Source: Deltaproteobacteria bacterium (lineage in GTDB: Bacteria > Desulfobacterota > GWC2-55-46). Taken from it: 64,000 nt of DNA. The position numbers and the translations under genes were made by a program. How positions within the stretch are numbered: the stretch's first letter is position 1; every line of letters begins with the position of its first letter. Location of the stretch: positions 87,922-151,921 of the forward strand of contig JACRNL010000004.1 of the NCBI GenBank assembly GCA_016234935.1. Direction: 5' to 3'. Of the stretch, positions 1 to 64,000 are shown piece after piece. The notes below the pieces were generated by a model that saw only the letters and a program-made list of their open reading frames with translations, was not told the origin of the DNA and made no database searches.

Positions 1-1008
1 GCTAACTTTTTTATTCAACTCCACGTTCGCCTCGTCCATGAAGTGCCCGGCCAGAACGGTTATATCCTCCCTTCTCTCCCTGAGCGGAGGTATCTCTATC
101 GTAAATTCATTCAGCCTGTGGTACAGGTCGCCTCTGAACTTGCCGCCCCTTGCCTCTTCGGAGATATTCACATTCGCTGCGACTATTATCCTAACGTCTA
201 TCTCTCTGTCTTTTTTGCCTCCCAGCCGATGGACCTTTCGCTCCTGCAGCACTCTGAGCAGTTTCGCCTGTATGGATTCGGAGAGGTTGGTCACCTCGTC
301 TAGGAAAAGGGTGCCGCCGTGGGCAAGCTCGAACTGCCCGTCCTTTCTCCCGTCTGCCCCTGTGAACGCGCCCTTCTCGTAACCGAAAAGCTCGCTCTCC
401 GCCAGGGTATTCTGGATTGTGCCGCAGTCAATCGCTATGAAGGGTCCCTCCTTTCTGGGACTCTTCTCGTGGATAAGCCTGGCAATGAGCTCCTTACCGG
501 TGCCGCTTTCACCCTGGAGTATCACGGTCATCTTCGTGGGGGCGACAACGCAGACCTGTTTCAAGACCTGTTTAATCTGAGACGAGCCGCCCTTCACCGG
601 CATAACCTCTCCCCGCTTGAAGCATACGGGGACATGCTTCATAAGGCGCCTCATCTCAAGGGCCTTCCTGATGATCAGGCTTAAATCCTCCTCAGCAAAG
701 GGCTTGGTGATATAATCGAATGCCCCAAGTTTCATGGCCATGACGGCGCTTTTCACGTCGCCGTAGGCGGTAAGCATAATGACCGCCAGGTCTTTGCTGG
801 ATGTCCTCATCACCTCCAATGCCTTTAACCCGTCCATGTCCGGCAGCTTCCTGTCAAGGAGGACAAGGTCAGGGAGCTCCTGTTCAAACCCCTTAATCGC
901 CGTCCTGGCGTCGTTGGCCGTTGCGACCCTGTATCCTTCAGACTCGAGGATATCAGAGAGTATGCGGCACGTGTCCTTATTGTCGTCAACCACTAAAATC
1001 ATATCCAT
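1..1008 (-). CDS. sigma-54-dependent response regulator (NtrC family); C-terminus runs off the left window edge
   Basis: Absent from the ORF track because it is open at the edge. My minus-strand translation from the ATG at 1006-1008 gives MDMILVVDDNKDTCRIL (receiver domain), then GESGTGKEL (Walker A), EKGAFTGA (GAFTGA sigma-54 contact motif) and TLFLDEV. GGAG lies about 9 nt upstream. The gene starts 15 nt after the stop of the kinase. Confidence 0.85.
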   Translation of the reverse strand, partial: MDMILVVDDNKDTCRILSDILESEGYRVATANDARTAIKGFEQELPDLVLLDRKLPDMDGLKALEVMRTSSKDLAVIMLTAYGDVKSAVMAMKLGAFDYITKPFAEEDLSLIIRKALEMRRLMKHVPVCFKRGEVMPVKGGSSQIKQVLKQVCVVAPTKMTVILQGESGTGKELIARLIHEKSPRKEGPFIAIDCGTIQNTLAESELFGYEKGAFTGADGRKDGQFELAHGGTLFLDEVTNLSESIQAKLLRVLQERKVHRLGGKKDREIDVRIIVAANVNISEEARGGKFRGDLYHRLNEFTIEIPPLRERREDITVLAGHFMDEANVELNKKVS

Positions 1009-1022
1009 TCTATCCGTCTCCG

Positions 1023-2495
1023 TCAGTCTTTTTGCAACATCGAGTTGGAAAAGACCGGGAGCCTGACTGTGACCTCCGTTCCCCTGCCGGCCTCGCTCCT
1101 GACCTCTATCCTTCCCTTATGGTGGGTTATCACGCTATGGGCTATTGAAAGGCCCAATCCAACGCCGCTGGCTTTTGTCGTAAAGAAGGGGTCGAATATC
1201 CTGTTCATATTGTCCTTGGATATCCCATCTCCCGTGTCTTTAAAGGCCACTACAATCTCTTTTGCATGATGGTCGAGGTGCGCGGAGACGACAAGGCTCC
1301 CCCCGCCGGGCATCGCGTCAACGGCGTTCAGGATGAAGTTCAGAAAGACGCCCTCAAGGCGCCTTTTGTCGAACATCTTCGGCGGAAGGTCCTTCTGCAC
1401 CCTTTTGCGCAGGTTCACGCGCTGTTTCGCGCACTGGCTTTTCGCAAGCGCGCAGGCCCTGTTTATCGCGGTCTCTATGCGCCCCAGCTCAAAGGACATA
1501 TCACCCGGCTTTGCGAAGTCTAAAAGGTCGGTTATTATACTGCCGGCGTTTTTGGAGTTTCTGAGTATTATCGAAAGATGCCTTTCAAGCCCCTCGTCAA
1601 GCTTGAACTTCTTCCGGCAGAACTGGACAGAGGCGCTTATATTGGCCAGTGGGTTTCGCAACTCATGGGCTATGCCCGCGGCCAGCTCGCCTACGCCGGC
1701 AAGACGCTCGGCATGAAGCAGCTGGTCCTCAAGCTTTACCATGCCGGTAACATCCCTGAAATATTCTATTGCCTGCTCGACCATATTATTGCTGTTTTTT
1801 ATGGGGAAGATGGAGACATCGAGGACGGTCTTTTCCACGCCGCGCTGCTGTATGTTTGTTATGCGGCCGGGTATGCCCTCTGTAAAGGTTCTCACGGCCG
1901 GACAGTTGTCGCATGCGTGATCTCTCCGGTAATATTGCGCAAAGCACTTCCTGCCTATTAACTCTGAAAAGTCGTTCCTGTTGAATATCTTGAGGAGCCC
2001 CTTGTTCACCCTGATTATATTGTAGTTCCTGTCTATAACCGATATGCCGTCTCCTATACCGTCGAAGATAGCCTGAAGTCTATCCTTGTTCTCCTTGAAC
2101 TTTTTTTCGAGCTCCAACTTTTCGGTAATGTCCCTGGCTATCTCCGCGACGGCAACTGTTTTTCCGTTTTCGTCGAATACAGGCGCGGCCATAAGTTCGA
2201 CATCTCGCCTGACGCCGTCGATATAATAAGCGTGAAAAAGGGATTTTTCAGGTCTCCCCGTCTTGAAGGCCGCCACGGAAGGGCAGCCGCCGCAAATCCC
2301 ATTTCCCTCGTGATAAACGTCATGACAGTAAAGACCTTTTTCTTCGGCAAGGCCGCCCGCCCAACGCTCCGCCACCGGATTTACCCAGATTATTCTCATA
2401 TCCTTATCGATCACGGTTATCCCCTCTGGGACGGGGCTCGATATGGCATGAAACATTTGGGCCGGCGTAATCTTCCGTGGATATTTCCTTTTCAC
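1023..2495 (-). CDS. PAS-domain sensor histidine kinase
   Basis: 490-aa ORF with two PAS-like modules. H-box AHELRNPL, N-box NAVDAM, G-boxes DTGDGI and GVGLGL. Forms an operon with the downstream NtrC-type regulator. Confidence 0.85.
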   Translation of the reverse strand: MKRKYPRKITPAQMFHAISSPVPEGITVIDKDMRIIWVNPVAERWAGGLAEEKGLYCHDVYHEGNGICGGCPSVAAFKTGRPEKSLFHAYYIDGVRRDVELMAAPVFDENGKTVAVAEIARDITEKLELEKKFKENKDRLQAIFDGIGDGISVIDRNYNIIRVNKGLLKIFNRNDFSELIGRKCFAQYYRRDHACDNCPAVRTFTEGIPGRITNIQQRGVEKTVLDVSIFPIKNSNNMVEQAIEYFRDVTGMVKLEDQLLHAERLAGVGELAAGIAHELRNPLANISASVQFCRKKFKLDEGLERHLSIILRNSKNAGSIITDLLDFAKPGDMSFELGRIETAINRACALAKSQCAKQRVNLRKRVQKDLPPKMFDKRRLEGVFLNFILNAVDAMPGGGSLVVSAHLDHHAKEIVVAFKDTGDGISKDNMNRIFDPFFTTKASGVGLGLSIAHSVITHHKGRIEVRSEAGRGTEVTVRLPVFSNSMLQKD

Positions 2496-2512
2496 GTTGA
2501 TATCTCCTCCGT

Positions 2513-2557
2513 AACGAAAAAAGGACGCAGCATGGCAGGTCAGACCGCCATGCTGCG
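2513..2557 (-). terminator. intrinsic terminator candidate
   Basis: 11-bp stem CGCAGCATGGC / GCCATGCTGCG (2526-2536 / 2547-2557). On the minus strand it is followed by TCCTTTTTTCG. Confidence 0.5.
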
Positions 2558-2777
2558 CAGACGGGTCTATTTCATGATGAATTATCTCAGGGCTTACGTT
2601 TTGATTGACGAAGAAGAAATACTTGAGAATCGCGGATCATGGAGGATGTCGCGGTGTTCTTATGCCTGATGGACTATATCAGACTATCCCGAATTTGGCA
2701 AATGACCCTGTTGCGGAAAAACGTTCCATGGATTTAAGCGCGGAAAGCTCCGAAACCAACAGCTAAGCAGACAGCCT

Positions 2778-3212
2778 CTACGGCCGCCCTTCGCCATCCT
2801 GCTTCTTCCTTAATTCATTCAGCCTGTATTCCATGTCAATGACCTTCATGAGGAGCGGCGTTATCGGGAAGCTTTTGGTATTGTCTAAATTTTTGGTTAT
2901 CACGAGCTTTAGTTCGGCCACGTCCTTTGCAAGGGTCTCAAGTTCGCGGGTAAAGCCGCCCTTCCATATCTGGAGGTTTTCATTTTCCTTCTGCATTTCC
3001 ATGTACCGCTCGGTCAGCACGGTGAGGGTGCGGCTTTTGTCCAAGAGTTTATGCTCATAGTCCGTGACCATCGAAGCGCTGACGGCGCGCTCTATTTTGA
3101 GCTGCCTCGCAAGCTCGCCCATGTTCCTGTCATATTCGCTTTCCCGGACAAAACCAATGCAGCCGGAAATAAGCGCGGACGCGCAAACTAATAAAGTAAA
3201 CTGTTTAATCAT
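2778..3212 (-). CDS. coiled-coil lipoprotein, function unknown
   Basis: The internal ATG at 3210-3212 gives MIKQFTLLVCASALISGC (signal peptide plus lipobox). The longer track ORF (to 3338) starts on TTG inside repeat A1, so I trimmed it. Confidence 0.5.
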   Translation of the reverse strand: MIKQFTLLVCASALISGCIGFVRESEYDRNMGELARQLKIERAVSASMVTDYEHKLLDKSRTLTVLTERYMEMQKENENLQIWKGGFTRELETLAKDVAELKLVITKNLDNTKSFPITPLLMKVIDMEYRLNELRKKQDGEGRP

Positions 3213-3325
3213 ACCGGCATACGTTTTTTTACTTAGCAGGTTGCTAAAGAACTCCAAATTCACAACAGACACTACCATGCGGCAAGGAGCGCGAAATATC
3301 TGTTTCTTTGAGCGGCCTGCCAAGG

Positions 3326-3450
3326 GCAGGCCGCTCAAAAAGCCCCAGCTACTAGGCGACGAGGAGCAAGGAGCGAGGCGTAGTGTGTCCTACGCCGCAG
3401 TGACGAGCGACGAAGGCAACGACGTAGCTGGGGCTTTTTCAGCGGCCTGC
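3326..3450 (+). repeat. family A palindromic element, copy A1
   Basis: GCAGGCCGCTCAAAAAGCCCCAGCTAC ... GTAGCTGGGGCTTTTTCAGCGGCCTGC forms a 27-nt arm pair with one mismatch. Central hairpin GGCGTAG/CTACGCC. It contains the stop codon of 3439..4263. An extra arm remnant lies at 3311-3322. Confidence 0.85.
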
Positions 3451-4263
3451 TAAGGATTCGTCTATCCATTCCAGATATTCCTCAAGCCCTGCCTCTATGG
3501 GCACGGCGATTACCTCCGGGACCTCGTAGCCGTGAAGCTCCTTTATCCTTTTTTTAAGCCTTTCAAAATGAGAGCGCCGGGTCTTGAAGATGCAAAGGCA
3601 TTCCGGCTCTTTGCAGAGCTTACCCTTCCAGACGTAGATGGACTTCATGATTGGAACGATATTGCAGCACGCGGCAAGGCGCTCGGTGACGGCCTTTTCC
3701 CCGATGCGTTCCGCGTCCTGGGCGTTAGCCGTCGTCACGAAAACCATGACATAGCCTGCAGCTGCCTTGTCCATGCCGCCTCCCCTGCCCGAAAAGATGT
3801 CCGACAGCGTCTTTATCATGCCCTCCCTGTGCGTGCCTGCCCAGTAGATGCGCCCGCAGGAGGGACATTTTGAAAATTCCTTTTGCGTCTCGTATACGTA
3901 GGCCGGGACGCCGCCCCTTATCAAATCCCTTTCTATCTTCCGAAGAACGGTGTTGCACCTCAGGCAGCGCGTAAGGGCGCGGCTCGCGTCCAATTCAAAT
4001 CTTTTGTCAACCTGCCTGAGCTGTTCATTGATATCGCCGGACTCGACAAAAAAAGAACGTCCAACGGCGGCCCTTCGTTTTACAAGGAGCGTGTCCCGCG
4101 TGAGGATTACGCGCCCCTGTCTGACCGCCTCCTCGACAAGCTCCCTGTCGCTTATCCGCCGGCTGTAAGCGGCGTCATAGCCAAGCGTTCTAAGCCAGCG
4201 GGCGAGCTTGCCGAGCATGGCGTCGGCATAGAACTTCGGGCGCGCGCCTTCTTCCTTGTTCAT
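3439..4263 (-). CDS. Mut7-C (DUF82) RNase-like domain fused to a CutA1 divalent-cation tolerance domain
   Basis: N-terminal ~165 aa: FYADAMLGKLARWLRTLGYD plus zinc ribbon CLRCN..CPSCG (Mut7-C type). C-terminal ~105 aa: VMVFVTTANAQDAERIGEKAVTERLAACCNIVP..YVWKG (CutA1 type). No stop codon between the two parts. Confidence 0.6.
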   Translation of the reverse strand: MNKEEGARPKFYADAMLGKLARWLRTLGYDAAYSRRISDRELVEEAVRQGRVILTRDTLLVKRRAAVGRSFFVESGDINEQLRQVDKRFELDASRALTRCLRCNTVLRKIERDLIRGGVPAYVYETQKEFSKCPSCGRIYWAGTHREGMIKTLSDIFSGRGGGMDKAAAGYVMVFVTTANAQDAERIGEKAVTERLAACCNIVPIMKSIYVWKGKLCKEPECLCIFKTRRSHFERLKKRIKELHGYEVPEVIAVPIEAGLEEYLEWIDESLAGR

Positions 4264-4269
4264 ATTCGC

Positions 4270-4761
4270 TCATAAAAGCCCGGCAACGCTTATGGACTCC
4301 CACGAGGCGTTGACGAGCTTCCACTCCCCGCCTTCTTTTTTGAATATCAGCGTAAACCTGAAGGCGTCCGCGTTTTCCGACAGTATGTCTTTAATGGACT
4401 TTACATCCTTTCCCTTGAAGGGGGTCACCCCCCTGACAAGCGCGGCCTTTGCCGTTACAAGCGCCTTTTCACCTTTTACCTCCACCGTGACGCCGGTGAC
4501 GAATACCTTTATCTTTCCGGGCCTGAAAAACTCGCCGAACAGGACGCCTTTTATGCCGTTATAGTCAAGGCCGTTGTCGTCGCGGTAGTCCTTTGACACG
4601 AGCTTCATAATGCCGGCGGTGTCCTTGGCCTCGGCGGCCTCGGCGGCCCTGTTTATCGCCGCGCGGATAAGCTCCTCGTCCGTAGCCTTCTTCCCGCATG
4701 AGCACAGGGCAAGGACTATGAGCAGGCCGAGCGCGGCCGGTTTTATGTAAGTTCCGCGCAT
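4270..4761 (-). CDS. lipoprotein, possibly NTF2/SnoaL-like fold
   Basis: Signal peptide with lipobox LALCSCG. The mature part has an alpha+beta pattern ending in GGEWKLV. The fold call is tentative. Confidence 0.45.
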   Translation of the reverse strand: MRGTYIKPAALGLLIVLALCSCGKKATDEELIRAAINRAAEAAEAKDTAGIMKLVSKDYRDDNGLDYNGIKGVLFGEFFRPGKIKVFVTGVTVEVKGEKALVTAKAALVRGVTPFKGKDVKSIKDILSENADAFRFTLIFKKEGGEWKLVNASWESISVAGLL

Positions 4762-4764
4762 ATA

Positions 4765-5793
4765 TTATCCAAAAAACACGCCGGCTATGTTGAATATCTC
4801 CATGTCAACGGTCTTTGCCTTGCTGGTGGCCTCTTCAAGGGAGACGTCTGCTATCTTGTTGCCCTGAAGCGCGCACATCCTGCCGAATTTGCCCTCATGC
4901 ACCATGTCTATGGCGCGGATACCGAAGCGCGTGGCCAAAATTCTGTCATACGCCGAAGGGGTTCCGCCCCTCTGGAGATGCCCGAGGACTACGTGGCGGG
5001 ACTCATGTCCCGTCCTTTTTTCAATTTCAAGCGCCAGAAACTCCCCCACGCCGCCGAGCCTGGCGTGTCCAAAAGCGTCAAGCGCCTGATCCCTGGCTAT
5101 CATGCCCTTTACCTCCGAGGGATGCGCGCCCTCCGCGGCTACGATGACGCTGAAGCATTTGCCCTCGTCGCTCCTTCTTTTCACGCTCGCGCATACCTCG
5201 GAAATGTCAAACGGCTTTTCAGGTATAAGTATGCAGTCCGCGCCCCCGGCCAGTCCGCCGTATGTGGCTATCCACCCGGCGTGCCTGCCCATGACCTCGA
5301 CAACCATGACCCTGTGGTGCGCCTCCGTCGTTGTGTGCAGTCTGTCAAGCGCCTCGGTGACTATGCCCACCGCCGTGTCAAAACCGAAGGTAAAATCAGT
5401 GCCCGACAGGTCGTTGTCAATGGTCTTCGGGACGCCCACCGTCTTCAGGCCGTAGGAAAAAAGCCTTGCCGCCACCCCCAGCGTGTCGTCCCCGCCGATG
5501 CAGACAAGCGCGTCTATGCCGAGCGCCTTTATGCCCTTGATGACCTTCTCAATATCCTCCGGCTTTTTTAAGGGATTCGTCCTCGAAGTGCCCAGTATCG
5601 TCCCGCCAAGCGGCAGTATGCCGGAGATGCTCGACTGCGTAAGAGGCATCGTTGACACGTCAAGAAGCCCCCGCCAGCCGTCTTTAATGCCGACAAATTC
5701 ATACCCGTAATGAAAGCCCTTTTTCACCACGGCGCGTATCACGGCATTAAGCCCCGGACAATCCCCGCCGCCGGTAAGGATACCTACCTTCAT
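4765..5793 (-). CDS. pfk: 6-phosphofructokinase, PPi-type signature
   Basis: MKVGILTGGGDCPGLNAVIRAVV. GGDDT where E. coli PfkA has GGDGS. PKTIDND where PfkA has PGTIDND. Also MGR and GHLQRGG motifs. Confidence 0.9.
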   Translation of the reverse strand: MKVGILTGGGDCPGLNAVIRAVVKKGFHYGYEFVGIKDGWRGLLDVSTMPLTQSSISGILPLGGTILGTSRTNPLKKPEDIEKVIKGIKALGIDALVCIGGDDTLGVAARLFSYGLKTVGVPKTIDNDLSGTDFTFGFDTAVGIVTEALDRLHTTTEAHHRVMVVEVMGRHAGWIATYGGLAGGADCILIPEKPFDISEVCASVKRRSDEGKCFSVIVAAEGAHPSEVKGMIARDQALDAFGHARLGGVGEFLALEIEKRTGHESRHVVLGHLQRGGTPSAYDRILATRFGIRAIDMVHEGKFGRMCALQGNKIADVSLEEATSKAKTVDMEIFNIAGVFFG

Positions 5794-5856
5794 AATGAGC
5801 CTCCTTTAATTCTGATTAGGACTGATTTTTTTAAAAATCTCTTTCCAAGCCATTGT

Positions 5857-5978
5857 CAGGCTGCTCAAAAAGCCCCAGATGCAAGGCGTCGAGGAGCGAG
5901 GAATGAGGCGTGGCCGTACCACGCCGCAGTGACGAACGACGAAGACAACGCCGCAGATGGGGTTTTTTCAGCAGCCTG
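5857..5978 (+). repeat. family A element, copy A2
   Basis: CAGGCTGCTCAAAAAGCCCC ... GGGGTTTTTTCAGCAGCCTG. Central hairpin GGCGTGG/CCACGCC. It ends 1 nt before the TGA of 5979..7418. Confidence 0.85.
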
Positions 5979-7418
5979 TCAGGCCAGCGGCAGGCGCACT
6001 ATGAAGGTCGTGCCCATGCCCGGCTCGCTTTGGGCCTCGATGGCGCCCTTGAGGGACTCGGCTATCTCCCTGCAGATACTCAGGCCCAGGCCCGCGCCTC
6101 CGGCGGCCATGCCTTCGCCGAGGGCCTCCCGTGAGCGCGCCTTATCCACCCTGTAAAACCTGTCGAAAATATACGGCAGGTCTTCCTTCGATATGCCTAT
6201 GCCCGTATCCCTGACCTTGATGACGGCGGCGTTATCTTCCGCTTCAACGGACAGTTCCACCGTTCCGCCCTGCGGCGTGTACTTCAGGGCGTTATCAATG
6301 AGGTTAAACAGCATCTGGCTTATCCTCACCGGATCGCCGAACACTGCCACGGGGTCATTCCTAAGTATTGCCATATTCACCCCCCTGTCAAGGGCGAAAC
6401 GCCTGAAATGGTCAACGCGCTCTGTGAGCGCCCTGTCAAGGGCGACCTCCTGCATTGACGCGGCATCCTTCATGCCGGTCTTTTCAACGTCTATGCGGGC
6501 AAGGTCGAGGAGGTTTCTGACGATGTAGCTCATCCTGTCGATCTCCTCAAGGGAGCTTTTGAGCGCATCCCTCATGGCCTCCGGGTCGTTTTTAATTCGC
6601 AGCGCTATCTCCATCTCGCCCTTCAGGATGGTAAGCGGGGTCTTAAGTTCATGCGAGGCGTCGGCGGTGAACTGCTTTATCTGCAGGAATGATTTTTCAA
6701 GTCTCGCTATCATCTCGTTCATGGTGGCGGCAAGCCGGCCTATCTCGTCGTTCTTTACAACGACGTTTATCCTCTCGTTGAGGTTTTCAGCGCCTATCCT
6801 TTGCGCGGCGGCTCGAAGGTCCTGAACCGGCTTAAGGGCCTTTCGCGCAAGGACCCACCCGCCGGCGGCGGCGATAATGACCGACCCGGCCAGGCCGAAG
6901 CCGAAGATGTAGAAAAGGGAGCTGAGCACCTCCTCCATGCTTTGCAGGGACGCGCCCACCTGCACGATGGCCACCACGCCTTTGTGCTTTAGGCTTATCG
7001 GCTTTGTGACTAACCTCACGGGGTATCTGCCGAAGTTGCGGTAGACCTCGAAGGTGGTCACGCCGTTAAGGGCGTGCTCATATGTGTCCTGCGACAGCGG
7101 AAGGTAGGCGGATTCAAGGTTTGACGAGCGGGCCGCGACGTTGCCGTCCATGTCAAGCACCTGCACGAAGTTGCCGGCGATGCGTATGCCGAAGAACCTC
7201 TCAAGTATGATGTCGAAGTCCCCCGGCAGAAGGAGTTTGCCCGAAGGCTGGACTACGGTGTGCGCCATCATGCCGGCTACCGAGCCTATCTGCTCGTCCA
7301 CGCGGTCAATGAATATCCTTGAAAGCGTATAGGAGAAGACCGCGCCAAAGGCAAGCAGGCTCGCCGTTAAGAGCGTTACATACCAGAAGGTAAGTTTAGT
7401 GCGGATGGAAAATGCCAT
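5979..7418 (-). CDS. membrane sensor histidine kinase with HAMP domain
   Basis: Two transmembrane segments and a HAMP domain. H-box SHELKTPL, N-box NLIDNALKYT, DTGIGI, GAGLGLSI. Confidence 0.85.
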   Translation of the reverse strand: MAFSIRTKLTFWYVTLLTASLLAFGAVFSYTLSRIFIDRVDEQIGSVAGMMAHTVVQPSGKLLLPGDFDIILERFFGIRIAGNFVQVLDMDGNVAARSSNLESAYLPLSQDTYEHALNGVTTFEVYRNFGRYPVRLVTKPISLKHKGVVAIVQVGASLQSMEEVLSSLFYIFGFGLAGSVIIAAAGGWVLARKALKPVQDLRAAAQRIGAENLNERINVVVKNDEIGRLAATMNEMIARLEKSFLQIKQFTADASHELKTPLTILKGEMEIALRIKNDPEAMRDALKSSLEEIDRMSYIVRNLLDLARIDVEKTGMKDAASMQEVALDRALTERVDHFRRFALDRGVNMAILRNDPVAVFGDPVRISQMLFNLIDNALKYTPQGGTVELSVEAEDNAAVIKVRDTGIGISKEDLPYIFDRFYRVDKARSREALGEGMAAGGAGLGLSICREIAESLKGAIEAQSEPGMGTTFIVRLPLA

Positions 7419-7428
7419 GGGAAGGTTG

Positions 7429-8124
7429 TCACTCGCCCATCAATCTCAAAGTGTCCAGCGACTTTATGATTATCTCTTTTCTTTTTATGTCGAGGATGCC
7501 CTCTTCCTTGAATGTCTTCAAGAGCCTTATGGAGGTCTCCTGGGTTATGCCGAGCAGCTCGGCTATTTCAAGACGTGAAAGCGTCAGGTTCAGCTTGACG
7601 CCGCCGTCCTTTTTCACCCCGTACTCGCTGGCAAGGCTGTAAAGAAGGTGCGCGAGCTTTTCTCTCGCGTTCAAAAGGCCGAGGGAGCCGATTCTCTCAT
7701 AGGCGCTGTTGAGCTCTCGGCCCATCGCGATTATGAGCTTTCTCGCGATATCCGGCTCCTTTTCGAGAATCTTGAAAAAGTTATCCTTCCCGATGAAGCA
7801 CAGCTCCGCCTCCTCCATTGCCACGGCGGAGGTGGCAAAGGTCTTGCCGTCGTAAAAAACCTCAAAGCCCAGAAGGTCGCCGGGGTTCAATATCTTTATT
7901 ATCTGCTCCTTACCGGTGCTCGACGCCCTGATGAGCTTCACCCTTCCGCTCTTTATGATGTAGAGACCCTTGCACTCGTCGCCTTCCATGACGATTATCT
8001 CGCGTTTTTTACGCTGCACGAACGCGATTACGTCCTTGAAGGCGTCAAGCTGGCGTTCCGTAAGGTGTGTGAAAAGGGCGTTTTCCTTGATGTGGCACTG
8101 GCAAAGCGCACAGATTTCTTTCAT
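7429..8124 (-). CDS. CRP/FNR-family transcription regulator
   Basis: cNMP-binding beta-barrel plus a C-terminal HTH (SRLEIAELLGITQETSIRLLK). Start moved to the ATG at 8122-8124 (MKEICALCQCH, GGGAGA upstream). The track extension to 8289 reads through repeats E1 and C1. Confidence 0.8.
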   Translation of the reverse strand: MKEICALCQCHIKENALFTHLTERQLDAFKDVIAFVQRKKREIIVMEGDECKGLYIIKSGRVKLIRASSTGKEQIIKILNPGDLLGFEVFYDGKTFATSAVAMEEAELCFIGKDNFFKILEKEPDIARKLIIAMGRELNSAYERIGSLGLLNAREKLAHLLYSLASEYGVKKDGGVKLNLTLSRLEIAELLGITQETSIRLLKTFKEEGILDIKRKEIIIKSLDTLRLMGE

Positions 8125-8137
8125 GCGTGTCTCCCGT

Positions 8138-8213
8138 ATTAAAGTTCCGGTTGCCGCACCTGCGGTGAACAAAGCTAAATGGTTGTATTTTGACTTTGGC
8201 CGTGCGCAGCGCC
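8138..8213 (-). repeat. family E element, copy E1
   Basis: The reverse complement reads GGCGCTGCGCACGGCCAAAGTCAAAATACAACCATTTAGCTTTG..CGCAGGTGC..AACTTTAAT. It lies between the stop of 8213..9865 and the crp-like start. Confidence 0.8.
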
Positions 8214-9865
8214 TAATCAAGCCTGGCGACGGCGCCTGCCCCCCGCTTAAAACGTGCGCGGGCAGGCCCGCCAGACTCCCCAAGCTCATAAAACGGGAAA
8301 TCCCTGCGGTACGGCACCACCGCGAGGGATATGCCCTTTAGCCCCTTTACGGCGCGTATCAATTCGGCGACCTCGCCGTTTGACAGGGGCTGTCCCGTCT
8401 CCCAGTCAACGGTCTGGAATTTTATAAGCACCTTCCCCGCGTCTCCGGCCGTGCGCGAGGCGTCCGCGGCTATCTTTTCGATAAGCGCCTTCACCTCCGC
8501 AGGGTTTTTGCTTAGTTCCGACGCCATCTGTCTGTGGTAGGCCATGATGGAGTAATAGTCAAACCCCTCCTTCACGGCCGCGCCAAGGCTCTGCGAGAGC
8601 CACGCAAGGGAATTCGCCGGATTTGAAACGCTCTCATACATGAGGTTGATGGCAAACTTCGCCTCCGGCCTTTTCTTTTTTACCGCGGCGCGGGCCGTAT
8701 TCGCCACATGAAGCAGGCGCCTGTTCTTCCACGCGGCCCACTTCCAGAAAAGCGGGGTATACTGCACCGCGTCTGTGTCTGCGGAGCGCAGATACATGGC
8801 CTCAGGCCTTAATCCCTCTCCGGTCTCTTTCCTGAAAAGGGCTGCGGCGTATTTGCCGAAACCCTCGTTGTGTCTGAGCACAAGGTCGTCCTGAAAAAGA
8901 ACGCCGTCAATTTCATACTCCGCGAGGTCAGAGTATATCCCGTCTATGCGCCGCGCGGCGGCGTCGTTAAACAGGTCAAGCCCCTTGCACCTCGTAAGCC
9001 CGCCGCCACCCATGCCAATGTCGTACCCTTTGCACTGAAGCTCTTCCCTGCCTTCGATGCCGTAATCCGCGTAGCGCGTCGTCATCCACGCGAATATCTT
9101 CAGGCCGTTCCTGTGCGCCGCCTCTGCCACGCCCGAAAGAATATCCGCGACCACGGGCGCGCGCAAGGTATTAAAATAAACGCCGGACCTTTTATCCGCA
9201 GGCGGCGCCACGCCGCGGTGGAACCTGTCCCCCTCGTTGTGGAAGACCCTGAAGATGACGGTATTCACCCCGGCCTGCTTAAGCCGCCTCATCTCGCCTG
9301 AGACATCTTCAATGCCCTTCCCGCCAAAAAGCATGACCTGCACGGCGCGAAGGCTTTCAGTTGAAGGCGGAAGGGCAGGCTCCGGCTCAAGCATTACCAC
9401 AGGAAGACCGGCCTTACGCCTGCCCTCGAATGCTTTTATCGGAGGGCGGATACGCATGGCCTCGTTAACGCGCTCTACTGCCCGCGCCTGTAAAAGCGGC
9501 TCACGGGCGCCGAAGTTAGATATGAAAAATCTGAAGTTCCTCTCGGCGTCCCGTATATGCCCGGCCTTGAAAAGGGCCTCGGCCATGTTGAACTGCGCCT
9601 TTGGCAGAAGGGGGCTTGCCGGAAACTCCTCAATGAGCCTTTGAAACTCCCTTGCCGCGCCCCGCAGGTCTCCATCGCTTAAAAGGAACACGCCGTAGCT
9701 CAGCTGCGCGCCGTCGTTAAGATACGGCTCCTGTACTCCCGCGCGCGCAGCGCCTTGAAAGGAAACGGAAATACCGAGAACAAAAAACAAGAAACAGACC
9801 GCATAAAGCCCTTTTTTAAACCAGCGGCAGGTCTTCAATATCGTCACCGGTAAACGGCCATTCAC
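8213..9865 (-). CDS. exported TPR protein with PgaB-C-terminal-like (GHL13) glycoside-hydrolase-like domain
   Basis: N-terminal signal or anchor, then TPR-like repeats, then GVNTVIFRVFHNEGD..VYFNT..NGLKIFAWM, which resembles the PgaB C-terminal domain. The last ~18 codons read through repeat C1. Confidence 0.5.
   Translation of the reverse strand: MNGRLPVTILKTCRWFKKGLYAVCFLFFVLGISVSFQGAARAGVQEPYLNDGAQLSYGVFLLSDGDLRGAAREFQRLIEEFPASPLLPKAQFNMAEALFKAGHIRDAERNFRFFISNFGAREPLLQARAVERVNEAMRIRPPIKAFEGRRKAGLPVVMLEPEPALPPSTESLRAVQVMLFGGKGIEDVSGEMRRLKQAGVNTVIFRVFHNEGDRFHRGVAPPADKRSGVYFNTLRAPVVADILSGVAEAAHRNGLKIFAWMTTRYADYGIEGREELQCKGYDIGMGGGGLTRCKGLDLFNDAAARRIDGIYSDLAEYEIDGVLFQDDLVLRHNEGFGKYAAALFRKETGEGLRPEAMYLRSADTDAVQYTPLFWKWAAWKNRRLLHVANTARAAVKKKRPEAKFAINLMYESVSNPANSLAWLSQSLGAAVKEGFDYYSIMAYHRQMASELSKNPAEVKALIEKIAADASRTAGDAGKVLIKFQTVDWETGQPLSNGEVAELIRAVKGLKGISLAVVPYRRDFPFYELGESGGPARARFKRGAGAVARLD
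8234..8267 (-). repeat. family C palindromic unit, copy C1
   Basis: GCCTGCCCCCCGCTTAAAACGTGCGCGGGCAGGC, in the inverted orientation of the C core. It lies inside the 3' end of ORF 8213..9865. Confidence 0.7.
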
Positions 9866-9965
9866 ACTTATTTAAACATTTCCGCAATAGCGGCCTTTAT
9901 TCACAATAGTATATCAAACCATCGGCCGGATTGCATCCGGTATTGAGGAAACGGTTTGATGTAAC

Positions 9966-10055
9966 ATTAAAGTTTTTTGGCCGCCTGCGGCGTGGCAAAG
10001 CTAATGGATTGTATTTTGACTTTAGCCGTGCGCAGCGCCTTTTTTTCAAAAAAGG
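9966..10055 (-). repeat. family E element, copy E2, with terminal A/T hairpin
   Basis: ATTAAAGTT..CGCCTGCGG..CAAAGCTAATGGATTGTATTTTGACTTTAGCCGTGCGCAGCGCC plus the hairpin CCTTTTTTTCAAAAAAGG, which contains the radA stop codon. Confidence 0.8.
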
Positions 10056-11407
10056 TAAGCCATCGCCTCTTTAATCGTGGTCACGCCTATTATCTCGATG
10101 CCGCCTTTCACCTTGAGGCCCTTTAGATTGTCTTTCGGCATTATGCACCTTTTGAAGCCGAGCTTGGCGGCCTCCTTCACGCGCGGCTCCGCCTGATTTA
10201 CGCCCCTCACCTCTCCGGCAAGGCCGACCTCGCCGAAGATGACCGTCTTCGGGTCAACCGCTTTATCAAGGAAGTTCGACGCAAGGCTTGAGACAACGCC
10301 CAGATCCACGGCAGGCTCGTCAAGGCGTATGCCGCCGGCCACCTTTATGAAGATGTCGTGGTTGGCAAGGGTAATGCCCGCCTTTTTCTCGAGCACCGCA
10401 GCGAGGAGCATAACGCGGTTATAGTCCACGCCGACGACCGTCCTTCTGGGTATGCCGAAAATCGTCCGGCATACGAGAGACTGGACTTCAACGAGCACCG
10501 TCCTCGTGCCCTCAAGGCTCGACGTCACGGCGGAGCCGGAGGCGTCAACCGGCCGTGCGGCAAGGAATATCTCGGAAGGGTTCAGCACCTCGGCAAGGCC
10601 GCTCTCCTTCATCTCGAAGATGCCTATCTCCATGGCCGAGCCGAAGCGGTTTTTAACGGCGCGAAGTATCCTGAACTGGTGGCCCCGTTCGCCCTCGAAA
10701 TAAAGGACCGTGTCAACCATGTGCTCAAGGGCCTTTGGGCCGGCGATGTTGCCGTCCTTCGTGACGTGCCCCACGAGAAAGACAGGCACGTCCGTCTTTT
10801 TCGCGTATGTGATGAGGCTCGCGGCGACCTCCTTCACCTGGCTGAGGCTTCCCGGCGACGATTCGAAGGCCGCGCTGGCAAGCGTTTGCACGGAATCTAT
10901 GACAAGGACGCCGGGCTTTGTTTTCTTGAGCGCGTCGTGCGTCTTTTCAAGCGAAGTTTCCGCCAGGACAAGCAGGTTTTCGCTGAGCGCGCCGAGCCTC
11001 TCGCCGCGGAGCCTTATCTGCCGGAGCGACTCCTCGCCTGAGACGTAAAGCACCTTGTGGCCGCCGGCCGCCAGTGAGCCCATCGCCTGAAGGAGCAGCG
11101 TGGACTTGCCTATGCCCGGGTCGCCGCCGATAAGAACCGTTGACCCCGGCACCATGCCGCCGCCCAGAACGCGGTCGAACTCGCCGATATTCGTGCGCAC
11201 CCTGTCCTCTTCGGCCATGTCAAGGGTGGAGATGGCCTGGGGGAGGGCGTCCGTTTGCAGGGTATGCGGGCCTCCTTTTTCCTTGCGGTCAAAGACCCTT
11301 TCTTCCAGAAAGGAGTTCCATGAGCCGCAGTCCGGACACCTGCCGAGCCACCTGTAAGAGGCGTGTCCGCACGACTGGCACGTATAGATGGTCTTTTGCT
11401 TTGCCAT
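10046..11407 (-). CDS. radA: DNA repair protein RadA/Sms
   Basis: Zinc ribbon CQSCGH..CPDCGSW, Walker A GDPGIGKST, KNRFG motif, Lon-protease-like C-terminus. Start set at the ATG at 11405-11407 (MAKQKTIYTC). The track extension reads into the C2 repeats. Confidence 0.9.
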   Translation of the reverse strand: MAKQKTIYTCQSCGHASYRWLGRCPDCGSWNSFLEERVFDRKEKGGPHTLQTDALPQAISTLDMAEEDRVRTNIGEFDRVLGGGMVPGSTVLIGGDPGIGKSTLLLQAMGSLAAGGHKVLYVSGEESLRQIRLRGERLGALSENLLVLAETSLEKTHDALKKTKPGVLVIDSVQTLASAAFESSPGSLSQVKEVAASLITYAKKTDVPVFLVGHVTKDGNIAGPKALEHMVDTVLYFEGERGHQFRILRAVKNRFGSAMEIGIFEMKESGLAEVLNPSEIFLAARPVDASGSAVTSSLEGTRTVLVEVQSLVCRTIFGIPRRTVVGVDYNRVMLLAAVLEKKAGITLANHDIFIKVAGGIRLDEPAVDLGVVSSLASNFLDKAVDPKTVIFGEVGLAGEVRGVNQAEPRVKEAAKLGFKRCIMPKDNLKGLKVKGGIEIIGVTTIKEAMAYLF

Positions 11408-11419
11408 TGGTGTATTTAT

Positions 11420-11503
11420 GCCTGCCCCCGCGTGTCTGAAGCGGGGGCCTGCGCCCCCACGCGCCCCCCGCTTAAAACATGCTGGGACAAGCTGAAGCGG
11501 GGT
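11420..11503. repeat. cluster of family C units (C2)
   Basis: GCCTGCCCCCGCGTGTCTGAAGCGGGGGC (11420-11448), inverted CCCCCCGCTTAAAACATGC (11464-11482), and partial GCTGAAGCGGGG (11491-11502). Confidence 0.7.
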
Positions 11504-11524
11504 ATGGAGCAATATTTTTACAGA

Positions 11525-11552
11525 TTGACAAACCGCTTCTTTTTGTTATGAT
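11525..11552 (+). promoter_or_regulatory. sigma-70 promoter candidate
   Basis: TTGACA-N16-TATGAT, about 85 nt upstream of the ATG at 11639 and divergent from radA. Confidence 0.6.
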
Positions 11553-11638
11553 AATTCAACGGATAACCGGCACGGGAAAAGAGGTTTTATTTTCCGTGGA
11601 AACAGCTCTAAAACCACTGAAATCGGGTAAAAATCGAA

Positions 11639-13213
11639 ATGGCGGAAGAGTTAAATTACAATAATATATTAATTGAACTAAGCAAAGCTGTCAAGATGCA
11701 TAATTTCTATCCCCAGGGGCATCCAAACCTTGACTCCTCCCTGGCTAAATGCTATATCCTCCTGAAAAAATGCGTAGACGAACGCGGAGAGATCACCTGG
11801 AAGATAGACCAGAAGGGTTTTTACGACGGCAAGACCATCATAGCCTCCGGGAGCCTTGAGCTCGCTATCCTTGCCAAGAAGTTCCTTTACAGGAAGGTGC
11901 GCGAACTTACGTTCACCTCGCGGCTCACGCAGCAAGATCTAAAGCTAATCCTTCAGCTGATAAAGCTCGAACCCGAAGAGCTTGCCTCGAAGGGCGGGGC
12001 CGAAGCGTTCATGGCAGGCAGGGAAGACGGAGGGATACTCCTCAACGAGATGCGTTACGAGGAACTTTTAAAATTAAAAAAGGAACTCGCGGAGAAAAAG
12101 GCTCAGGCAGAGGCGCTGGCCCAGCAGGCCGAGGCGGAAGGCGAGTCTGATGAAGAGGAGCAGCCGCCGCCAAAGGAAGCGCCGCAGGAAAAACAGGATA
12201 CGTTCGAGGACCTCCTCGAACGCTTGAAAAAAGAGCGCGACTTTTTAAAATACAACGACCTCCTCGCGCGCGCGAAGGAAAAGGCCGGCATACTTTTAGG
12301 AGAAAAAAAGTGCGACGATATTTTTCCCGCCCTGCTTGTCCTTTCCGAACACTCGTCAAAGGAATCAACGCTTCCGGCCGGGATAAAACAGGCCGCTTAC
12401 GAAGGGCTTGAGGCATTCCTTGGCGACGAAACCATTATCCGCTATCTCGCCGGAAAGGTCTCTCAAAAGGAAGAGCCGCAAATGGAGATTGTCCAGCAGA
12501 TGCTGCTGCGCGGCAAGGACAGGGCCGCGGCGATACTCCTTGACGCCCTGATAGACGCTTCGGACGCGAGCGCAAGGCGCAACATCTACAACACGGTCAT
12601 CCTTTTCGGAAAGACGCTGACGCCGCACGTCGAGACCCGGCTTAAGAACGGCCAATGGTTCGCGGTAAGGCAGATGGCGGCAATACTTGGCGAGCTTGCC
12701 TTGCCGGAGACGCTCGGCCAGCTTGAGGCCGCATTCAAAAATCCGCACATAAAGGTCAAACGCGAGGTGTTAAAAAGCATATCGCGCATACAGACGCCGA
12801 GGTCAACCGCCTTTTTAGTGAAGACCCTTGAAAGCGAAGACCGGTCGCTGATGACATACGCCGTTATCGCGCTGGGGATGCGGCGCGACCCGGCAGCCAT
12901 AGAACCGCTTTCAAAAATAGCCCTTAGGTGGGAGCCTTTTTCCGACAAGCAGGAGCCGAAAAAAGAAGCCGTCAGGTCGCTCGGACTCATAGGCGACCAG
13001 AAGGCCGTCGAGGCCCTTACCAGGATACTTTTCAGAACGACATGGTTCGGGAAGAAGATAAACGAAGAATTTAAATGCCTCGCCGCCGGCTCCCTCGCCA
13101 TGATCGGCGGCAGCGAGGCGATGAAGGCCATTGAAACCGCATACCGGCAGTCCGAGGGAGAGCTGAACACGGCGTGCAAAAAGATCCTTGAGAGGAAAGA
13201 AAAAGCTCTATGA
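11639..13213 (+). CDS. HEAT-repeat protein with an N-terminal module shared with the downstream HD-GYP protein
   Basis: 524 aa. N-terminus LSKAVKMHNFYPQGHP, an acidic coiled-coil linker, and C-terminal HEAT/PBS-lyase-like repeats. Its stop overlaps the next start (ATGA). Confidence 0.6.
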   Translation: MAEELNYNNILIELSKAVKMHNFYPQGHPNLDSSLAKCYILLKKCVDERGEITWKIDQKGFYDGKTIIASGSLELAILAKKFLYRKVRELTFTSRLTQQDLKLILQLIKLEPEELASKGGAEAFMAGREDGGILLNEMRYEELLKLKKELAEKKAQAEALAQQAEAEGESDEEEQPPPKEAPQEKQDTFEDLLERLKKERDFLKYNDLLARAKEKAGILLGEKKCDDIFPALLVLSEHSSKESTLPAGIKQAAYEGLEAFLGDETIIRYLAGKVSQKEEPQMEIVQQMLLRGKDRAAAILLDALIDASDASARRNIYNTVILFGKTLTPHVETRLKNGQWFAVRQMAAILGELALPETLGQLEAAFKNPHIKVKREVLKSISRIQTPRSTAFLVKTLESEDRSLMTYAVIALGMRRDPAAIEPLSKIALRWEPFSDKQEPKKEAVRSLGLIGDQKAVEALTRILFRTTWFGKKINEEFKCLAAGSLAMIGGSEAMKAIETAYRQSEGELNTACKKILERKEKAL

Positions 13214-14568
13214 GCGACATTGAACACGAACACATACTGAAGAACATCAACGCCGCGCTCAAAAACAGAAAGCTCTACCCCGCGGGGCACCCTGCCATAA
13301 CAACGGCGGCCAACAGGGCCGTCCAGTTTTCAATGGCTGCATTCAAGACGAAATCCAATTTCATCATCGCCCTCGTTAACGACGCCCTCGTGTTCGAGGC
13401 GGACATTATCGCGGACTCCGAAACAATGTATCCCGATATAATCAAATACATGGCCGAAAAGGCCGTGAATGCCATAATCATCGAAAAAGGCGTCTCTGAA
13501 AATGAAATGACCGCTTTCTTTGACATACTCGCAGGCCCGGCAGTAACCGGACAGGAGCTTCAAAAGACGCTGCACGCAAAGGGCATAGTCCACATGACCC
13601 TCAAATCCGTCCAGATGGGCAAGAAGAACATGTTGGCGATATACAACGGCGCGAGAGAGACCGTTAAAAACGTCATGCAGGAGATACGGATGGGCAAGCT
13701 CCCCAAGTCCGAGTCCGTGAGCGCCGCCGTTGACGATATAACGGAATCAGTCCTTTCCGACCAGAACGCGGTCATCGGCCTCACCATGATAAAGAACTAC
13801 GACAACTACCTGTACAACCATTGCGTCAACGTTTCCATCATGTCGCTGTCTCTGGGGAAGGCATTGAACCTCGACAAGGACGAGCTTCACGCCGTTGGCG
13901 TGGCCGCGCTCCTTCACGACATCGGCAAGACCGGCGTATCAGAGGACATCATAAGAAAACCAGGCGGCCTGTCTTCCGAAGAATGGGAGAAATTAAAAGA
14001 ACACCCGCAGTTAGGCTCCAACATCATACACCGGATGGAAAAGATGGTAGATCTCGTCGCGCGCCTCGTCTTCGAGCACCACATAAGATACGACCACTCA
14101 GGATATCCGCAGACTACGTCAACGCTCCACCCGTTCAGCCAGATACTCACCATTTGCGACGCCTATGACGCCCTTACGACGCTGCGCGTCTACCAGAAGC
14201 CTCACAGCCCGGTGGAGGCCGTTAAAATAATGAACAACCTCTCCGGCAAGCACTTCAACCCGGACACTCTCAAAAGGTTCATCAACATGATCGGCGTCTA
14301 CCCCGTGGGCACCATCGTCCGCCTCAGCTCAGGCGAGCTTGCGATAGTCATGAAGGTAAACCCGGATGCCACGTTCTCCCCGTTCGTAAAGATAGTCTGC
14401 GACAGCGAGGGCGCGAACATCACGGACCCCGTTGACACCGACCTGGCCGCGGAAGATGCGCGCGGACGGACCATCATTTCCGCCGTGAACCCCGCCACCG
14501 TGAGCATAAACCTCGCTGATTTTTTTGAGAAAGAGGCATCCCAGAAGGAAGTGATTACGCAGCACTGA
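13210..14568 (+). CDS. HD-GYP domain protein (probable c-di-GMP phosphodiesterase)
   Basis: LLHDIGK and HHIRYDHSGYP motifs. The N-terminal module INAALKNRKLYPAGHP is paralogous to that of the upstream gene. Confidence 0.85.
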   Translation: MSDIEHEHILKNINAALKNRKLYPAGHPAITTAANRAVQFSMAAFKTKSNFIIALVNDALVFEADIIADSETMYPDIIKYMAEKAVNAIIIEKGVSENEMTAFFDILAGPAVTGQELQKTLHAKGIVHMTLKSVQMGKKNMLAIYNGARETVKNVMQEIRMGKLPKSESVSAAVDDITESVLSDQNAVIGLTMIKNYDNYLYNHCVNVSIMSLSLGKALNLDKDELHAVGVAALLHDIGKTGVSEDIIRKPGGLSSEEWEKLKEHPQLGSNIIHRMEKMVDLVARLVFEHHIRYDHSGYPQTTSTLHPFSQILTICDAYDALTTLRVYQKPHSPVEAVKIMNNLSGKHFNPDTLKRFINMIGVYPVGTIVRLSSGELAIVMKVNPDATFSPFVKIVCDSEGANITDPVDTDLAAEDARGRTIISAVNPATVSINLADFFEKEASQKEVITQH

Positions 14569-14882
14569 CGGCCTGCCCAGCACCACCTGCCATCACAGAC
14601 GCATCATTTTTAATGCAAACAGCCGTGCAGGCAACCTGCGTTTGCCGATTATCCGTGAATACCGCAAGACCCATGATATTTCAGGTTGCAAACGGGTAAT
14701 GCTGACAGGGGGGGTAACGGCCCTAAGGGGAGAGATAAACGAACATTTCCCAAATCACTGGACACCAAAAGATATCTGCGGACACCCTATTGACAGGAAG
14801 AAAACCGCGAGAAAAGATAAAAACACCCTGAACAACCAAACCCGCTCGCGCCGGTTCTTTTACAGGCCGCGCGCGCGGCAGT

Positions 14883-15446
14883 TTACCTGTCCATCTCCCC
14901 CAGCGCCCGCAGGGCTATGGCTTTCATCTTGGGGTTGCCTTTTACGGTAAAATATATCATTGCCTCTTCAGCGCGCTTGTCGCCTGTGCTGGCTACGGCC
15001 TCAAGCGCCTTTTCGACCACGCCGGCATCCGGGTTTTTAAGAAGCGGCATAAGGTGCTCGATATAGCGGGAATCGTTGTATTTGACAAAGGCGTCCAGAG
15101 CGCTCCTTACGACCATGGAGCTTGCGTCTTTAAAGGCCTCGACAAGATGCGGCAGGACGCGAATATCCCCGAAGCTGCCCATGACGCGCGCGGCGGCGGC
15201 CCTTACGTCCTCGGAGGGGTCTTTAAGCGCCTTTGCACCGGCGGCAATGACCTTCTCGCCCTTGATATCGGCCAGGGCATAGACGGCCCTTATCTTTTCG
15301 AGCATCTCTCCGCTGCCAATCTTATTGATGATGGCGTCAAGCCTGTCCCTGACCTGAAGCTTTTCAAGGGAATCCGCGGCAATCTTCCTTAATTCAACAT
15401 CAGGGTCCTGCAGCGCCTTTAATAAAATCTCTTTCCTTTTATCCAT
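14883..15446 (-). CDS. HEAT-repeat protein
   Basis: 187 aa of repeated ..DP..VR..AA.aLg.. units (DPDVELRKIAADSL, DPSEDVRAAAARVMG, DASSMVVRSALDAF). Confidence 0.7.
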   Translation of the reverse strand: MDKRKEILLKALQDPDVELRKIAADSLEKLQVRDRLDAIINKIGSGEMLEKIRAVYALADIKGEKVIAAGAKALKDPSEDVRAAAARVMGSFGDIRVLPHLVEAFKDASSMVVRSALDAFVKYNDSRYIEHLMPLLKNPDAGVVEKALEAVASTGDKRAEEAMIYFTVKGNPKMKAIALRALGEMDR

Positions 15447-15501
15447 ATACCCTTACCTATATCAAATTAGCGCGCCGGTTGCAAGTCAATCCGTAAACTT
15501 A

Positions 15502-15590
15502 CCTTTCTTGAAAGAAAGGCGCTGCGCACGGCTAAAGTCAAAATACAACCCTTTAGCTTTGCCCTTCGCAGGTGCCCGAAGAACTTTAAT
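15502..15590 (+). repeat. family E element, copy E3
   Basis: Hairpin CCTTTCTTGAAAGAAAGG, then GCGCTGCGCACGGCTAAAGTCAAAATACAACCCTTTAGCTTTGCCCTTCGCAGGTGC..GAACTTTAAT. Confidence 0.8.
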
Positions 15591-15596
15591 GTCTTT

Positions 15597-15622
15597 GCTG
15601 TCAGGAGTTAACTCCTGACAGC
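15597..15622. repeat. hairpin of the GCYGTCAGGAG family
   Basis: GCTGTCAGGAG-TTAA-CTCCTGACAGC. Related hairpins lie at 55233-55259 and 56455-56484. Confidence 0.7.
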
Positions 15623-15660
15623 ACAATAACTTCTAAATTCTATATTCTAACTCCTTTATG

Positions 15661-15848
15661 TGCGCCGCAATGACGAGCTACGAAAACAACGCGGTAGATG
15701 GGGCTTTTTCAGCAGCCTGACGGGCAGGCTGCTCAAAAAGCCCCAGCTACTAGGCGGCGAGGAGCGAAGAACGAGGCGTAGTGTGTCCTACGCCGCAGTG
15801 ATGAACGACGAAGGCAACGACGTAGATGGGGCTTTTTCAGCAGCCTGC
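15661..15848 (+). repeat. family A element, copy A3 (right half plus a full unit in tandem)
   Basis: The half unit (15661-15719) ends in GGGGCTTTTTCAGCAGCCTG. The full unit (15724-15848) runs GCAGGCTGCTCAAAAAGCCCC...GGGGCTTTTTCAGCAGCCTGC. Its last base is the first base of the CTA (TAG) stop of 15848..16642. Confidence 0.9.
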
Positions 15849-16642
15849 TAATTTATCTCTATCTGCGTCGGCAGCTTGACTATTATCTCCGCCCTATCGC
15901 CGTATTTCCTGACAACGCCCTTCACCGTAACCACCCTTCCCGTTAAATCCGCCGGATTCAGCCCTGCCAGCGAAAAGGCGTCAAAACTGCTTTTGAATAT
16001 CACCGCGGTAAAGCCGTCCCTCCGGTTGCCGAAGTTTATGTATATCGCCTTTTTAGCCCTGTGGACATATTTAACTCTGCCCTTTACGCTTACGGCCTCG
16101 CCGATGCGCCCGGCGGCGTCCTGCGCAGGTATTACCACCCCGCCGCCGCTTCCATTCCCGCCTTTTAATCCCCAGATGCCGCGGCGCTCCGCATGCGCCT
16201 CTTTTTCAATCTGCCTGAATTCCTTTTCCTTTTCAAGGCCGCAAGGAGGGATTATCATGAGCTTGCCGAGACCTTCCCTGAGCAGGGCCGAGTTTATTAG
16301 CAGCGACTCGCCGGTGTAGACCCATGCGAGCGTTCTTCCATATTTGTCCCTCGGCTCCTCGCCGCAAACAACGAGCCTTACCTTTTTGCCTTTAACAAGC
16401 CCTGAGTTTCTCCTTTTCGCCTCTTCATAGAACGGCTCGCCCTTTTCCGGACTGTCTATCCCCAGGTATCTGACCTTCTCGCCTCCCCTGAGCTTTATCG
16501 TGTCGCCGTCAACCGCGCTCCCGGCAACGGCGTATCTTTCGCGTCCGGAACCCTGCCCGATGCCCGCGCCTGCACGCGGCGCGTGCAGGGTCAATAACAG
16601 AAATAGCAGCGCAGCCAGGACGCATGGCCTCCGGCGCCTCAC
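15848..16642 (-). CDS. secreted thermonuclease (SNase) family nuclease with C-terminal OB-fold-like domain
   Basis: Signal peptide, then SNase motifs VDGDTIKL, VRYLGIDSPE and DKYGRTLAWV. The C-terminal ~90 aa look OB-fold-like. Confidence 0.7.
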   Translation of the reverse strand: MRRRRPCVLAALLFLLLTLHAPRAGAGIGQGSGRERYAVAGSAVDGDTIKLRGGEKVRYLGIDSPEKGEPFYEEAKRRNSGLVKGKKVRLVVCGEEPRDKYGRTLAWVYTGESLLINSALLREGLGKLMIIPPCGLEKEKEFRQIEKEAHAERRGIWGLKGGNGSGGGVVIPAQDAAGRIGEAVSVKGRVKYVHRAKKAIYINFGNRRDGFTAVIFKSSFDAFSLAGLNPADLTGRVVTVKGVVRKYGDRAEIIVKLPTQIEIN

Positions 16643-17199
16643 CTGCCTGCCCTTTTCTCACGAGACTCGCGTAGTTCCCTTTGCAGGGCCTTTAGTTCCT
16701 TTTTTACCTTTTCACGGTAGGGCTTTTCCTTTGACAGCTCGCCTTCTATCTCGCCAAGTTTGCCTGAGACCAAACCGCTCAATCTATTATATTCCACGTT
16801 AATCTCCTCGTGGCGGGAGATGCATTCATTCAGGTTCATTATAAAACCGCGCAGATGGAGGTCGTCCTCCTTCCTTGATGAGAGCCGTCTGGCGATATCT
16901 CCCTTTAAGATAAGCTTCGTCTCGTGTTCAAGCCTTTTAAACGGCCCCACGAGCCTGTGCGTGAAAAACATGGAGAACACGATGACTATCACCGCGTACC
17001 CTGCAATGAGGAATATGCTGAAGACGTATGAGGAAAGGCCGTAATGCCTCACCGCGGCGGCGGAGGCCACCTGAAGCGTCATTCCGGCCAGAAGCGTCAG
17101 CACCGTCAGGACGGCGATGGACAGCTGAATACCCTTTACCTCGAAGCACTTTAGCCTCGTCTTTTTCCGAGCTTTTTCCAGAGATTCCTTCGTCATCAT
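16639..17199 (-). CDS. membrane protein with HAMP-like linker and coiled coil
   Basis: Start set at the ATGATG at 17194-17199 (GAGGA upstream). Two transmembrane helices followed by a HAMP-like segment. Its stop overlaps the nuclease start. The track extension runs into repeat B1. Confidence 0.45.
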   Translation of the reverse strand: MMTKESLEKARKKTRLKCFEVKGIQLSIAVLTVLTLLAGMTLQVASAAAVRHYGLSSYVFSIFLIAGYAVIVIVFSMFFTHRLVGPFKRLEHETKLILKGDIARRLSSRKEDDLHLRGFIMNLNECISRHEEINVEYNRLSGLVSGKLGEIEGELSKEKPYREKVKKELKALQRELRESREKRAGR

Positions 17200-17267
17200 T
17201 TCCTCTTCTATGCTATAATACACCGTGAATGGACTTATTTCAAGGCGCTTGCAACGAAACTCGTAGT

Positions 17268-17346
17268 GCGAGCCCAGCACCACTTTCCGTCGCCAACATT
17301 TCTATCTGATATATATGCCGGTAACGGAAAGTGGTGCTGGGCTCGC
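17268..17346. repeat. family B inverted-repeat element, copy B1
   Basis: 23-nt perfect terminal inverted repeats GCGAGCCCAGCACCACTTTCCGT / ACGGAAAGTGGTGCTGGGCTCGC around a 33-nt A/T-rich core. Confidence 0.85.
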
Positions 17347-17421
17347 TTCGCCGAATCAGGCAAGTGTGCCACAAAAAAGCGAGGCTGAAGCCTGAAAACA
17401 ACCATGCGGAGACAAAATGGC

Positions 17422-17450
17422 TTGACCTTGATTTCGCTCAAACTTATCAT
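17422..17450 (+). promoter_or_regulatory. sigma-70 promoter candidate
   Basis: TTGACC-N17-TATCAT, about 25 nt upstream of the AAGGAGA RBS and the ATG at 17475. Confidence 0.6.
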
Positions 17451-17474
17451 ATCGTAAATAAAGGAGATATCCTT

Positions 17475-17675
17475 ATGAAGACGAAGATAATCCGCATGGA
17501 AAAGGGCAAAGAAGGCGTCATACTGCCGGAGGAGTTTCTGAGGCATCTGGCGCTTGCCCCCGGCTCGGAGGTCGAGCTGGCCTTTGACAAAAAAAAGAAG
17601 TGGATAATAATCCGCCCCATGCACGGGGACGACTTTCTGGAACACTTCAAGGATTCCATGGAATCAATGGCATGA
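17475..17675 (+). CDS. AbrB/SpoVT/MazE-family DNA-binding protein
   Basis: MKTKIIRMEKGKEGVILPEEFLRHLALAPGSEVELAFD fits a swapped-hairpin barrel. Start chosen at the RBS-preceded ATG. Its stop overlaps the next start (ATGA). Confidence 0.65.
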   Translation: MKTKIIRMEKGKEGVILPEEFLRHLALAPGSEVELAFDKKKKWIIIRPMHGDDFLEHFKDSMESMA

Positions 17676-18130
17676 AGATATACAAACTGCCATATCTTGC
17701 CGACGGCTCTTCGGACGGCTCATACCTGCTTGACAGAAAGGAGCTTAAAACAGACTCCGCCTATCTCCGCTACGCGAGGCTTCGCCCCTTCGAGTCCGAC
17801 AGGAACATCTGCCCAAGGGACGGCTGCGAGGAGATAATCTTCGTCGTCAAGGGAAGCCTCATGGTCAAACAGGCAAAATCCGCCTTCACTGTTGCCGAAG
17901 GAGAGGCCTTTCTTTCAAACGGCAAGCTCCTTGTAGACAACCCGAATGAAGAAGAGGCCGTATACATCGCAGCCGGCGGATGCCTTCAATCAGCAGGCCG
18001 CTCAGCCGCGCCGGAAGCCGAGCCCTGCGTAAAGCCTGCCGAGACAATTCCCAAGCCGCCTATGCAGGGAAAAGACCCTGAAGAATTCGAGATTACGAAG
18101 GATGACGGGCCTGACGAGGGAGGGAAGTAG
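17672..18130 (+). CDS. cupin-like beta-barrel protein with Pro/Ala/Glu-rich tail
   Basis: CEEIIFVVKGSLMV..AFTVAEGEAFL..AVYIAAG follows a cupin strand pattern, but I see no canonical His metal ligands. Confidence 0.45.
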   Translation: MKIYKLPYLADGSSDGSYLLDRKELKTDSAYLRYARLRPFESDRNICPRDGCEEIIFVVKGSLMVKQAKSAFTVAEGEAFLSNGKLLVDNPNEEEAVYIAAGGCLQSAGRSAAPEAEPCVKPAETIPKPPMQGKDPEEFEITKDDGPDEGGK

Positions 18131-18331
18131 AAAAACAGGACGCTGGAGTGTGGGAACGATAAAATTATATTTTCTTATCATGAAACAATTTATCTAAAAT
18201 TTCTTCTGTTGCTTTCTTAAATCTACCTCTCAATTCATTCTAAATATTTCTCTGTTTTCATAATTTTTAGCCCCGATAAAGACCTTCGGGAATGACAACC
18301 AAGACGATATCTGCAAAACCACCCCCGCCCC

Positions 18332-19219
18332 TCAAACCATTTCAATTATCCTCACAACGCTCTCTTCCTGACCGATGGCCATTATGTGGGCGCCGTGACA
18401 GAAGCCCTTTAACTCACGCACCTGACGCGCGGCTATCTCTATGCCTGCCTGAAGCTGATCTTTGGCGGATGAAAGCTCGTCTATCAAATTTTGCGGCACG
18501 TGGACGCCGGGGACGTTCTTGTTGAGGAAGCTTGCCATGTTCGCGGACTTTAAAAGCAGGATGCCGCCCAATATCTTCACGTCGTGCCTGGAGGCATAAT
18601 CGAAGAACCTCTTAAACCGCTCCATGTCGTATATCGCCTGCGTCTGGAAGAAACGCGCGCCTGCGGCTATCTTTTTCTCGAACTTCAGCTCCTCCGGCCC
18701 GAATGGGTTTGCCTCCGGCGCCACGACAGCGCCTATGAAAAAACCGGTCGCCCCGCGAAGCTCCACGCCGCTGAGGTTCTTGCCGCTGTTAAGGGTGCGT
18801 ATTGTCCCGACGAGCTGGACAGAGTCGAGGTCAAAGACGGCCTTCGCGTCGCGGTGGTCTCCGAAGGAGACGTGATCGCCGGTAAGGGCCAGTATGTTCC
18901 TTGCGCCCAGGACCCACGCGCCGAGGATGTCGGACTGGAGCGCGAGGCGGTTGCGGTCACGGCACGTCACCTGAAAGACCGGTTCTACACCCTCTTTTAA
19001 AAGGACAGCCGCGCAGGCAAGCGAGGAAAGGCGCATCACCGCCCGCTGGTTGTCCGTGACGTTCGCGGCGGTTATTTTGCCCTTTAAAAGGCGCGCCTTT
19101 TCAATGAAGACGGCGGTGTCCGTGCCCCTCGGCGGACATATCTCCGCCGTGATGACGAACCTTCCGGCCTCAAGCTGTTTTTGAAGATCGCTCTTTTGCA
19201 GAGCGTCATAACTTCGCAT
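18332..19219 (-). CDS. metF: methylenetetrahydrofolate reductase
   Basis: MTHFR-family length and sequence pattern (FVITAEICPPRG..; TGDH..). Start placed at the ATG at 19217-19219. The longer track ORF begins just beside repeat B2. Confidence 0.8.
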   Translation of the reverse strand: MRSYDALQKSDLQKQLEAGRFVITAEICPPRGTDTAVFIEKARLLKGKITAANVTDNQRAVMRLSSLACAAVLLKEGVEPVFQVTCRDRNRLALQSDILGAWVLGARNILALTGDHVSFGDHRDAKAVFDLDSVQLVGTIRTLNSGKNLSGVELRGATGFFIGAVVAPEANPFGPEELKFEKKIAAGARFFQTQAIYDMERFKRFFDYASRHDVKILGGILLLKSANMASFLNKNVPGVHVPQNLIDELSSAKDQLQAGIEIAARQVRELKGFCHGAHIMAIGQEESVVRIIEMV

Positions 19220-19277
19220 ACCTTCGTTGCTCCTCGGTTCGTCGCTGCGGCGCACGGGAAAAGTGCGCCTCACTTAT

Positions 19278-19375
19278 CCCCAGCACCACTTTCTGCTGCC
19301 AACGCCTGCCCTCGCATGTCTAAAGCGGGGGTTTGTATTATGCATGAACTCTTGGTGATGGAAAGTGGTGCTGGG
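19278..19375 (+). repeat. family B element, copy B2, carrying a family C unit
   Basis: Termini CCCAGCACCACTTTC / GAAAGTGGTGCTGGG. The interior equals the reverse complement of B3 plus a 27-nt insertion. Confidence 0.85.
19305..19331 (+). repeat. family C unit, copy C3 (nested in B2)
   Basis: CCTGCCCTCGCATGTCTAAAGCGGGGG lies between CCAACG and TTTGTATT, which are contiguous in copy B3. Confidence 0.8.
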
Positions 19376-19439
19376 CTCGGTCTGCTTTGTTCTGACGCTC
19401 CGTATGCGCATCTGCTTATGACGCTGTATATAATTCGCA

Positions 19440-20132
19440 TTACCCGGCAAGGCCTCTCAATATTGATTCAAAAACAGCTCTGCCGTCCGCGCGTCCGAGT
19501 ATATCCTCGCACGCCCTCTCAGGATGCGGCATGGTGCCCATTACGTTGCCGCTTGCGTTCACTATGGCCGCGACGTTGCCGCAAGAGCCGTTCGGGTTCG
19601 CATCGGGCGTTGTATTTCCTTCCTTGTCGCAATACCTGAAGATGATCCTGTTTTCGTCTTCAAGCCTTTTCATGGTATCTGCGTCCGCGAAGTAATTCCC
19701 GTCGGCATGGGCTATGGGGATGTTGACGACCGCGCCGGCCTCATACGCGCTTGAAAATACCGTGGAGTTGTTTCCAACCTTCAGCCATGCGCGCTTACAG
19801 ATAAACTTAAGACCTTTGTTCCGCATTAAAACGCCCGGCAGAAGCCCTGCCTCCGTCAGTATCTGAAAGCCGTTGCAGATGCCGAGCACGAGGCCGCCTT
19901 TTTTTGCGAAGCCGGCGACCGCGGACATCACCGGAGAGAACCGGGCAATGGCCCCCGTCCTCAGGTAATCCCCATAGGAAAAGCCGCCGGGCAGTATCAG
20001 GCAGTCCAAGCCCTCAAGGCTCGTCTCCTTATGCCAGATGTAACGGGCCTCCTTGTTAAAGACGTGCTTGACGGCATGGTAGCAGTCATGGTCGCAGTTC
20101 GACCCCGGAAAGACGATTATACCGAACTTCAA
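19440..20132 (-). CDS. purQ: phosphoribosylformylglycinamidine synthase, glutamine amidotransferase subunit
   Basis: GATase-1 fold with [10 protein letters not shown] (catalytic Cys) and MPHPER. Adjacent to purS. Confidence 0.9.
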
Positions 20133-20187
20133 TTTATTTAAACCCCTGCCTTTATTTTCCGGCGCGCCTTTTGATTTTTGCGCGCCC

Positions 20188-20427
20188 TTACTCGACCTCT
20201 ATCCTGTAATTCTCAATGACGGTGTTGGCAAGGAGCCTTTCGCACATTTCCTTTATGCGCGCGGTCTCCTCGTCCTTTGAGGCCGCGTCTATCTCAAGCT
20301 CCATGAACTTGCCGATGCGCACGTCCTTTACCTCGCCGAAGTCCATTGATTTGAGCGCGCCCATCACTGCCCTGCCCTGCGGGTCGAGCACCCCTTTTTT
20401 CAGCGTAACATAGACCTTTGCCTTCAT
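20188..20427 (-). CDS. purS: phosphoribosylformylglycinamidine synthase subunit PurS
   Basis: 79 aa, [18 protein letters not shown]. Lies between purC and purQ. Confidence 0.85.
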
Positions 20428-20448
20428 TTCGATATCCCCGGTATTTGT

Positions 20449-21162
20449 TCAGTTCCCATGCTCCATCACCTTTTGCAATATCATCTTATACGCCTCCTCG
20501 ACATTGCCGAGGTCTCTTCTGAACCTGTCCTTGTCCATCTTTTCAAGGGTCTCTTTATCCCAGAGCCTGCAGCCGTCCGGGGTTATCTCGTCTCCAAGAA
20601 GTATCTCGCCCTTATGGAGGCCGAACTCGAGCTTGAAGTCCACGAGAATTATGCCGCGCTCGTCAAAAAACTTTGAAAGTATCCTGTTTATCCTCAGGGC
20701 GGTGTTCTCTATCTGCGTCAATTCGTCCTTTTTGGCAAGACCGAACGCCATGACGTGGGACTCGTTTATCATCGGGTCTCCGAGCGGGTCGCTCTTGTAG
20801 TAAAGCTCCAGTATCGTCTCTTTAAGCGGAGCGCCCTCTTCCATGCCCATCCTCTTTGCGAGGCTTCCGGCGACGATGTTCCTCACCACGACCTCGATGG
20901 GGAATATGGTCATCTTCTTTACGACCATCTCCCTCTCGTCGGGCATGTCCACGAAATGGGTCTTTATGCCGTTCTTTTCGAGGTATCTGAACAGCCTTGA
21001 TGAAATCCTGTTGTTTATCTTCCCCTTCTCATGGATGACGCCCTTTTTCTTGCCGTCAAGCGCCGTCGCATCGTCCTTGAAATACTGAATAAGCAGGTCA
21101 GGGTCTTCAGTGGTGTAAAGCGTCTTTGCCTTGCCTTCGTATATCTTTTCTAATTTCGTCAT
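20449..21162 (-). CDS. purC: SAICAR synthase
   Basis: IYEGKAKTLY and LVDFKLEFG motifs, 237 aa. Confidence 0.9.
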   Translation of the reverse strand: MTKLEKIYEGKAKTLYTTEDPDLLIQYFKDDATALDGKKKGVIHEKGKINNRISSRLFRYLEKNGIKTHFVDMPDEREMVVKKMTIFPIEVVVRNIVAGSLAKRMGMEEGAPLKETILELYYKSDPLGDPMINESHVMAFGLAKKDELTQIENTALRINRILSKFFDERGIILVDFKLEFGLHKGEILLGDEITPDGCRLWDKETLEKMDKDRFRRDLGNVEEAYKMILQKVMEHGN

Positions 21163-21213
21163 CTTTTAAAGCCTCCCTGAAAGCCATGCCCTGTCCGGGC
21201 AGGCCTGATAAAA

Positions 21214-22536
21214 TTATGCCTTGCGTCCGGCCCTTGCGCTCTTTTTTCCGAATGCCCTTTCAAAGATGTAGTCAACGTTCGCAAGATACGGCCTTATGTC
21301 AAAGCAGGCCTCCACTTCTTTTGGCGTAAGGCGGTGCATCACGTTCTCGTCGTCAAGGAGATTGGACTTGAAGTCCCCAAGCCCCTCCCACACCTTCATG
21401 GCGTTCCTCTGCACCAGACTGTAGGCCTCTTCGCGCGTCGCGCCCTTTTCAACGAGTTTTAAAAGCGCCTTCTGCGAAAATACCGCGCCCTTCAATTTGT
21501 CCATATTCGCAAGCATGTTTTCCGGATAGACCAAAAGGCCGCGGACAAGGTTTGACGCCCTCACCAGCATAAAATCAACGAGTATGGCCGCGTCCGGCCC
21601 GATGACCCGCTCGGCGGACGAATGGCTTATATCCCTTTCGTGCCACAGGGCGACGTTCTCAAGCGACACTGCCGCGTAGGAACGCACGAGGCGCGCAAGT
21701 CCCGTGAGGTTTTCCGAGAGCACGGGGTTTCTCTTATGCGGCATGGCTGAAGAGCCCTTCTGCCCCTTTGTGAAAGGCTCTTCGGCCTCGTAGACCTCCG
21801 TCCTTTGCAGATGCCGTATCTCCACGGCGAACTTTTCTATGGAAGACGCCGTGATGGCAAGCGCCGAGAAAAATTCCGCGTGCCTGTCCCGCTGCACCAC
21901 CTGCGTGGCCACAGGCTCCGGCGTAAGGCCCAGTTTTTTAAGCGCATACTCCTCGACAAAAGGCGGGACACTTGAAAAGGTGCCGACCGCGCCTGATAAT
22001 TTTCCGCAGGATATGACGTCCCTTGCCCTTTCGAGCCTTTCAAGGTTTCTGGCCGTCTCAACGTGCCACATGGCCATCTTCAGGCCGAATGTCGTCGGCT
22101 CGGCGTGTATGCCGTGCGACCTGCCCATCATTACGGTATCTTTATGCTCAACGGCCTTTTTCTTCAGGACAGCAAGGAATACCTTTATATCTTCAATAAT
22201 AAGCGACGCCGCCTCGCGCATCTGCATGGCAAGGGCGGTGTCAAGTATATCCGACGACGTAAGCCCAATGTGAATATAGCGCGAATCAGGCCCGACGTAT
22301 TCAGCCACGGAGGTCAGAAATGCGATGACGTCGTGCTTTACCTCTTTTTCTATCTCGTCGATGCGCTCTATGTCAAAGCGCGCCTTTTTGCGGATGTTGT
22401 CGAGCGCATTTTTAGGAATCTTGCCGAGCTTATGCCATGCCTCGCACGCGGCCAGTTCCACTTCGAGCCAGAGCCTGAACCTGTTTTCCGGCTCCCATAT
22501 GCGTGCCATCTCTTTTCTCGTATAGCGGCCTATCAC
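21214..22536 (-). CDS. purB: adenylosuccinate lyase
   Basis: Fumarate-lyase signature GSSAMPHKRNP, 440 aa. Confidence 0.9.
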   Translation of the reverse strand: MIGRYTRKEMARIWEPENRFRLWLEVELAACEAWHKLGKIPKNALDNIRKKARFDIERIDEIEKEVKHDVIAFLTSVAEYVGPDSRYIHIGLTSSDILDTALAMQMREAASLIIEDIKVFLAVLKKKAVEHKDTVMMGRSHGIHAEPTTFGLKMAMWHVETARNLERLERARDVISCGKLSGAVGTFSSVPPFVEEYALKKLGLTPEPVATQVVQRDRHAEFFSALAITASSIEKFAVEIRHLQRTEVYEAEEPFTKGQKGSSAMPHKRNPVLSENLTGLARLVRSYAAVSLENVALWHERDISHSSAERVIGPDAAILVDFMLVRASNLVRGLLVYPENMLANMDKLKGAVFSQKALLKLVEKGATREEAYSLVQRNAMKVWEGLGDFKSNLLDDENVMHRLTPKEVEACFDIRPYLANVDYIFERAFGKKSARAGRKA

Positions 22537-22667
22537 CTGGCAGTCTCCTTAATTAAAAATCCCCCGTTGGCAGGCTTGAAACTATCGGGGGTAGCGGCAT
22601 TAAACGCCAATACTAATTTATAACAGAACCATGCGCATCTTTACAAGAAGGTTTTCCATCAGATTAT

Positions 22668-22718
22668 CGTTCCCACGCCTGCCCTCGCGTGTCTGAAGCG
22701 GGGGCAGGCGTGGGAACG
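22668..22718. repeat. family C unit with extended arms, copy C4
   Basis: CGTTCCCACGCCTGCCC-TCGCGTGTCTGAAGCG-GGGCAGGCGTGGGAACG, a 17-bp stem. It lies between atpD and purB. Confidence 0.8.
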
Positions 22719-22745
22719 CAGCCTTTGACGCTCTATCGTCATTTC

Positions 22746-23363
22746 CTATCTTTTCCCCTTGTAGCGTTTGAGCCTGAAGACCTCCTCCCTTTCCCGTTCC
22801 TCAAGCGTCCTTTCGATTATCTTTATCCTCTTTTTCATCTCAGGCAGCAGGGCCTCGGTTATGGCGTTGACCTTCCTTGTGTCGGCCCTTATGACCTCGC
22901 CGAGCCGTGAGAGCTTAATCTCCTTTGACGCGATATTCACGAGCATGTCCGCCGCGTTCTCAAAATCCCTTGCCGCCTGAAGCACCAGCGCCCGCTCGCC
23001 GACGGGAGAAAGCTCCCTTGCGTCAAGGCTTCTAACAAGCCGCACGGGCGCAATCTCCGGCACGCTTACGCCCCAGACGTTCCTTACCTTCATTTCCAAT
23101 GAAACCTCGCGCTTGGAAGCGTGCGCGAAGGAATTAAGCGCTTCCGTGCCATAGAGCGCCTCCGACATCACGACCCTGCGCTGCCCTGTGCAGACAAGCT
23201 CCGTGAGCCTCTCCCTCATGCGCACGCTCTCCTCCACCACGCCGAAGAACTCCTTCATCAAGGCCTCGCGCTTGCTCTTCAGAAGCCCAAGCCCCTTCCT
23301 GACGGTCTCATGCCGGGCCTTCAGAATAAGGAGTTGTTGTCTTGTAGGCGCGCTTTTTTCCAT
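22746..23363 (-). CDS. atpD: V/A-type ATP synthase subunit D
   Basis: PTRQQLLILKARHETVRKGLGLLKSKREALMKEF, 205 aa. Last gene of the operon. Confidence 0.85.
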   Translation of the reverse strand: MEKSAPTRQQLLILKARHETVRKGLGLLKSKREALMKEFFGVVEESVRMRERLTELVCTGQRRVVMSEALYGTEALNSFAHASKREVSLEMKVRNVWGVSVPEIAPVRLVRSLDARELSPVGERALVLQAARDFENAADMLVNIASKEIKLSRLGEVIRADTRKVNAITEALLPEMKKRIKIIERTLEEREREEVFRLKRYKGKR

Positions 23364-23482
23364 AGAGGGTTACCGGTAAAACAAAACCTTTTTATCGTTC
23401 CCACGCTCCAGCATCCCGTAACGCCAGCCTTGTATATCCCCGATAAAAACATTCGGGGATGACAGAAAAAAGAGAGCTTCCC

Positions 23483-24808
23483 TCACACCTCCGGCACCAT
23501 CTTCAAAAGCCTTTCGCCGAGGTCAAGGGTTTCGTCTATCGTCCTGTCGCTTTTGCCCTGTCCGGCAAATGACTGTTCAAATTCATCGGAAAATGAAAAA
23601 TACTTCTTGTCAGTATCGGTCAGCCCCTCTTCGCCGACTATGGCGATGAGGCGCCTTACGTCTATGCCGCGGGCGTAGGCTGAATAGAGCCTGTCGGCAA
23701 GCGCCCTGTGTCCGGCCCTTGTCTTTCCCTTGCCTATGCCGAGGTTCATAAGGCGCGACAGGCACGGCAGGACGTCTATGGGCGGATAGACGCCCTTTCT
23801 GTGGAGCGCGCGGCTTAGGACTATCTGGCCCTCGGTGATGTATCCTGTAAGGTCGGGTATCGGGTGCGTTATGTCGTCGTCGGGCATGGTCAGTATGGGC
23901 ACCATTGTTATAGAACCCTTCCGGCCTTTGAGCCTTCCTGCCCTTTCGTAGAGAGACGCAAGGTCTGTGTACATGTAACCCGGGTAGCTCCTTCTGCCGG
24001 GTATCTCCTCCCTCGCGCTGCCTATCTCGCGCAGGCAGTCGCAATAGGCGGTCATGTCGGTGAGGACGACCATAACGTGATAGCCGTGCTTAAAGGCCAG
24101 ATACTCGGCTGTGGTAAGGGCGATGCGCGGGGTAAAAAGCCTTTCTATTGTCGGGTCGCTCGCCTCGTTTATAAAGGCGACCGTCCGTTCCATTGCGCCG
24201 GACTCTTCAAGGGACTTTCTGAACGAAAAAGCCTCCCTTGAGGTTATGCCCATCGCGCCGAGGACTACGCAAAAATCCTCTTTCTCGGCGACCTTTGCCT
24301 GCGAGACTATCTGAAGGGCAAGCTCCTTTGCCGGAAGGCCGGCCCCTGAGAATATCGGGAGCTTTTGCCCGCGCACAAGCGTATTAAGGCCGTCTATGGC
24401 CGAGATTCCCGTCTGTATAAAAAAATCCGGCTTTTCACGTGAGGCCGGATTCATGGGCAGGCCGGCGGCGTCAATATATTCCTCCGGGATTATCGGCGGC
24501 AGGCCGTCTATGGGAAGGCCCAGACCGTCAAAGACCCTGCCAAAGACGTCTTTTGAAACGCCCACACGTGCAGGCTGTCCCGTCGGGATGACCGCCGCGC
24601 TCCTTGTGTCAATGCCCGAAGTCCCTTCGAGCACCTGTATGAGCGCGTGAGAGTCCGACAGCTCAAGTATCTGCCCCTGCCTCTTCCGGCCGTCAGAGAG
24701 CTGGATAAAGCACATCTCGCCAAGGCGCGCGCCCGCGATGTTGCCGGCGAATATAAGGCCGCCGGAAATGGCCGTGATGGTGCGGTATTCTCTTTTTATC
24801 AGATCCAT
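23483..24808 (-). CDS. atpB: V/A-type ATP synthase subunit B
   Basis: 441 aa, alpha/beta-ATPase fold without a canonical P-loop lysine-threonine motif ([10 protein letters not shown]). Confidence 0.9.
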
Positions 24809-24920
24809 GTCTTAGCCATATCTGTTTTTACTGTTCCCGTAGTGCAACACCCCCGCCTAAACACGCAAAGACAGATTTTAGTGTCGCCGCTTTGCTGCTT
24901 TTTTCAAGCGCCACCGAACA

Positions 24921-25068
24921 GCAGGCTGCTCAAAAAGCCCCGGCTACTAGGCGGCGAGGCGCGAGAAACGAAGGCGTAATGGTAATTACGCCGTAGTGCC
25001 GAGCAACGAAGACAACGACGTAGATGGGGCTTTTCGGGGCACCCATGCGGAGCATGGGTCGGTCTGCC
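24921..25068 (+). repeat. family A element, copy A4, with its right arm replaced by a minor (G) unit
   Basis: GCAGGCTGCTCAAAAAGCCCCGGCTAC.. Central hairpin GGCGTAAT/ATTACGCC. After ..GATGGGGCTTTTC comes GGGGCACCCATGCGGAGCATGGGTCGGTCTGCC (25036-25068), the reverse complement of a unit at 58653-58681. It lies between atpA and atpB. Confidence 0.8.
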
Positions 25069-25069
25069 T

Positions 25070-26827
25070 CTAAACCCCGAACTCGGCCTTTATGCCGTCA
25101 ATAAGCGCCCCGGCCTCTTTTACAAAGACCTCGTTAGGCCAATTCTTCATGTTGATGACGCGCACGCGCAGCGTTGACTCCAGTATTTTTTCAAGATATG
25201 TGCCTTTTTTAAGCGCGGCCTCTGCGCTGTCGAGGAACGCGAAGATGACCTTCATCATCCAGTACTGCTTTTCATGCGTATTAAAGGCGTCGGCCTCGTT
25301 AAAGATGCTCTGCTTCAGAAACGTTTCATTCGTTATGAAGGCCGCCTCAAGCACGAGCCTGTCCTTTTCCTGCAGGGCCTCGACGCCGATTATCTGGACG
25401 ACCTCTTTAAGTTCCGCGTCCTTCTGGAGGAGCTTTAAAAGCCGCGCGCGAAGCCTCGGCATATCCGGAGCGACCTCTCTTGAAAGCCAGCCGGCAAGGT
25501 CTTCGTAATAGAGGCTGAAAGAGGACTGCCAGTTGACAGCCGGAAAGTGGCGTCTGTGCGCCAGCTCCGGGTCAAGCGCCCAGAACGCGCCGGCAAAACT
25601 GAGCGACGCCTGCGTGACAGGCTCCGAGAAGTCGCCGCCCGGCGGCGACACTGCGCTTACAACTGTAATGGAGCCGGTGAGGCCGTCCTCGCCGAGGCAT
25701 TGGACTCGTCCGGCCCTTTCATAAAAACCGCCCAGATGCGTGGCGAGATACGGCGGAAAGCCTTCCTCACCCGGCATCTCCTCAAGACGCGAAGAAATCT
25801 CCCTGAGCGCCTCTGCCCAGCGCGAGATGGAGTCCGCGAGAAGCGCGACGTTATAGCCCATGTCCCGATAGTATTCAGCGATGGTTATGCCTGTAAAGAT
25901 AGACGCCTCTCTGGCGGCCACCGGCATATTCGACGTATTGACGACGATGACCGTCCTAAAGCTGAGCGGCAGGCCCGTGTCCATCTCTTTTAACTCCGGA
26001 AAGTCCGACAGTATCTCGGTCATCTCGTTCCCGCGCTCTCCGCAGCCGACGTAGATGACTATGTCGCTCTTGCTGAGCTTGGCTATCGTCTGCTCGACGA
26101 TCGTCTTTCCGGTTCCAAAGCCGCCCGGCACGATGGCCGTGCCGCCCTCGGCCACCGGAAACAGCGTGTCAAAGACCCTCTGCCCGGTCACGAACGGGAC
26201 CACCGGCGGCAATTTCGCCTTAAAAGGCCTCGGCCTTCTCACGGGCCACTCTTCGTAAAGACCTATTGTCCTGCCGTCTTCAAGAACACATACCGGCTCC
26301 GTGCCCGTGACGCCGCCGGTCTTGATTTCCGATATAACGCCGCCCCCGCCTCCACCATTTAAATCCGGCGGCATCATCACTCTGTGGACGATGCGCCCGT
26401 TTCCAGCCACCGTGCCGATAACCATGCCCGGCTCCGCGCGGTCTCCCCGCCTTTTCAGCGGACTGAACGACCATACCCTTTTCAGGTCAATCGGCGCGAT
26501 CTTCAACCCCTTTGCAATAAAGTCCGTGCCGGCCTCTTTCATCCTGTCAAGCGGCCTCTGAATGCCGTCGAACGTGCCGCCAAGCAGGCCCGGGCCGAGG
26601 ACGACCATCAGGGGCTTGCCGCTGCTTACGACGTCCTCGCCGGCGGAAAGGCCGCCCGTGTCCTCATAGACCTGCAAGGTGGCCAGCTCCCCTTGTATGC
26701 GGATGACCTCGCCAAGCAGACCTTCTTTGCCCACGAGACAGACCGTATGCATGGCAACGCCGTCAAGCCCCTTTGCCACAACCGTCGGCCCTGTCACGCC
26801 GTATATCGCGCCTTTAAGTTTTTTCAT
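25070..26827 (-). CDS. atpA: V/A-type ATP synthase catalytic subunit A
   Basis: P-loop GGFGTGKT, 585 aa, including the non-homologous insert region typical of A subunits. Confidence 0.9.
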   Translation of the reverse strand: MKKLKGAIYGVTGPTVVAKGLDGVAMHTVCLVGKEGLLGEVIRIQGELATLQVYEDTGGLSAGEDVVSSGKPLMVVLGPGLLGGTFDGIQRPLDRMKEAGTDFIAKGLKIAPIDLKRVWSFSPLKRRGDRAEPGMVIGTVAGNGRIVHRVMMPPDLNGGGGGGVISEIKTGGVTGTEPVCVLEDGRTIGLYEEWPVRRPRPFKAKLPPVVPFVTGQRVFDTLFPVAEGGTAIVPGGFGTGKTIVEQTIAKLSKSDIVIYVGCGERGNEMTEILSDFPELKEMDTGLPLSFRTVIVVNTSNMPVAAREASIFTGITIAEYYRDMGYNVALLADSISRWAEALREISSRLEEMPGEEGFPPYLATHLGGFYERAGRVQCLGEDGLTGSITVVSAVSPPGGDFSEPVTQASLSFAGAFWALDPELAHRRHFPAVNWQSSFSLYYEDLAGWLSREVAPDMPRLRARLLKLLQKDAELKEVVQIIGVEALQEKDRLVLEAAFITNETFLKQSIFNEADAFNTHEKQYWMMKVIFAFLDSAEAALKKGTYLEKILESTLRVRVINMKNWPNEVFVKEAGALIDGIKAEFGV

Positions 26828-26830
26828 GTA

Positions 26831-27160
26831 TTACCGTTTTATCTTTATCTGATACCCTATGGCCCTTCTTATGAGGCGCACCACAGGGGACTCTCCGAAC
26901 TCCATCTCCGCCCACTTCAGGGGCATATTGATGTGTATTATTATCGGCAGACCCCTTTTTCTCAGCCGCCGCATGACGTTTTCCGGAACGCGGCTTAAAA
27001 GCCGCTCCTCGACAGCGATAAGGCCGTACCTGCCGCCTCCCTGCAGCTCCGTAAGGAGCGCGCCGACGTCGCCGTCCGCCTCGGCCTCCATGCAGTCAAA
27101 CCCGGCGCACCTGAAGCCTGCGGACGCGCCCGTTTCAGTTATCACGAGGAAGCTCGGCAT
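26831..27160 (-). CDS. atpF: V/A-type ATP synthase subunit F
   Basis: 109 aa. VITETGASAGFRCAGF resembles the F-subunit N-terminus. Positioned between C and A. Confidence 0.75.
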   Translation of the reverse strand: MPSFLVITETGASAGFRCAGFDCMEAEADGDVGALLTELQGGGRYGLIAVEERLLSRVPENVMRRLRKRGLPIIIHINMPLKWAEMEFGESPVVRLIRRAIGYQIKIKR

Positions 27161-27165
27161 GATTA

Positions 27166-28221
27166 TTACTGCCTGTAAATGAGCAGTCCTTTTAGCTCCT
27201 CAGGCGGGATGCCGAAGAGCTTTGCTTTTGCTATGAGCCTCAGGTTTTTTGTCTCTCTCATTTTCATGTAGATAAAGGACGCGGCGGTGGCGATGGTCAA
27301 AGGCCCTGTCACGGCCGCCTTTCTGAGGCGGGCTTCCATCGCGGCGTCCATCGCCTCTTCAATGGCCGCGGGTTCCTCCGCGTCGGCAGCGGCGAGCATG
27401 CCTCTGAGTTCCGCGTCCCTCGCGCCCCTGGCAAGGGCGTCTAAAATATCCTGCGCGCTTTCCATCCCGGCGGCCTGCGCGAACAGCGCCTTGTCAATAG
27501 CCGGGGCAGCAGGGCCGCCTTCGATAAAAAAACCTTCTATCGTCTCTTTTGAAAATCCCTTGCCCGCCGTCTTAACGAGCGTCATGACGTTTTGGGCGTC
27601 TATCCCGGACAAAAGCATCTCCCTTATAATCACAGCGTCAGCGCCGCCTCCCTTCACGGTCGACAGGAGCCAGCCGTAAACAAAGCTGTCAAGCCGCAGC
27701 TCAAGCTCAAACGTGTTTATATGCCTGTCAAGGGGAACATCCCTGAACGCGGCGGCGTATGGGCTGCCCCACGTCTCAATCAGGCGCACGGCGTCCACGA
27801 GGTCTTTCGCGCCAAGAAGGGCATTGAGCGCGGCAGGGCCGAACTCACCCGCAGGCACCACTGCGCCTCTTATCTCCTCGCGTTTCACGTCCTTTGCAAA
27901 ACCCCTTATGAGCGCCTTCAGATTGTGCACCTCCCACTTTGAAAAAAGCGTCTTCAGCAGATGACGGGCATTATCCGGCGCCGTCTCCCAGAGGAATTTA
28001 AATGTGTCCGCCGCGTTTGATCCGACCGCGGATGGAATGACGTCCGCGGCCCTGGTCATGCGCGCCTCCGCTATATCCACGTGGCGCGCATAGGGCGTGG
28101 ATCTAAGCCGCTCGCGGTATTCCGCCTCTGATGGCGCGCGCAGGAACAGCTCGTAATCCTGGGCTTTGAAAAGCCTCCCGCGCCGCCCCCTGACCCTCGC
28201 GTTAAAATATTCAATGTCCAT
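27166..28221 (-). CDS. atpC: V/A-type ATP synthase subunit C (eukaryotic d homologue)
   Basis: 351 aa, all-helical, N-terminus YFNARVRGRRGRLF. Positioned between E and F. Confidence 0.75.
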   Translation of the reverse strand: MDIEYFNARVRGRRGRLFKAQDYELFLRAPSEAEYRERLRSTPYARHVDIAEARMTRAADVIPSAVGSNAADTFKFLWETAPDNARHLLKTLFSKWEVHNLKALIRGFAKDVKREEIRGAVVPAGEFGPAALNALLGAKDLVDAVRLIETWGSPYAAAFRDVPLDRHINTFELELRLDSFVYGWLLSTVKGGGADAVIIREMLLSGIDAQNVMTLVKTAGKGFSKETIEGFFIEGGPAAPAIDKALFAQAAGMESAQDILDALARGARDAELRGMLAAADAEEPAAIEEAMDAAMEARLRKAAVTGPLTIATAASFIYMKMRETKNLRLIAKAKLFGIPPEELKGLLIYRQ

Positions 28222-28223
28222 TT

Positions 28224-28799
28224 TCAGCCGAAAATATGCCTGTTAAGTTCCATGACGAGAACGCTTCCCGCCTTCTCGATTCTCGAATGGATGGTGTTTT
28301 CAAACCTCAGGCGCCCGTCTTTTGATTTAAAGACCACGCCGAGGGAGACCGCCGGGTCAATCCCGGCGGCAATGCCCGCCTTTGCTAAAAGCCCTGCCTC
28401 GCGCGCGCCGGCCAGAACAACCGGCTCGGAAGCGGAGCCTTCCTTCCATGCCCTCTCAAGCTCTTTGAAAAGAAGCGTCAAAAGGGCCGCGTATTCAGCG
28501 TCCGGCATCCGCCCTACATCGGTCAGAAGGCCGCTCAAAACCTCCTCAACGGCCTCGCGCCGCGCCATGAGCTTTTGGGCGTTGACGCGGATACGCGCAT
28601 TGTTGACGGCTGACGCCCTGCGCCTTTCAAAGCCTTGATAAAGGGCGCCAAGCCGCTCCTCGCGCTCGGCCTTGACCTCCGCCTCGGCCTCGCCGGCAAT
28701 GGCGGAAGCCGCGTCCACGGCCTCTTTCACAAGACGCTCGCTCTCGGCAAAGGCGTCTTCTTCAATAGCCTTTAAGAGTGCATCGTTGGCATTTTGCAT
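28224..28799 (-). CDS. atpE: V/A-type ATP synthase subunit E
   Basis: 191 aa with a long N-terminal Ala/Glu/Arg-rich helix and a globular C-terminus. Positioned after K. Confidence 0.75.
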   Translation of the reverse strand: MQNANDALLKAIEEDAFAESERLVKEAVDAASAIAGEAEAEVKAEREERLGALYQGFERRRASAVNNARIRVNAQKLMARREAVEEVLSGLLTDVGRMPDAEYAALLTLLFKELERAWKEGSASEPVVLAGAREAGLLAKAGIAAGIDPAVSLGVVFKSKDGRLRFENTIHSRIEKAGSVLVMELNRHIFG

Positions 28800-28811
28800 G
28801 GCAAAGTCCGC

Positions 28812-29021
28812 CTAACTCAGTATGAGATACGCCACGACAAAGCCCAATAGCGCCATGGTCTCAGGTATGGCGACCATTATGATGAACGTTCCCGACAGTT
28901 CCGGCTTTTCAGCCAGCGCGCCCGCGCCCGCAGTGCCTATCTTGCTCTGCGCCCACGCCGTGGCGAGCGCCGGACCCACGATTGCCAGCGCGGCCGATAA
29001 TGCGATGATAGCCTTTTCCAT
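28812..29021 (-). CDS. atpK: V/A-type ATP synthase proteolipid subunit K (c), single-hairpin form
   Basis: 69 aa with two transmembrane helices. Gly-rich helix 1 (GTAGAGALA). Carboxylate in helix 2 (IPETMAL). Confidence 0.85.
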   Translation of the reverse strand: MEKAIIALSAALAIVGPALATAWAQSKIGTAGAGALAEKPELSGTFIIMVAIPETMALLGFVVAYLILS

Positions 29022-29066
29022 GAAAAAACCTCCTTGAGTGTGTTAAAACGCGGTTTTTCTCCCGCG

Positions 29067-30947
29067 CTACCGCTTCCTGAACGGCGCGTACCTTCTCCCG
29101 CCTGCCTCGTAGAACTTGCCGAAGAACTCGACGTAGTGCAGCCTCATGGACTGGATGACAGGGCTTAGGAGGCAGAGCGCGATATTGACCAGGTGTATCA
29201 GCCCAGCGATGATTATGCCAAGGGCCGCGTTTTTCATCCTGCCGCCTATCTGATTGGCTACGTTGGCCATGACCACGCTCGCCGCGCCCACGGCCATGAG
29301 CCTCATGTACGAAAGCATGTTGCCCAGAGACTTTATCGACTCAAGCGGGCCGATAACTCCCTGGGCAAGCAAAAGAAAGGCAATGGCCGTCGCAAGCAGG
29401 ATAATCATCGGCAGGAAAAAAGCGCCGGGCAGATAGTCCCGCGACGCGGCGACCGCGGCGAAAAACGCGAAGATGGCCGCAAGCTGCGCGGCCTTTGCCC
29501 CGGCCTCCCTGTGCCTTTTTCTGCGCAGGTTATTCACCGCGCTGATGACAAGGCCGAAAACAACGTGGCCCGCGCCGATGCCGAGCGCGAGGAGAAGCAT
29601 CGTCTTCAAGGCCTCCTCCCTGTGAAACCAGACAGGATGCAGTATGCCGAGGCGCGCGCCGAGGTCGCCGAAGAACTCGCCGAACAAAAGGCCGAACACA
29701 ACGGCCCAGACTGAGCATATGGCAAGGATAGTAGAGACGTCGCGCAGGAAGGGCTTTGCGCTGAACCTTCTCCTGGCCCACAGGCCCAGAACTAAAAGCA
29801 CGGCGCCGTAGCCTGCATCCCCGACGATGAGGCCGAAAAACACCGGGAAAAAAAGCGCGAGAAACATCGTTGGGTCAACCGAACCGTAACGCGGCAGGGA
29901 CACGGCGGAAAGGAATACCTCAAAGGGCCTTATGGCGGGCCTGTTTTCAATGCAGACCGGCACGCGCCCGGCCTCTTCGCCGCCGATAGGGACGTCGCTT
30001 ACCAGCACCCTCTGTCCGTAAAGGCCGGAGAACCTGTCCTTTAACGCGGCGAGCTTCTCCGCCGGCAGATATCCTTCAAGCGCGAACGCGAAGCGCGACT
30101 CGGCCACATACGTCAGCGCGCCGGCCTCGTCAATGGCGTCCTCCACCGAACGCCGCAGCCCTTCTATCACGCCGTACCACCGCTTCGATATGCCTTCAAG
30201 TTCAGCCTCGGCCTGCCTTACGGCCTCAGGGATCGAATGCCTTTTCCTCCGCATCTCCTTCAGGGCGCCGACAAGCGCCATCTCCTCGTACTCGTCCGGC
30301 AGCCGTATCTCGCTAATCGACCTGCCCGTCAAAAGGCGCCTTATCTTTTCATCGAACTTATGCTGGAAGGCGATGACCACGCCTATTGTCGAGTCGTCAA
30401 GCTCGGCCGTCTGCATCTCATAAGTGCCGCCGGTAATCCTGACTATCTCGTCTTCAAGGAGCCTTATCGCGTCTGCCCTTCTCTTTTCAATTGTCAGGCC
30501 GACGATATCGAAATTGCCGAAACCGCCGAAGCGCGGGACTATCGGCAAAAACCCGCTCAAAAGCCTTTCGTATTTTTCGATGAGGGAGAGCGATTCTTTA
30601 AGCTCCTCAATGCGGGCATGAAGGGATTTGACCTTCGCCTCGACGTCCGCAAGCGCGTCAAGGCGGATGAATATCTCCGCGGCGTCCACCTTTTCAATCC
30701 TGTAAGATAGCGGCGGGGTAAGGAGCGACGACGCCTCCTTAAGGCGCACTATTGCCCTGTCAAGACGCTCCCTGCTCTCGGCCTTGTCCCTCTCAACGGG
30801 CAGCCTTTTCAGGAACGCGTCCTTGCCGGAAGCAACCGTCGGGGCCGTTTCAATGTGGACGACGGCCGTTTCGTGCAGCGTCCTGATGCAATCATCAAGC
30901 GCTGTTCTTGGCCCGATTATGCGGACTTTCGACATCACCTTTATCAT
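29067..30947 (-). CDS. atpI: V/A-type ATP synthase subunit I (a)
   Basis: Cytoplasmic coiled-coil N-terminal half plus a C-terminal half with ~7 transmembrane helices. Start set at MIKVMSKVRIIGP (ATG at 30945-30947). The track extension MTGVEPLQGAA is repeat D1 read in frame. Confidence 0.85.
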   Translation of the reverse strand: MIKVMSKVRIIGPRTALDDCIRTLHETAVVHIETAPTVASGKDAFLKRLPVERDKAESRERLDRAIVRLKEASSLLTPPLSYRIEKVDAAEIFIRLDALADVEAKVKSLHARIEELKESLSLIEKYERLLSGFLPIVPRFGGFGNFDIVGLTIEKRRADAIRLLEDEIVRITGGTYEMQTAELDDSTIGVVIAFQHKFDEKIRRLLTGRSISEIRLPDEYEEMALVGALKEMRRKRHSIPEAVRQAEAELEGISKRWYGVIEGLRRSVEDAIDEAGALTYVAESRFAFALEGYLPAEKLAALKDRFSGLYGQRVLVSDVPIGGEEAGRVPVCIENRPAIRPFEVFLSAVSLPRYGSVDPTMFLALFFPVFFGLIVGDAGYGAVLLVLGLWARRRFSAKPFLRDVSTILAICSVWAVVFGLLFGEFFGDLGARLGILHPVWFHREEALKTMLLLALGIGAGHVVFGLVISAVNNLRRKRHREAGAKAAQLAAIFAFFAAVAASRDYLPGAFFLPMIILLATAIAFLLLAQGVIGPLESIKSLGNMLSYMRLMAVGAASVVMANVANQIGGRMKNAALGIIIAGLIHLVNIALCLLSPVIQSMRLHYVEFFGKFYEAGGRRYAPFRKR

Positions 30948-30952
30948 CGCCG

Positions 30953-30975
30953 CCCCTTGAAGGGGTTCAACCCCC
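30953..30975. repeat. family D unit, copy D1
   Basis: CCCCTTGAAGGGGTTCAACCCCC. It contains the stop codon of the H/G subunit gene. Confidence 0.7.
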
Positions 30976-31293
30976 GTCAATGCCTTCCGTTATGAACTTA
31001 GCGGCCTGTCTTATCGCCGCTTCCATCTTCCGTCCGCCCTTTTCTTTTAAAGCCGCGGCCTCGCGCCCGGCGTCCTTTTCTATCTCCGCTATCTCTTTTT
31101 TGATATTGGCCTCAAACTCGGCGCCAAGGCGCCTGATCTCATCTTCAAGCGCCGCGAGGCCGGAGCCTCTTGCCTCGCCGGCCTTTCTGAGGGCGTCCTC
31201 CCTTATGAACGCGGCCCTGCTCCTTGCCCCTGCCACCAGGGCCTCCATCTCCTCTTCCTTGACCCTCAGCCTGTCAATGACATTATCCTGCAT
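30967..31293 (-). CDS. V/A-type ATP synthase peripheral-stalk subunit (H/G type)
   Basis: 108 aa, a single long Ala/Glu/Arg/Lys helix. First gene of the operon, as in archaeal ahaH. Confidence 0.6.
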   Translation of the reverse strand: MQDNVIDRLRVKEEEMEALVAGARSRAAFIREDALRKAGEARGSGLAALEDEIRRLGAEFEANIKKEIAEIEKDAGREAAALKEKGGRKMEAAIRQAAKFITEGIDGG

Positions 31294-31302
31294 GGCCGGT
31301 TC

Positions 31303-31704
31303 CTATCCCTTACTTTTTACGGTAACAAAGGCGCGAAGAGCGTCAAGCTTCGCGCCGCTGATATATTTAACGTTAAGAAGGCCGTCCGAGTTTTTAAAGC
31401 CGCCGCCCCGCGCCCTTTCCTCAAGGATACGCACGGCAGTCTTCTCGCCAACGCCTGGAAGCATCATCAGATCCTCTCGCGAGGCGGTATTAATGTCAAT
31501 TGGAAAGCCCGGGAATGCCGCAACCGGCGCCGCGGCGGCGCCTGGGCGCGACGCAGCAGCTTCTTTTGCAGAAACCGCAGGCATGAAGAGTTGCGAGATG
31601 GCTGCATATTCGGCGGTAATAAAAAAGACGGACAATAAAATCCCGGCAAGAAGTAAAAAAGCGGCGTATCTTTTGTCTTTAAGCCCGTCGCTTTCCCTGT
31701 TCAT
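31303..31704 (-). CDS. ComEA-like helix-hairpin-helix DNA-binding protein
   Basis: Transmembrane anchor, then DINTASREDLMMLPGVGEKTAVRILEER..GGF (tandem HhH). Confidence 0.7.
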   Translation of the reverse strand: MNRESDGLKDKRYAAFLLLAGILLSVFFITAEYAAISQLFMPAVSAKEAAASRPGAAAAPVAAFPGFPIDINTASREDLMMLPGVGEKTAVRILEERARGGGFKNSDGLLNVKYISGAKLDALRAFVTVKSKG

Positions 31705-31781
31705 ATGGAGGGCCTCTTTTTTTATTCGATCTTTACGGCAATTTTTCAGCTATGACGGATTTATTTCAACGCGGCCTTTTT

Positions 31782-31839
31782 GCGCCTGCGGCGGGCAAAG
31801 CTAAAGGTTTGTATTCAGGCTTTGGCAGCGCGCAGCGCC
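31782..31839 (-). repeat. family E element, copy E4 (diverged, no AACTTTAAT end)
   Basis: GCGCCTGCGGCGGGCAAAGCTAAAGGTTTGTATTCAGGCTTTGGCAGCGCGCAGCGCC. It contains the last seven codons and the stop of cimA. Confidence 0.7.
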
Positions 31840-33398
31840 TTCTTATCCTTGTAAAGTTTGTATTCAAGGCTGTCGGCAAGGGCCTGCCAGCTTGCCTCTA
31901 TGACGTTTTCAGACACGCCCACCGTGCCCCAGCGCTCTACGCCGTCGCCGGACTCCACAAGCACCCGCACCCTTGCGGCCGTGCCCTCCACGCCGCCAAG
32001 CACCCTGACCTTGAAGTCCAGTAGTTTCACCTCGCTGATGGACGGGTAAAATCTTTCAAGGGCTTTTCTAAGGGCCTTGTCGAGCGCGTTCACAGGGCCG
32101 TCGCCCTCGGCGGCGGTATGCTCGACCACGCCGCCGACCTCAAGCTTTATGGTCGCCTCCGCGAACGGGGCCTCGTCCTCTTTTTTCTTTTCGTCAATCA
32201 CGCGGAAACTCAGCAGACGGAAGTACCTTTCTCTTTTCTTCAGCGCCTTTTGCACGAGCAGCTCAAAGGACGCCTCCGCGCCTTCGTACTGGAAACCCTG
32301 ATGCTCAAGCGCCTTTATATCATGGAGGAGCTTTTGCACGACCTCGTCCTTGCTGGCAAGGTCAACGCCGAACTCGGCGGCCTTGTAGAGTATGTTCGAC
32401 CTGCCGGAAAGGTCAGACACCAATACCCTCTGGTGGTTGCCGACAAGCTCCGGCCTGATGTGCTCGTAGGTCTGCGGGCTTTTCAAGACCGCGCTTACGT
32501 GGATGCCGCCCTTATGCGCGAACGCGCTGTCGCCGACATAGGGCTGGCGCTTGAACTGCCGGACATTGGCAAGCTCGTAGACAAAGCGCGACGCCTCGCG
32601 GAGCTTTCTAAGACGCTCGTCCGTAATACAGTCAATTTTCATCTTCAGCTTCAACGCCGGAATTATCGAACATAGGTTGGCGTTCCCGCACCTTTCGCCA
32701 AAGCCGTTCATGGTGCCCTGCACCATGAACGCGCCCTCCTGGACCGCCGCGACAGTGTTGGCCACGGCCATATCCGAATCGTTATGCGCGTGAATGCCGA
32801 TGGCCGCCGGCGTCCGCATGCGCACCCTGCCGGTCATCCCGCCGACGTCTGACGGAAGCGACCCGCCGTTAGTGTCGCAAAGCACAACGCAGTCCGCGCC
32901 CGCGTCAATGGCCGCCCCAAGCGTCTTCATCGAATATTCAGGGTCGTCCTTGAAACCGTCGAAAAAATGCTCCGCGTCGAAAAAGACCTTATCAACCTTT
33001 GGCTTCAGGAACTTTATCGAGTCAAAGATCATCTCAAGGTTTTCCTTCAAAGGCACGCGAAGGGCCTTTTCCACATGGAGCTTCCATGTTTTGCCGACAA
33101 GCGTCACGCACGGCGCGCCGCTTGAAAGTAGCGCCTTTATGTTGGCGTCGTCCTTTGCCTTTACGCCTGAGCGCCGCGTTGAGCCGAAGGCCGCAAGCTT
33201 CGCGTTCTTCAGCTTACGCGAGCGCATGGCCTTAAAGAACTCTATATCGCGCGGGTTTGAACCCGGCCAGCCGCCCTCGATATAATGCATGCCGATGTCA
33301 TCAAGACAGTGCGCGATACGAATCTTATCCTCGACTGAAAAAGAAATCTCCTCAGCCTGCGCCCCGTCCCTCAATGTGGTGTCGTATAGTTTAAGCAT
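31815..33398 (-). CDS. cimA: (R)-citramalate synthase (2-isopropylmalate synthase family)
   Basis: [18 protein letters not shown], and a C-terminal LeuA-dimer regulatory domain. 527 aa with a Geobacter-type CimA-like N-terminus. CimA versus LeuA cannot be settled without an alignment. Confidence 0.7.
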
Positions 33399-33407
33399 AA
33401 TTCCCTG

Positions 33408-33602
33408 TCAATCCCGCTTTAAATAGCCTTGCTTTTCCAGATAATCCGAAGCAAAAGCAACAAACTCTTCAGTTTCTTTCAATAACTCCGCAGCCTCTTT
33501 CTAGGTTATGACAGCGGATTCACAATCCTTATCTTCTATAAGGAGTCTTGAAGATTTGATATATCTCCTTGAACGTAAAAGAAGACTTTTAATTTCCTTC
33601 AC
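33408..33602 (-). pseudogene. decayed HEPN-domain toxin gene (internally deleted, in-frame TAG)
   Basis: My translation from a GTG overlapping the MNT stop (GTGA): VKEIKSLLLRSRRYIKSSRLLIEDKDCESAVIT*KEAAELLKETEEFVAFASDYLEKQGYLKRD*. It keeps HEPN-like N- and C-terminal helices, but the middle, where Rx4-6H should be, is missing. Confidence 0.4.
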
Positions 33603-33937
33603 AAATTTATCCCTTCCCTCTGAACGTTCAGCAACAGAGGGCTTTTCACATTGCATAGCGCATCTTTTGACACGGGATACACAGAGATGAGCGCATTATA
33701 TTTCAAGTTTAAATCCGTTATCAAATTAAGCATATTGTCTATTTCCATGCCCGGATAGACCTCTCCGCTTAATACCACAGCGACGTCAATATCAGAGCCT
33801 TCTCCTGCCTCGCCCCGCGCATATGAGCCGTAAAAGATTAAGGAGACAAGCCTGTCCTTATAAACCTTCAGAAGTTCATTCCTTAATTCAGAAAGAATAC
33901 TTTTTATATTTTTTTGTCCGAGTTTTATGTTTGCCAT
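33599..33937 (-). CDS. minimal nucleotidyltransferase (MNT) antitoxin
   Basis: LIFYGSYARGEAGEGSDIDVAVV matches the GS-x10-DxD NTase motif. Start set at the ATG at 33935-33937 (MANIKLGQ). Confidence 0.75.
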   Translation of the reverse strand: MANIKLGQKNIKSILSELRNELLKVYKDRLVSLIFYGSYARGEAGEGSDIDVAVVLSGEVYPGMEIDNMLNLITDLNLKYNALISVYPVSKDALCNVKSPLLLNVQREGINL

Positions 33938-34106
33938 TAAACTTCCCGCCAGGGTCACTCGCCAAAATTCACAACCAAATCCTTCCCGAAACAAAGGCCG
34001 GCTACCTCATCAGAAATAACATCCTTCAATTCCACGTTGCTCCTTGTTCCTGTCTGGAAGGCTTGTGTTCAATAATTACGGTTGTAAAGTGCCGCTGCCC
34101 CTTACT

Positions 34107-35345
34107 CTACCCCTTCTCCTCCACAACCTCGTCCTTGCCGAGTCCGAAGGCCTCGTGCAGGACGCGCACGGCAAGCTCCGTGTATTTAACGTCAACCACG
34201 ACGGATATCTTTATCTCCGACGTTGAAATCATCTGTATGTTTATGCCCTCTTTGGCCAGCACGTCGAATGTCTTTGACGCTATGCCGGCGTGGCTTCTCA
34301 TGCCCGCGCCGACGATGGAGACCTTTGCTATGCTCGTATCCCCGATGACGTCCTTTGCCTCTATTACGGCGGCGACCTCTTTTATTATCTTCATGGCCTT
34401 TTTATAATCTGACTTTGACACGGTGAAGGTCAGGTCGGTGTGCGCGTCGTGGCTTATGTTCTGGACTATCATATCCACGTTGATGGCCGCCTCCGACAGG
34501 GGCCTGAAAACCTTTACGGCAATGCCCGGCCTGTCCGGCACCCTTATTATCGAAATCTTGGCCTCGTCTTTATTATAGGTGATGCCGGAAACCACTACTT
34601 TTTCCATGTCCTTGTCCTCCTTGCAAACAAGGGTTCCACCGGCGTCCGAGAATGAAGACCTCACTAACACCGGAACCTCGTATTTTTTTGCGAACTCCAC
34701 TGAGCGCGTCTGCAGGACTTTCGCGCCCAGAGACGCCATCTCCAGCATCTCGTCGTATGATACTTTTTTAAGTTTCCTCGCGTCCGCGCAGATGTTAGGG
34801 TCTGTGGTGTAGATGCCCTCGACGTCGGTGTATATCTCGCAGAGGTCGGCCTTAAGCGCCGCGGCAAGCGCGACCGCCGTCGTATCAGACCCGCCCCTGC
34901 CGAGCGTTGTTATGTCGCCGCCCGCGTCAACGCCCTGAAAACCCGCGACCACCGCAATGACGCCGCTTTTCAATTCCGCAACCAGCCTTTCGGTCTCTAT
35001 GCTTTCAATGCGCGCGCTTCCGAACTGCGAATCCGTAATAATAGCCACCTGATGGCCGAGAAAGCCCTTTGCCTTCATGCCCATTTCCTGCAGGCAAAGG
35101 GCCATAAGCCCTATTGTAACCTGCTCCCCTGTGGATATTACAAGGTCGTATTCCCTGCCTATTGGAAATTCGTTGGCCTCCAGCGTGAGGGCAACGAGCC
35201 TGTTCGTCTCGCCGGACATGGCCGACAGGACGACGACCACCTCGTGGCCTTCATTAGCGGTTCTGGCGACCCTGCGGGCGACGTTCCTGATACGCTCGAT
35301 ATTTCCCACCGACGTTCCGCCGTATTTTTGCACTATTAATGACAT
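34107..35345 (-). CDS. lysC: aspartate kinase
   Basis: VQKYGGTSV N-terminus and two C-terminal ACT domains, 412 aa. Confidence 0.9.
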   Translation of the reverse strand: MSLIVQKYGGTSVGNIERIRNVARRVARTANEGHEVVVVLSAMSGETNRLVALTLEANEFPIGREYDLVISTGEQVTIGLMALCLQEMGMKAKGFLGHQVAIITDSQFGSARIESIETERLVAELKSGVIAVVAGFQGVDAGGDITTLGRGGSDTTAVALAAALKADLCEIYTDVEGIYTTDPNICADARKLKKVSYDEMLEMASLGAKVLQTRSVEFAKKYEVPVLVRSSFSDAGGTLVCKEDKDMEKVVVSGITYNKDEAKISIIRVPDRPGIAVKVFRPLSEAAINVDMIVQNISHDAHTDLTFTVSKSDYKKAMKIIKEVAAVIEAKDVIGDTSIAKVSIVGAGMRSHAGIASKTFDVLAKEGINIQMISTSEIKISVVVDVKYTELAVRVLHEAFGLGKDEVVEEKG

Positions 35346-35409
35346 TATCTGACCCTTTCAATGGGATAATCCAACAGGCTGCTGTAAAACCCTCGCGTAT
35401 CCCTCGAAA

Positions 35410-35535
35410 GCAGGCTGCTCAAAAAGCCCCAGCTACTAGGCGACGAGGAGCGAAGAATGTAGGCGTAATGCTAATTACGCCGTAATGATGAGCTTTGATG
35501 CCAACGACGTAGATGGGGCGCTTGAGGCAGCCTGC
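35410..35535 (+). repeat. family A element, copy A5
   Basis: GCAGGCTGCTCAAAAAGCCCCAGCTAC .. GGCGTAAT/ATTACGCC .. GTAGATGGGGCGCTTGAGGCAGCCTGC. Its last base begins the CTA (TAG) stop of lpdA. Confidence 0.85.
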
Positions 35536-36938
35536 TACGCCCGCTTCCTGCCTATCTTGTGTATAGCCATGCCGTGCGCGTCCTCGGCGGCTTCCATGAC
35601 AAGCTCGGGAAGCGTCGGGTGAGCGTGTATTGTCTCGGCGACGTCCTTTGCCTTTGCGCCGGCCCTTATCGCAAAGGCGGCCTCGCCGATAAGGTCTGTC
35701 GCGTGCGCGCCGACTATGGAACAGCCCAATATTTTATCGGTCCCCTTATCCGCGATAAGCTGGACAAAGCCGTCGGTCTCGTCCATGCCCAAGGCCTTTC
35801 CGCTTGCCGCGTAAGGAAACCTGCCGATTGTCACGGCGATGCCCTTTTCTTCTGCCTCTTTTTCACGAAGCCCTACGCTTGCTATCTCCGGATCTGTGAA
35901 GATTCCGGCGGGCACCGCGGAATAATCCATTTTGGCAACTTTACCGAGCGCGTTTGAAACCGCCACAATACCCTGCGTCGAGGCCACGTGCGCAAGGAGC
36001 ATCTTTCCGGTAACGTCGCCTATGGCGTAGACGCCCTTTACGTTCGTCTCCATTTTTTCGTTCACGCCGACGCGCCCTTTTTCAAGGTTCACACCGGCCT
36101 TTTCAAGGCCAAGCCCGGCGGAATTAAAGCTCCTGCCTATGGACACGAGCGCCTTGTCGGTTAAAAACGCCCTGCCGTCCTTCAGCGTAGTCTTAACGCC
36201 GCCCTCTGCAACCTCTACCCGCTCAACAGAGACTTCCGTAAGGACGTTCACGCCCGTCTCCTTGAACCTCTTCAGGATGACCCTTGAGACCATCTTGTCC
36301 TCTGTCGTCAGGATAGACGGCAGCATCTCGACTATCGTAACGCTCGCGCCGAAGGCGGAAAAGAGCGTGGCGAACTCGCATCCCATAACCCCGCCGCCGA
36401 TTATGAGCAGGCTCTTCGGGACTTCCTTTAAATTCAATGCCTCGGTTGACGTGATGACGTTCTTGCCGTCAATGCTGAAGGCCGGTATCAGGAGCGGCTC
36501 TGAGCCTGTGGCTATGATGACAGCCTTTTTTGCCGCAATGACATCAACCGCGCCGTCCTTCGCGACGCGGACAGTCGACGCCGATTCCAAAAAGCCGTCG
36601 CCCTTCAAGACCTCCACGCCGTTGCCCTTTAAGAGCTGTTCAACGCCGCTGACGAGCTTTTTCACAACGCCGTCTTTTCTCTCGACGGCCTTTGCCATGT
36701 CAAAGGAAATATTGCCGACGTTAACGCCGAACTCCGCCGCGCGCCTCGCGGCAAGGAGATTTTTAGCTGAATAATAGAGCGCCTTTGTCGGGATGCAGCC
36801 GCGGTTCAGGCAGGTCCCTCCTATCCTGTCCTTTTCAACAAGCGCGACCCCCGCGCCAAGCTGAGCCGCCCTTATGGCGGCAACGTATCCGCCAGGCCCG
36901 CCGCCGACTACTACGACATCGAACTCTCTCATCAGCAA
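35535..36938 (-). CDS. lpdA: dihydrolipoyl dehydrogenase
   Basis: GGGPGGY, redox-active CLNRGCIPTK, HAHPT near the C-terminus, 467 aa. Confidence 0.9.
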   Translation of the reverse strand: MLMREFDVVVVGGGPGGYVAAIRAAQLGAGVALVEKDRIGGTCLNRGCIPTKALYYSAKNLLAARRAAEFGVNVGNISFDMAKAVERKDGVVKKLVSGVEQLLKGNGVEVLKGDGFLESASTVRVAKDGAVDVIAAKKAVIIATGSEPLLIPAFSIDGKNVITSTEALNLKEVPKSLLIIGGGVMGCEFATLFSAFGASVTIVEMLPSILTTEDKMVSRVILKRFKETGVNVLTEVSVERVEVAEGGVKTTLKDGRAFLTDKALVSIGRSFNSAGLGLEKAGVNLEKGRVGVNEKMETNVKGVYAIGDVTGKMLLAHVASTQGIVAVSNALGKVAKMDYSAVPAGIFTDPEIASVGLREKEAEEKGIAVTIGRFPYAASGKALGMDETDGFVQLIADKGTDKILGCSIVGAHATDLIGEAAFAIRAGAKAKDVAETIHAHPTLPELVMEAAEDAHGMAIHKIGRKRA

Positions 36939-36951
36939 AACCCCGCTTGAT

Positions 36952-37518
36952 TTATTGTGCCGCGCTATCTGCGCGGTACTTTTTTATTAACTTTATACTT
37001 TTGTCTTTAATTTGAAACCAGTTAGGAAGCTCGCCAATATGCGAATACTCAAAACTTTGATTATGCAACTCGGACAACTTGACCACGTAAGGTCTCTCTT
37101 CGAGAGTAAGGGTCACATCGCGCCTTCTACCATTCTTTTCATGTATCTCCCAAACAGGAAAAGCCATGTTATGTGCGAACGCATTGCGCACAGCATAAAC
37201 AAGCCGCCAAGTACTTTGGTATTCATCATCACTTTCTGGGTCACGCGGTAAATCCGCCTCTTTAAACGCAGCTTCTAATACGATCGCTGAATTACCAAAA
37301 CAAACCCCAACATTCATTTGAGATAACTTAATGATTTCTTCGGGAAGGAACTGTTTTTCGGCAAGGTTCATGTTTTCGCCTTCGAACTTTAACAGCACAT
37401 CTGTGTCAAACTTTTCATGATTCAAATGGCCTTGTTCGCAGTAGCACATCAGCTTAATTGAAAATTTAAGCAATTTGAACGCACGTTCTACATCTAAGAT
37501 CTCTTCCATAGTATTCAT
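36952..37518 (-). CDS. orphan protein with RNxxxH (HEPN-like) motif
   Basis: 188 aa in a segment that looks AT-rich. It looks largely helical by composition. LVYAVRNAFAHNMAF contains R-x4-H preceded by N, as in HEPN/DUF4145-type RNases. I recognise nothing else in it. Confidence 0.35.
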   Translation of the reverse strand: MNTMEEILDVERAFKLLKFSIKLMCYCEQGHLNHEKFDTDVLLKFEGENMNLAEKQFLPEEIIKLSQMNVGVCFGNSAIVLEAAFKEADLPRDPESDDEYQSTWRLVYAVRNAFAHNMAFPVWEIHEKNGRRRDVTLTLEERPYVVKLSELHNQSFEYSHIGELPNWFQIKDKSIKLIKKYRADSAAQ

Positions 37519-37613
37519 GACCGACTTTTATTATCAGTAGCTATTTTCTTCATACCAGTTTCTACATTGAAAAAACCCACACCCACGCAATCGAGCAGGC
37601 TTAAAACCCGCCC

Positions 37614-38063
37614 CTAACGCCGCCGTATCTCTATCTCCCTCATGTCTTCGCCCTTATACGAAAAAATCACGATGATATTGCATTCAGCGTAAAGGGCAGG
37701 GAACTTATCGGCCCATTCTATAACGGAAATACCCTTTGCGTAAATATATTCTTCAAGCCCTGCGCCGTATAATTCCTCCAGCTTTGCGAGCCTGTAAAGG
37801 TCAATATGGTAAAGCGGGAGACTGCCGCCCTCGTAGACGTTGATTAACGTAAATGACGGGCTTTTGACGCAGCCCTTCACGCCAAGCCCGCGCGCCATGC
37901 CCCTTACAAAAGACGTCTTCCCCGCGCCAAGCTCGCCGACAAGGCCGATGACCTCGCCCGGGCTGCTTAAAAGCCCCTTTGCCAGCTCTGCTCCGAGGGC
38001 CTCTGTCTCCTCAGGGGAGTTCGTTACATAAACGTCAGCCTTGGCGTCCATCTGAGCGCGCAA
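37614..38063 (-). CDS. tsaE: tRNA t6A37 biosynthesis ATPase TsaE
   Basis: GELGAGKTSFVRG P-loop and HIDLYRL motif, 149 aa. Confidence 0.85.
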   Translation of the reverse strand: MRAQMDAKADVYVTNSPEETEALGAELAKGLLSSPGEVIGLVGELGAGKTSFVRGMARGLGVKGCVKSPSFTLINVYEGGSLPLYHIDLYRLAKLEELYGAGLEEYIYAKGISVIEWADKFPALYAECNIIVIFSYKGEDMREIEIRRR

Positions 38064-39600
38064 TAAAAAAATTTAAAATCCGCGGTATGACGGGAAGGAG
38101 GTCTGTCGCCATCATGCCCGCCTCAATGCCGTTTTTTTTAAGTTCATCCGCCGCGAGGCCGTGCATATAAACCGCCGCTATGGCCGCATCAAGGGGCGGA
38201 TATCCCGCGGCCAGAAGACCGCCTATCATGCCTGATAAAACATCGCCAGTGCCTGCGGTGGAAAGCCCGGCGTTGCCCGTAGGGTTTATCCAGACCCGCC
38301 TGTCCGGCGCGGCGACCACGGTTGACGCGCCTTTAAGCGCTACGATTGCGCCGGATTTTTGCGCGAGCCTTTCCGCCGCGCCAAGCCTGTCGGCCTGAAC
38401 GTCCGCCGCGCTTGAGCCAAGGAGTCGCGCCGCCTCTCCGGGATGCGGCGTTATTACAACTCTGCCCCCGGCCTCTTTCAATAAAGATAAGTTGCCCTCC
38501 AATACATTGAGCCCGTCCGCGTCTATCACAACCGGGAGCCTTATCCCGCGCATTATCTTTTTCAAAAGGCTGAAGATGTCCGCCGACTTCCCAAGGCCGG
38601 GCCCGATGCACAGCGCGGATTTATCCGCGGCCGCCGCGCGTATGCCTTCGTAGGAGGCCGTCCCGAGCGTGCCGCCGGCAGTTTGGGCCAGCGGCGCGGT
38701 CATGACCTCCGTTGTCTTTGCCTCCATCGCCGGATTAAGACTCCGGGGTATGCCGAGCGTTACAAGCCCCGTCCCGGCCCTCATCGCGCCCATTGACGAC
38801 ATGTATGCCGCGCCCGTCTTTCCCGGCGATCCGGCAATGACGAGAAGATGCCCGTATGCGCCCTTATGCGCGTCAACCTCTCTGGGCCTGAGGATGCGCC
38901 TCATGTCCGCATCTTCGATAATGTTCCATCTTATCCTTTCATCCTCTAAAAGAGAAAGCGGAACCCCTATGTCGACCACATCTACCCTGCCCGCGAGCGA
39001 GCGGCCGGGATACAGGAGAAGCCCGATTTTCATGAGCGCCATCGTCGCGGTCACGTCGGCCATAACTGCGCAGCCAAGCGTCCTCCCTGTTGATGCGTCA
39101 ACGCCCGAAGGGACGTCGGCGGCAACGACCTTCTTTCCGAGCCTGTTTATAAGATTAATCACTTCGCAGGAGATACCCCTCACGGGGGAGGAAAGCCCTG
39201 TGCCGAAGATGGCGTCTACAATCACGGAAGAATGGCGCAGCGCGAGCACGTGCTTTTTAAGCTGCGCCGGCGTAAGGATGAAAAAAAGTTCGCCCATCTT
39301 TTGCCATGCCCTGGCGTTTATAAGGGCGTCGCCCTTTAAATCCTCAATCCGCGCAAGGGAGAAGACCTCCACGTGAAAGCCGGAGTTCTTAAGATGCCTG
39401 GCCGCCGCGTAACCATCTCCGCCGTTGCTGCCCTTCCCGGCGATAACAGCCACGCGCGGATTCAATCCCGTTGCCTCTTTTTTTACGGCCTCGGCAAGCC
39501 CCCTGCCCGCGTTTTCCATAAGCTGGAGCCCACGCAGGCCATAGGCCTTTACCGCCGCGCCGTCGATCGAACGCATATGCCTTGCGTCGCAAACCTTCAT
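38035..39600 (-). CDS. nnr: bifunctional NAD(P)H-hydrate epimerase/dehydratase
   Basis: YjeF N-terminal domain (GKGSNGGDG) plus a C-terminal carbohydrate-kinase-like dehydratase domain (GTGDVLSG). Confidence 0.9.
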   Translation of the reverse strand: MKVCDARHMRSIDGAAVKAYGLRGLQLMENAGRGLAEAVKKEATGLNPRVAVIAGKGSNGGDGYAAARHLKNSGFHVEVFSLARIEDLKGDALINARAWQKMGELFFILTPAQLKKHVLALRHSSVIVDAIFGTGLSSPVRGISCEVINLINRLGKKVVAADVPSGVDASTGRTLGCAVMADVTATMALMKIGLLLYPGRSLAGRVDVVDIGVPLSLLEDERIRWNIIEDADMRRILRPREVDAHKGAYGHLLVIAGSPGKTGAAYMSSMGAMRAGTGLVTLGIPRSLNPAMEAKTTEVMTAPLAQTAGGTLGTASYEGIRAAAADKSALCIGPGLGKSADIFSLLKKIMRGIRLPVVIDADGLNVLEGNLSLLKEAGGRVVITPHPGEAARLLGSSAADVQADRLGAAERLAQKSGAIVALKGASTVVAAPDRRVWINPTGNAGLSTAGTGDVLSGMIGGLLAAGYPPLDAAIAAVYMHGLAADELKKNGIEAGMMATDLLPVIPRILNFFIARSDGRQG

Positions 39601-39947
39601 CAGAGCCTCTCCACCACGGTTTCGGCTATGCTCAGTTCATCGGTGTGCGAAATTGAACAATTAAACCTGTATGTTTTATCAAGCCCCGGCACCTTTAAAA
39701 CAGGCGCGCCCGACTCCTCTCTCAGAACTTCAACGTCAATGTACCTGAATGCCCTTCCAAAAGCCTTAAAGAGGCTCACCTTCGCGGCAAAACGCGCGCT
39801 CAGGGATATCTCCGGCCTTCTCTGCTTCAGGCAATAGGAAAGCTCCCCTTCGGTAAAGAGCCTTTTGTAAAACCGCTCTCCCCTGCGTCTGGCCGCGGCC
39901 TTGAACCTTGCCACGTCGATCATATAAATGCCTATGCCGTGTATCAT
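39600..39947 (-). CDS. acpS: holo-[acyl-carrier-protein] synthase
   Basis: 115 aa, GIGIYMIDVARF N-terminus, SISHT near the C-terminus. Confidence 0.85.
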   Translation of the reverse strand: MIHGIGIYMIDVARFKAAARRRGERFYKRLFTEGELSYCLKQRRPEISLSARFAAKVSLFKAFGRAFRYIDVEVLREESGAPVLKVPGLDKTYRFNCSISHTDELSIAETVVERL

Positions 39948-39959
39948 TCAACCGCCTTT

Positions 39960-40673
39960 TTACCCGACAAGCCTCTTCATCTCTTTTACAGCCTCGCCGA
40001 TGCCCACGTAGACGCTTCTGGATATGATGCTGTAGCCTATGGCGAACTCCTCTATCTCCTTCATAGCGGCGGCCTCTTTTACGTTCGTGTAATCAAGGCC
40101 GTGTCCCGCGTGGGTCTTAAGGCCTATCCTCCTCGAGAGGACAGCGCTGTCGTATATCCTTTTAAGCTCTGCCTCGCGCCCGGCCCCTGTTTTCGCGTCC
40201 GCGTACGCGCCCGTGTGTATCTCCACGCCGGTGGAGCCTATCCTGTGGCTGTATTTAACCGCGTCCGGCACAGGGTCTATGAAAAGGTTGACGGCTATGC
40301 CGGCCTCTCTGACGGTCTGGACGAATTTTTTAAGCGGCTCCATGTTCTTCCTTACGTCAAGGCCGCCCTCGGTCGTGAGCTCCTGTCTTTTTTCCGGGAC
40401 TATCGTTATCATGTCCGGCTTTATCTCAAGGCAGATGCCGAGCATCTCCTGCGTGGCGGCCATCTCAAGGTTCAGGGAGGTCTTTACGGTCTTCCTTAGA
40501 ATAAAGACGTCTCTGTCCTGTATGTGGCGTCTGTCCTCGCGAAGGTGCACGGTAATGCCGTCCGCCCCGGCCAGTTCAGCGTTGAGGGCCGCCGTCACGG
40601 GGTCAGGCTCAAAGGCCTTCCTTGCCTGCCTTACCGTGGCCACATGGTCTACGTTTACGGAAAGTCTTGCCAT
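39960..40673 (-). CDS. pdxJ: pyridoxine 5'-phosphate synthase
   Basis: LSVNVDHVATVRQAR and HLREDRRHI motifs, 237 aa. Confidence 0.9.
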   Translation of the reverse strand: MARLSVNVDHVATVRQARKAFEPDPVTAALNAELAGADGITVHLREDRRHIQDRDVFILRKTVKTSLNLEMAATQEMLGICLEIKPDMITIVPEKRQELTTEGGLDVRKNMEPLKKFVQTVREAGIAVNLFIDPVPDAVKYSHRIGSTGVEIHTGAYADAKTGAGREAELKRIYDSAVLSRRIGLKTHAGHGLDYTNVKEAAAMKEIEEFAIGYSIISRSVYVGIGEAVKEMKRLVG

Positions 40674-40704
40674 AATCTTCCTGATCTCCCGATCTTTTAT
40701 ATAT

Positions 40705-40799
40705 TGTCATTCCCGCGGGTTTAATCCGTCCCCGAATGCTTGTATCATGGATTAAAATATTCGGGGCCTGCCCTCGCAGGTCTAAAGCGGGGGACGACA
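40705..40799. repeat. composite palindromic element (TGTCATTCCCGC end, CCCCGAAT hairpin, family C core)
   Basis: TGTCATTCCCGC .. CCCCGAATGCTTGTATCATGGATTAAAATATTCGGGG .. CCTGCCCTCGCAGGTCTAAAGCGGGGGACGACA. Confidence 0.7.
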
Positions 40800-40825
40800 G
40801 GCACAATGGCGTCTACGCATCCCCG

Positions 40826-42202
40826 TTATGCCCCGATCTCCTTTTGCAAAGCCTCGGCCAGTTCATCGGCCATCTGCTTTATCTCATCAGCCTTCTTGCC
40901 CTCGATCGTTATTCTCGCCAGCGGCTCTGTGCCGGAGTAGCGGATAAAGACCCTGCCGCGTCCTTTAAGCCGCTCCTCAACGGCCTTGAGCTTTTTTTGA
41001 ACGGAGGCAAGCCCGCTTAAATCCTTTTTCTCCCTGACCTTCACGTTCTTCAAGACCTGCGGATATGCGTGCATGGCCTTTGAAAGCTCGGAGAGCTTTT
41101 TGCCGTCTCTCGCCATCACCTTCAGCACCTGAAGCGCGGTGATAATGCCGTCGCCCGTTGTCGTGTGGTCTAGGAAGATGATGTGCCCGGACTGCTCACC
41201 GCCGAAGTTGTAACCGTGCTTGAGCATCTCCTCGACGACGCATCTGTCGCCGACGTCCGTCCTCACAACGCGGCAGCCCGCGCCTGTAAGGGCCTCTTCA
41301 AAACCGGAGTTGCTCATGATGGTCGCCACCACCGTGTCCTTCCTCAGCGTTCCCTCCCTTTTCATGGCAAGCGCGCTTATGGCCATGACGTGGTCGCCGT
41401 CAAGGACAGCGCCCTTTTCATCCACAAGTATGCACCTGTCGCCGTCGCCGTCAAGGGCCAGCCCGATGTCCGCGCCGGACTCCTTCACGGCCCTTGCCAC
41501 TAACTCCGGGTAGAGGGCGCCGCAGTTGTCGTTTATGTTCACGCCGTCCGGAGCCGCCGCGATGGGCACGACCCTGGCGCCGAGTTCGGAAAATACCAGC
41601 GGCGCCACCCTGTATGCCGCGCCGTTGGCGCAGTCCACCGCAATCTTGAGGCCGTCGAGCGTCAGGTCCTTCGGGAAGCTGTTCTTCGCGAACACCACGT
41701 ACCTGCCGATGGCGTCTTCAACGCGAAAGGCCTTGCCGACCTCTTTCGCCGTCGGCCTGTGGCTTGGATCATGATCCCTGAAGACAAAGTCTTCTATCTC
41801 ATGCTCTATCTCATCAGGGAGCTTCAAACCGTCCCTTGAAAAAAATTTTATGCCGTTGTCGTGGTACGGATTGTGAGAGGCCGATATGACCACGCCCGCG
41901 TCCGCCCGCATGTTGCTGGTCACAAACGCGATGCCCGGCGTGGGCAGAGGGCCTATCATCAGCGCGTCCACGCCCATGGAGCATATGCCCGCCATCATGG
42001 CGCTCTCAAGCATGTAGCCGGAAAGCCTCGTGTCTTTGCCGACGACTATCCTGTGCCTTCTGGCCTCCTTCTTGAACACGTGCGCGATGGCCCTGCCGAG
42101 TTTTAAGGCCATCTCGGCGGTCATAGGCTCTATATTGGCGACGCCGCGCACGCCGTCGGTGCCGAAAAGCCGTTTCGTCCTTTTCCTGGATATCATTTTC
42201 AA
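40826..42202 (-). CDS. glmM: phosphoglucosamine mutase
   Basis: [14 protein letters not shown] (active-site Ser) and GDGDR motifs. Confidence 0.9.
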
Positions 42203-42232
42203 ACCATTCCTTTTTTGACGGTAAAGACCGGC

Positions 42233-42880
42233 TTACCTCGCCCGGACTATCGAAACGCGCACCGTCGCCTTGTCCGCGCTGATGCTCCTGAACTCAGCCG
42301 TTGCCACGTCGATATCAACGGAAAACTTTTTTGTCGAATCAAGCCCGCTTATATCCACAGGTTTCGTGAAGATAACTTCATGCTCTTTCAATGCGCGGAC
42401 AGCGCCCAAAACTGTGACCGTGCGCGGGAAGACGTTCACCGCCGCCACTTTGAAGCCTGCGGCAGGCTCGCCGCGAAGGCGCGCCTTCAATGGAACGGAG
42501 ACCCTGCGCAAGGCCTCCATCTTTATGTCAACTGCGCCGGGCCTGAGCTTTATGACCTCAACGCCCATCGGCGTTATGATGTTCTGCGCCGATATCTTGA
42601 ATACATTATGCCCCTCTTTCACGCCGGAAAGGTCGAGTTCGGCGACGACGCTTGACGGCGAGAGCTTCGTTATCGTCCTTCTCGGGCCTGAGACCCTGAC
42701 CTCGATCTCCCCTGGAGGCAGGCCTGATATCTCCATATTCTCAGGGATGTCCTTGAGGACAAGGGGCACGAGGAAGCCGACCTCGCTGCTGCTCTGCGCG
42801 CCTACAAAAAACCAGAGGGCCGCGGCAAAAACAACGGCCATGATCTTGAAGCCTATGTTTTTAAGAAAAAATCCTTTCAT
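42233..42880 (-). CDS. cdaR: YbbR-domain protein (CdaR-like regulator of diadenylate cyclase)
   Basis: N-terminal transmembrane segment plus YbbR-like beta repeats. Overlaps the cdaA stop. Sits in the conserved cdaA-cdaR-glmM arrangement. Confidence 0.75.
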   Translation of the reverse strand: MKGFFLKNIGFKIMAVVFAAALWFFVGAQSSSEVGFLVPLVLKDIPENMEISGLPPGEIEVRVSGPRRTITKLSPSSVVAELDLSGVKEGHNVFKISAQNIITPMGVEVIKLRPGAVDIKMEALRRVSVPLKARLRGEPAAGFKVAAVNVFPRTVTVLGAVRALKEHEVIFTKPVDISGLDSTKKFSVDIDVATAEFRSISADKATVRVSIVRAR

Positions 42881-43668
42881 CCTGGCGCCTGCCGCGGCAA
42901 CATGGTTTTTTTAAGGCCCGATTCACCCGGAAAAAGCCTTTTTAGATGCCCGTATATCTCTTCCGGCTTCACACCGGCGAAAAGCTCGTCGCCCGTCGCC
43001 AGCATGATCTCGCCCGTCTCCTCGGACACTACGATAACCACGGCGTCTGTCTCCTCCGCGAGCCCGATGGCCGCCCGGTGACGCGTGCCGAGGCTTTCCG
43101 CCAGCTCCTTTTCAGTCAGCGGCAGGATGCAGCCCGCCTTGAAAAGCCTTGCCCGCCTTATGACCACCGCGCCGTCATGCATGGGCGAGGCAGCGCTGAA
43201 GATGCAGCGCAGGAGCTCCTCCGATACCTTTGCGTCAAGATCCACGCCCGCGGCGCCGAACTCTCCAAGGTCTACGCCCCTTTCGATGACGATAAGCGCG
43301 CCGGTCTTTGACGAGGACATCGCCCTGACGGCATTGGCTGTCTCTTCGAGGACCTCCCTCGGCTTCATGGCGTCTTTAAGGCTGAGCACCTTGCCCATCT
43401 GCGCAAGGGCGCGCCGGATATCCTGCTGAAAAACGACTATGATGAAGATGGCGATGGAGCCAAGGAAGTTCGACAGTATCCAATGGAGCGTCACAAGCTC
43501 CACCCTCTGAGACACGAAGTAAACGAGGACGATTACGCCGAGGCCCCAGAGCATCCTTTCCGCCCTCGTCCCCTTGACCAGCAGCATGAGGTAGTAAAGG
43601 GCAACGGAAACGATGGCGATGTCTATGGCCGCGACAGGAACGGACAGCTTGAATATGGATTCGAACAT
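42877..43668 (-). CDS. cdaA: diadenylate cyclase CdaA
   Basis: Three N-terminal transmembrane helices plus a DAC domain (GALIVIER, DGAVVI, TRHRAAIGL, VSEETG). Confidence 0.85.
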   Translation of the reverse strand: MFESIFKLSVPVAAIDIAIVSVALYYLMLLVKGTRAERMLWGLGVIVLVYFVSQRVELVTLHWILSNFLGSIAIFIIVVFQQDIRRALAQMGKVLSLKDAMKPREVLEETANAVRAMSSSKTGALIVIERGVDLGEFGAAGVDLDAKVSEELLRCIFSAASPMHDGAVVIRRARLFKAGCILPLTEKELAESLGTRHRAAIGLAEETDAVVIVVSEETGEIMLATGDELFAGVKPEEIYGHLKRLFPGESGLKKTMLPRQAPG

Positions 43669-43690
43669 GGTTTTGTTTGGTTTTAAATAT

Positions 43691-43770
43691 TGTCATTCCC
43701 GCCTGCCCCCTGAGGGGGTTCAACCCCTTGAAAGGGCTCAACCCTCGCAGGCTTGAAGCGGGAGATGACA
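43691..43770. repeat. composite element: family C shell with a family D unit inside
   Basis: TGTCATTCCCGCCTGCCC [CCTGAGGGGGTTCAACCCCTTGAAAGGGCTCAAC] CCTCGCAGGCTTGAAGCGGGAGATGACA. Confidence 0.75.
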
Positions 43771-43825
43771 GCCCGATAAAGGCATACGATGCAGCCTCCG
43801 GCAAAGGAAGTTCCTCTGATGGAAT

Positions 43826-45031
43826 CTACTTCAAGGCGTCGGCCAGCGAAGCGGCCTCACGGGTCTCCTTTACGTCGTGGACGCGGACGATCTCCGCGCC
43901 GTTCCTTATCGCGGCAACGGCAACGGCAAGGGAACCGGCGAGCCGCGCCTGTTTGCCGTCCGCGCCTTCTTTGTCCAGAATCCTGTTGATGAAGGATTTA
44001 CGCGACGCGCCTATGAGAATAGGCCTTCCGAGGGTCTTAAAGCCCTTTAAGTCCCTTATAAGATCGATGTTCCCTTGAACGGATTTTCCAAACCCCATCC
44101 CCGGGTCTATTATCGTCTTTTCAGGGTCAATGCCCCTGGAGGCCGCGAAATCGAGCCTGGCCGAGAGGTAATCAAAGACCTCGCCTGCAATGTCATTATA
44201 TTTGACGTCGTTTTGCATGGTGGCGGGCGTGCCTCTCATATGCATGAGTATCACCGGACATTGATACTCGGCGCACACGCCGGCCATGTCAGGGTCTGAA
44301 CTTAACGCGCTTATGTCGTTTATCATCTCGGCCCCGGCCTTTAACGCCTCCCTGGCGACCACGGCCTTCGTGGTGTCTACCGACACGGCAATGCCTTTGC
44401 CCGCAAGCGCCTCTACGACCGGCAGGACGCGCCTCAGCTCCTCGCCGGCGCTCACCGGACTTGCGCCGGGCCTTGACGACTCCCCGCCGACGTCGATCCA
44501 ATCGGCCCCGTCGGCGGTCATCCGCAGGGCGCGCTCCACCGCCATGTCTTTCTCGAAAAAAAGAGCCCCGTCGGAAAACGAATCCGGCGTGACGTTAAGT
44601 ATGCCCGCGATGAGCGTGCGCGGCCCCGCCGTCCAGCTTTTACCGCGCCCCTGGATATGGAACTCTTTCCTTTCCATATTCACGAGGGCGGCATTAAGCG
44701 ACTGGGCCACTTCGCAAAGGCCGAAAGACTGCGCCTTGAGTTTTTCTATTAATATGTTGAGTTGTTTCAGCGTGCCGGAGATTACCGCGCCGCTTTTGTC
44801 TATGGAGCATGAGGCCGCGCCCCTTGCGATGGCGGCCTCTCCGCCGATGGAGAGCACTTCCTGCTTTATGACGTTCGCCTGCGCGGGGACGAGCCCTTCG
44901 ACCTTGAAGTTGTAGTGGAGCTGCTTGGGCGCCATGATGCGAATGCCGGCGGGATCCACTCCGATGAGATCCATCTCGCGCCCGGCCCTGACAAGCGTCT
45001 CCATATCGATGCGTCTGACGGGCAGCCTCAT
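43826..45031 (-). CDS. folP: dihydropteroate synthase with ~150-190-aa N-terminal extension
   Basis: Pterin-binding domain GILNVTPDSFSDG and DVGGESSRPG. The ORF is open up to 45154. The start is uncertain (ATG candidates end at 45004, 45031, 45094 and 45154) and none has a good SD. Confidence 0.8.
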   Translation of the reverse strand: MRLPVRRIDMETLVRAGREMDLIGVDPAGIRIMAPKQLHYNFKVEGLVPAQANVIKQEVLSIGGEAAIARGAASCSIDKSGAVISGTLKQLNILIEKLKAQSFGLCEVAQSLNAALVNMERKEFHIQGRGKSWTAGPRTLIAGILNVTPDSFSDGALFFEKDMAVERALRMTADGADWIDVGGESSRPGASPVSAGEELRRVLPVVEALAGKGIAVSVDTTKAVVAREALKAGAEMINDISALSSDPDMAGVCAEYQCPVILMHMRGTPATMQNDVKYNDIAGEVFDYLSARLDFAASRGIDPEKTIIDPGMGFGKSVQGNIDLIRDLKGFKTLGRPILIGASRKSFINRILDKEGADGKQARLAGSLAVAVAAIRNGAEIVRVHDVKETREAASLADALK

Positions 45032-45193
45032 GGATAATGTTTTAACCGGGTGCTGGCGCTGTTGATTGACCGGGCCTCGGCCCGGCTCTGACATGAACCC
45101 ATACACGCGGCAACTCCGTGATATCAAAGCGCGCCGCCGCAGACAAACCGGCATCGAGCGGGCATCAGGGCCTCATGAAATCAGACGGCTCCG

Positions 45194-45270
45194 GGGGTTG
45201 AACCCCTTCAAACGGAAGCGCTTTTTTCAGATTGAAGGGGTTCAACCCCTTGAAGGGGGTCACCCCCCTC
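45194..45270. repeat. family D units, copies D3 and D4 (inverted pair)
   Basis: GGGGGTTGAACCCCTTCAA (45194-45212) and TTGAAGGGGTTCAACCCCTTGAAGGGGGTCACCCCCCTC (45232-45270). They overlap the ftsH 3' end. Confidence 0.75.
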
Positions 45271-47088
45271 AGCCGCGGAAGAAGACGCGGCTGAAGCAGT
45301 TTCAGAAATAATCCTGTCTATCTCGGCCCCGTTAAGAGACTCCTTCTCCAAAAGGGCGGACGCAAGGTTATTAAGCGTCTGGATGTTCGCCTCTATGAGC
45401 TTTCTTGCCCTTATGTAATTATCCATCACGGTCTTCTTTATCTCGCCGTCTATCTCCTTGGCGGTCTCTTCGCTGAAGTCCCTGCGCTGGGATATCTCCT
45501 TGCCGAGGAATATGTGCTCTTCGCGCTTGCCGAAGGTAAGGGGGCCCAGCTTGTCGCTCATACCCCATTCGCAGACCATCTTCCTTGCAAGCTCGGTGCC
45601 CCTTTCGATGTCATTTCCCGCGCCGGTCGTCATGTGATGGAGGATTATCTCCTCCGCGGCCCTGCCGCCCATGAGCACGGCGATGTTGTTGAGGAGGTAT
45701 TCCCTGTTGTATGTGTGCCGCTCGTCTATGGGGAGCTGCTGGGTAAGCCCAAGCGCCATGCCCCTGGGGATTATGGAGACCTTGTGTATGGGGTCCGTGC
45801 CGGGTATGAGCTTTGCCACGAGCGTGTGCCCTGCCTCATGGTACGCGGTGTTCTTCTTTTCAGAGTCGCTTATGATCATGCTCCTTCTCTCGCTTCCCAT
45901 GAGGAGCTTGTCCTTGGCTTCGTCGAACTCGCTCATATCGAGCTTTTCCTTGCTCCTTCTGGCGGCCAGAAGCGCGGCCTCGTTGACGAGGTTGGCAAGG
46001 TCGGCCCCGGAAAAGCCCGGCGTGCCCCTTGCTATGACGTCTAACCGGACGTTATCGGAACACGGGGTCTTCGCGGTATGCACCTTCAGTATCTCTTCGC
46101 GGCCCTTGACGTCGGGCTTGGTGATGACGACGTTCCTGTCGAACCTTCCGGGCCTGAGGAGCGCCGGATCAAGCACGTCCGGCCGGTTCGTCGCGGCGAC
46201 GATGATAACGCCTTCGTTGCTTTCAAAACCGTCCATCTCGACGAGGAGCTGGTTCAAGGTCTGCTCCCTTTCGTCATGTCCGCCGCCGAGGCCGGCGCCC
46301 CTGTGGCGGCCGACCGCGTCTATTTCATCTATGAAGATTATGCACGGGGCGTTCTTCTTGCCCTGCACGAAAAGATCCCTTACGCGGGAAGCGCCCACGC
46401 CAACGAACATCTCGACGAAGTCGCTGCCTGAAATGGAGAAAAACGGCACGCCCGCCTCTCCGGCGATGGCCTTTGCCAGAAGCGTCTTGCCCGTGCCCGG
46501 CGAGCCGACGAGCAGGACGCCCTTGGGAATGCGTCCGCCGAGGCGCGTGAACTTCTTGGGGTCTCTGAGGAATTCGATTATCTCCTCGACCTCCTGCTTT
46601 GCCTCTTCGATGCCGGCGACGTCTTTGAAAGTAACCCTGTGCTGGGCCTCGGTGAGGAGCTTTGCCTTTGATTTGCCGAAACTCATGGCCTTGCCCCCGC
46701 CGCCCTGCATCTGGCGCATGAAGAATATCCAGATGCCGATGAACAGCACCATCGGGAACCACGAGACGAATATCGAGCCCCATGACGGCGTGTCAATCAG
46801 GGCCTCCGCGGTTATCTTTACGCCGGAGGAGCGGAGTTTTCCGACGAGGTCGGGGTAGGCAGGGGCAAACGTCTTGAAGGATTTGCCGTCCTTTGCCTTG
46901 CCGACGATGTCGTTATTGCCCTGAATGATGACCTCCGCCACCTTGCCGTCCTCTACCTGCTGGATAAATTCGCTGAAGCTGATCTTTTCCGCCGGGGCCG
47001 GCTTGTTGTAACTTATAAGGTTAAACATGAGCACAACAGTGGCTATGATAACAAGCCACATTGCTATATTCTTATAGAACTGGTTCAT
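45208..47088 (-). CDS. ftsH: ATP-dependent zinc metalloprotease FtsH
   Basis: Two transmembrane segments, Walker [12 protein letters not shown] region, zinc motif HEAGH, 626 aa. Confidence 0.95.
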
Positions 47089-47375
47089 CTAAATTTCCCT
47101 CTTGAGCAGGTTCAACCTGTTTTTTTTATAAATGCTTTTGTGTTCCCGCGTATTGCGCCGCGGGGATTAATTCAGTGAAAAACCGGCGGTTTTTACCCGC
47201 GTCCCTGCATTCTTGACGGCAAGCGCCTCACAGGAGGCCTGTCAAGCCCTTTACCACAATAAAAGATTTTGTCACATATCGAATGCATTTACAACATAAA
47301 TCTTACATGAAAATACGGACTTATGCGCGGAATTCATATGATTATTATCATCTTTCGGCCCTATTTCGACCTTGG

Positions 47376-48215
47376 CTAACCCTTCCCCCTGTTGCGGTAG
47401 GCCGCGACGGTAAAAGACGCGCTCAGAAGAAAAATATTGGCGGAGTAAAAAAACCAGAACAAAAGCATCATTATTGCGCCAAGGGAGCCGTAGATCTTAT
47501 TATAGCTCGGAAAGTTAAGCACATACCAGGCAAGCAGCTGTTTTCCGGCCTCCCACAGCACGGTGAAACAGAGCGCGCCGTAAAAGGCATACCGGAGATT
47601 GAGCCGCGCCCCTGAAAACATCCTGTATACAAGCGTCACGGAGAGCGTCATCAGCACGAATGGCAGAAAGGTTTTAAGCAGCAGCAAAACGATGAAATGG
47701 TAGGCCGCGTTCACCCCTGCGTAGCCGGTGTCGGCTTTGAGCGCCAGCCTCGCGCCGGCGGTAACGACGATGGACACGAAAGCGGAAAGAGCGAAGCTGA
47801 GCAGCACGAGCACGTTGACGACCTTGCGCCTGAAAAAGCCCCAGAAAGAATCATAACGCTCCTTCATGTCGAATATGGCGATGAGGCCGCCTGCGGCGGC
47901 GTTAAAAACCGTCTCGGCACTCACAAGCAGGAGGACAATGCTTATCCAGCCGAACGTCTTCCATGACCTGGATATCCCCATCAGGTCGTTTACGATGTAT
48001 GTGCTGAAGTACGGCAGGTTTTCCCGCACAAGGGACACGACCTTGTCCATAAGCCCGGCGCTTCCGCCCAGGACAAAGCCCAGCACCGCCACGATGAAGA
48101 TTAATACCGGAATGAGCGAGAAAAAGGCGTAAAAAGAGATGGCCGCAGCCAGATTGAAGCATGCGTTTTTCCTGAAGATGCTTATGCCGTCAAAGAGTAT
48201 CTTAAATAGCCGCAT
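47376..48215 (-). CDS. YihY/BrkB-family membrane protein
   Basis: 279 aa with ~6 transmembrane helices. N-terminus AAAISFYAFFSLIP is typical of the family. Confidence 0.7.
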   Translation of the reverse strand: MRLFKILFDGISIFRKNACFNLAAAISFYAFFSLIPVLIFIVAVLGFVLGGSAGLMDKVVSLVRENLPYFSTYIVNDLMGISRSWKTFGWISIVLLLVSAETVFNAAAGGLIAIFDMKERYDSFWGFFRRKVVNVLVLLSFALSAFVSIVVTAGARLALKADTGYAGVNAAYHFIVLLLLKTFLPFVLMTLSVTLVYRMFSGARLNLRYAFYGALCFTVLWEAGKQLLAWYVLNFPSYNKIYGSLGAIMMLLFWFFYSANIFLLSASFTVAAYRNRGKG

Positions 48216-48222
48216 TGAGGCG

Positions 48223-49554
48223 CTACTCCCTCTCCCTCTTTTTAAAAATTATCCTTATCGGGCAGATGTCAATGCCGAGCGAAGCCCTTATCGTGTTTAT
48301 CAGAAAACGCTTGTAGTTATCTTTGATGCCGTCCGGGTGATTGGTGAACAGCATGAACGCCGGAGGCGCGGTGCCCACCTGAGTTATATAGTAAAATTTG
48401 ACTTCCCTGCCCATGTATGACTGCGGGCGCTGCATGGTTTTAAACTCAGCAAGGAAGTTATTAAGGCGCGACGTTGAAATTTTTTCCCGCGTCTTTTCAA
48501 TGACCGCGTCAATCGTCTGAAAGACCTTCATGGCCCGCTGTCCCGTTAGCGCGGACACGAAGATAACCGGCGCATAGTCTATAAACGACCAGTCCTGCCT
48601 TATCGCCTTTGTCATGATGTCAACAGTCTTGTCGTCCTTCTCGGCAATATCCCATTTATTGACGACTATGACGCAGGCCTTTTTCTTGTCCTCTATTATG
48701 CCCGCAATCTTTTCATCCTGCATGGTAAGGCCTGCCGTGGCGTCTATCACGAGCACGGCAATGTCGCACTTTGAGATGCTCCTTATGGCCTCCATCACGG
48801 AATAGCTTTCAACCGTCCTCGAAATCTTGTCCTTTTTCCTTATGCCGGCCGTGTCTATGAACAGGTACTTTTTCCCGTCCTTCTCAAAGGGCGTGTCCAC
48901 GGCGTCCCTCGTGGTTCCGGCTATGTCGCTGACGAGCGCGCGCTTCTGGCCTATGAGCCTGTTAAGGAGCGAAGACTTTCCGACGTTCGGCCTGCCGACT
49001 ATGGCGACCTGTATCCTGTCCTCTTCCTCAATCACTTCTTCCTCTTTTAAAGGAAGCACCTTAACGACCGCGTCAATAAGCTCGTTCACGCCATAGCCCG
49101 CCTCAGCCGACACGGGCATGACCTCAGGGATGCCGAGCGAATAAAAATCTCCGAGCGCGTCTTCCTGCTTTTTCGAGTCAATCTTGTTCGCCGCGTAGAT
49201 AACGGGCTTGCCGCACCTGCGGAGCATCGCGGCAAGCTCAGCGTCGTCGCCAAGGGGCCCGCTTCTGCCGTCAAGGAGAAGGATTATCACGTCCGCTTCT
49301 TCAATGGCAAGGCGCGTCTCCTCCCTCACCTGCGCAAGTATCACGTCCTCGGCGTCGGCCTCGAACCCGCCCGTGTCAACGAGGGTAAACCCCCTGCCCG
49401 CCTCTTCGATGTCAGCGTAGTTCCTGTCCCTCGTCACCCCCGGCTCGTCAAGGACAATAGCCTTCTTGCTGCCGAGTATCTTGTTAAACAGCGTGGACTT
49501 CCCGACGTTGGGCCGCCCCACTATGGCGACGATTGGTTTTATAGTGGATTTCAT
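48223..49554 (-). CDS. der: ribosome-associated GTPase Der (EngA)
   Basis: Two tandem G domains (GRPNVGKS twice) plus a KH-like C-terminus. Start at the ATG at 49552-49554 (MKSTIKPIVAIVG). The track extension would overlap the nuclease gene. Confidence 0.9.
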   Translation of the reverse strand: MKSTIKPIVAIVGRPNVGKSTLFNKILGSKKAIVLDEPGVTRDRNYADIEEAGRGFTLVDTGGFEADAEDVILAQVREETRLAIEEADVIILLLDGRSGPLGDDAELAAMLRRCGKPVIYAANKIDSKKQEDALGDFYSLGIPEVMPVSAEAGYGVNELIDAVVKVLPLKEEEVIEEEDRIQVAIVGRPNVGKSSLLNRLIGQKRALVSDIAGTTRDAVDTPFEKDGKKYLFIDTAGIRKKDKISRTVESYSVMEAIRSISKCDIAVLVIDATAGLTMQDEKIAGIIEDKKKACVIVVNKWDIAEKDDKTVDIMTKAIRQDWSFIDYAPVIFVSALTGQRAMKVFQTIDAVIEKTREKISTSRLNNFLAEFKTMQRPQSYMGREVKFYYITQVGTAPPAFMLFTNHPDGIKDNYKRFLINTIRASLGIDICPIRIIFKKRERE

Positions 49555-49594
49555 GGAGTTCGTTTTTCCCGCTTGAGGCGATTTGAATGACAGG

Positions 49595-50131
49595 CTATTT
49601 TTCAGGCAGACCAAGCCAGGCTAAGGGCAAGGTATTGAACTTGTAGTGGCAATTCATGCTATGGATGTAATCCAGCACATCCTTGTAAACAGGATTTTTG
49701 AACCAATCGTTGAGTACGTAAACATACTCGACCTTAATACCCAATGAAACAACTAACTTGAGATACTGCTTTCTTTTGAAATCGCAAGTCTGAAGTTTTT
49801 CGTCTACTGAACCGGCAACTTGTTGCCACTTCACTTCGATAATATACAACGTTTCTCGCACAATGACCAGCAATGCATCATCAGGAAGAAGCTTTTTTGA
49901 AATTAGTTTTTTCCAATCAATAGAGTGCTCCTCAAGATATTGGTAAAACTCGTGCTTCTTGAAGCAATGTGCGACCAAGACATCATTAAAAAAAACACCA
50001 TTCCCTGCCTTCCCCGTAATCTTCTTTATATGATATCCCGTTATCTTTTTAAGCAAAGTTAAAAAATCGGCTTCTTTTTCAAACCTTAAACCAGTCAAGG
50101 TAGTTGCGCCACCCACTCCGCCTGTTTTCAT
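49595..50131 (-). CDS. type II restriction endonuclease candidate (PD-(D/E)xK)
   Basis: 178 aa, looks AT-rich. LLPDDALLVIV..LYIIEVKW fits PD...(E)xK. Lies directly downstream of the methyltransferase. Confidence 0.55.
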   Translation of the reverse strand: MKTGGVGGATTLTGLRFEKEADFLTLLKKITGYHIKKITGKAGNGVFFNDVLVAHCFKKHEFYQYLEEHSIDWKKLISKKLLPDDALLVIVRETLYIIEVKWQQVAGSVDEKLQTCDFKRKQYLKLVVSLGIKVEYVYVLNDWFKNPVYKDVLDYIHSMNCHYKFNTLPLAWLGLPEK

Positions 50132-50199
50132 ATCTTTGCCTTTTAATCATGTAAAATTAAAACTTTCTTAAGGAGGTGTTCATTTTTGCTTTTTATTCC

Positions 50200-51159
50200 T
50201 TAAGCAGTCTTGTGCAGTTTTGATACGGACGGCTTTTTTATTGCCTCTTCAATACGCTTCTTGGAAAGTTCCAAATAACCCTCCTCCGAATCTATGCCAA
50301 CATATTTTCTATTCAATAGCATTGCCGCGACTCCGGTCGTTGAACTTCCACAAAATGGGTCCAGTATCAGATCGCCATCTTTTGTAGACGCAAGAATTAT
50401 TCTCCTTAACAATTCAAGAGGTTTTTGTGTAGGATGTTTGCCGAAATGCTTTTCATCCGCTAATGGCGCAGAGATCGTCCAGACATTTTCAGCGGTTTGC
50501 TTCTCATCCGCCTCATTGAAGTGCCACAAATTCCTCATCTGCTTCCCGTGATTAGCTTCCTTCATGAGCGGGTAATTAAAGTAGTGTTTACTTTTATTGT
50601 TCTTGGCCGCCCACAAAACTATTTCCGTGGAATGAGTAAAATAACGGCAGGACAGGTTTGGCGGGGCATTGCGTTTATACCAAACAATATCGTTTAGTAT
50701 TTTAAAACCATTTTGCTGCATGGCAAAACCAACGGAATAAATAACATGAGTAGTTCCTGATACCCAGATCGTGCCATTGGGTCTCAAAACACGCTGACAT
50801 GCCTTGAGCCATTCGCGATTAAACTCGTGATCCTCTTCCAGCCCTTTGGATTTATCCCATTTACCCTTATTAACGGAAACCATCTTGCCCGCATGACAGG
50901 TAATCCCGCCATTTGAAAGAAAATATGGCGGGTCGGCAAAGATCATATCAACGCTATTTTCCCTTGCCTGATTCAAAGTCTTGATACAATCGCCTTTGAG
51001 CAGCTTAACAGAATGGCTGGGATTATCGTAATAAAGGCTGTATGGTTTTTGCGTGCCATAGCCCACTGTTTCTTCAGAAATATAAAAATCAAGCGGTTCG
51101 CCGGAAACGGTATATTCGATTTCCTTTTTTACCGTTTTTTTGATTCTTTTTCCGCTCAT
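50200..51159 (-). CDS. beta-class N6-adenine/N4-cytosine DNA methyltransferase
   Basis: Motif IV IFADPPYF lies N-terminal and motif I DPFCGSSTTG lies C-terminal, which is the beta-class permutation (PF01555 type). Confidence 0.85.
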   Translation of the reverse strand: MSGKRIKKTVKKEIEYTVSGEPLDFYISEETVGYGTQKPYSLYYDNPSHSVKLLKGDCIKTLNQARENSVDMIFADPPYFLSNGGITCHAGKMVSVNKGKWDKSKGLEEDHEFNREWLKACQRVLRPNGTIWVSGTTHVIYSVGFAMQQNGFKILNDIVWYKRNAPPNLSCRYFTHSTEIVLWAAKNNKSKHYFNYPLMKEANHGKQMRNLWHFNEADEKQTAENVWTISAPLADEKHFGKHPTQKPLELLRRIILASTKDGDLILDPFCGSSTTGVAAMLLNRKYVGIDSEEGYLELSKKRIEEAIKKPSVSKLHKTA

Positions 51160-51160
51160 A

Positions 51161-51409
51161 TTAACCGTTTTTATTGGAATTTATACCTTTTAGCAGATCG
51201 GCAGGTTTTACATTCAACGCGTCAGAAATCTTGAAAAGCACTTTCAGCGAGGGATACCTTAAGCCACGCTCAATCTGACCAACATAGCTCGTATGTATGT
51301 CGGCAAGCTCAGCCAATGACTCTTGAGTAATCTTTTTATGCTCTCTCAGTTTTTTTATGGATGAGCCGATGATGAAGCATCTAACGTCGTTTGAGAGTTT
51401 TTTGCTCAT
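51161..51409 (-). CDS. controller (C) protein, XRE-family HTH
   Basis: MSKKLSNDV..ITQESLAELADIHTSYVGQIERGLRYPSLKVL. Its stop lies 1 nt before the methyltransferase ATG. Start set at the ATG at 51407-51409. The track extension covers the putative operator. Confidence 0.7.
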   Translation of the reverse strand: MSKKLSNDVRCFIIGSSIKKLREHKKITQESLAELADIHTSYVGQIERGLRYPSLKVLFKISDALNVKPADLLKGINSNKNG

Positions 51410-51448
51410 GTGTGGGGAGTATAACTTGTTACAAATAATATCTGAAGA

Positions 51449-51475
51449 GACTATATGTAATAACAACATTTAGTC
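51449..51475 (-). promoter_or_regulatory. C-box-like operator candidate
   Basis: GACTATATGT-N7-ACATTTAGTC (10-nt inverted repeat, one mismatch), about 40 nt upstream of the C-gene ATG. Confidence 0.5.
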
Positions 51476-51553
51476 CCTGACACATATTGGATAGTGAATT
51501 TAACGTGGAAGAAAGACGAGAAAAATCAAGCTTTTGAAAAGAAAACAAATACG

Positions 51554-51678
51554 GCAGGCTGTTCAAAAAGCCACAGTTACAAGGCGGCAAGGCGCGAGGA
51601 ACGAGGCGTATTTTTGGATACCCCGCAGTGACGAGCAACGCGGACAACGCGGTAGATGGGGCTTTTTGAGCAGCCTGC
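51554..51678 (+). repeat. family A element, copy A6 (more diverged)
   Basis: GCAGGCTGTTCAAAAAGCCACAGTTAC ... GGTAGATGGGGCTTTTTGAGCAGCCTGC. It ends 2 nt before the TAG of era. Confidence 0.8.
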
Positions 51679-51680
51679 CC

Positions 51681-52580
51681 CTAATACCCGAACCCCTTCA
51701 TAACATCAGGCTTCTTGCCCCAGTCCTTTTCAACGCGCACGAAAAGCTCTAAAAAGACCTTTGTGCCGAGGAGCCTTTCGATGTCCTCTCTCGCGGCCGT
51801 GCCTATGCGCTTCAGCATGGCGCCGCCTTTGCCTATGATGATGCCTTTTTGGGAGTCGCGCTCCACGTGTATGGTCGCGCTTATGGAGATGAGGTTTTTC
51901 TTCTCCTTGAAGCTCTCCACCGCCACGGCGGCCGAGTACGGTATCTCGTCCTTAGTAAAAAGAAAAATCTTCTCCCGTATCATCTCGGCGGTGATGAAAC
52001 GCTCCGGCTGGTCGGTCATTATATCTTCGGGGAAGTACTTCGGCCCTTCGGGCAGGATGGCTTTTATGAGCTTCAGGAGAGTCTCTACGCCGTCTTTTTT
52101 GAGCGCGGAAATCGGGATAATATCCTTAAACGGAAAAAGCCCGGAACAGGTCTTTATAAGAGGCAGAATATCCTGCTTATTCACCGCGTCAACCTTGTTT
52201 ATGGCAAGGATGACCGGGTTTTTCAGCCTCTTGAAATTCTCGATTATCAAAAGGTCGTCTTCATTTATCTCTTTACCTGCTTCTATGAGGTATAAAACAG
52301 CGTCGGCGTTGTCAAGGGACGACATGGCCTCCCTTAACATGAACCTGGTCAAAAGCCCGCTGCCCTTGTGTATGCCCGGCGTGTCTATGAAGATTATCTG
52401 CGCGTCGTCAAAATTCGCAACGCCCCTTACGATATTCCTCGTGGTCTGCGGCTTTTGAGAGACAATAGATATCTTTTCGCCGATTACGGCGTTCAAAAGC
52501 GTGGATTTGCCCACATTCGGCCTGCCGATAATCGCGATAAAACCTGATTTAAACGGTTTTTCCTGTGTTTGCTCAGCCAA
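51681..52580 (-). CDS. era: GTPase Era
   Basis: GRPNVGKST, DTPG, NKVD and a C-terminal KH domain, 299 aa. Confidence 0.9.
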   Translation of the reverse strand: MAEQTQEKPFKSGFIAIIGRPNVGKSTLLNAVIGEKISIVSQKPQTTRNIVRGVANFDDAQIIFIDTPGIHKGSGLLTRFMLREAMSSLDNADAVLYLIEAGKEINEDDLLIIENFKRLKNPVILAINKVDAVNKQDILPLIKTCSGLFPFKDIIPISALKKDGVETLLKLIKAILPEGPKYFPEDIMTDQPERFITAEMIREKIFLFTKDEIPYSAAVAVESFKEKKNLISISATIHVERDSQKGIIIGKGGAMLKRIGTAAREDIERLLGTKVFLELFVRVEKDWGKKPDVMKGFGY

Positions 52581-52645
52581 TTTTCACCTCACACTGCACA
52601 ATAGCATCCCGAAAAAACAAAGTCCACCTGCCTTTTTTGAAACCT

Positions 52646-52733
52646 ACCTTTTTTGAAAAAAAGGTGCTGCGCACGGCTAAAGCCAAAATGCAACCCTTCA
52701 GCTTTGCCCACCGCAGGTGCCAAAAAACTTTAA
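52646..52733 (+). repeat. family E element, copy E5
   Basis: Hairpin ACCTTTTTTGAAAAAAAGGT, then GCTGCGCACGGCTAAAGCCAAAATGCAACCCTTCAGCTTTGCCCACCGCAGGTGC..AAACTTTAAT. Confidence 0.8.
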
Positions 52734-52767
52734 TTTTCCCTGCTGGAATCTGTATTGCTGACGGGAA

Positions 52768-52802
52768 TCTTTCCCCTCTCCCCGAAGGGGAGAGGGGAAA
52801 GA
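52768..52802. repeat. G/C-rich perfect hairpin
   Basis: TCTTTCCCCTCTCCCC-GAA-GGGGAGAGGGGAAAGA, 10 nt downstream of the cstA stop. No U-run follows, so I do not call it an intrinsic terminator. Confidence 0.6.
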
Positions 52803-52811
52803 CAACAGGAT

Positions 52812-54743
52812 TTACTCCTCGCCGTCAGCGGCTTCGATGCCGTCAGGGACAAGGGGTCTTTGACCGGAAAGAAGGCCTATCCACTTATAGGCCGAATCGA
52901 CAATGGCGATTACGGCAAGAAGTGCCATGATTAAGACGAGGATGGAATCAAGCCTGAAGGTAAACGCCTCGGCGGAATTGACGGCGGCCGAGGCCTTTAA
53001 AGCGAATATCCAGTAAAGCTCCCACGAGGCAACGGCGGTCATGACGAACATGAATACCATGGGCACAAACGTCACCCACGCGTATCTGGCCCTGCCGGAT
53101 TTTATGATTACCGTCGTGCCCACGCAAAGGGCAAGGGCGGCAAGGAGCTGGTTTGCCACGCCGAACATGGGCCAGATGGTGCTTATAGAACCGGAGCTGA
53201 CTAAAAAACCCCACGCTGCCACGACCAGCGCGCTCGTTAAGACCACGCCGGGCATCCAGTCGGTGCGCTTAAGGGGCTTATAGGCGTAGCCGCCTATCTC
53301 CTGCAAAATAAACCGCGCAACCCTCGTGCCCGTGTCAACGGTCGTCAGGATAAATAGCGCCTCAAACATCAGCGCGAAGTTATACCAGTAAGGCATAAGC
53401 CCCTTCATGCCGGGCAGGCCGGAAAAGAGATAGGCCATGCCAACGGCAAGGGAGACCGCGCCGCCGGGCCTTCCAGCGACGTTAACGCCGACCATGGCGG
53501 AAAGCTCCGCAATCTTCGACGGAGGAAAGCCGAGCGCTGTAAGGGCGTCGCCTGAAAGGGTCGTGTTTATGGCAAAGTAGTCTCCCGGAAGAAGGACTGT
53601 CGCGGCTATGACGGCGATGACCGCCACAAACCCCTCGCTAAGCATGGCGCCGAAGCCTATGAGCTTTATGTCTGCCTCGCTCTTTATCATCTTCGGCGTG
53701 GTGCCGGACGAGATAAGCGAATGAAAGCCTGAAATCGCGCCGCAGGCGATTGTAATGAACATGAACGGAAATACCCTTCCCGGTATTATCGGACCGCCGC
53801 CGTCTATGAACCGCGTAACGGCGGGCATATGGATCTCCGGCGCCATAATCAGCACGCCGAGGGCAAGGGCAAGGATGGTGATTATCTTCAGATAGGTGGA
53901 AAGGTAATCACGCGGGCAGAGGAGCAGCCACACCGGCAGGACGGATGCCACGAAGCCGTAGCCCGCGAGCACGAAGACAAGCGTAGTTCTATTGTGTGAA
54001 AAGAGCGGCTCCAGGAAAGAGCCGTTGACGTATCTTCCGCCGATGACCGCGGCCGCTAAAAGAGCAACGCCTATGACGCTGACCTCCGCGACCCTGCCCA
54101 CGCGGAGCTTATACAGGTAAAACCCCATGAAAAGCGCGATGAGGATGGACATGAATATGGTGAACGTCCCCCACGGGCTTTTGTAAAGCGCGTTCACCAC
54201 CGCAAGGCCGAGGCCGGCGAGGGCGACTATGATTATAAAGAGCACTGCCAGCGCAGCCGTGACGCCCGCGACAGGGCCGACCTCTTTTTTCGCCATCTCC
54301 GCCAGCGAGCAGCCGCCCCGCCTGACCGAGGCGGCCAGTATGACCATGTCATGCACGGCGCCGGCAAACGCCGCGCCGATAAGTATCCACAAAAAACCCG
54401 GCAGATACCCGAACTGCGCCGCCAGCACCGGCCCGATAAGCGGGCCTGCGCCGGCTATGGCCGCGAAGTGGTGGCCAAAGAGGACGAGCGTATGCGTAGG
54501 GTGGTAATCCTTCCCGTCGGCGCGGTTCATGGCCGGGGTCTTCCTCGCCGCGTCAACGCACATGACCTTTGAGGCCACGAATGTGCCGTAGAGCCTGTAA
54601 ATGATGATGAAAAAACAGGCCGCGCATATCACAAGCCAGAGTGCGTTGACCGTCTCGCCCGTGTTTATGATGCGCGTGACAATGCCGAAGGAAATGGCAA
54701 AAACAATGGAAAGGATAGCTATGACAAGGTGAGAAAACTTCAT
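52812..54743 (-). CDS. cstA: carbon starvation protein CstA (peptide/pyruvate transporter family)
   Basis: 643 aa, polytopic, with CstA-family sequence features ([23 protein letters not shown]). Confidence 0.9.
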
Positions 54744-54903
54744 TACATTATTTTAAGGTATATAGCCGAAGGCTGTCAACCTGCCTTTTTCGAGAAAAAA
54801 GCAGGCCGAATAACGTTACTTAAACTACATGCGAGCATATGCCGCAAATGCGGTTTATTATGCTAAAATCAAAATACCGTCTAAACCAAAGGAGAACATA
54901 AAC

Positions 54904-55221
54904 ATGAAAAGATTAATGGCATTTGCGACCCTGGCTCTGTTTTTAGCTTCAATCCCTGCCTTTGCCGCGGAAGGTCAACGCATGGAAAAGAGAGGCCAGC
55001 GCATGGGGCGCCGCGGCGAGGCGCAGGAAAAGGCCGGCGACCGCGTTGAAAAACGCGGAGAACGGCTTGAAAGCAAGGCCGAAAAATTAGACGAGCACGG
55101 CAGACCAATCGCCGCTGAAAAGGTCGAAAAGAGAGGCAAAAGACTTAAGAAAAAAGGCGAGCGCAAAGAACAAAGAGGCGAGGCAGTGGAAAAGGCCGGA
55201 GAAAAGATGGATAAAAAATAA
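54904..55221 (+). CDS. small secreted Lys/Arg/Glu-rich repeat protein
   Basis: AAGGAGAA RBS. Signal peptide MKRLMAFATLALFLASIPAFA. The mature part repeats EKRG-x-R-L/M (MEKRGQRM, VEKRGERL, VEKRGKRL). Confidence 0.55.
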   Translation: MKRLMAFATLALFLASIPAFAAEGQRMEKRGQRMGRRGEAQEKAGDRVEKRGERLESKAEKLDEHGRPIAAEKVEKRGKRLKKKGERKEQRGEAVEKAGEKMDKK

Positions 55222-55232
55222 CGCGAAAAAAT

Positions 55233-55259
55233 GCCGTCAGGAAGAAACTCCTGACGGCG
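55233..55259. terminator. bidirectional intrinsic terminator candidate
   Basis: GCCGTCAGGA..TCCTGACGGC flanked by an A-run and a T-run (AAAAAATGCCGTCAGGAAGAAACTCCTGACGGCGCAAAAAAA). It lies between convergent genes. Confidence 0.65.
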
Positions 55260-55279
55260 CAAAAAAATCTACAGGCATT

Positions 55280-55720
55280 CTACGCCCATCCCCAAGTCTT
55301 CTTAACTATATTTGCATTATGGTTATTGGGATTTTGAGCAGAAGTGGCAATGAATTGTATGTTTAAATTTAATGCGGAAAGCGAAGCATTACTTTGAGTT
55401 CCTAATACAAAAATTGGCATAATATTCCATCCCGTCTTCTGAAATTTCATAATATATTCATCTCCATCAGGACATCTATTCGCTTTCTTTATTCTTAATG
55501 GAATTAATAAATTTGTGTGGGACTCCTTCTTAATATCTGCAATAAATTTATCAGGGGCGATGCCTTGCTCCTGCAAGGCACGTATATGTGTGAAAATATC
55601 AATTTTGTTACCTTGTAAGAGCTGTATATCACAGACTTGCCTGCTCCCAAGTCCGGTTAAGCATCTAATAGTTGCAGATTTGCGTGTCTTGGCCGCTCCC
55701 ATTATCAAATAAACATCCAT
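55280..55720 (-). CDS. orphan protein with degenerate P-loop-like N-terminus
   Basis: 146 aa, looks AT-rich. VYLIMGAAKTRKSAT resembles a Walker A with Arg in place of the second Gly. It has its own promoter-like and RBS-like signals. Confidence 0.5.
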   Translation of the reverse strand: MDVYLIMGAAKTRKSATIRCLTGLGSRQVCDIQLLQGNKIDIFTHIRALQEQGIAPDKFIADIKKESHTNLLIPLRIKKANRCPDGDEYIMKFQKTGWNIMPIFVLGTQSNASLSALNLNIQFIATSAQNPNNHNANIVKKTWGWA

Positions 55721-55743
55721 GATCCTTCCCCCTTAATATTTCA

Positions 55744-55772
55744 TCTATAAAATTTTGTTTATCACGGTGCAA
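55744..55772 (-). promoter_or_regulatory. sigma-70 promoter candidate for 55280..55720
   Basis: On the minus strand, TTGCAC-N17-TATAGA. AAGGGGGA RBS 6 nt before the ATG. Confidence 0.4.
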
Positions 55773-55828
55773 CAGGTTCTTTTTTGCAGATTAAACCCGT
55801 CGAGGAAAATTATTAATCTCAGCCGCCT

Positions 55829-56062
55829 TCAAGACGCCTTTTCAAGCCGCTCCGCCATCCAGACCTTTATGATGGATTGACGCGGCACGCCAAGACGCTT
55901 TGCCTCTTTATCAAGCAAGTGGATCATCCACACGGGAAAATCTACATTAACCCTTTTTTGTATCTGTTGCGGTCTTCTCGCCTTTGACACATCAAGATAT
56001 TTAGAAACGTCCCTGCCTTCGTCAAACTTTTCGTCAAATTCCTTAGCCTTCATATAAAGCAA
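55829..56062 (-). CDS. brnA: BrnA-type (CopG/RHH) antitoxin
   Basis: FDEGRDVSKYLDVS..VNVDFPVWMIHLLDKEAKRLGVPRQSIIKVWMAERL. Overlaps the brnT stop. Confidence 0.75.
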   Translation of the reverse strand: MLYMKAKEFDEKFDEGRDVSKYLDVSKARRPQQIQKRVNVDFPVWMIHLLDKEAKRLGVPRQSIIKVWMAERLEKAS

Positions 56063-56300
56063 TCTCCTCTTTTCTGGAACGCCGTACGGATACGATCCTT
56101 ATTTTATCACTTCTGTATGTAATAACCCCTGACCAGTGCTTGCCTGCTATCTTCCCTATTACCAAAAACCTCGGCTCATCACTGGTCATTACCGGAATCT
56201 CGATAAAATCCGGGTCATCCCACAAAACTTGAGCTTCATAGAAGTCAATTCCGTGCTTTTTCCTGTTAACGTCGTTTTTTTGAGAGTCAAATTCAAACAT
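56043..56300 (-). CDS. brnT: BrnT (DUF497) ribonuclease toxin
   Basis: FEFDSQKNDVNRKKHGIDFYEAQVLWDDP..RIVSVRRSRKEE fits the DUF497 pattern. Confidence 0.8.
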   Translation of the reverse strand: MFEFDSQKNDVNRKKHGIDFYEAQVLWDDPDFIEIPVMTSDEPRFLVIGKIAGKHWSGVITYRSDKIRIVSVRRSRKEEIALYEG

Positions 56301-56454
56301 TGTGGTATAATTATTATACCTTCATTATACCTTTTGTCAATCAAAATGGCGACCCTAAAGGATTTTTCCGATTGTATCTATTCCCTATCGCCGTCTCTAT
56401 CCGATAGAGCTAAAATCATCACTAATTTATATACATAACTGCAGTATAAAAAAA

Positions 56455-56484
56455 TGCCGTCAGGAGAAAAAACTCCTGACGGCA
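56455..56484 (-). terminator. intrinsic terminator candidate after the radical SAM gene
   Basis: TGCCGTCAGGAG-AAAAAA-CTCCTGACGGCA. On the minus strand it is followed by TTTTTTTAT. Near-duplicate of 55233-55259. Confidence 0.65.
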
Positions 56485-56494
56485 CAAAAAACCC

Positions 56495-57406
56495 CTACTC
56501 CCCTTCTATCCTCCGAAGCCCAGCCGCCTTTGCCAGCCTTATTGCCTCGCTAAACTCCTCTTTGGTTACCGGCCTTGCAAGGTCAGGGTTGTCCACGGCC
56601 ATATAGCTTGGGCGATATTGATCCATGATATTGACGTAGGTGTCCTTTGAAACCTCTTTTGCGAGAAAACGCATCACCTCCCCGGTTCCGGCAAGGCCGC
56701 CCGGAAGGACGAGGTGCCTTACGATAAGGCCCCTCTGGGCGATGCCGCTAACGTCAATGACGAGATCTCCGACCTGCCGGTGCATCTCAATAATGGCGGC
56801 CTTCGCGCTCTCGACATATCCGGGCGCGAAGGAGAGCATGAAGGCCGTCTCGTCGTCGCCGTATTTGAAGTCCGGCATGTAGATGTCAAAGATGCCGTCA
56901 AGCAGCCTTATGGTGCCGGCCTCTTCGTAGCCGCCGCAGTTGTAGACAAGCGGCAGCCGCAGGCCGTTCTCAATGGCCTTTGGAAGGGCCGCCGCTATTT
57001 GCGGAACCTGATGCGTCGGGGTGACGAAGTTTATGTTGTGGCAGCCATGCTTCTGGAGCCCGACCATCATCATCGAAAGCTCTTCGCTCGCCACCTCTTC
57101 GCCGTCTCCTTCCTGGCTTATGTCGAAGTTCTGGCAATAGACGCACTTCATGTTGCAATATGTCATGAATATGACGCCGCTTCCGCTAACGCCAGCAAGC
57201 GGCGGCTCCTCACCGAAGTGCGGATGCGCGGCCGATACGACCGGGCTTGACCCGATGCGGCATATGCCCTGAACGCCCTGGTTGCGGTTTACGCCGCACC
57301 TTCTTGGGCAGATAACGCAGCTTGAGAGGCATTCCTTGAGGGATTTTATCCTCTTGGACAGCTCTCCGTTTTCATATAGCTTTATATAGCCGGGTAAAAA
57401 TGCCAT
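56495..57406 (-). CDS. radical SAM protein, PflX (COG1313)-like
   Basis: CNMKCVYCQN radical-SAM cluster motif plus an N-terminal Cys cluster CLSSCVICPRRCGVNR. Confidence 0.7.
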   Translation of the reverse strand: MAFLPGYIKLYENGELSKRIKSLKECLSSCVICPRRCGVNRNQGVQGICRIGSSPVVSAAHPHFGEEPPLAGVSGSGVIFMTYCNMKCVYCQNFDISQEGDGEEVASEELSMMMVGLQKHGCHNINFVTPTHQVPQIAAALPKAIENGLRLPLVYNCGGYEEAGTIRLLDGIFDIYMPDFKYGDDETAFMLSFAPGYVESAKAAIIEMHRQVGDLVIDVSGIAQRGLIVRHLVLPGGLAGTGEVMRFLAKEVSKDTYVNIMDQYRPSYMAVDNPDLARPVTKEEFSEAIRLAKAAGLRRIEGE

Positions 57407-57510
57407 GCTTCAGTATATCATATAACGCATTGCAATTTCACCTTTAAACGGAGGAAAAGCCCTTGTATGTTAGCCTGTGCCATATTATGTGATTTTTAAA
57501 TCCTTTTTTC

Positions 57511-57609
57511 TCCTCTCCCCTCGCGGGAGAGGGTAGGGTGAGGGGGGTTCAGCCCCTTCAAGGGGCAACTTTCACCCCCACCCTACCCTCCCCCATCAAG
57601 GGGGAGGAG
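57511..57609. repeat. ~100-nt composite hairpin with a family D unit at its tip
   Basis: CTCCTCTCCCC..GAGGGTAGGGTGAGG [GGGGTTCAGCCCCTTCAAGGGG] ..CACCCCCACCCTACCCTC..GGGGAGGAG. Confidence 0.7.
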
Positions 57610-57648
57610 ATAAGGAAGTGGTCATCGACCCTCCCCTGCCCCGCCTTT

Positions 57649-58449
57649 TTACAGCACGTCGGCGAATTCGGACTTCAGCTTCCGGAATACAAAACCGCCG
57701 GCAACGAAGAACATGAGGCTGACGCCCCAGAAATACGCGCCCATCCCGTAGTCCTGCCAGAACGGCTTGCCGTAGATGAAGGAATTCTGATAGCCGTCAA
57801 CTATGTAAAACATCGGGTTCAGCCTCATGAAGGGGCGGAGCCTCTCTGGAAGCATGTCTATGACCCACGCAATCGGCGTCAGCCAGAACCAGACGTTCAG
57901 AATAACCCCAAGCACCTGCCCCGTGTCGCGGTAAAAGACGTTTATCGCCGCGAAAAACCAGCTCAGGCCGAGGCTGAAGACGGAGAGCGCGAAAAGGTAG
58001 TAGAAGAACTGCAGGTTCAGGAGCGAAAATTTTATGCCGTTGAAAAAAAGAAGCGCGAGGAGTATCCCCAGCATTATGCAGTGGATTATGAGGCTTGCGG
58101 CAAGGTTTATCACGGGGAGTATCTCCGTCGGAAAGACCATCTTCGTGACGAGGTGGCTGTTGGCCACCACGGAATTGGCGCCGAGGATCATGCATTCGCT
58201 GAAGGTCATCCACGGGATGAGGCCGGCGGAAAAGACCACTATGAACGGCACGCCTCCCACGGGCTGCACCCTGAAGCCCACGGAAAAGACGAGCCAGTAG
58301 ACCGCGACCGTGATAATCGGATTGACGACCGACCAGAGAAAACCGGCGAACGTGCCGGCGTAGCGGCTTGACACCTCGTGGGCCGCCATGGCCGTTATGA
58401 CCGAGCGGTTTGCATAGAGCCGCGCCAGAAATCTATAAAACCTTGTCAT
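57649..58449 (-). CDS. ABC-2 type exporter permease (Wzm/KpsM/TagG-like)
   Basis: 266 aa with six transmembrane helices and an ABC-2 family pattern. No ATPase gene adjacent. Confidence 0.75.
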   Translation of the reverse strand: MTRFYRFLARLYANRSVITAMAAHEVSSRYAGTFAGFLWSVVNPIITVAVYWLVFSVGFRVQPVGGVPFIVVFSAGLIPWMTFSECMILGANSVVANSHLVTKMVFPTEILPVINLAASLIIHCIMLGILLALLFFNGIKFSLLNLQFFYYLFALSVFSLGLSWFFAAINVFYRDTGQVLGVILNVWFWLTPIAWVIDMLPERLRPFMRLNPMFYIVDGYQNSFIYGKPFWQDYGMGAYFWGVSLMFFVAGGFVFRKLKSEFADVL

Positions 58450-58652
58450 GAATGCACCTGTTTTCGCGGGGAGAGCCTTGAGGGTTGCTAAGGTTCGGGG
58501 ATGATGGAGACTGCTCTGCCTACAATTATCCTCTGTTTTTCTGTTTTGTCAAGCAGACCGATAGAGGCAATAAAAAAGGCGGTCTTTGAGATACCGGCCG
58601 CCTTGAGACTTAAATACATTAAGAAGTTGCGGAAAAACTCAAAATCTGGTCA

Positions 58653-58681
58653 GGCCGACCCATCCGAAGGATGGGTGCCCC
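58653..58681. repeat. minor (G) palindromic unit
   Basis: GGCCGACCCATCCGAAGGATGGGTGCCCC. It matches the reverse complement of 25036-25068. Confidence 0.6.
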
Positions 58682-58717
58682 GAATCTTCCCATTGCAATA
58701 ATAAAGACGCAATGGGA

Positions 58718-58855
58718 ACCCAGCCAGATGCAAGGCGTCGAGCCCAGCACCACTTTCCATCGCCAAGAGTTCATGCATAATACAAACGTTGGCAGAGGAA
58801 AGTGGTGCTGGGGAGGAACGAGGACGCCGCAGATGGGGCTTTTTCAGCAGCCTGC
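58718..58855 (+). repeat. family A element, copy A7 (degraded, interrupted by B3)
   Basis: ..CCAGATGCAAGGCGTCGAG [B3] GAGGAACGAGGACGCCGCAGATGGGGCTTTTTCAGCAGCCTGC. The left arm is missing and there is an internal deletion. Confidence 0.75.
58743..58812 (-). repeat. family B element, copy B3 (nested in A7)
   Basis: CCCAGCACCACTTTCC ... GGAAAGTGGTGCTGGG (16-nt perfect terminal inverted repeats). The interior is the reverse complement of the B2 interior. Confidence 0.85.
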
Positions 58856-58875
58856 TAACGGGACTGTTATCCCGC

Positions 58876-60240
58876 CTATGTTATCTCGCCTATGATATCG
58901 TAATCTTCCGCGCCGGTGACGAGCACCTCCGCCATCGTGCCCGGCAGCGCCATGCCTTTTGTTATGCAGACAGCGCCGTCTACGTCGGGGGCCTGCGAGG
59001 AGGCCCTGCCTTTAAGCCTGCCCTCGCGTGCCTGAAGCGGGGGGACGTATCCATCTCCCCCGGCCTCCGCCTCGCCGCCCTCTATGAGCGTTTTTATCCG
59101 TCGGCCTATCAGCATTTCGTTCTTTTCAAGGGAAATGGCGCGCTGCGCCTGCATCAGGATATCCATCCTTTCGGCCTTTACCTTTGCGGAAACCTGTTTT
59201 TCAAGGTTGAATGCGGGCGTGCCCTCCTCACGCGAATACGTAAAAACGCCGAGCCTGTCAAAACGCGCGTCCTCTATAAAGGACAGGAGCTCTTTGAACT
59301 CCTTATCCGTCTCGCCGGGAAAACCGGCTATCAAGGAAGTCCTGAGCGTCACGCCGCCGACTTCCTTTCTCAGCTTTTCTATGACGGCTTCGATGTCCCT
59401 TCGCGCATACCGCCTGTTCATGGCCTTTAAAACCCGCTCGCTGATGTGCTGAAGCGGCAGGTCTATGTAGCTGACTATCTTCTCCTCGCCCTTCATGACG
59501 GAGATAAGCTCGTCGGTTATCTTGCCGGGATACAGATACAGGAGCCTTATCCATTCTATTCCATCGACGCGGACAAGGGCGCGAAGGAGCCTGATCAGCT
59601 CTCCGCCGCGCTCGAAACCGTATGACGTGGTGTCCTGCGCGATAAGGTTTATCTCCTTTACGCCCTGCCCCGCGAGCGAGGCGGCCTCCCTTACCACGGA
59701 CTCAACGCTCCTTGACCTCATCTCCCCCCGTATCGCAGGGATGGAGCAGTAACTGCAATGGTTAGAGCAGCCCTCGGCCACCTTCACGTAGGCGTAATAC
59801 GAGGGGGTGGACAGCAGCCTCGGGGTGTCGTAGTCGTGGATATACGTCGGCAGGCCTACGAGCACCCTCCGGGTAAAGCCGTCTTTTATGACCTCCGCTA
59901 TCCTGTGGTATTCGCCTGTGCCGACAAAGCAGTCAACCTCAGGCATCTCCTTTGCCAGTTCGTCCTTGTACCGCTGAGAGAGGCATCCGGTGACGACGAG
60001 CCGGGAGCATCTTCCGGCCTTTTTGTTCTTGGCAAGGGCCAGTATGGCGTCTATGGACTCCTCCTTCGCGTCATTGATGAAGCCGCAGGTGTTGACGATG
60101 ATGACGTCGGCGTCCGCGGCTTCAGGGGTTATCTCGGCCCCTGATTCCTTCAATATCCCCAGCATGACCTCCGAGTCCACGAGGTTCTTGGAACAGCCCA
60201 GGCTTACGAGGCAGACCTTCTTTGTTTGCGATGCAGACAT
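58876..60240 (-). CDS. rimO: ribosomal protein S12 methylthiotransferase RimO
   Basis: UPF0004 N-terminus (VSLGCSKNLVDSE), radical SAM CSNHCSYC, C-terminal TRAM domain (APDVDGAV). Confidence 0.85.
   Translation of the reverse strand: MSASQTKKVCLVSLGCSKNLVDSEVMLGILKESGAEITPEAADADVIIVNTCGFINDAKEESIDAILALAKNKKAGRCSRLVVTGCLSQRYKDELAKEMPEVDCFVGTGEYHRIAEVIKDGFTRRVLVGLPTYIHDYDTPRLLSTPSYYAYVKVAEGCSNHCSYCSIPAIRGEMRSRSVESVVREAASLAGQGVKEINLIAQDTTSYGFERGGELIRLLRALVRVDGIEWIRLLYLYPGKITDELISVMKGEEKIVSYIDLPLQHISERVLKAMNRRYARRDIEAVIEKLRKEVGGVTLRTSLIAGFPGETDKEFKELLSFIEDARFDRLGVFTYSREEGTPAFNLEKQVSAKVKAERMDILMQAQRAISLEKNEMLIGRRIKTLIEGGEAEAGGDGYVPPLQAREGRLKGRASSQAPDVDGAVCITKGMALPGTMAEVLVTGAEDYDIIGEIT
59016..59047. 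repeat. family C unit, copy C7, inside the rimO coding sequence
   Basis: GCCTGCCCTCGCGTGCCTGAAGCGGGGGGACG. Compare the units at 22668-22718 and 40767-40799. Confidence 0.7.
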
Positions 60241-60337
60241 AATTCTACCATTTTACTTTGGAATCGGGCTTGTTTTCAAGATAATACGGACATGGGTTCA
60301 AAGCGGACGATCTCACCGGATAAGGCCGGGCCATAGC

Positions 60338-60372
60338 AAAAAAACGAGCGCCGGGACGGATGCGCGTCCGGC
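60338..60372 (-). terminator. intrinsic terminator candidate
   Basis: Stem GCCGGGACG / CGTCCGGC (one bulge). On the minus strand it is followed by GCTCGTTTTTTT. Confidence 0.45.
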
Positions 60373-60485
60373 CTTAAAATTTTTATTAAGCGCATAACGC
60401 ATTGTCATGCCCGCCATTTCCCATTGATAAAAATATAACAATCACAACCCGTTTTACCGAAAAAACCTTTAATTCTCAAGCCAGC

Positions 60486-60514
60486 TTGACATCCATGGTT
60501 TTTTGGTATTTAAT
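60486..60514 (+). promoter_or_regulatory. sigma-70 promoter candidate
   Basis: TTGACA-N17-TTTAAT (alternative -10 hexamer TATTTA at N15), upstream of the small ORF at 60565. Confidence 0.5.
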
Positions 60515-60520
60515 TAAATT

Positions 60521-60543
60521 ATGAAAATGAATGTCATTTTCAT
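60521..60543. promoter_or_regulatory. perfect 10-bp inverted repeat (operator or leader hairpin candidate)
   Basis: ATGAAAATGA-atg-TCATTTTCAT, between the promoter candidate and the AGGAGG RBS. Confidence 0.45.
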
Positions 60544-60564
60544 AGATGAAAGGAGGTGAACGTT

Positions 60565-60831
60565 ATGTCAAGATATCTGATTCAATCGTCACACACGGCA
60601 GAGGAGTGCCTGAAGGCGCTTGATGAAATCCTTGCAAAGGGAGCCGAAGCCCTTAACAGGTTTGAATGGGGTTGCGCCGCGGGAGACCATACGGGGTATG
60701 CCGTCGTAAATGCGGAAAACGAGACAAAAGCGCGCAATATGCTTCCCGCTTCCGCGCAAGCAGCGGCGCGCATCCTGCAGGTTGCGAGATTTACCCCTGA
60801 GCAGATAAGGTCGTTCCACAAGGCGGCATAA
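60565..60831 (+). CDS. small conserved-looking protein, function unknown
   Basis: AAGGAGG lies 8 nt upstream of the ATG. 88 aa, MSRYLIQSSHTAEECLKALDEIL... Followed by a strong terminator. Confidence 0.55.
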   Translation: MSRYLIQSSHTAEECLKALDEILAKGAEALNRFEWGCAAGDHTGYAVVNAENETKARNMLPASAQAAARILQVARFTPEQIRSFHKAA

Positions 60832-60846
60832 GCGCCGCAATGCCGG

Positions 60847-60886
60847 AACTCCCCCGTTCCTTTTTAAAGGAGGGGGGAGTTTTTTA
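60847..60886 (+). terminator. intrinsic terminator
   Basis: AACTCCCCC..(CCTT TTTA AAGG)..GGGGGAGTT followed by TTTTTAT. Confidence 0.65.
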
Positions 60887-60918
60887 TCAGGCAGGCGCTC
60901 TCGCCGCTTCCCCCTGCC

Positions 60919-62346
60919 TCATGACGAACTGCGGCATAAAGCCTCGGATTTGCGAGGGAGCGTAAAATAGAAGGTCGCCCCTTCGCCGACCTTTCCATCC
61001 GCCCAGACGCGGCCTTTGTGGCGCTGTATGATGCTTCGGATGATGGCCAGCCCCGCGCCGGTGCCTTCAAACTCCTCTTCTCCGTGCAGCCTCTTGAAAA
61101 GGCCGAAAAGCCTGTCCGAATACCGCGAGTCAAACCCCACGCCGTTGTCCTTCACATAGTAAACATTTTCATTCGCATCGCTCCATCCGCCGGCTTCGAT
61201 GGCCGCTTTTTCCCTCGGCCTCGTGAACTTGACCGCGTTGGCGAGGAGATTGACGAACACCTGGCGTATCAATGTCCGCTCGCCCCTTGCGGCAGGAAGC
61301 TCTTTGACGGTGAACCGCGCCTTGCAATCGGGCATGGAGGCTTTGATATCATTGAATACGGCGGCGGCAAGCTCGCCCATGTCAATGTCGAGCAGATTCA
61401 TCTCACAGCGCTCAAGGCGCGCCAAATTCAAAAGATCGTCGATGAGCGTCTCCATCTTCCTGGTGTTCTTCCGGATGATGCCTAAGAACTTCTTATTGTC
61501 TTCATCGAGGTCATTGGCATGATCCCTGAGCATTATATTCGAAAAACCGTCTATCACCCTTGCCGGCGCGCGCAGGTCGTGCGCAAGGGAATAGCTGAAC
61601 GACTCAAGCTCCTTGTTTATGGTCTCAAGCCGGACGATCTTGTCCTGAAGCTCTTTGTTGAGCTCGTCAATTTTATCCTTCGCCAGCCTGTGCTCCAATA
61701 TCTCCCGCGAGAGATCCGCGTTAATCTCCCTTAAGTCGTCCGTGCGCCGCTCTACCAGCTTCTCAAGGTTTTCGTTAAGCGCCTTGAGCTGCGTCTGCGC
61801 CCTGCCGAGTTCAATATTCTGCCATATCACGTTTTCATAAGTTGAAAAGAGAAACATCAGGGTCTGCACGCGGCCGGTCTTTATTACGTAAAGTTTGTCC
61901 GCATATAAAACCTCAATGCATTCTTCTTTGGGCTTGTTCCTCATCTGTATCGAACTTTCAAGGAGGGCCCTGACCTTCGAAACAAGGTGGTCTTCATCGA
62001 ACGGCTTGGTGACGTAATTGTCCGCGCCGGCCTCAAGGCCGCGCAGGATGTCCGCAGGCTCGCTCATCCTTGTAAGCAGTATTATCGGAATGTCCCTGAA
62101 CTCTTCCGTCTGCTTTATCACGGCGCACATTTCGTAGCCGTCCATGACGGGCATCAGGATATCGCTTATAATCAGCGCGGGTTTTTTCTCCCGCATCATG
62201 GCCAGCCCCTCGGCCCCGTTCCTGGCAAGAGCGACCGTGAAGCCTTTGCGCTCCAACGCCCACTTGAGCCTCAACGCCTGCGTTTCGCTGTCCTCGACAA
62301 CGAGTATGTTTATCCCTGTTTTTTCAATTTCTTCAAGCGGCTTCAT
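60919..62346 (-). CDS. hybrid response-regulator/histidine kinase (REC, coiled coil, HisKA, HATPase)
   Basis: N-terminal receiver (ILVVEDSE..ISDILMPVMDG), H-box AHDLRAP, N-box LLANAVKF, DNGVGF, GTGAGLAI. Confidence 0.85.
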   Translation of the reverse strand: MKPLEEIEKTGINILVVEDSETQALRLKWALERKGFTVALARNGAEGLAMMREKKPALIISDILMPVMDGYEMCAVIKQTEEFRDIPIILLTRMSEPADILRGLEAGADNYVTKPFDEDHLVSKVRALLESSIQMRNKPKEECIEVLYADKLYVIKTGRVQTLMFLFSTYENVIWQNIELGRAQTQLKALNENLEKLVERRTDDLREINADLSREILEHRLAKDKIDELNKELQDKIVRLETINKELESFSYSLAHDLRAPARVIDGFSNIMLRDHANDLDEDNKKFLGIIRKNTRKMETLIDDLLNLARLERCEMNLLDIDMGELAAAVFNDIKASMPDCKARFTVKELPAARGERTLIRQVFVNLLANAVKFTRPREKAAIEAGGWSDANENVYYVKDNGVGFDSRYSDRLFGLFKRLHGEEEFEGTGAGLAIIRSIIQRHKGRVWADGKVGEGATFYFTLPRKSEALCRSSS

Positions 62347-62508
62347 TAATCTTCGCCTCCGGCAGCAGTCTTAATTTAACACAAAACGCCGCAATAGTGA
62401 ACAGTCATGCTGGGCGGCGCGCGGACAGGCGCGGCTCAAGAAGTCTGTTTTCAGCTGTGCGGAGGAATTTTGGGAGAAAGAAAATAAAGGCCGGCGGACG
62501 GGCAGAAT

Positions 62509-63027
62509 CTAACTGTAATGCCTGTCTCCTTGCGCGGCATATGACGATAACGTTATGCGAACACGTATCCCCCCGTAGCCGGGGGTGCGCTTTATCCCGA
62601 TTACCTCTTTGATCTTCATATCTTCCAGGTACGCGAACAGCAGCTCCCCTTTACGGGGAACGGTAGCGGTGATGGCCTCTATTTTTTCATTCCTGCACCG
62701 CGGGATGAGCGCTTCTTCCAGGGCGTTTTTAAGCCATGCGTGCGCCTCCATGCCCCTTTCCATCTTTTGCCTGTCTGTTTTATTAAATACCCTTGAAAAG
62801 GAAATATCCAGAGCGTCGGCCTTCGTTACCGCCTTTACCAGAAGAAGCCCTTTACCGTTATCGCAGACGAGATAATACGCTGAACGCCAAGGCCCGTAGA
62901 CCGCATACGGCGGCGTCATTTCCTTGGAAAAAACATCAAGCGCGTAGTCTCTGAAGTCGGCCATGTTGTCAAGCCATTCAAACCATCTGGAGGCCTCTTG
63001 GGCGCCTATCTGTTTTGTGTGGATCAC
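62509..63027 (-). CDS. hypothetical protein
   Basis: 172-aa ORF with ordinary composition. I recognise no motif. Confidence 0.45.
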   Translation of the reverse strand: MIHTKQIGAQEASRWFEWLDNMADFRDYALDVFSKEMTPPYAVYGPWRSAYYLVCDNGKGLLLVKAVTKADALDISFSRVFNKTDRQKMERGMEAHAWLKNALEEALIPRCRNEKIEAITATVPRKGELLFAYLEDMKIKEVIGIKRTPGYGGIRVRITLSSYAAQGDRHYS

Positions 63028-63100
63028 CGTTTAAGTTTAACATATAAAAAGCGGATGGCCATGCCGGTCCGATTTTTATTTCTTTTTTCCGGTTTTTATG

Positions 63101-63109
63101 TGCTATACT
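63101..63109 (+). promoter_or_regulatory. extended -10 promoter candidate
   Basis: TGCTATACT (TGn-TATACT), about 145 nt upstream of the helicase ATG. The -35 is weak. Confidence 0.4.
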
Positions 63110-63254
63110 GAAACTTCAGCCGGTAACCTCCAGTCGGTGCCCGCAGTGTAATGGGTGATTCTACTCTTCAAAACCTCACTCCGCACAACCTATAACAATA
63201 ACAGCCTTGATTGGCCCAACGACCTTGGGTAGGCTCTATTATGGAGCTATTGAT

Positions 63255-64000
63255 ATGTCATTTGAAAAACTCGGCCTCGAGGCCCGGCTGCTTGGCGCCG
63301 TGGCCGCCGAAGGCTACACCGCCCCCACACCCATTCAGGCGCAGGCTATCCCCGTGATACTTGCCGGGCGCGACGTCATGGGCGGGGCGCAGACAGGCAC
63401 GGGCAAGACCGCCGCATTCGCGCTGCCTATACTGCAACTGCTCGGCAAGGGCGAAAAGGGGCGTCTGCCGCGCGCCCTTATCCTCACTCCCACGCGCGAG
63501 CTGGCCGCGCAGGTGGCGGAAAGCTTTCGCGCCTACGGCAGGCAGACGCCGCTGCGCACGGCTGTAATCTACGGCGGAGTCGGCATAAACCCTCAGATAG
63601 AACAGCTGCGCAGGGGAATAGACATCCTTGTCGCGACGCCGGGGCGGCTCCTTGACCATGCCGGACAGGGCACATTGAACCTTTCCAATGTCGAGATATT
63701 AGTGCTTGACGAGGCGGACCGTATGCTGGACATGGGCTTTATCCCGGACATACGCAGGATATTCAAGCTCCTGCCGGCCAAACGCCAGAACCTTCTGTTT
63801 TCCGCCACATACTCAAACGAGATAAAAACGCTGGCCGACGGGCTTCTGCACAATCCTGAGCTTATCGAAGTCGCGCGCCGGAATACCGCGGCGGAGACGG
63901 TCACGCATGTGGTGCATCCGGTGGGGCATACCCGTAAGCGCGAACTTCTCTCTCACCTTATAAAAGGCGGGAACTGGAACCGCGTGCTTGTCTTCACGCG
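63255..64000 (+). CDS. DEAD-box ATP-dependent RNA helicase (RhlE-like); C-terminus beyond the window
   Basis: Absent from the track because it is open at the edge. My translation: [22 protein letters not shown] (Q motif), [29 protein letters not shown] lies 8 nt upstream. Confidence 0.9.

Follow-up and report, generated by a model that had tools for sequence, protein, structure and literature searches.

A palindromic repeat docked on stop codons in a deltaproteobacterial genome is probably an IS5-type MITE

ERIC sequences (IRU) of enterobacteria and Correia/NEMIS elements of Neisseria are imperfect palindromes of 100-160 nt that lie in transcribed intergenic regions, carry internal insertions at fixed sites and form hairpins able to affect mRNA; Correia elements duplicate TA. 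No transposase is known for ERIC, and neither ERIC nor Correia elements are known outside a single bacterial family. REP/BIME sequences, which go together with RAYT, a Y1 (HUH) enzyme, are likewise intergenic palindromes near stop codons, but they measure 20-40 nt and show no target duplications. Insertion sequences of the IS5 family duplicate the target 5'-YTAR-3' (PMC5009759), and MITEPsy1 of P. syringae, a 100-nt IS5-type MITE with the terminal repeat ...TCTGAAAAAGCC, transposes actively and targets CTAG or YTAA with a duplication of 4 nt (PMC3189936).

Here we present a computational analysis of family A, an imperfect palindrome of ~125 nt that recurs in a window of 64 kb, the window being the whole stretch of deltaproteobacterial DNA that was analysed. 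Named homologues assign the organism to an uncultured Deltaproteobacteria/Thermodesulfobacteriota lineage; an exact look-up of window proteins had no record for two ORFs. Family A resembles MITEPsy1/ISPsy2 as a non-coding unit of the order of ~100 nt, in its repeat ends (...CTGAAAAAGCC), in the CTAG/YTAA target and in the 4-nt duplication (PMC3189936), and for MITEPsy1, too, an IS5-family transposase acting in trans is the presumed mobilising enzyme. MITEPsy1 differs in its length of 100 nt, its occurrence in few P. syringae pathovars and the lack of a reported 125-nt internal palindrome, whereas family A contains an internal inverted copy of one end that produces a long hairpin, holds nested modules and occurs in many phyla. 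With ISAzs10-like IS (NF033581, transpos_IS5_4) it shares the repeat type CAGGnnGCnGAAAAAG and the TTAG/CTAG duplication; these elements are autonomous, 1.3 kb long and equipped with a DDE transposase of about 360-373 aa, whereas family A encodes nothing, and an ISAzs10-like IS is the likely source of its transposase. Family A is like ERIC and Correia/NEMIS in size, palindromic form and setting, yet the sequences are unrelated, and it is set apart from REP by its DDE-type ends and 4-bp duplications. On sequence comparison, family A is probably a MITE, a non-coding derivative of an IS5-family IS in the group with ISAzs10 and ISPsy2, a reading to which we assign a rough probability of 0.86. The element is previously unnamed; the IS5-type MITE is a known kind of mobile DNA, here unusually widespread.

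Copies in the window were delimited by repeat finding and alignment, by a search with the terminal 21-mer at up to three mismatches (12 matches, against none in 100 shuffles of the 64-kb window) and by an HMM built from the copies, which returned six full-length units (the cores of copies 1 to 6 below), one 3' half and one composite, all on the + strand, and no others. The seven copies and the extra right half listed in the initial annotation were recovered by repeat finding and alignment and by the HMM alike. Altogether the eight copies and fragments, 62-232 nt in length, make up about 2% of the window; they are given here with the flanking ORFs, which are genuine genes.

Copy 1, 3237-3449, + strand: outer left inverted repeat 3237-3263 (CAGGTTGCTAAAGAACTCCAAATTCAC), 63 extra nt and core 3326-3449; flanks TTAG (3233-3236, left) and CTAA (3450-3453, right); Mut7-C/CutA1 gene (3439-4263, minus strand) with its TGA inside the right repeat.
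Copy 2, 5857-5978, + strand: core alone, outer left repeat not recognisable; histidine kinase gene (5979-7418, minus strand) with its TGA stop within the right flank TCAG (5979-5982).
Truncated copy, 15658-15719, + strand: core present as its 3' half only, right repeat included; copy 3 begins beyond a gap of 4 nt.
Copy 3, 15724-15847, + strand: palindromic core; SNase-domain gene (15848-16642, minus strand) with its TAG stop in the right flank CTAA (15848-15851).
Copy 4, 24861-25069, + strand: insertion of ~209 nt between the genes for V-type ATPase subunits A and B, core 24921-25043; adjoining gene V-type ATPase A.
Copy 5, 35375-35534, + strand: complete, about 160 nt, with outer left repeat 35375-35392 (CAGGCTGCTGTAAAACCC) and core 35410-35534; flanks CCAA and CTAC; dihydrolipoyl dehydrogenase gene (35535-36938, minus strand) with its TAG stop in the right flank.
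Copy 6, 51527-51677, + strand: core 51554-51677, preceded at 51527-51552 by a degenerate stretch whose similarity to the outer left repeat is not significant; era (51681-52580, minus strand) with its TAG stop 4 nt past the right end.
Copy 7 (composite), 58623-58854, + strand: outer left repeat 58623-58637 (GAAGTTGCGGAAAAA) and right repeat 58835-58854; nested hairpin modules 58655-58681 and 58688-58717 and an unrelated inverted-repeat element 58743-58812; flanks TTAA and CTAA; stop of a MiaB-like gene 22 nt away.

No ORF spans any of these elements, and the ORFs of the window stop at the element or just within it. The minus strand carries about 44 of the 50 long ORFs, and the GC skew stays negative over the whole window. 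The right repeat of copy 4 is degenerate and is interrupted by a nested 27-nt hairpin module (25036-25062).

Judged from better-preserved copies in other genomes, the intact element measures about 150-160 nt and is made up, in order, of an outer left repeat (CAGGYTGCTGAAAAAC...), a spacer of ~10 nt and the 125-nt imperfect palindrome. The right arm of the palindrome is the right inverted repeat (...GGGGCTTTTTCAGCAGCCTG), and the left arm, CAGGCTGCTCAAAAAG, repeats that right end internally in inverted form, with C instead of G at position 10. Duplications of 4 bp (YTAR) enclose the element as a whole. Among the matches listed, a YTAR-like tetramer precedes most of the 126 ends of the G form, CAGGCTGCTGAAAA (TTAG 18, CTAG 15, CTAA 10, GTAG 7, CTGA 6, TTAA 5), a set which takes in the right end of family A as seen from the opposite strand, along with the two ends of full IS copies, whereas the 78 listed ends of the C form, CAGGCTGCTCAAAA, to which the left end of the family A core belongs, show no YTAR-like flank. 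An outer G-form end with a YTAR flank is usually found 24-36 nt upstream of the C-form end (~27 nt in better-preserved copies), and farther away where nested modules are present; the left terminus of the core is therefore internal. Locus L058 displays the full layout, with CTAA followed by CAGGTTGTTGAAAAACCCTCGCGTCCGTT, then CAGGCTGTTCAAAAAG ... CAACAGCCTG and again CTAA, and the same arrangement of the outer repeat is seen at L031, L084, L086, L077, L074 and L020. The unit as originally drawn is incomplete, and its left "terminus" has to be moved outward, to 3237, 35375 and 58623 in copies 1, 5 and 7, the only window copies in which the outer left repeat is recognisable; elsewhere in the window it is absent or degenerate.

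Small hairpin modules are nested at fixed positions in family A, namely GGGGCACCC-N-GGGTCGG (~27 nt) and TCCCATTGC-N-GCAATGGGA (~30 nt). Those of the window (25036-25062, 58655-58681, 58688-58717) occur inside family A only; beyond the window, family A copies of groundwater Deltaproteobacteria MAGs contain such modules as well (L097, L075, L018, L050, L013 and others). Variable stems and very small secondary insertions are both candidate explanations for them.

The terminal 20-mer of family A, CAGGCTGCTGAAAAAGCCCC, is identical to one end of a full IS at each of two alphaproteobacterial loci, L019 and L014, and the opposite ends of these two IS match it over their outermost 13-15 nt. The L019 IS (5888-7160) runs from CTAG and CAGGCTGCTGAAAAAGCCCC through an ORF of 373 aa to TTTCAGCAGCCTG and CTAG; that of L014 (6124-7425) has the same ends, an ORF of 371 aa and the flanks CTAG and TTAG. 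At a third alphaproteobacterial locus, L076, a homologous transposase identified by tblastn only adjoins the same end. The L019 and L014 ORFs carry the Pfam domains DUF772 and DDE_Tnp_1 and reach 262-263 bits with NCBIfam NF033581 IS5_4 (IS5 family transposase), for which the cut-off is 140 bits. Their nearest named relative is ISAzs10, at 66% aa identity, the ends of which read TTAG, CAGGCCGCGGAAAAAGG ... CCTTTTTCCGCGTCCTG, TTAG. A cognate transposase of the IS5_4 type was found by tblastn nowhere in the 64-kb window, and among the matches listed it was seen at alphaproteobacterial loci only and at none in Deltaproteobacteria or Nitrospirota; a protein search with the transposase, seeking the parent IS in related lineages, yielded only unnamed close relatives.

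Other non-coding elements were encountered that have the same terminal repeat and a stop-like flank around unrelated interiors, at L029, L041, L060, L087 and L071 (Polyangiaceae MAG), L056 (Nitrospira), L067 (Bryobacteraceae) and L051 (Sandaracinus). Shared ends combined with unrelated interiors suggest that the same transposase family spawned several independent MITE lineages. At L019, two full IS copies in opposite orientation (3008-4126 and 5927-7048), with transposases that are 99.7% identical, stand ~1.8 kb apart in one alphaproteobacterial MAG and could be a composite transposon.

Target duplications were assessed in 26 copies with a detectable outer repeat. Identical 4-bp flanks are present in 7 of them, against 1.9 expected from shuffled pairing, and comprise CTAA four times, TTAA, TTAG and TTGG, the last being non-consensus. 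In the window, copies 1, 5 and 7 have no perfect duplication (TTAA/CTAA at copy 7; two of four positions matching at copies 1 and 5), and the sole matching flanks belong to copy 4, in which no outer left repeat can be recognised and which is bounded by the direct repeat CTAA(AC) at 24857-24862 and 25070-25075.

A related MAG offers the site of copy 4 in its unoccupied state. At locus L105, where the V-ATPase B subunit is 88% aa identical, 9 nt separate the stop of atpA from the ATG of atpB (1384-1396), whereas the V-type ATPase A and B genes of the window are 261 nt apart (24809-25069). The two loci are homologous on both sides, and the window holds ~209 extra nt (24861-25069) bounded by CTAA(AC); L105 is the empty site for copy 4. 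Some 50 nt downstream of copy 4 still resemble the repeat coding for the subunit A C-terminus in L105 (GGCGGGGGTTGCAC), a likeness from which it follows that subunit A had lost part of its tail no later than the insertion. In the lpdA-lysC spacer, two relatives (L102, L103) are without family A; the relative with a 94%-identical lpdA (L102) continues with unrelated sequence after the same TAG, and one with an 80% lpdA has a 94-nt spacer free of family A. The sequence after the lpdA stop of L102 (4090-4247) holds another widespread short repeat, ...GTCATTCTGAACGAAGTGAAGAATCTC..., which recurs in the unrelated MAG loci L047, L013, L006, L095, L021 and L001.

The initial annotation had placed each right end at the stop codon of a minus-strand gene, and this is borne out by the distances, which run from 0 to 22 nt or overlap. 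Measured from the ...CCTG end to the stop of the long minus-strand ORF, they are +1 for the copies at 5857, 15724 and 35410, +4 for that at 51554, +22 for copy 7 (58718), and +1 or +2 for that at 24921, depending on the placement of its degenerate right end. At the copy beginning at 3326 the stop is an internal TGA (-10): the flank of copy 1 offers a TAG in the wrong frame, and the gene reads on to the TGA of the element, so that copy 1 supplies the last three codons and the stop of the Mut7-C/CutA1 gene, whose C-terminus reads ...S-L-A-G-R-stop. The association extends to other genomes. In 65 copies from these (71 with six window copies), a long ORF that enters the right end stops at +1 in 20 (23 with the window) and at +2 to +8 in 12, and in 6 it ends with the TGA situated 10 nt within the repeat. 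Genes in other genomes end at the outer left repeat as well.

TAG and TAA dominate the flanks at the docking sites and TGA is rare; in the window at large, the stops of long ORFs are 20 TAG, 18 TGA and 12 TAA, TAG being already the commonest at 40%, so that an excess of TAG at docked stops would tell nothing. The commonness of TAG and TAA together with the rarity of TGA fits a DNA target (YTAR) better than stop-codon recognition. Selection acting on the stop codons themselves was rejected on the under-representation of TGA and on the existence of full-length IS copies with the same ends and flanks. We would rather attribute the docking to the choice of YTAR targets combined with selection against insertions in coding sequence. 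The tetramer CTAG occurs seven times in the 64 kb of the window, four of them inside family A copies (3352, 15750, 24947, 35436).

A scan with CAGGCYGCTSAAAAAGCCCC over one genome per species gave at least 100 loci, which among the matches listed belong to Deltaproteobacteria groundwater MAGs, Nitrospirota, NC10, Acidobacteriota, Firmicutes, Binatia, Omnitrophota, Rokubacteria, Polyangiaceae and Alpha- and Gammaproteobacteria; among the Firmicutes is a cultivable isolate, Sedimentibacter hydroxybenzoicus DSM 7310, which has the element at L095. The whole 125-nt unit is present at at least 60 loci in other genomes; at other loci the same 20-mer follows a stop-like tetramer and starts something else. 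The core itself was found in at least seven phylum-level groups, namely Deltaproteobacteria/Thermodesulfobacteriota, Nitrospirota, NC10, Acidobacteriota, Firmicutes, Omnitrophota and Rokubacteria.

The single orientation noted at the outset describes all window copies and is not general in the family, in which genes end on either side of the element elsewhere. A first small test hinted at a bias relative to genes outside the window, ORFs ending at 23 of 40 right ends and at 2 of 15 left ends; a fairer one, with 18 against 10 and both in 17, did not confirm it, 6 of the 18 being window copies. Orientation relative to GC skew showed a non-significant trend (34:18 overall; 21:11 at the 32 loci where |skew| > 0.03, binomial p = 0.11).

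Folding either strand of any copy gives one long hairpin with imperfect pairing (z = -3 to -8 relative to shuffles). The paired substitutions reported for its central part are present as described, with the window variants GGCGTAG/CTACGCC, GGCGTGG/CCACGCC and GGCGTAAT/ATTACGCC, and a cross-genome alignment of 35 copies in 15 sequence clusters supports them: 97% of stem cells pair and 9 of 26 pairs have changed on both sides, values reached by none of 500 shuffles. The interior also pairs in lineages outside the delta group, giving a rod-like hairpin, and its stem sequences differ between phyla, so that the interior stems co-vary. Conserved across phyla are the core motifs TGCAAGG, GCGTAC...GTACG and CAACG, far beyond what a transposase needs for binding the tips. 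GGGGC followed by TTTTT appears on both strands, the T-run itself being paired with the A-run in the ~100-nt hairpin. Correction of quasi-palindromes by template switching is an established mutational mechanism, and it could keep the arms complementary without selection or an RNA function.

The two strands of the stem are not equivalent. On the + strand of the element (E+), G.U wobbles outnumber A.C cells by 69:10, or 32:10 when counted by cluster and pair, an A.C cell on E+ corresponding to a would-be G.U on the other strand. In 41 of 53 copies E+ is the better-folding strand, with a mean difference of -4.9 kcal/mol (Wilcoxon p = 3e-5, the copies not being independent). For the flanking genes of the window E+ is the antisense strand, and the preference of the wobbles for this strand argues against a function on the mRNA strand.

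These observations have to be set against the readings that compete with an IS5-type MITE. A host-selected structured RNA at gene 3' ends, serving on the mRNA strand as mRNA stabiliser or intrinsic terminator, is the direction in which the initial annotation pointed; the long stable hairpin with z down to -8, the supported compensatory changes, the A-tract/GC-stem/T-tract geometry at both ends and small terminator-like matches inside the copies on the minus strand would all suit it. We regard it as very unlikely, as wobbles and fold energy favour the strand antisense to the flanking mRNAs, TGA is rare at the docking site relative to TAG and TAA, a terminator in copy 4 would be polar inside the V-ATPase operon, genes of other genomes end on either side of the element and no Rfam family matches; the IS5 ends, the YTAR duplications and the empty site speak against it too. 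The initial annotation had not placed the element in any named repeat or RNA family, in agreement with the Rfam check, which gave no match over the whole window at gathering thresholds and, in a permissive search of 15600-15900, chance miRNA-hairpin models only, with E values of 0.13 or higher. A full-text literature search with the terminal sequences produced chance matches only, and promoter and terminator scans of the element gave nothing decisive. The suggestion of a REP/BIME-type element moved by a RAYT (IS200/IS605-like Y1), or of a palindrome-associated element derived from IS200/IS605, would account for an intergenic palindrome just past stops and for uniform orientation in a window of uniform GC skew. 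It is rendered extremely improbable by a unit of 125-160 nt against 20-40 nt, by inverted-repeat ends identical to those of a DDE (IS5) element, by 4-bp target duplications, which Y1 transposases do not make, and by an orientation that is not tied to strand in other genomes.

The IS5-type MITE, in turn, is built on shared IS ends, target duplications, an empty site and a cross-genome association with stops, each of which was demonstrated in the sequences compared. Counting against it are the wobble asymmetry, which is not predicted for a purely selfish element of double-stranded DNA, the one orientation of 8 of 8 window copies where DDE insertion at near-palindromic targets should be orientation-neutral, the conserved interior, and a window with no transposase and weak ends. 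The MITE model alone accounts for neither the cross-phylum core nor the strand asymmetry of the wobbles. A MITE core with a strand-specific single-strand function on E+ would explain the conservation across phyla; it might block antisense or read-in transcription as a terminator or insulator working in one direction, act as a transposon-borne small RNA, or form an ssDNA structure that its own propagation requires. The wobble asymmetry and the energy difference favour E+, the asymmetry runs opposite to the replication- or transcription-linked deamination bias that GC skew would predict, and the core is conserved in seven phylum-level groups with interior stems that co-vary between them. Nevertheless we hold this reading to be decidedly unlikely: the promoter scan showed no promoter-like site in the element, whatever the sequence, its G-rich strand is generally the one that folds better, the independent wobble events number roughly 30 against 10 rather than hundreds, and template-switch correction could keep the pairing without selection. 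Should the core be a strand-specific structured nucleic acid (E+), spread over at least seven phylum-level groups by IS5-type transposition and kept for its function, which we think unlikely, it would constitute a mobile functional RNA or single-strand DNA module, for example one for one-directional termination or insulation at the gene 3' end or for its own propagation.

Three further candidates were discarded. The ends of family A resemble a Kingella-type DUS core, and a DNA uptake sequence was rejected on a k-mer census of the window, which finds the motif inside the element only. A one-sided IS200/IS605-like target was dropped in view of the outer left repeat and the duplications. The attC site of an integron lies 3' in a promoterless cassette and consists of an imperfect palindrome bounded by R''/R' core sites (RYYYAAC ... 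GTTRRRY); family A, with the ends CAGGCTGCT.../...AGCAGCCTG, has no GTTRRRY, and its flanking genes are housekeeping genes (V-ATPase, era, lpdA, miaB-like).

The window holds other repeats. A second inverted-repeat element of 69-97 nt with the ends CCCAGCACCACTTTCC ... GGAAAGTGGTGCTGGG occurs in three copies (17273-17341, 19279-19375 and 58743-58812, one of them nested in copy 7), with a weak match at 14576. A third repeat, with the core GCCTGCCCTCGCRTGTCTRAAGCGGGGG, is found at 11400-11447, 19284-19331, 22657-22704 and 40746-40793, one copy being nested in the inverted-repeat element at 19279-19375. A fourth, of ~106 nt (GGCAAAGCTAA...TTGACTTTAGCCGTGCGCAGCGCC), lies at 15495-15600 and 52640-52745, with 82% identity between these two copies, and in reverse-complement partial copies at 8168-8221, 9994-10047 and 31794-31847; two of its copies are within about 1 kb of family A copies.

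Taking family A as an IS5-type MITE, the following course of events can be proposed. A cognate DDE transposase acting in trans would insert the element at 5'-YTAR-3' and duplicate the 4 bp, a target that holds TAG or TAA on one or other strand. On insertion at a stop codon the duplicated target would regenerate the stop and leave the gene intact, whereas insertions within genes would be lost, such that the survivors accumulate exactly on stops. An element that had inserted among the final codons of a gene would end the protein with a TGA of its own, located 10 nt within the repeat. Most window copies may be old and immobile, seeing that their outer left repeats have decayed.

For annotation, it matters that family A supplies or abuts the stops of seven genes and rewrites one C-terminus (Mut7-C/CutA1), that a tightly coupled V-ATPase A/B pair is split by 261 nt and that gene callers yield spurious ORFs over the element; its recognition as an IS5-type MITE guards against misreading the copies as regulatory RNAs. 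For the biology of such elements, the case illustrates that a preference for YTAR targets, once joined by purifying selection, can look like a functional link to stop codons.

Follow-up and report, generated by a model that had tools for sequence, protein, structure and literature searches.

Between rimO and an ABC-2 permease gene, a copy of one short repeat, here called family A, is broken by a complete unit of another, family B. The question raised by this locus is whether B entered an A copy that was already in place, and what kinds of element the two are. The locus belongs to a stretch of 64,000 nt (the window) from an uncultured Thermodesulfobacteriota ('Deltaproteobacteria') genome, and the composite has the stop codon of rimO (58876-60240, minus strand) on one side and the promoter-like site of the permease gene (57649-58449) on the other. 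The 60 ORFs of the window were identified as housekeeping genes by a Pfam scan, with no match to a transposase, an integrase or a Y1 transposase among them, in keeping with a preliminary description made from the sequence alone, which had reported no transposase, integrase or RAYT gene in this window. An exact match to the window RimO was not on record in a protein sequence look-up; the closest RimO in the protein collection, that of contig L225, is 82% identical, and a RimO-anchored scan of genome contigs returned only relatives of 67% identity or less.

Two other features of the window were observed. A low-GC island (0.43) at 49595-51469 has the look of a restriction-modification module, as it encodes a PD-(D/E)XK nuclease together with an N6/N4 DNA methylase and an HTH protein. 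Another family of repeats, ~60 nt long (GCACCTGCGGTG..GCAAAGCTAAA..GCGCAGCGCC), occurs in both orientations at 8156-8214, 9994-10059, 15498-15575, 31782-31847 and 52640-52745, and a similar repeat is found downstream of rimO in L225.

The interruption can be read directly at 58743-58812, where the 70-nt insert is, as first described, a complete family B unit bounded by perfect 16-nt terminal inverted repeats. The junctions run ..GCAAGGCGTCGAG, then CCCAGCACCACTTTCC...GGAAAGTGGTGCTGGG (the B unit), then GAGGAACGAGG.., and downstream of the last base of B at 58812 the A sequence continues as GAGGAACGAGGACGCCGCAGATGGGGCTTTTTCAGCAGCCTG. Copy 5857-5978 is contiguous across the insertion point (GTCGAGGAGCGAGG), as had been pointed out, and 58724-58854 is recovered as one A copy spanning the insert by an HMM made from 17 A copies (E = 3.8e-9). 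The B unit is predicted to fold into a hairpin of -25.9 kcal/mol (z = -8.0). The parts of the locus (58623-58858) and the uninterrupted copy used for comparison are as follows:

58623-58640, plus strand: putative remnant of the outer left end of A (GAAGTTGCGGAAAAACTC), by comparison only with CAGGTTGCGGAAAAACTC in L297
58651-58684, plus strand: variant left end of the A copy, comprising CAGGC, a small hairpin termed 'J' (CGACCCATCCGAAGGATGGGTGCC) and CCGAA
58685-58718, plus strand: 34-nt hairpin module termed 'I' (TCTTCCCATTGCAATAATAAAGACGCAATGGGAA) in the left end of the A copy, also present in L123 and L269
58719-58742, plus strand: body of A to the left of B (CCCAGCCAGATGCAAGGCGTCGAG), approximately A-model positions 19-37
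58743-58812, plus strand: family B unit of 70 nt nested in family A, with ends CCCAGCACCACTTTCC and GGAAAGTGGTGCTGGG and a 38-nt interior
58813-58854, plus strand: body of A (GAGGAACGAGG) and right terminal repeat (ACGCCGCAGATGGGGCTTTTTCAGCAGCCTG), restarting at A-model position 42
58855-58858: CTAA, directly after the right end of the interrupted A copy
5857-5978, plus strand: contiguous A copy, nearest relative of the interrupted copy (E = 3.3e-32)

The two halves of A around B are not both intact, as A-model positions 38-41 (GAGC) are absent at the junction. The left arm of this copy had been described as lost, and simple loss does not fit what is found there: an alternative arm is present at 58651-58684, with the likely outer-end remnant at 58623-58640. 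In the repeat survey 58651-58684 is complementary to 25024-25066, and the 'J' hairpin also interrupts the A end at the right end of copy 24922-25066; L285, L294 and L310 have this module at the equivalent point of A. The internal deletion reported between two ACGCCGCAG repeats is real but larger than proposed, covering 39 model positions (53-91) and taking both the central hairpin and the sequence between the repeats. No target-site duplication accompanies the B insert; the preliminary description had seen no unambiguous one.

With these corrections, the proposed order of events, in which B moved or was copied after A was in place, is supported by the A halves that flank B and by the uninterrupted state of the closest A relative. 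An exact empty allele of the 58742/58813 junction was not found; the contig of the closest RimO relative (82% identical) is 3.2 kb long, has different repeats downstream of rimO and ends 187 nt past the gene. The unit at 58743-58812 is a non-autonomous hairpin element that entered an already present and already decaying A copy. Taken as a whole, the best explanation of the locus, which we hold to be probable though by no means certain, is that B is nested in an older A, that A is an IS5-type MITE and that B was mobilised in trans without target duplication.

Family A is a MITE of ~123 nt whose 20-nt ends (CAGGCTGCTC/GAAAAAGCCCC) are those of an IS5-family insertion sequence duplicating CTAR targets. 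Besides the interrupted copy, the census by repeat survey and HMM gave the following in the window:

3327-3449: full A copy (HMM)
5857-5978: full A copy (HMM)
15725-15847: full A copy (HMM)
24922-25034: full A copy (HMM)
35411-35534: full A copy (HMM)
51555-51677: full A copy (HMM)
15656-15719: right half of A (HMM census)
19223-19278, other strand: A fragment (E = 6.7e-4)

Seven of the nine window copies or fragments are without B, which, together with the uninterrupted closest relative 5857-5978, upholds the earlier view that B is not a constant part of A. All window A copies have one orientation and lie directly 3' of minus-strand genes. The copy at 24922-25066 was observed between the genes for the V-type ATPase A subunit (25070-26827) and B subunit (23483-24808); given this position inside an operon, A is probably not a strong terminator.

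The assignment to the IS5 family came from a search for insertion sequences with matching ends, which the preliminary description had suggested and which succeeded for A. Species-representative genomes of many phyla have the 21-nt A end (GGGGCTTTTTCAGCAGCCTGC) at 46 loci, where ~0.3 would be expected by chance by our own estimate. The same ends bound elements of 1305-1311 bp in Rhodopila and other Acetobacteraceae (L273, L311, L292, L303), with termini CAGGCTGCTGAAAAA(C/G)CCC and 4-bp duplications of CTAG (L311) and CTAA (L292). A 384-codon open frame is present in L273, L311 and L292, and that of L311, taken from its first Met (360 aa), scores 262 bits against the NCBIfam IS5-family model NF033581 (cut-off 140) and also matches Pfam DUF772 and DDE_Tnp_1. 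Short A-like elements of ~120-147 nt were identified in MAGs labelled Deltaproteobacteria, Nitrospirota/Nitrospira, Candidatus Binatia, Candidatus Sulfotelmatobacter, Bryobacteraceae, Omnitrophota and Phycisphaerales, some of them with matching CTAA, CTAC or CTAG flanks. When the outer left end is counted, the MITE flanks are CTAA/CTAA in L275, CTAC/CTAC in L288 and CTAG/CTAG in L308; in the window copies only the right flank is CTAA or CTAC and the left flanks do not match. A main group, comprising elements from Deltaproteobacteria, Nitrospirota/Nitrospira, Sulfotelmatobacter and some Binatia, has a common architecture and a central hairpin with compensatory changes.

The presence of A also varies between relatives. 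In L241, which is 80-85% identical to window 28909-33059, a tandem of A and an A::B composite forms an insert of ~340 nt, and the window is empty at the corresponding site between 31312 and 31313. This tandem (L241 1700-2040) was observed to consist of one A that has B and, in its right arm, an additional small hairpin, and another A with a C-like hairpin (family C is described below); the insert alters the last codons of an HHH-motif gene (window 31303-31704). Family A would have been moved by an IS5-type DDE transposase supplied in trans, and such activity may be current in this lineage.

Two other readings of family A were considered and rejected. A small ORF in one frame of A (..DGAFSAAC*) was discarded, as stops and non-synonymous changes differ between copies. 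A structured RNA gene, suggested by the compensatory changes in the central hairpin, was set aside in view of the multiple copies, the IS5 ends and the variable presence. Palindrome-templated correction can also yield compensatory changes. No Rfam match at gathering score was obtained anywhere in the window, with only chance-level matches covering A and B, and a literature search with the end sequences of both returned no relevant paper.

The end of family B recurs in the window in a very regular manner. The 15-mer CCCAGCACCACTTTC occurs exactly six times, as three inverted pairs (17273/17327, 19279/19361 and 58743/58798), and allowing up to 3 mismatches raises the number of matches to 7, which 0 of 100 shuffles reached. 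The two further B sites given in the preliminary description correspond to the units 17273-17341 and 19279-19375, of which the first is free of A:

17273-17341, plus strand: family B unit outside A, in a REP-like hairpin with GTAGTGCGAG at 17263-17272 and CTCGC at 17342-17346

Wider searches with a single 16-mer arm gave mostly chance matches, and a two-arm gapped pattern was used instead. By this approach B was found in 36 genome loci, mainly of NC_groundwater Deltaproteobacteria and Thermodesulfobacteriota MAGs, and in 40 metagenome contigs, sediment contigs among them, giving 84 unique copies after removal of duplicates. The modal length is 65-68 nt, with perfect terminal inverted repeats of 16-17 nt, a variable interior of ~35 nt and no ORF, and the predicted hairpins have 16-23 bp with z = -8 to -11 against shuffles. 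The interiors form subtypes that are ~50-60% identical to one another and 80-100% identical within. Conservation of the arms against a variable interior is partly built in here, as the pattern demanded perfect 12-mers in both arms. Support free of this bias is limited to two samples: all three window copies have perfect 16-mers though the interiors of 17273 and 58743 are 63% identical, and the partner arms of copies from the single-arm search have 0-1 mismatch in 16. B-like hairpins from Peribacillus, Ureibacillus, Lachnospiraceae and Vogelbacteria share only 12-mers with B and were taken as chance or unrelated. Individual loci were also observed. At L066 4748-4815 a B copy lies in frame in a 781-codon ORF with an SLT-type transglycosylase motif and encodes AQHHFPAPFLLPSTDTPMESGAG. 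The B copies at L067 2383-2447 and L116 6398-6463, both picked by the perfect-arm requirement, occupy corresponding positions of two MAGs with identical arms, while their interiors and flanks have diverged and the flanking genes are only 68-73% identical.

That B occurs on its own, as had been proposed, is evident both from 17273-17341 and from a check for the A arm motif run on the flanks of 51 copies, most of which have none. No flanking direct repeat is present in 64 of the 84 copies, and 18 of the other 20 have no more than a 2-base GC match at their ends. In 14 of the 84 copies (~0.3 expected) the flanks add four or more complementary bases, which indicates that B often sits in the middle of a palindrome. 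In L251 and L244 it lies between partial B arms.

Evidence that B moves comes from comparison of filled and empty sites in related contigs, much as had been envisaged. Metagenome contigs of Ga0315281, 80-93% identical to parts of the window, differ from it in the presence of both A and B. In the 83%-identical contig L250 the hairpin at the site of window B 17273 is whole (GTAGTGCGAGACTTTAGTCTCGC), and the window B takes the place of its 8-nt apex; ~60 nt upstream, where the window is uninterrupted, L250 has a B copy of its own. A B copy in L231 corresponds to a family C doublet in the window, and L062 lacks, in the matching gap, a B copy that is present in L141. B is a separate element whose sites differ between relatives, which makes no duplication, at whose sites target bases are lost and which favours hairpins. 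The hairpin that hosts the window B at 17273 was observed to be a REP-like unit (GTAG, a 7-8-bp stem and a 4-nt loop; GTAGTGCGAGRCTTYAGYCTCGC), present at L250 1590-1612 and in L266 near 220-242 (minus strand).

A second composite of A and B was found in the window, on the other strand, at 19209-19394:

19209-19278, minus strand: A fragment abutting B (nhmmer E = 6.7e-4), with 19278 corresponding to A-model position 42
19279-19375, minus strand: second family B unit, of 97 nt, in a degenerate A::B composite, differing from 58743-58812 at 3 of 70 nt apart from a family C insert
19376-19394, minus strand: degenerate left part of A, its reverse complement CAGAACAAAGCAGACCGAG matching CAGATGCAAGGCGTCGAG by eye at ~13 of 18 positions

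The base next to B is again A-model position 42 (GAGGAATGAGGCG), the same right junction as at 58813, and positions 38-41 of the model are absent in both window composites. Four more composites were identified in related contigs (L253, L235, L241 and L245), each with the B subtype of its own genome. Both junctions of L253 are the same as in the window composite, and in L235, L241 and L245 the right junction is the same and the left junction is at model position 29 rather than 37. One preferred site of B lies in A, just 5' of GAGGAAYGAGGCG.

A fixed right junction could also be produced if A::B were a composite subtype of A, in which B entered once, long ago, and the whole was then copied by the IS5-type transposase or by duplication, with no insertion at 58743 itself. 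Such a history would account for the junction at position 42 in all six composites and for the identical relative orientation of B and A in the two window copies, and it has a parallel in the 'J' hairpin, which in several genomes likewise keeps to a single position in A. It sits badly with the divergence of the parts: the B units of the two window composites are 96% identical and the adjoining A sequences only ~60-65% identical. In Ga0315281 the B copies inside A are 87-97% identical in their interiors to B copies in unrelated context, and only ~50% identical to the window B, so that interiors match other B copies of the same genome and not the composites of other genomes. The left junction varies (29 against 37), L253 and L241 have B in different orientations with respect to A, and the nearest A relative, 5857-5978, has no B. 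We regard a propagated composite, in which B was later overwritten or converted, as the chief rival, possible but rather unlikely. Because the divergence of B and A is unequal, each genome has its own B subtype, and left junction and orientation vary, the evidence suggests repeated insertion of B at a preferred site in A.

It was also considered whether B might not be mobile at all, being instead a hairpin used by the host, for example as a binding site for a protein or as a structure in RNA or DNA, which selection retains and recombination spreads or makes uniform. The very stable predicted hairpins would agree with this, as would the pair L067/L116, where the arms are identical between genes of 68-73% identity and the interior has diverged; that pair, however, was picked by the perfect-arm requirement. 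Relatives that are 80-93% identical differ in the presence of B, which occurs in many unrelated contexts and once in frame in a gene, and no Rfam family matches it; a host-used hairpin is accordingly improbable. A chimeric join of short repeats during metagenome assembly, a process in which repeats often break or mis-join short-read contigs and which several related contigs ending inside these repeats might bring to mind, is hardly credible here, given that L253, L241, L235 and L245, from independent assemblies and projects, have the same architecture, that the window has it twice with different flanks, and that the A halves run on correctly on either side of B.

The nesting at the second composite goes one level further, as its B unit holds in its loop a hairpin of a third family, C:

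19305-19331, plus strand: family C hairpin of 27 nt (CCTGCCCTCGCATGTCTAAAGCGGGGG), in the loop of the B unit 19279-19375
59017-59043, plus strand: family C copy of 27 nt, in frame in rimO (58876-60240, minus strand)

The hairpin at 19305-19331 is C inside B inside A. The copy in rimO adds about nine residues (PPLQAREGR) to the loop before the TRAM-domain motif and has no counterpart in the 82%-identical RimO of L225 or in six other homologues that were aligned. Two more occurrences of C were observed in the window: an inverted doublet at 11421-11492, and a copy at 22678 (22666-22716) placed at the apex of a longer palindrome (TTCCCACG...CGTGGGAA), a hairpin-in-hairpin arrangement like that of B.

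As to how B might move, it would be mobilised in trans by an enzyme that recognises the conserved ends and acts without staggered cuts. The sites that B occupies tend to be the tips or other unpaired segments of existing hairpins (those of a REP-like unit, of A and even of partial B arms), and 4-12 target bases are replaced. The lack of a duplication and the hairpin targets lead us to propose, as a best guess, a single-strand, hairpin-dependent mechanism of the IS200/IS605-RAYT kind (PMC3337134); another recombinase that leaves no duplication would be the alternative. The search for an insertion sequence with matching ends, successful for A, gave none for B: among the retrieved loci there was no long element or insertion sequence bounded by B ends and no multicopy coding repeat, and a motif scan of all of them, a crude test, detected no RAYT gene. 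B was likewise absent from plasmids (BLAST) and viral contigs (scan). It is conceivable, if doubtful, that B represents an undescribed class of non-autonomous hairpin elements which insert in the tips or loops of hairpins (REPs, IS5-type MITEs, other B copies), and occasionally in frame in coding sequence, by a single-strand or hairpin-dependent enzyme or a non-duplicating recombinase, and which by overwriting a few bases build ordered hairpin-in-hairpin mosaics.

Several known systems resemble parts of this picture. REPINs are doublets of REP sequences that form hairpins and are mobilised by RAYT tyrosine transposases (Bertels & Rainey; PMC3337134). They share with B two conserved inverted ends of ~16 nt, a poorly conserved spacer and the hairpin fold, and also the range of tens to hundreds of copies, the mostly intergenic location, the lack of target duplication and a long persistence. 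However, each REP unit of a REPIN holds an imperfect palindrome (PMC3337134), and by direct reading the B arm CCCAGCACCACTTTCC has none. With no RAYT gene in any retrieved sequence, the link of B to a Y1 transposase is by analogy only. A 5' GTAG is known from REP/RAYT systems, and this motif is not evident in the ends of B.

MITEs derived from insertion sequences (PMC3184786, PMC10969869) are like A in their IS5-family terminal repeats, matching 4-bp CTAR flanks in some copies from other genomes, lack of an ORF, stable fold and variable presence between relatives. They are like B in their terminal inverted repeats and small size, but B has no target-site duplication and no parent insertion sequence was found for it. 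A differs from a typical lineage-specific MITE in keeping interior motifs as well as ends across phyla, and is in this respect more like elements of the ERIC/IRU type.

For the nesting, the closest parallels are the insertion of IS1111 into QMITE2 in Coxiella (PMC5896051) and the use of REPs as target sites by insertion sequences (PMC3184786), where, as here, an element lands repeatedly at a fixed place in a small palindromic repeat and the host copies decay; the incomer in those cases is an autonomous insertion sequence with its own transposase, whereas here it is a non-coding hairpin of 70 nt. Mosaic clusters of small repeats, and small repeats within genes, are known from the BIMEs of E. 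coli, the BOX, RUP and SPRITE elements of pneumococci and the palindromic elements of Rickettsia (PMC3184786). These resemble the present case in that several short hairpin families share one intergenic site and in that genes carry in-frame insertions (C in rimO and B in the SLT-like gene). They have no sequence in common with A, B or C, and the three levels of nesting, with C within B within A and precise junctions, show more order than the juxtaposition seen in BIMEs. Nested and mosaic small repeats, insertion of IS elements into REPs and MITEs, and in-frame repeat insertions are thus already known (PMC3184786, PMC5896051, PMC3337134), and nested selfish DNA is a known kind of event; the two families are undescribed and their host is an uncultured groundwater or sediment bacterium. 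What is unusual in B is the lack of a duplication, the replacement of hairpin tips and the recurrent site in A.

The nested repeats give the order of events, with A preceding B and B preceding C. No fewer than three systems of small repeats have been at work in this uncultured Thermodesulfobacteriota lineage, and they have reshaped the 3' ends of genes, an operon spacer and the reading frame of rimO. The ends of A, common to IS5-type elements and MITE-like copies in many phyla, make a useful marker for annotation. If B does target hairpins without making a duplication, this would suggest mobilisation by an enzyme that has so far not been connected with elements of this sort.
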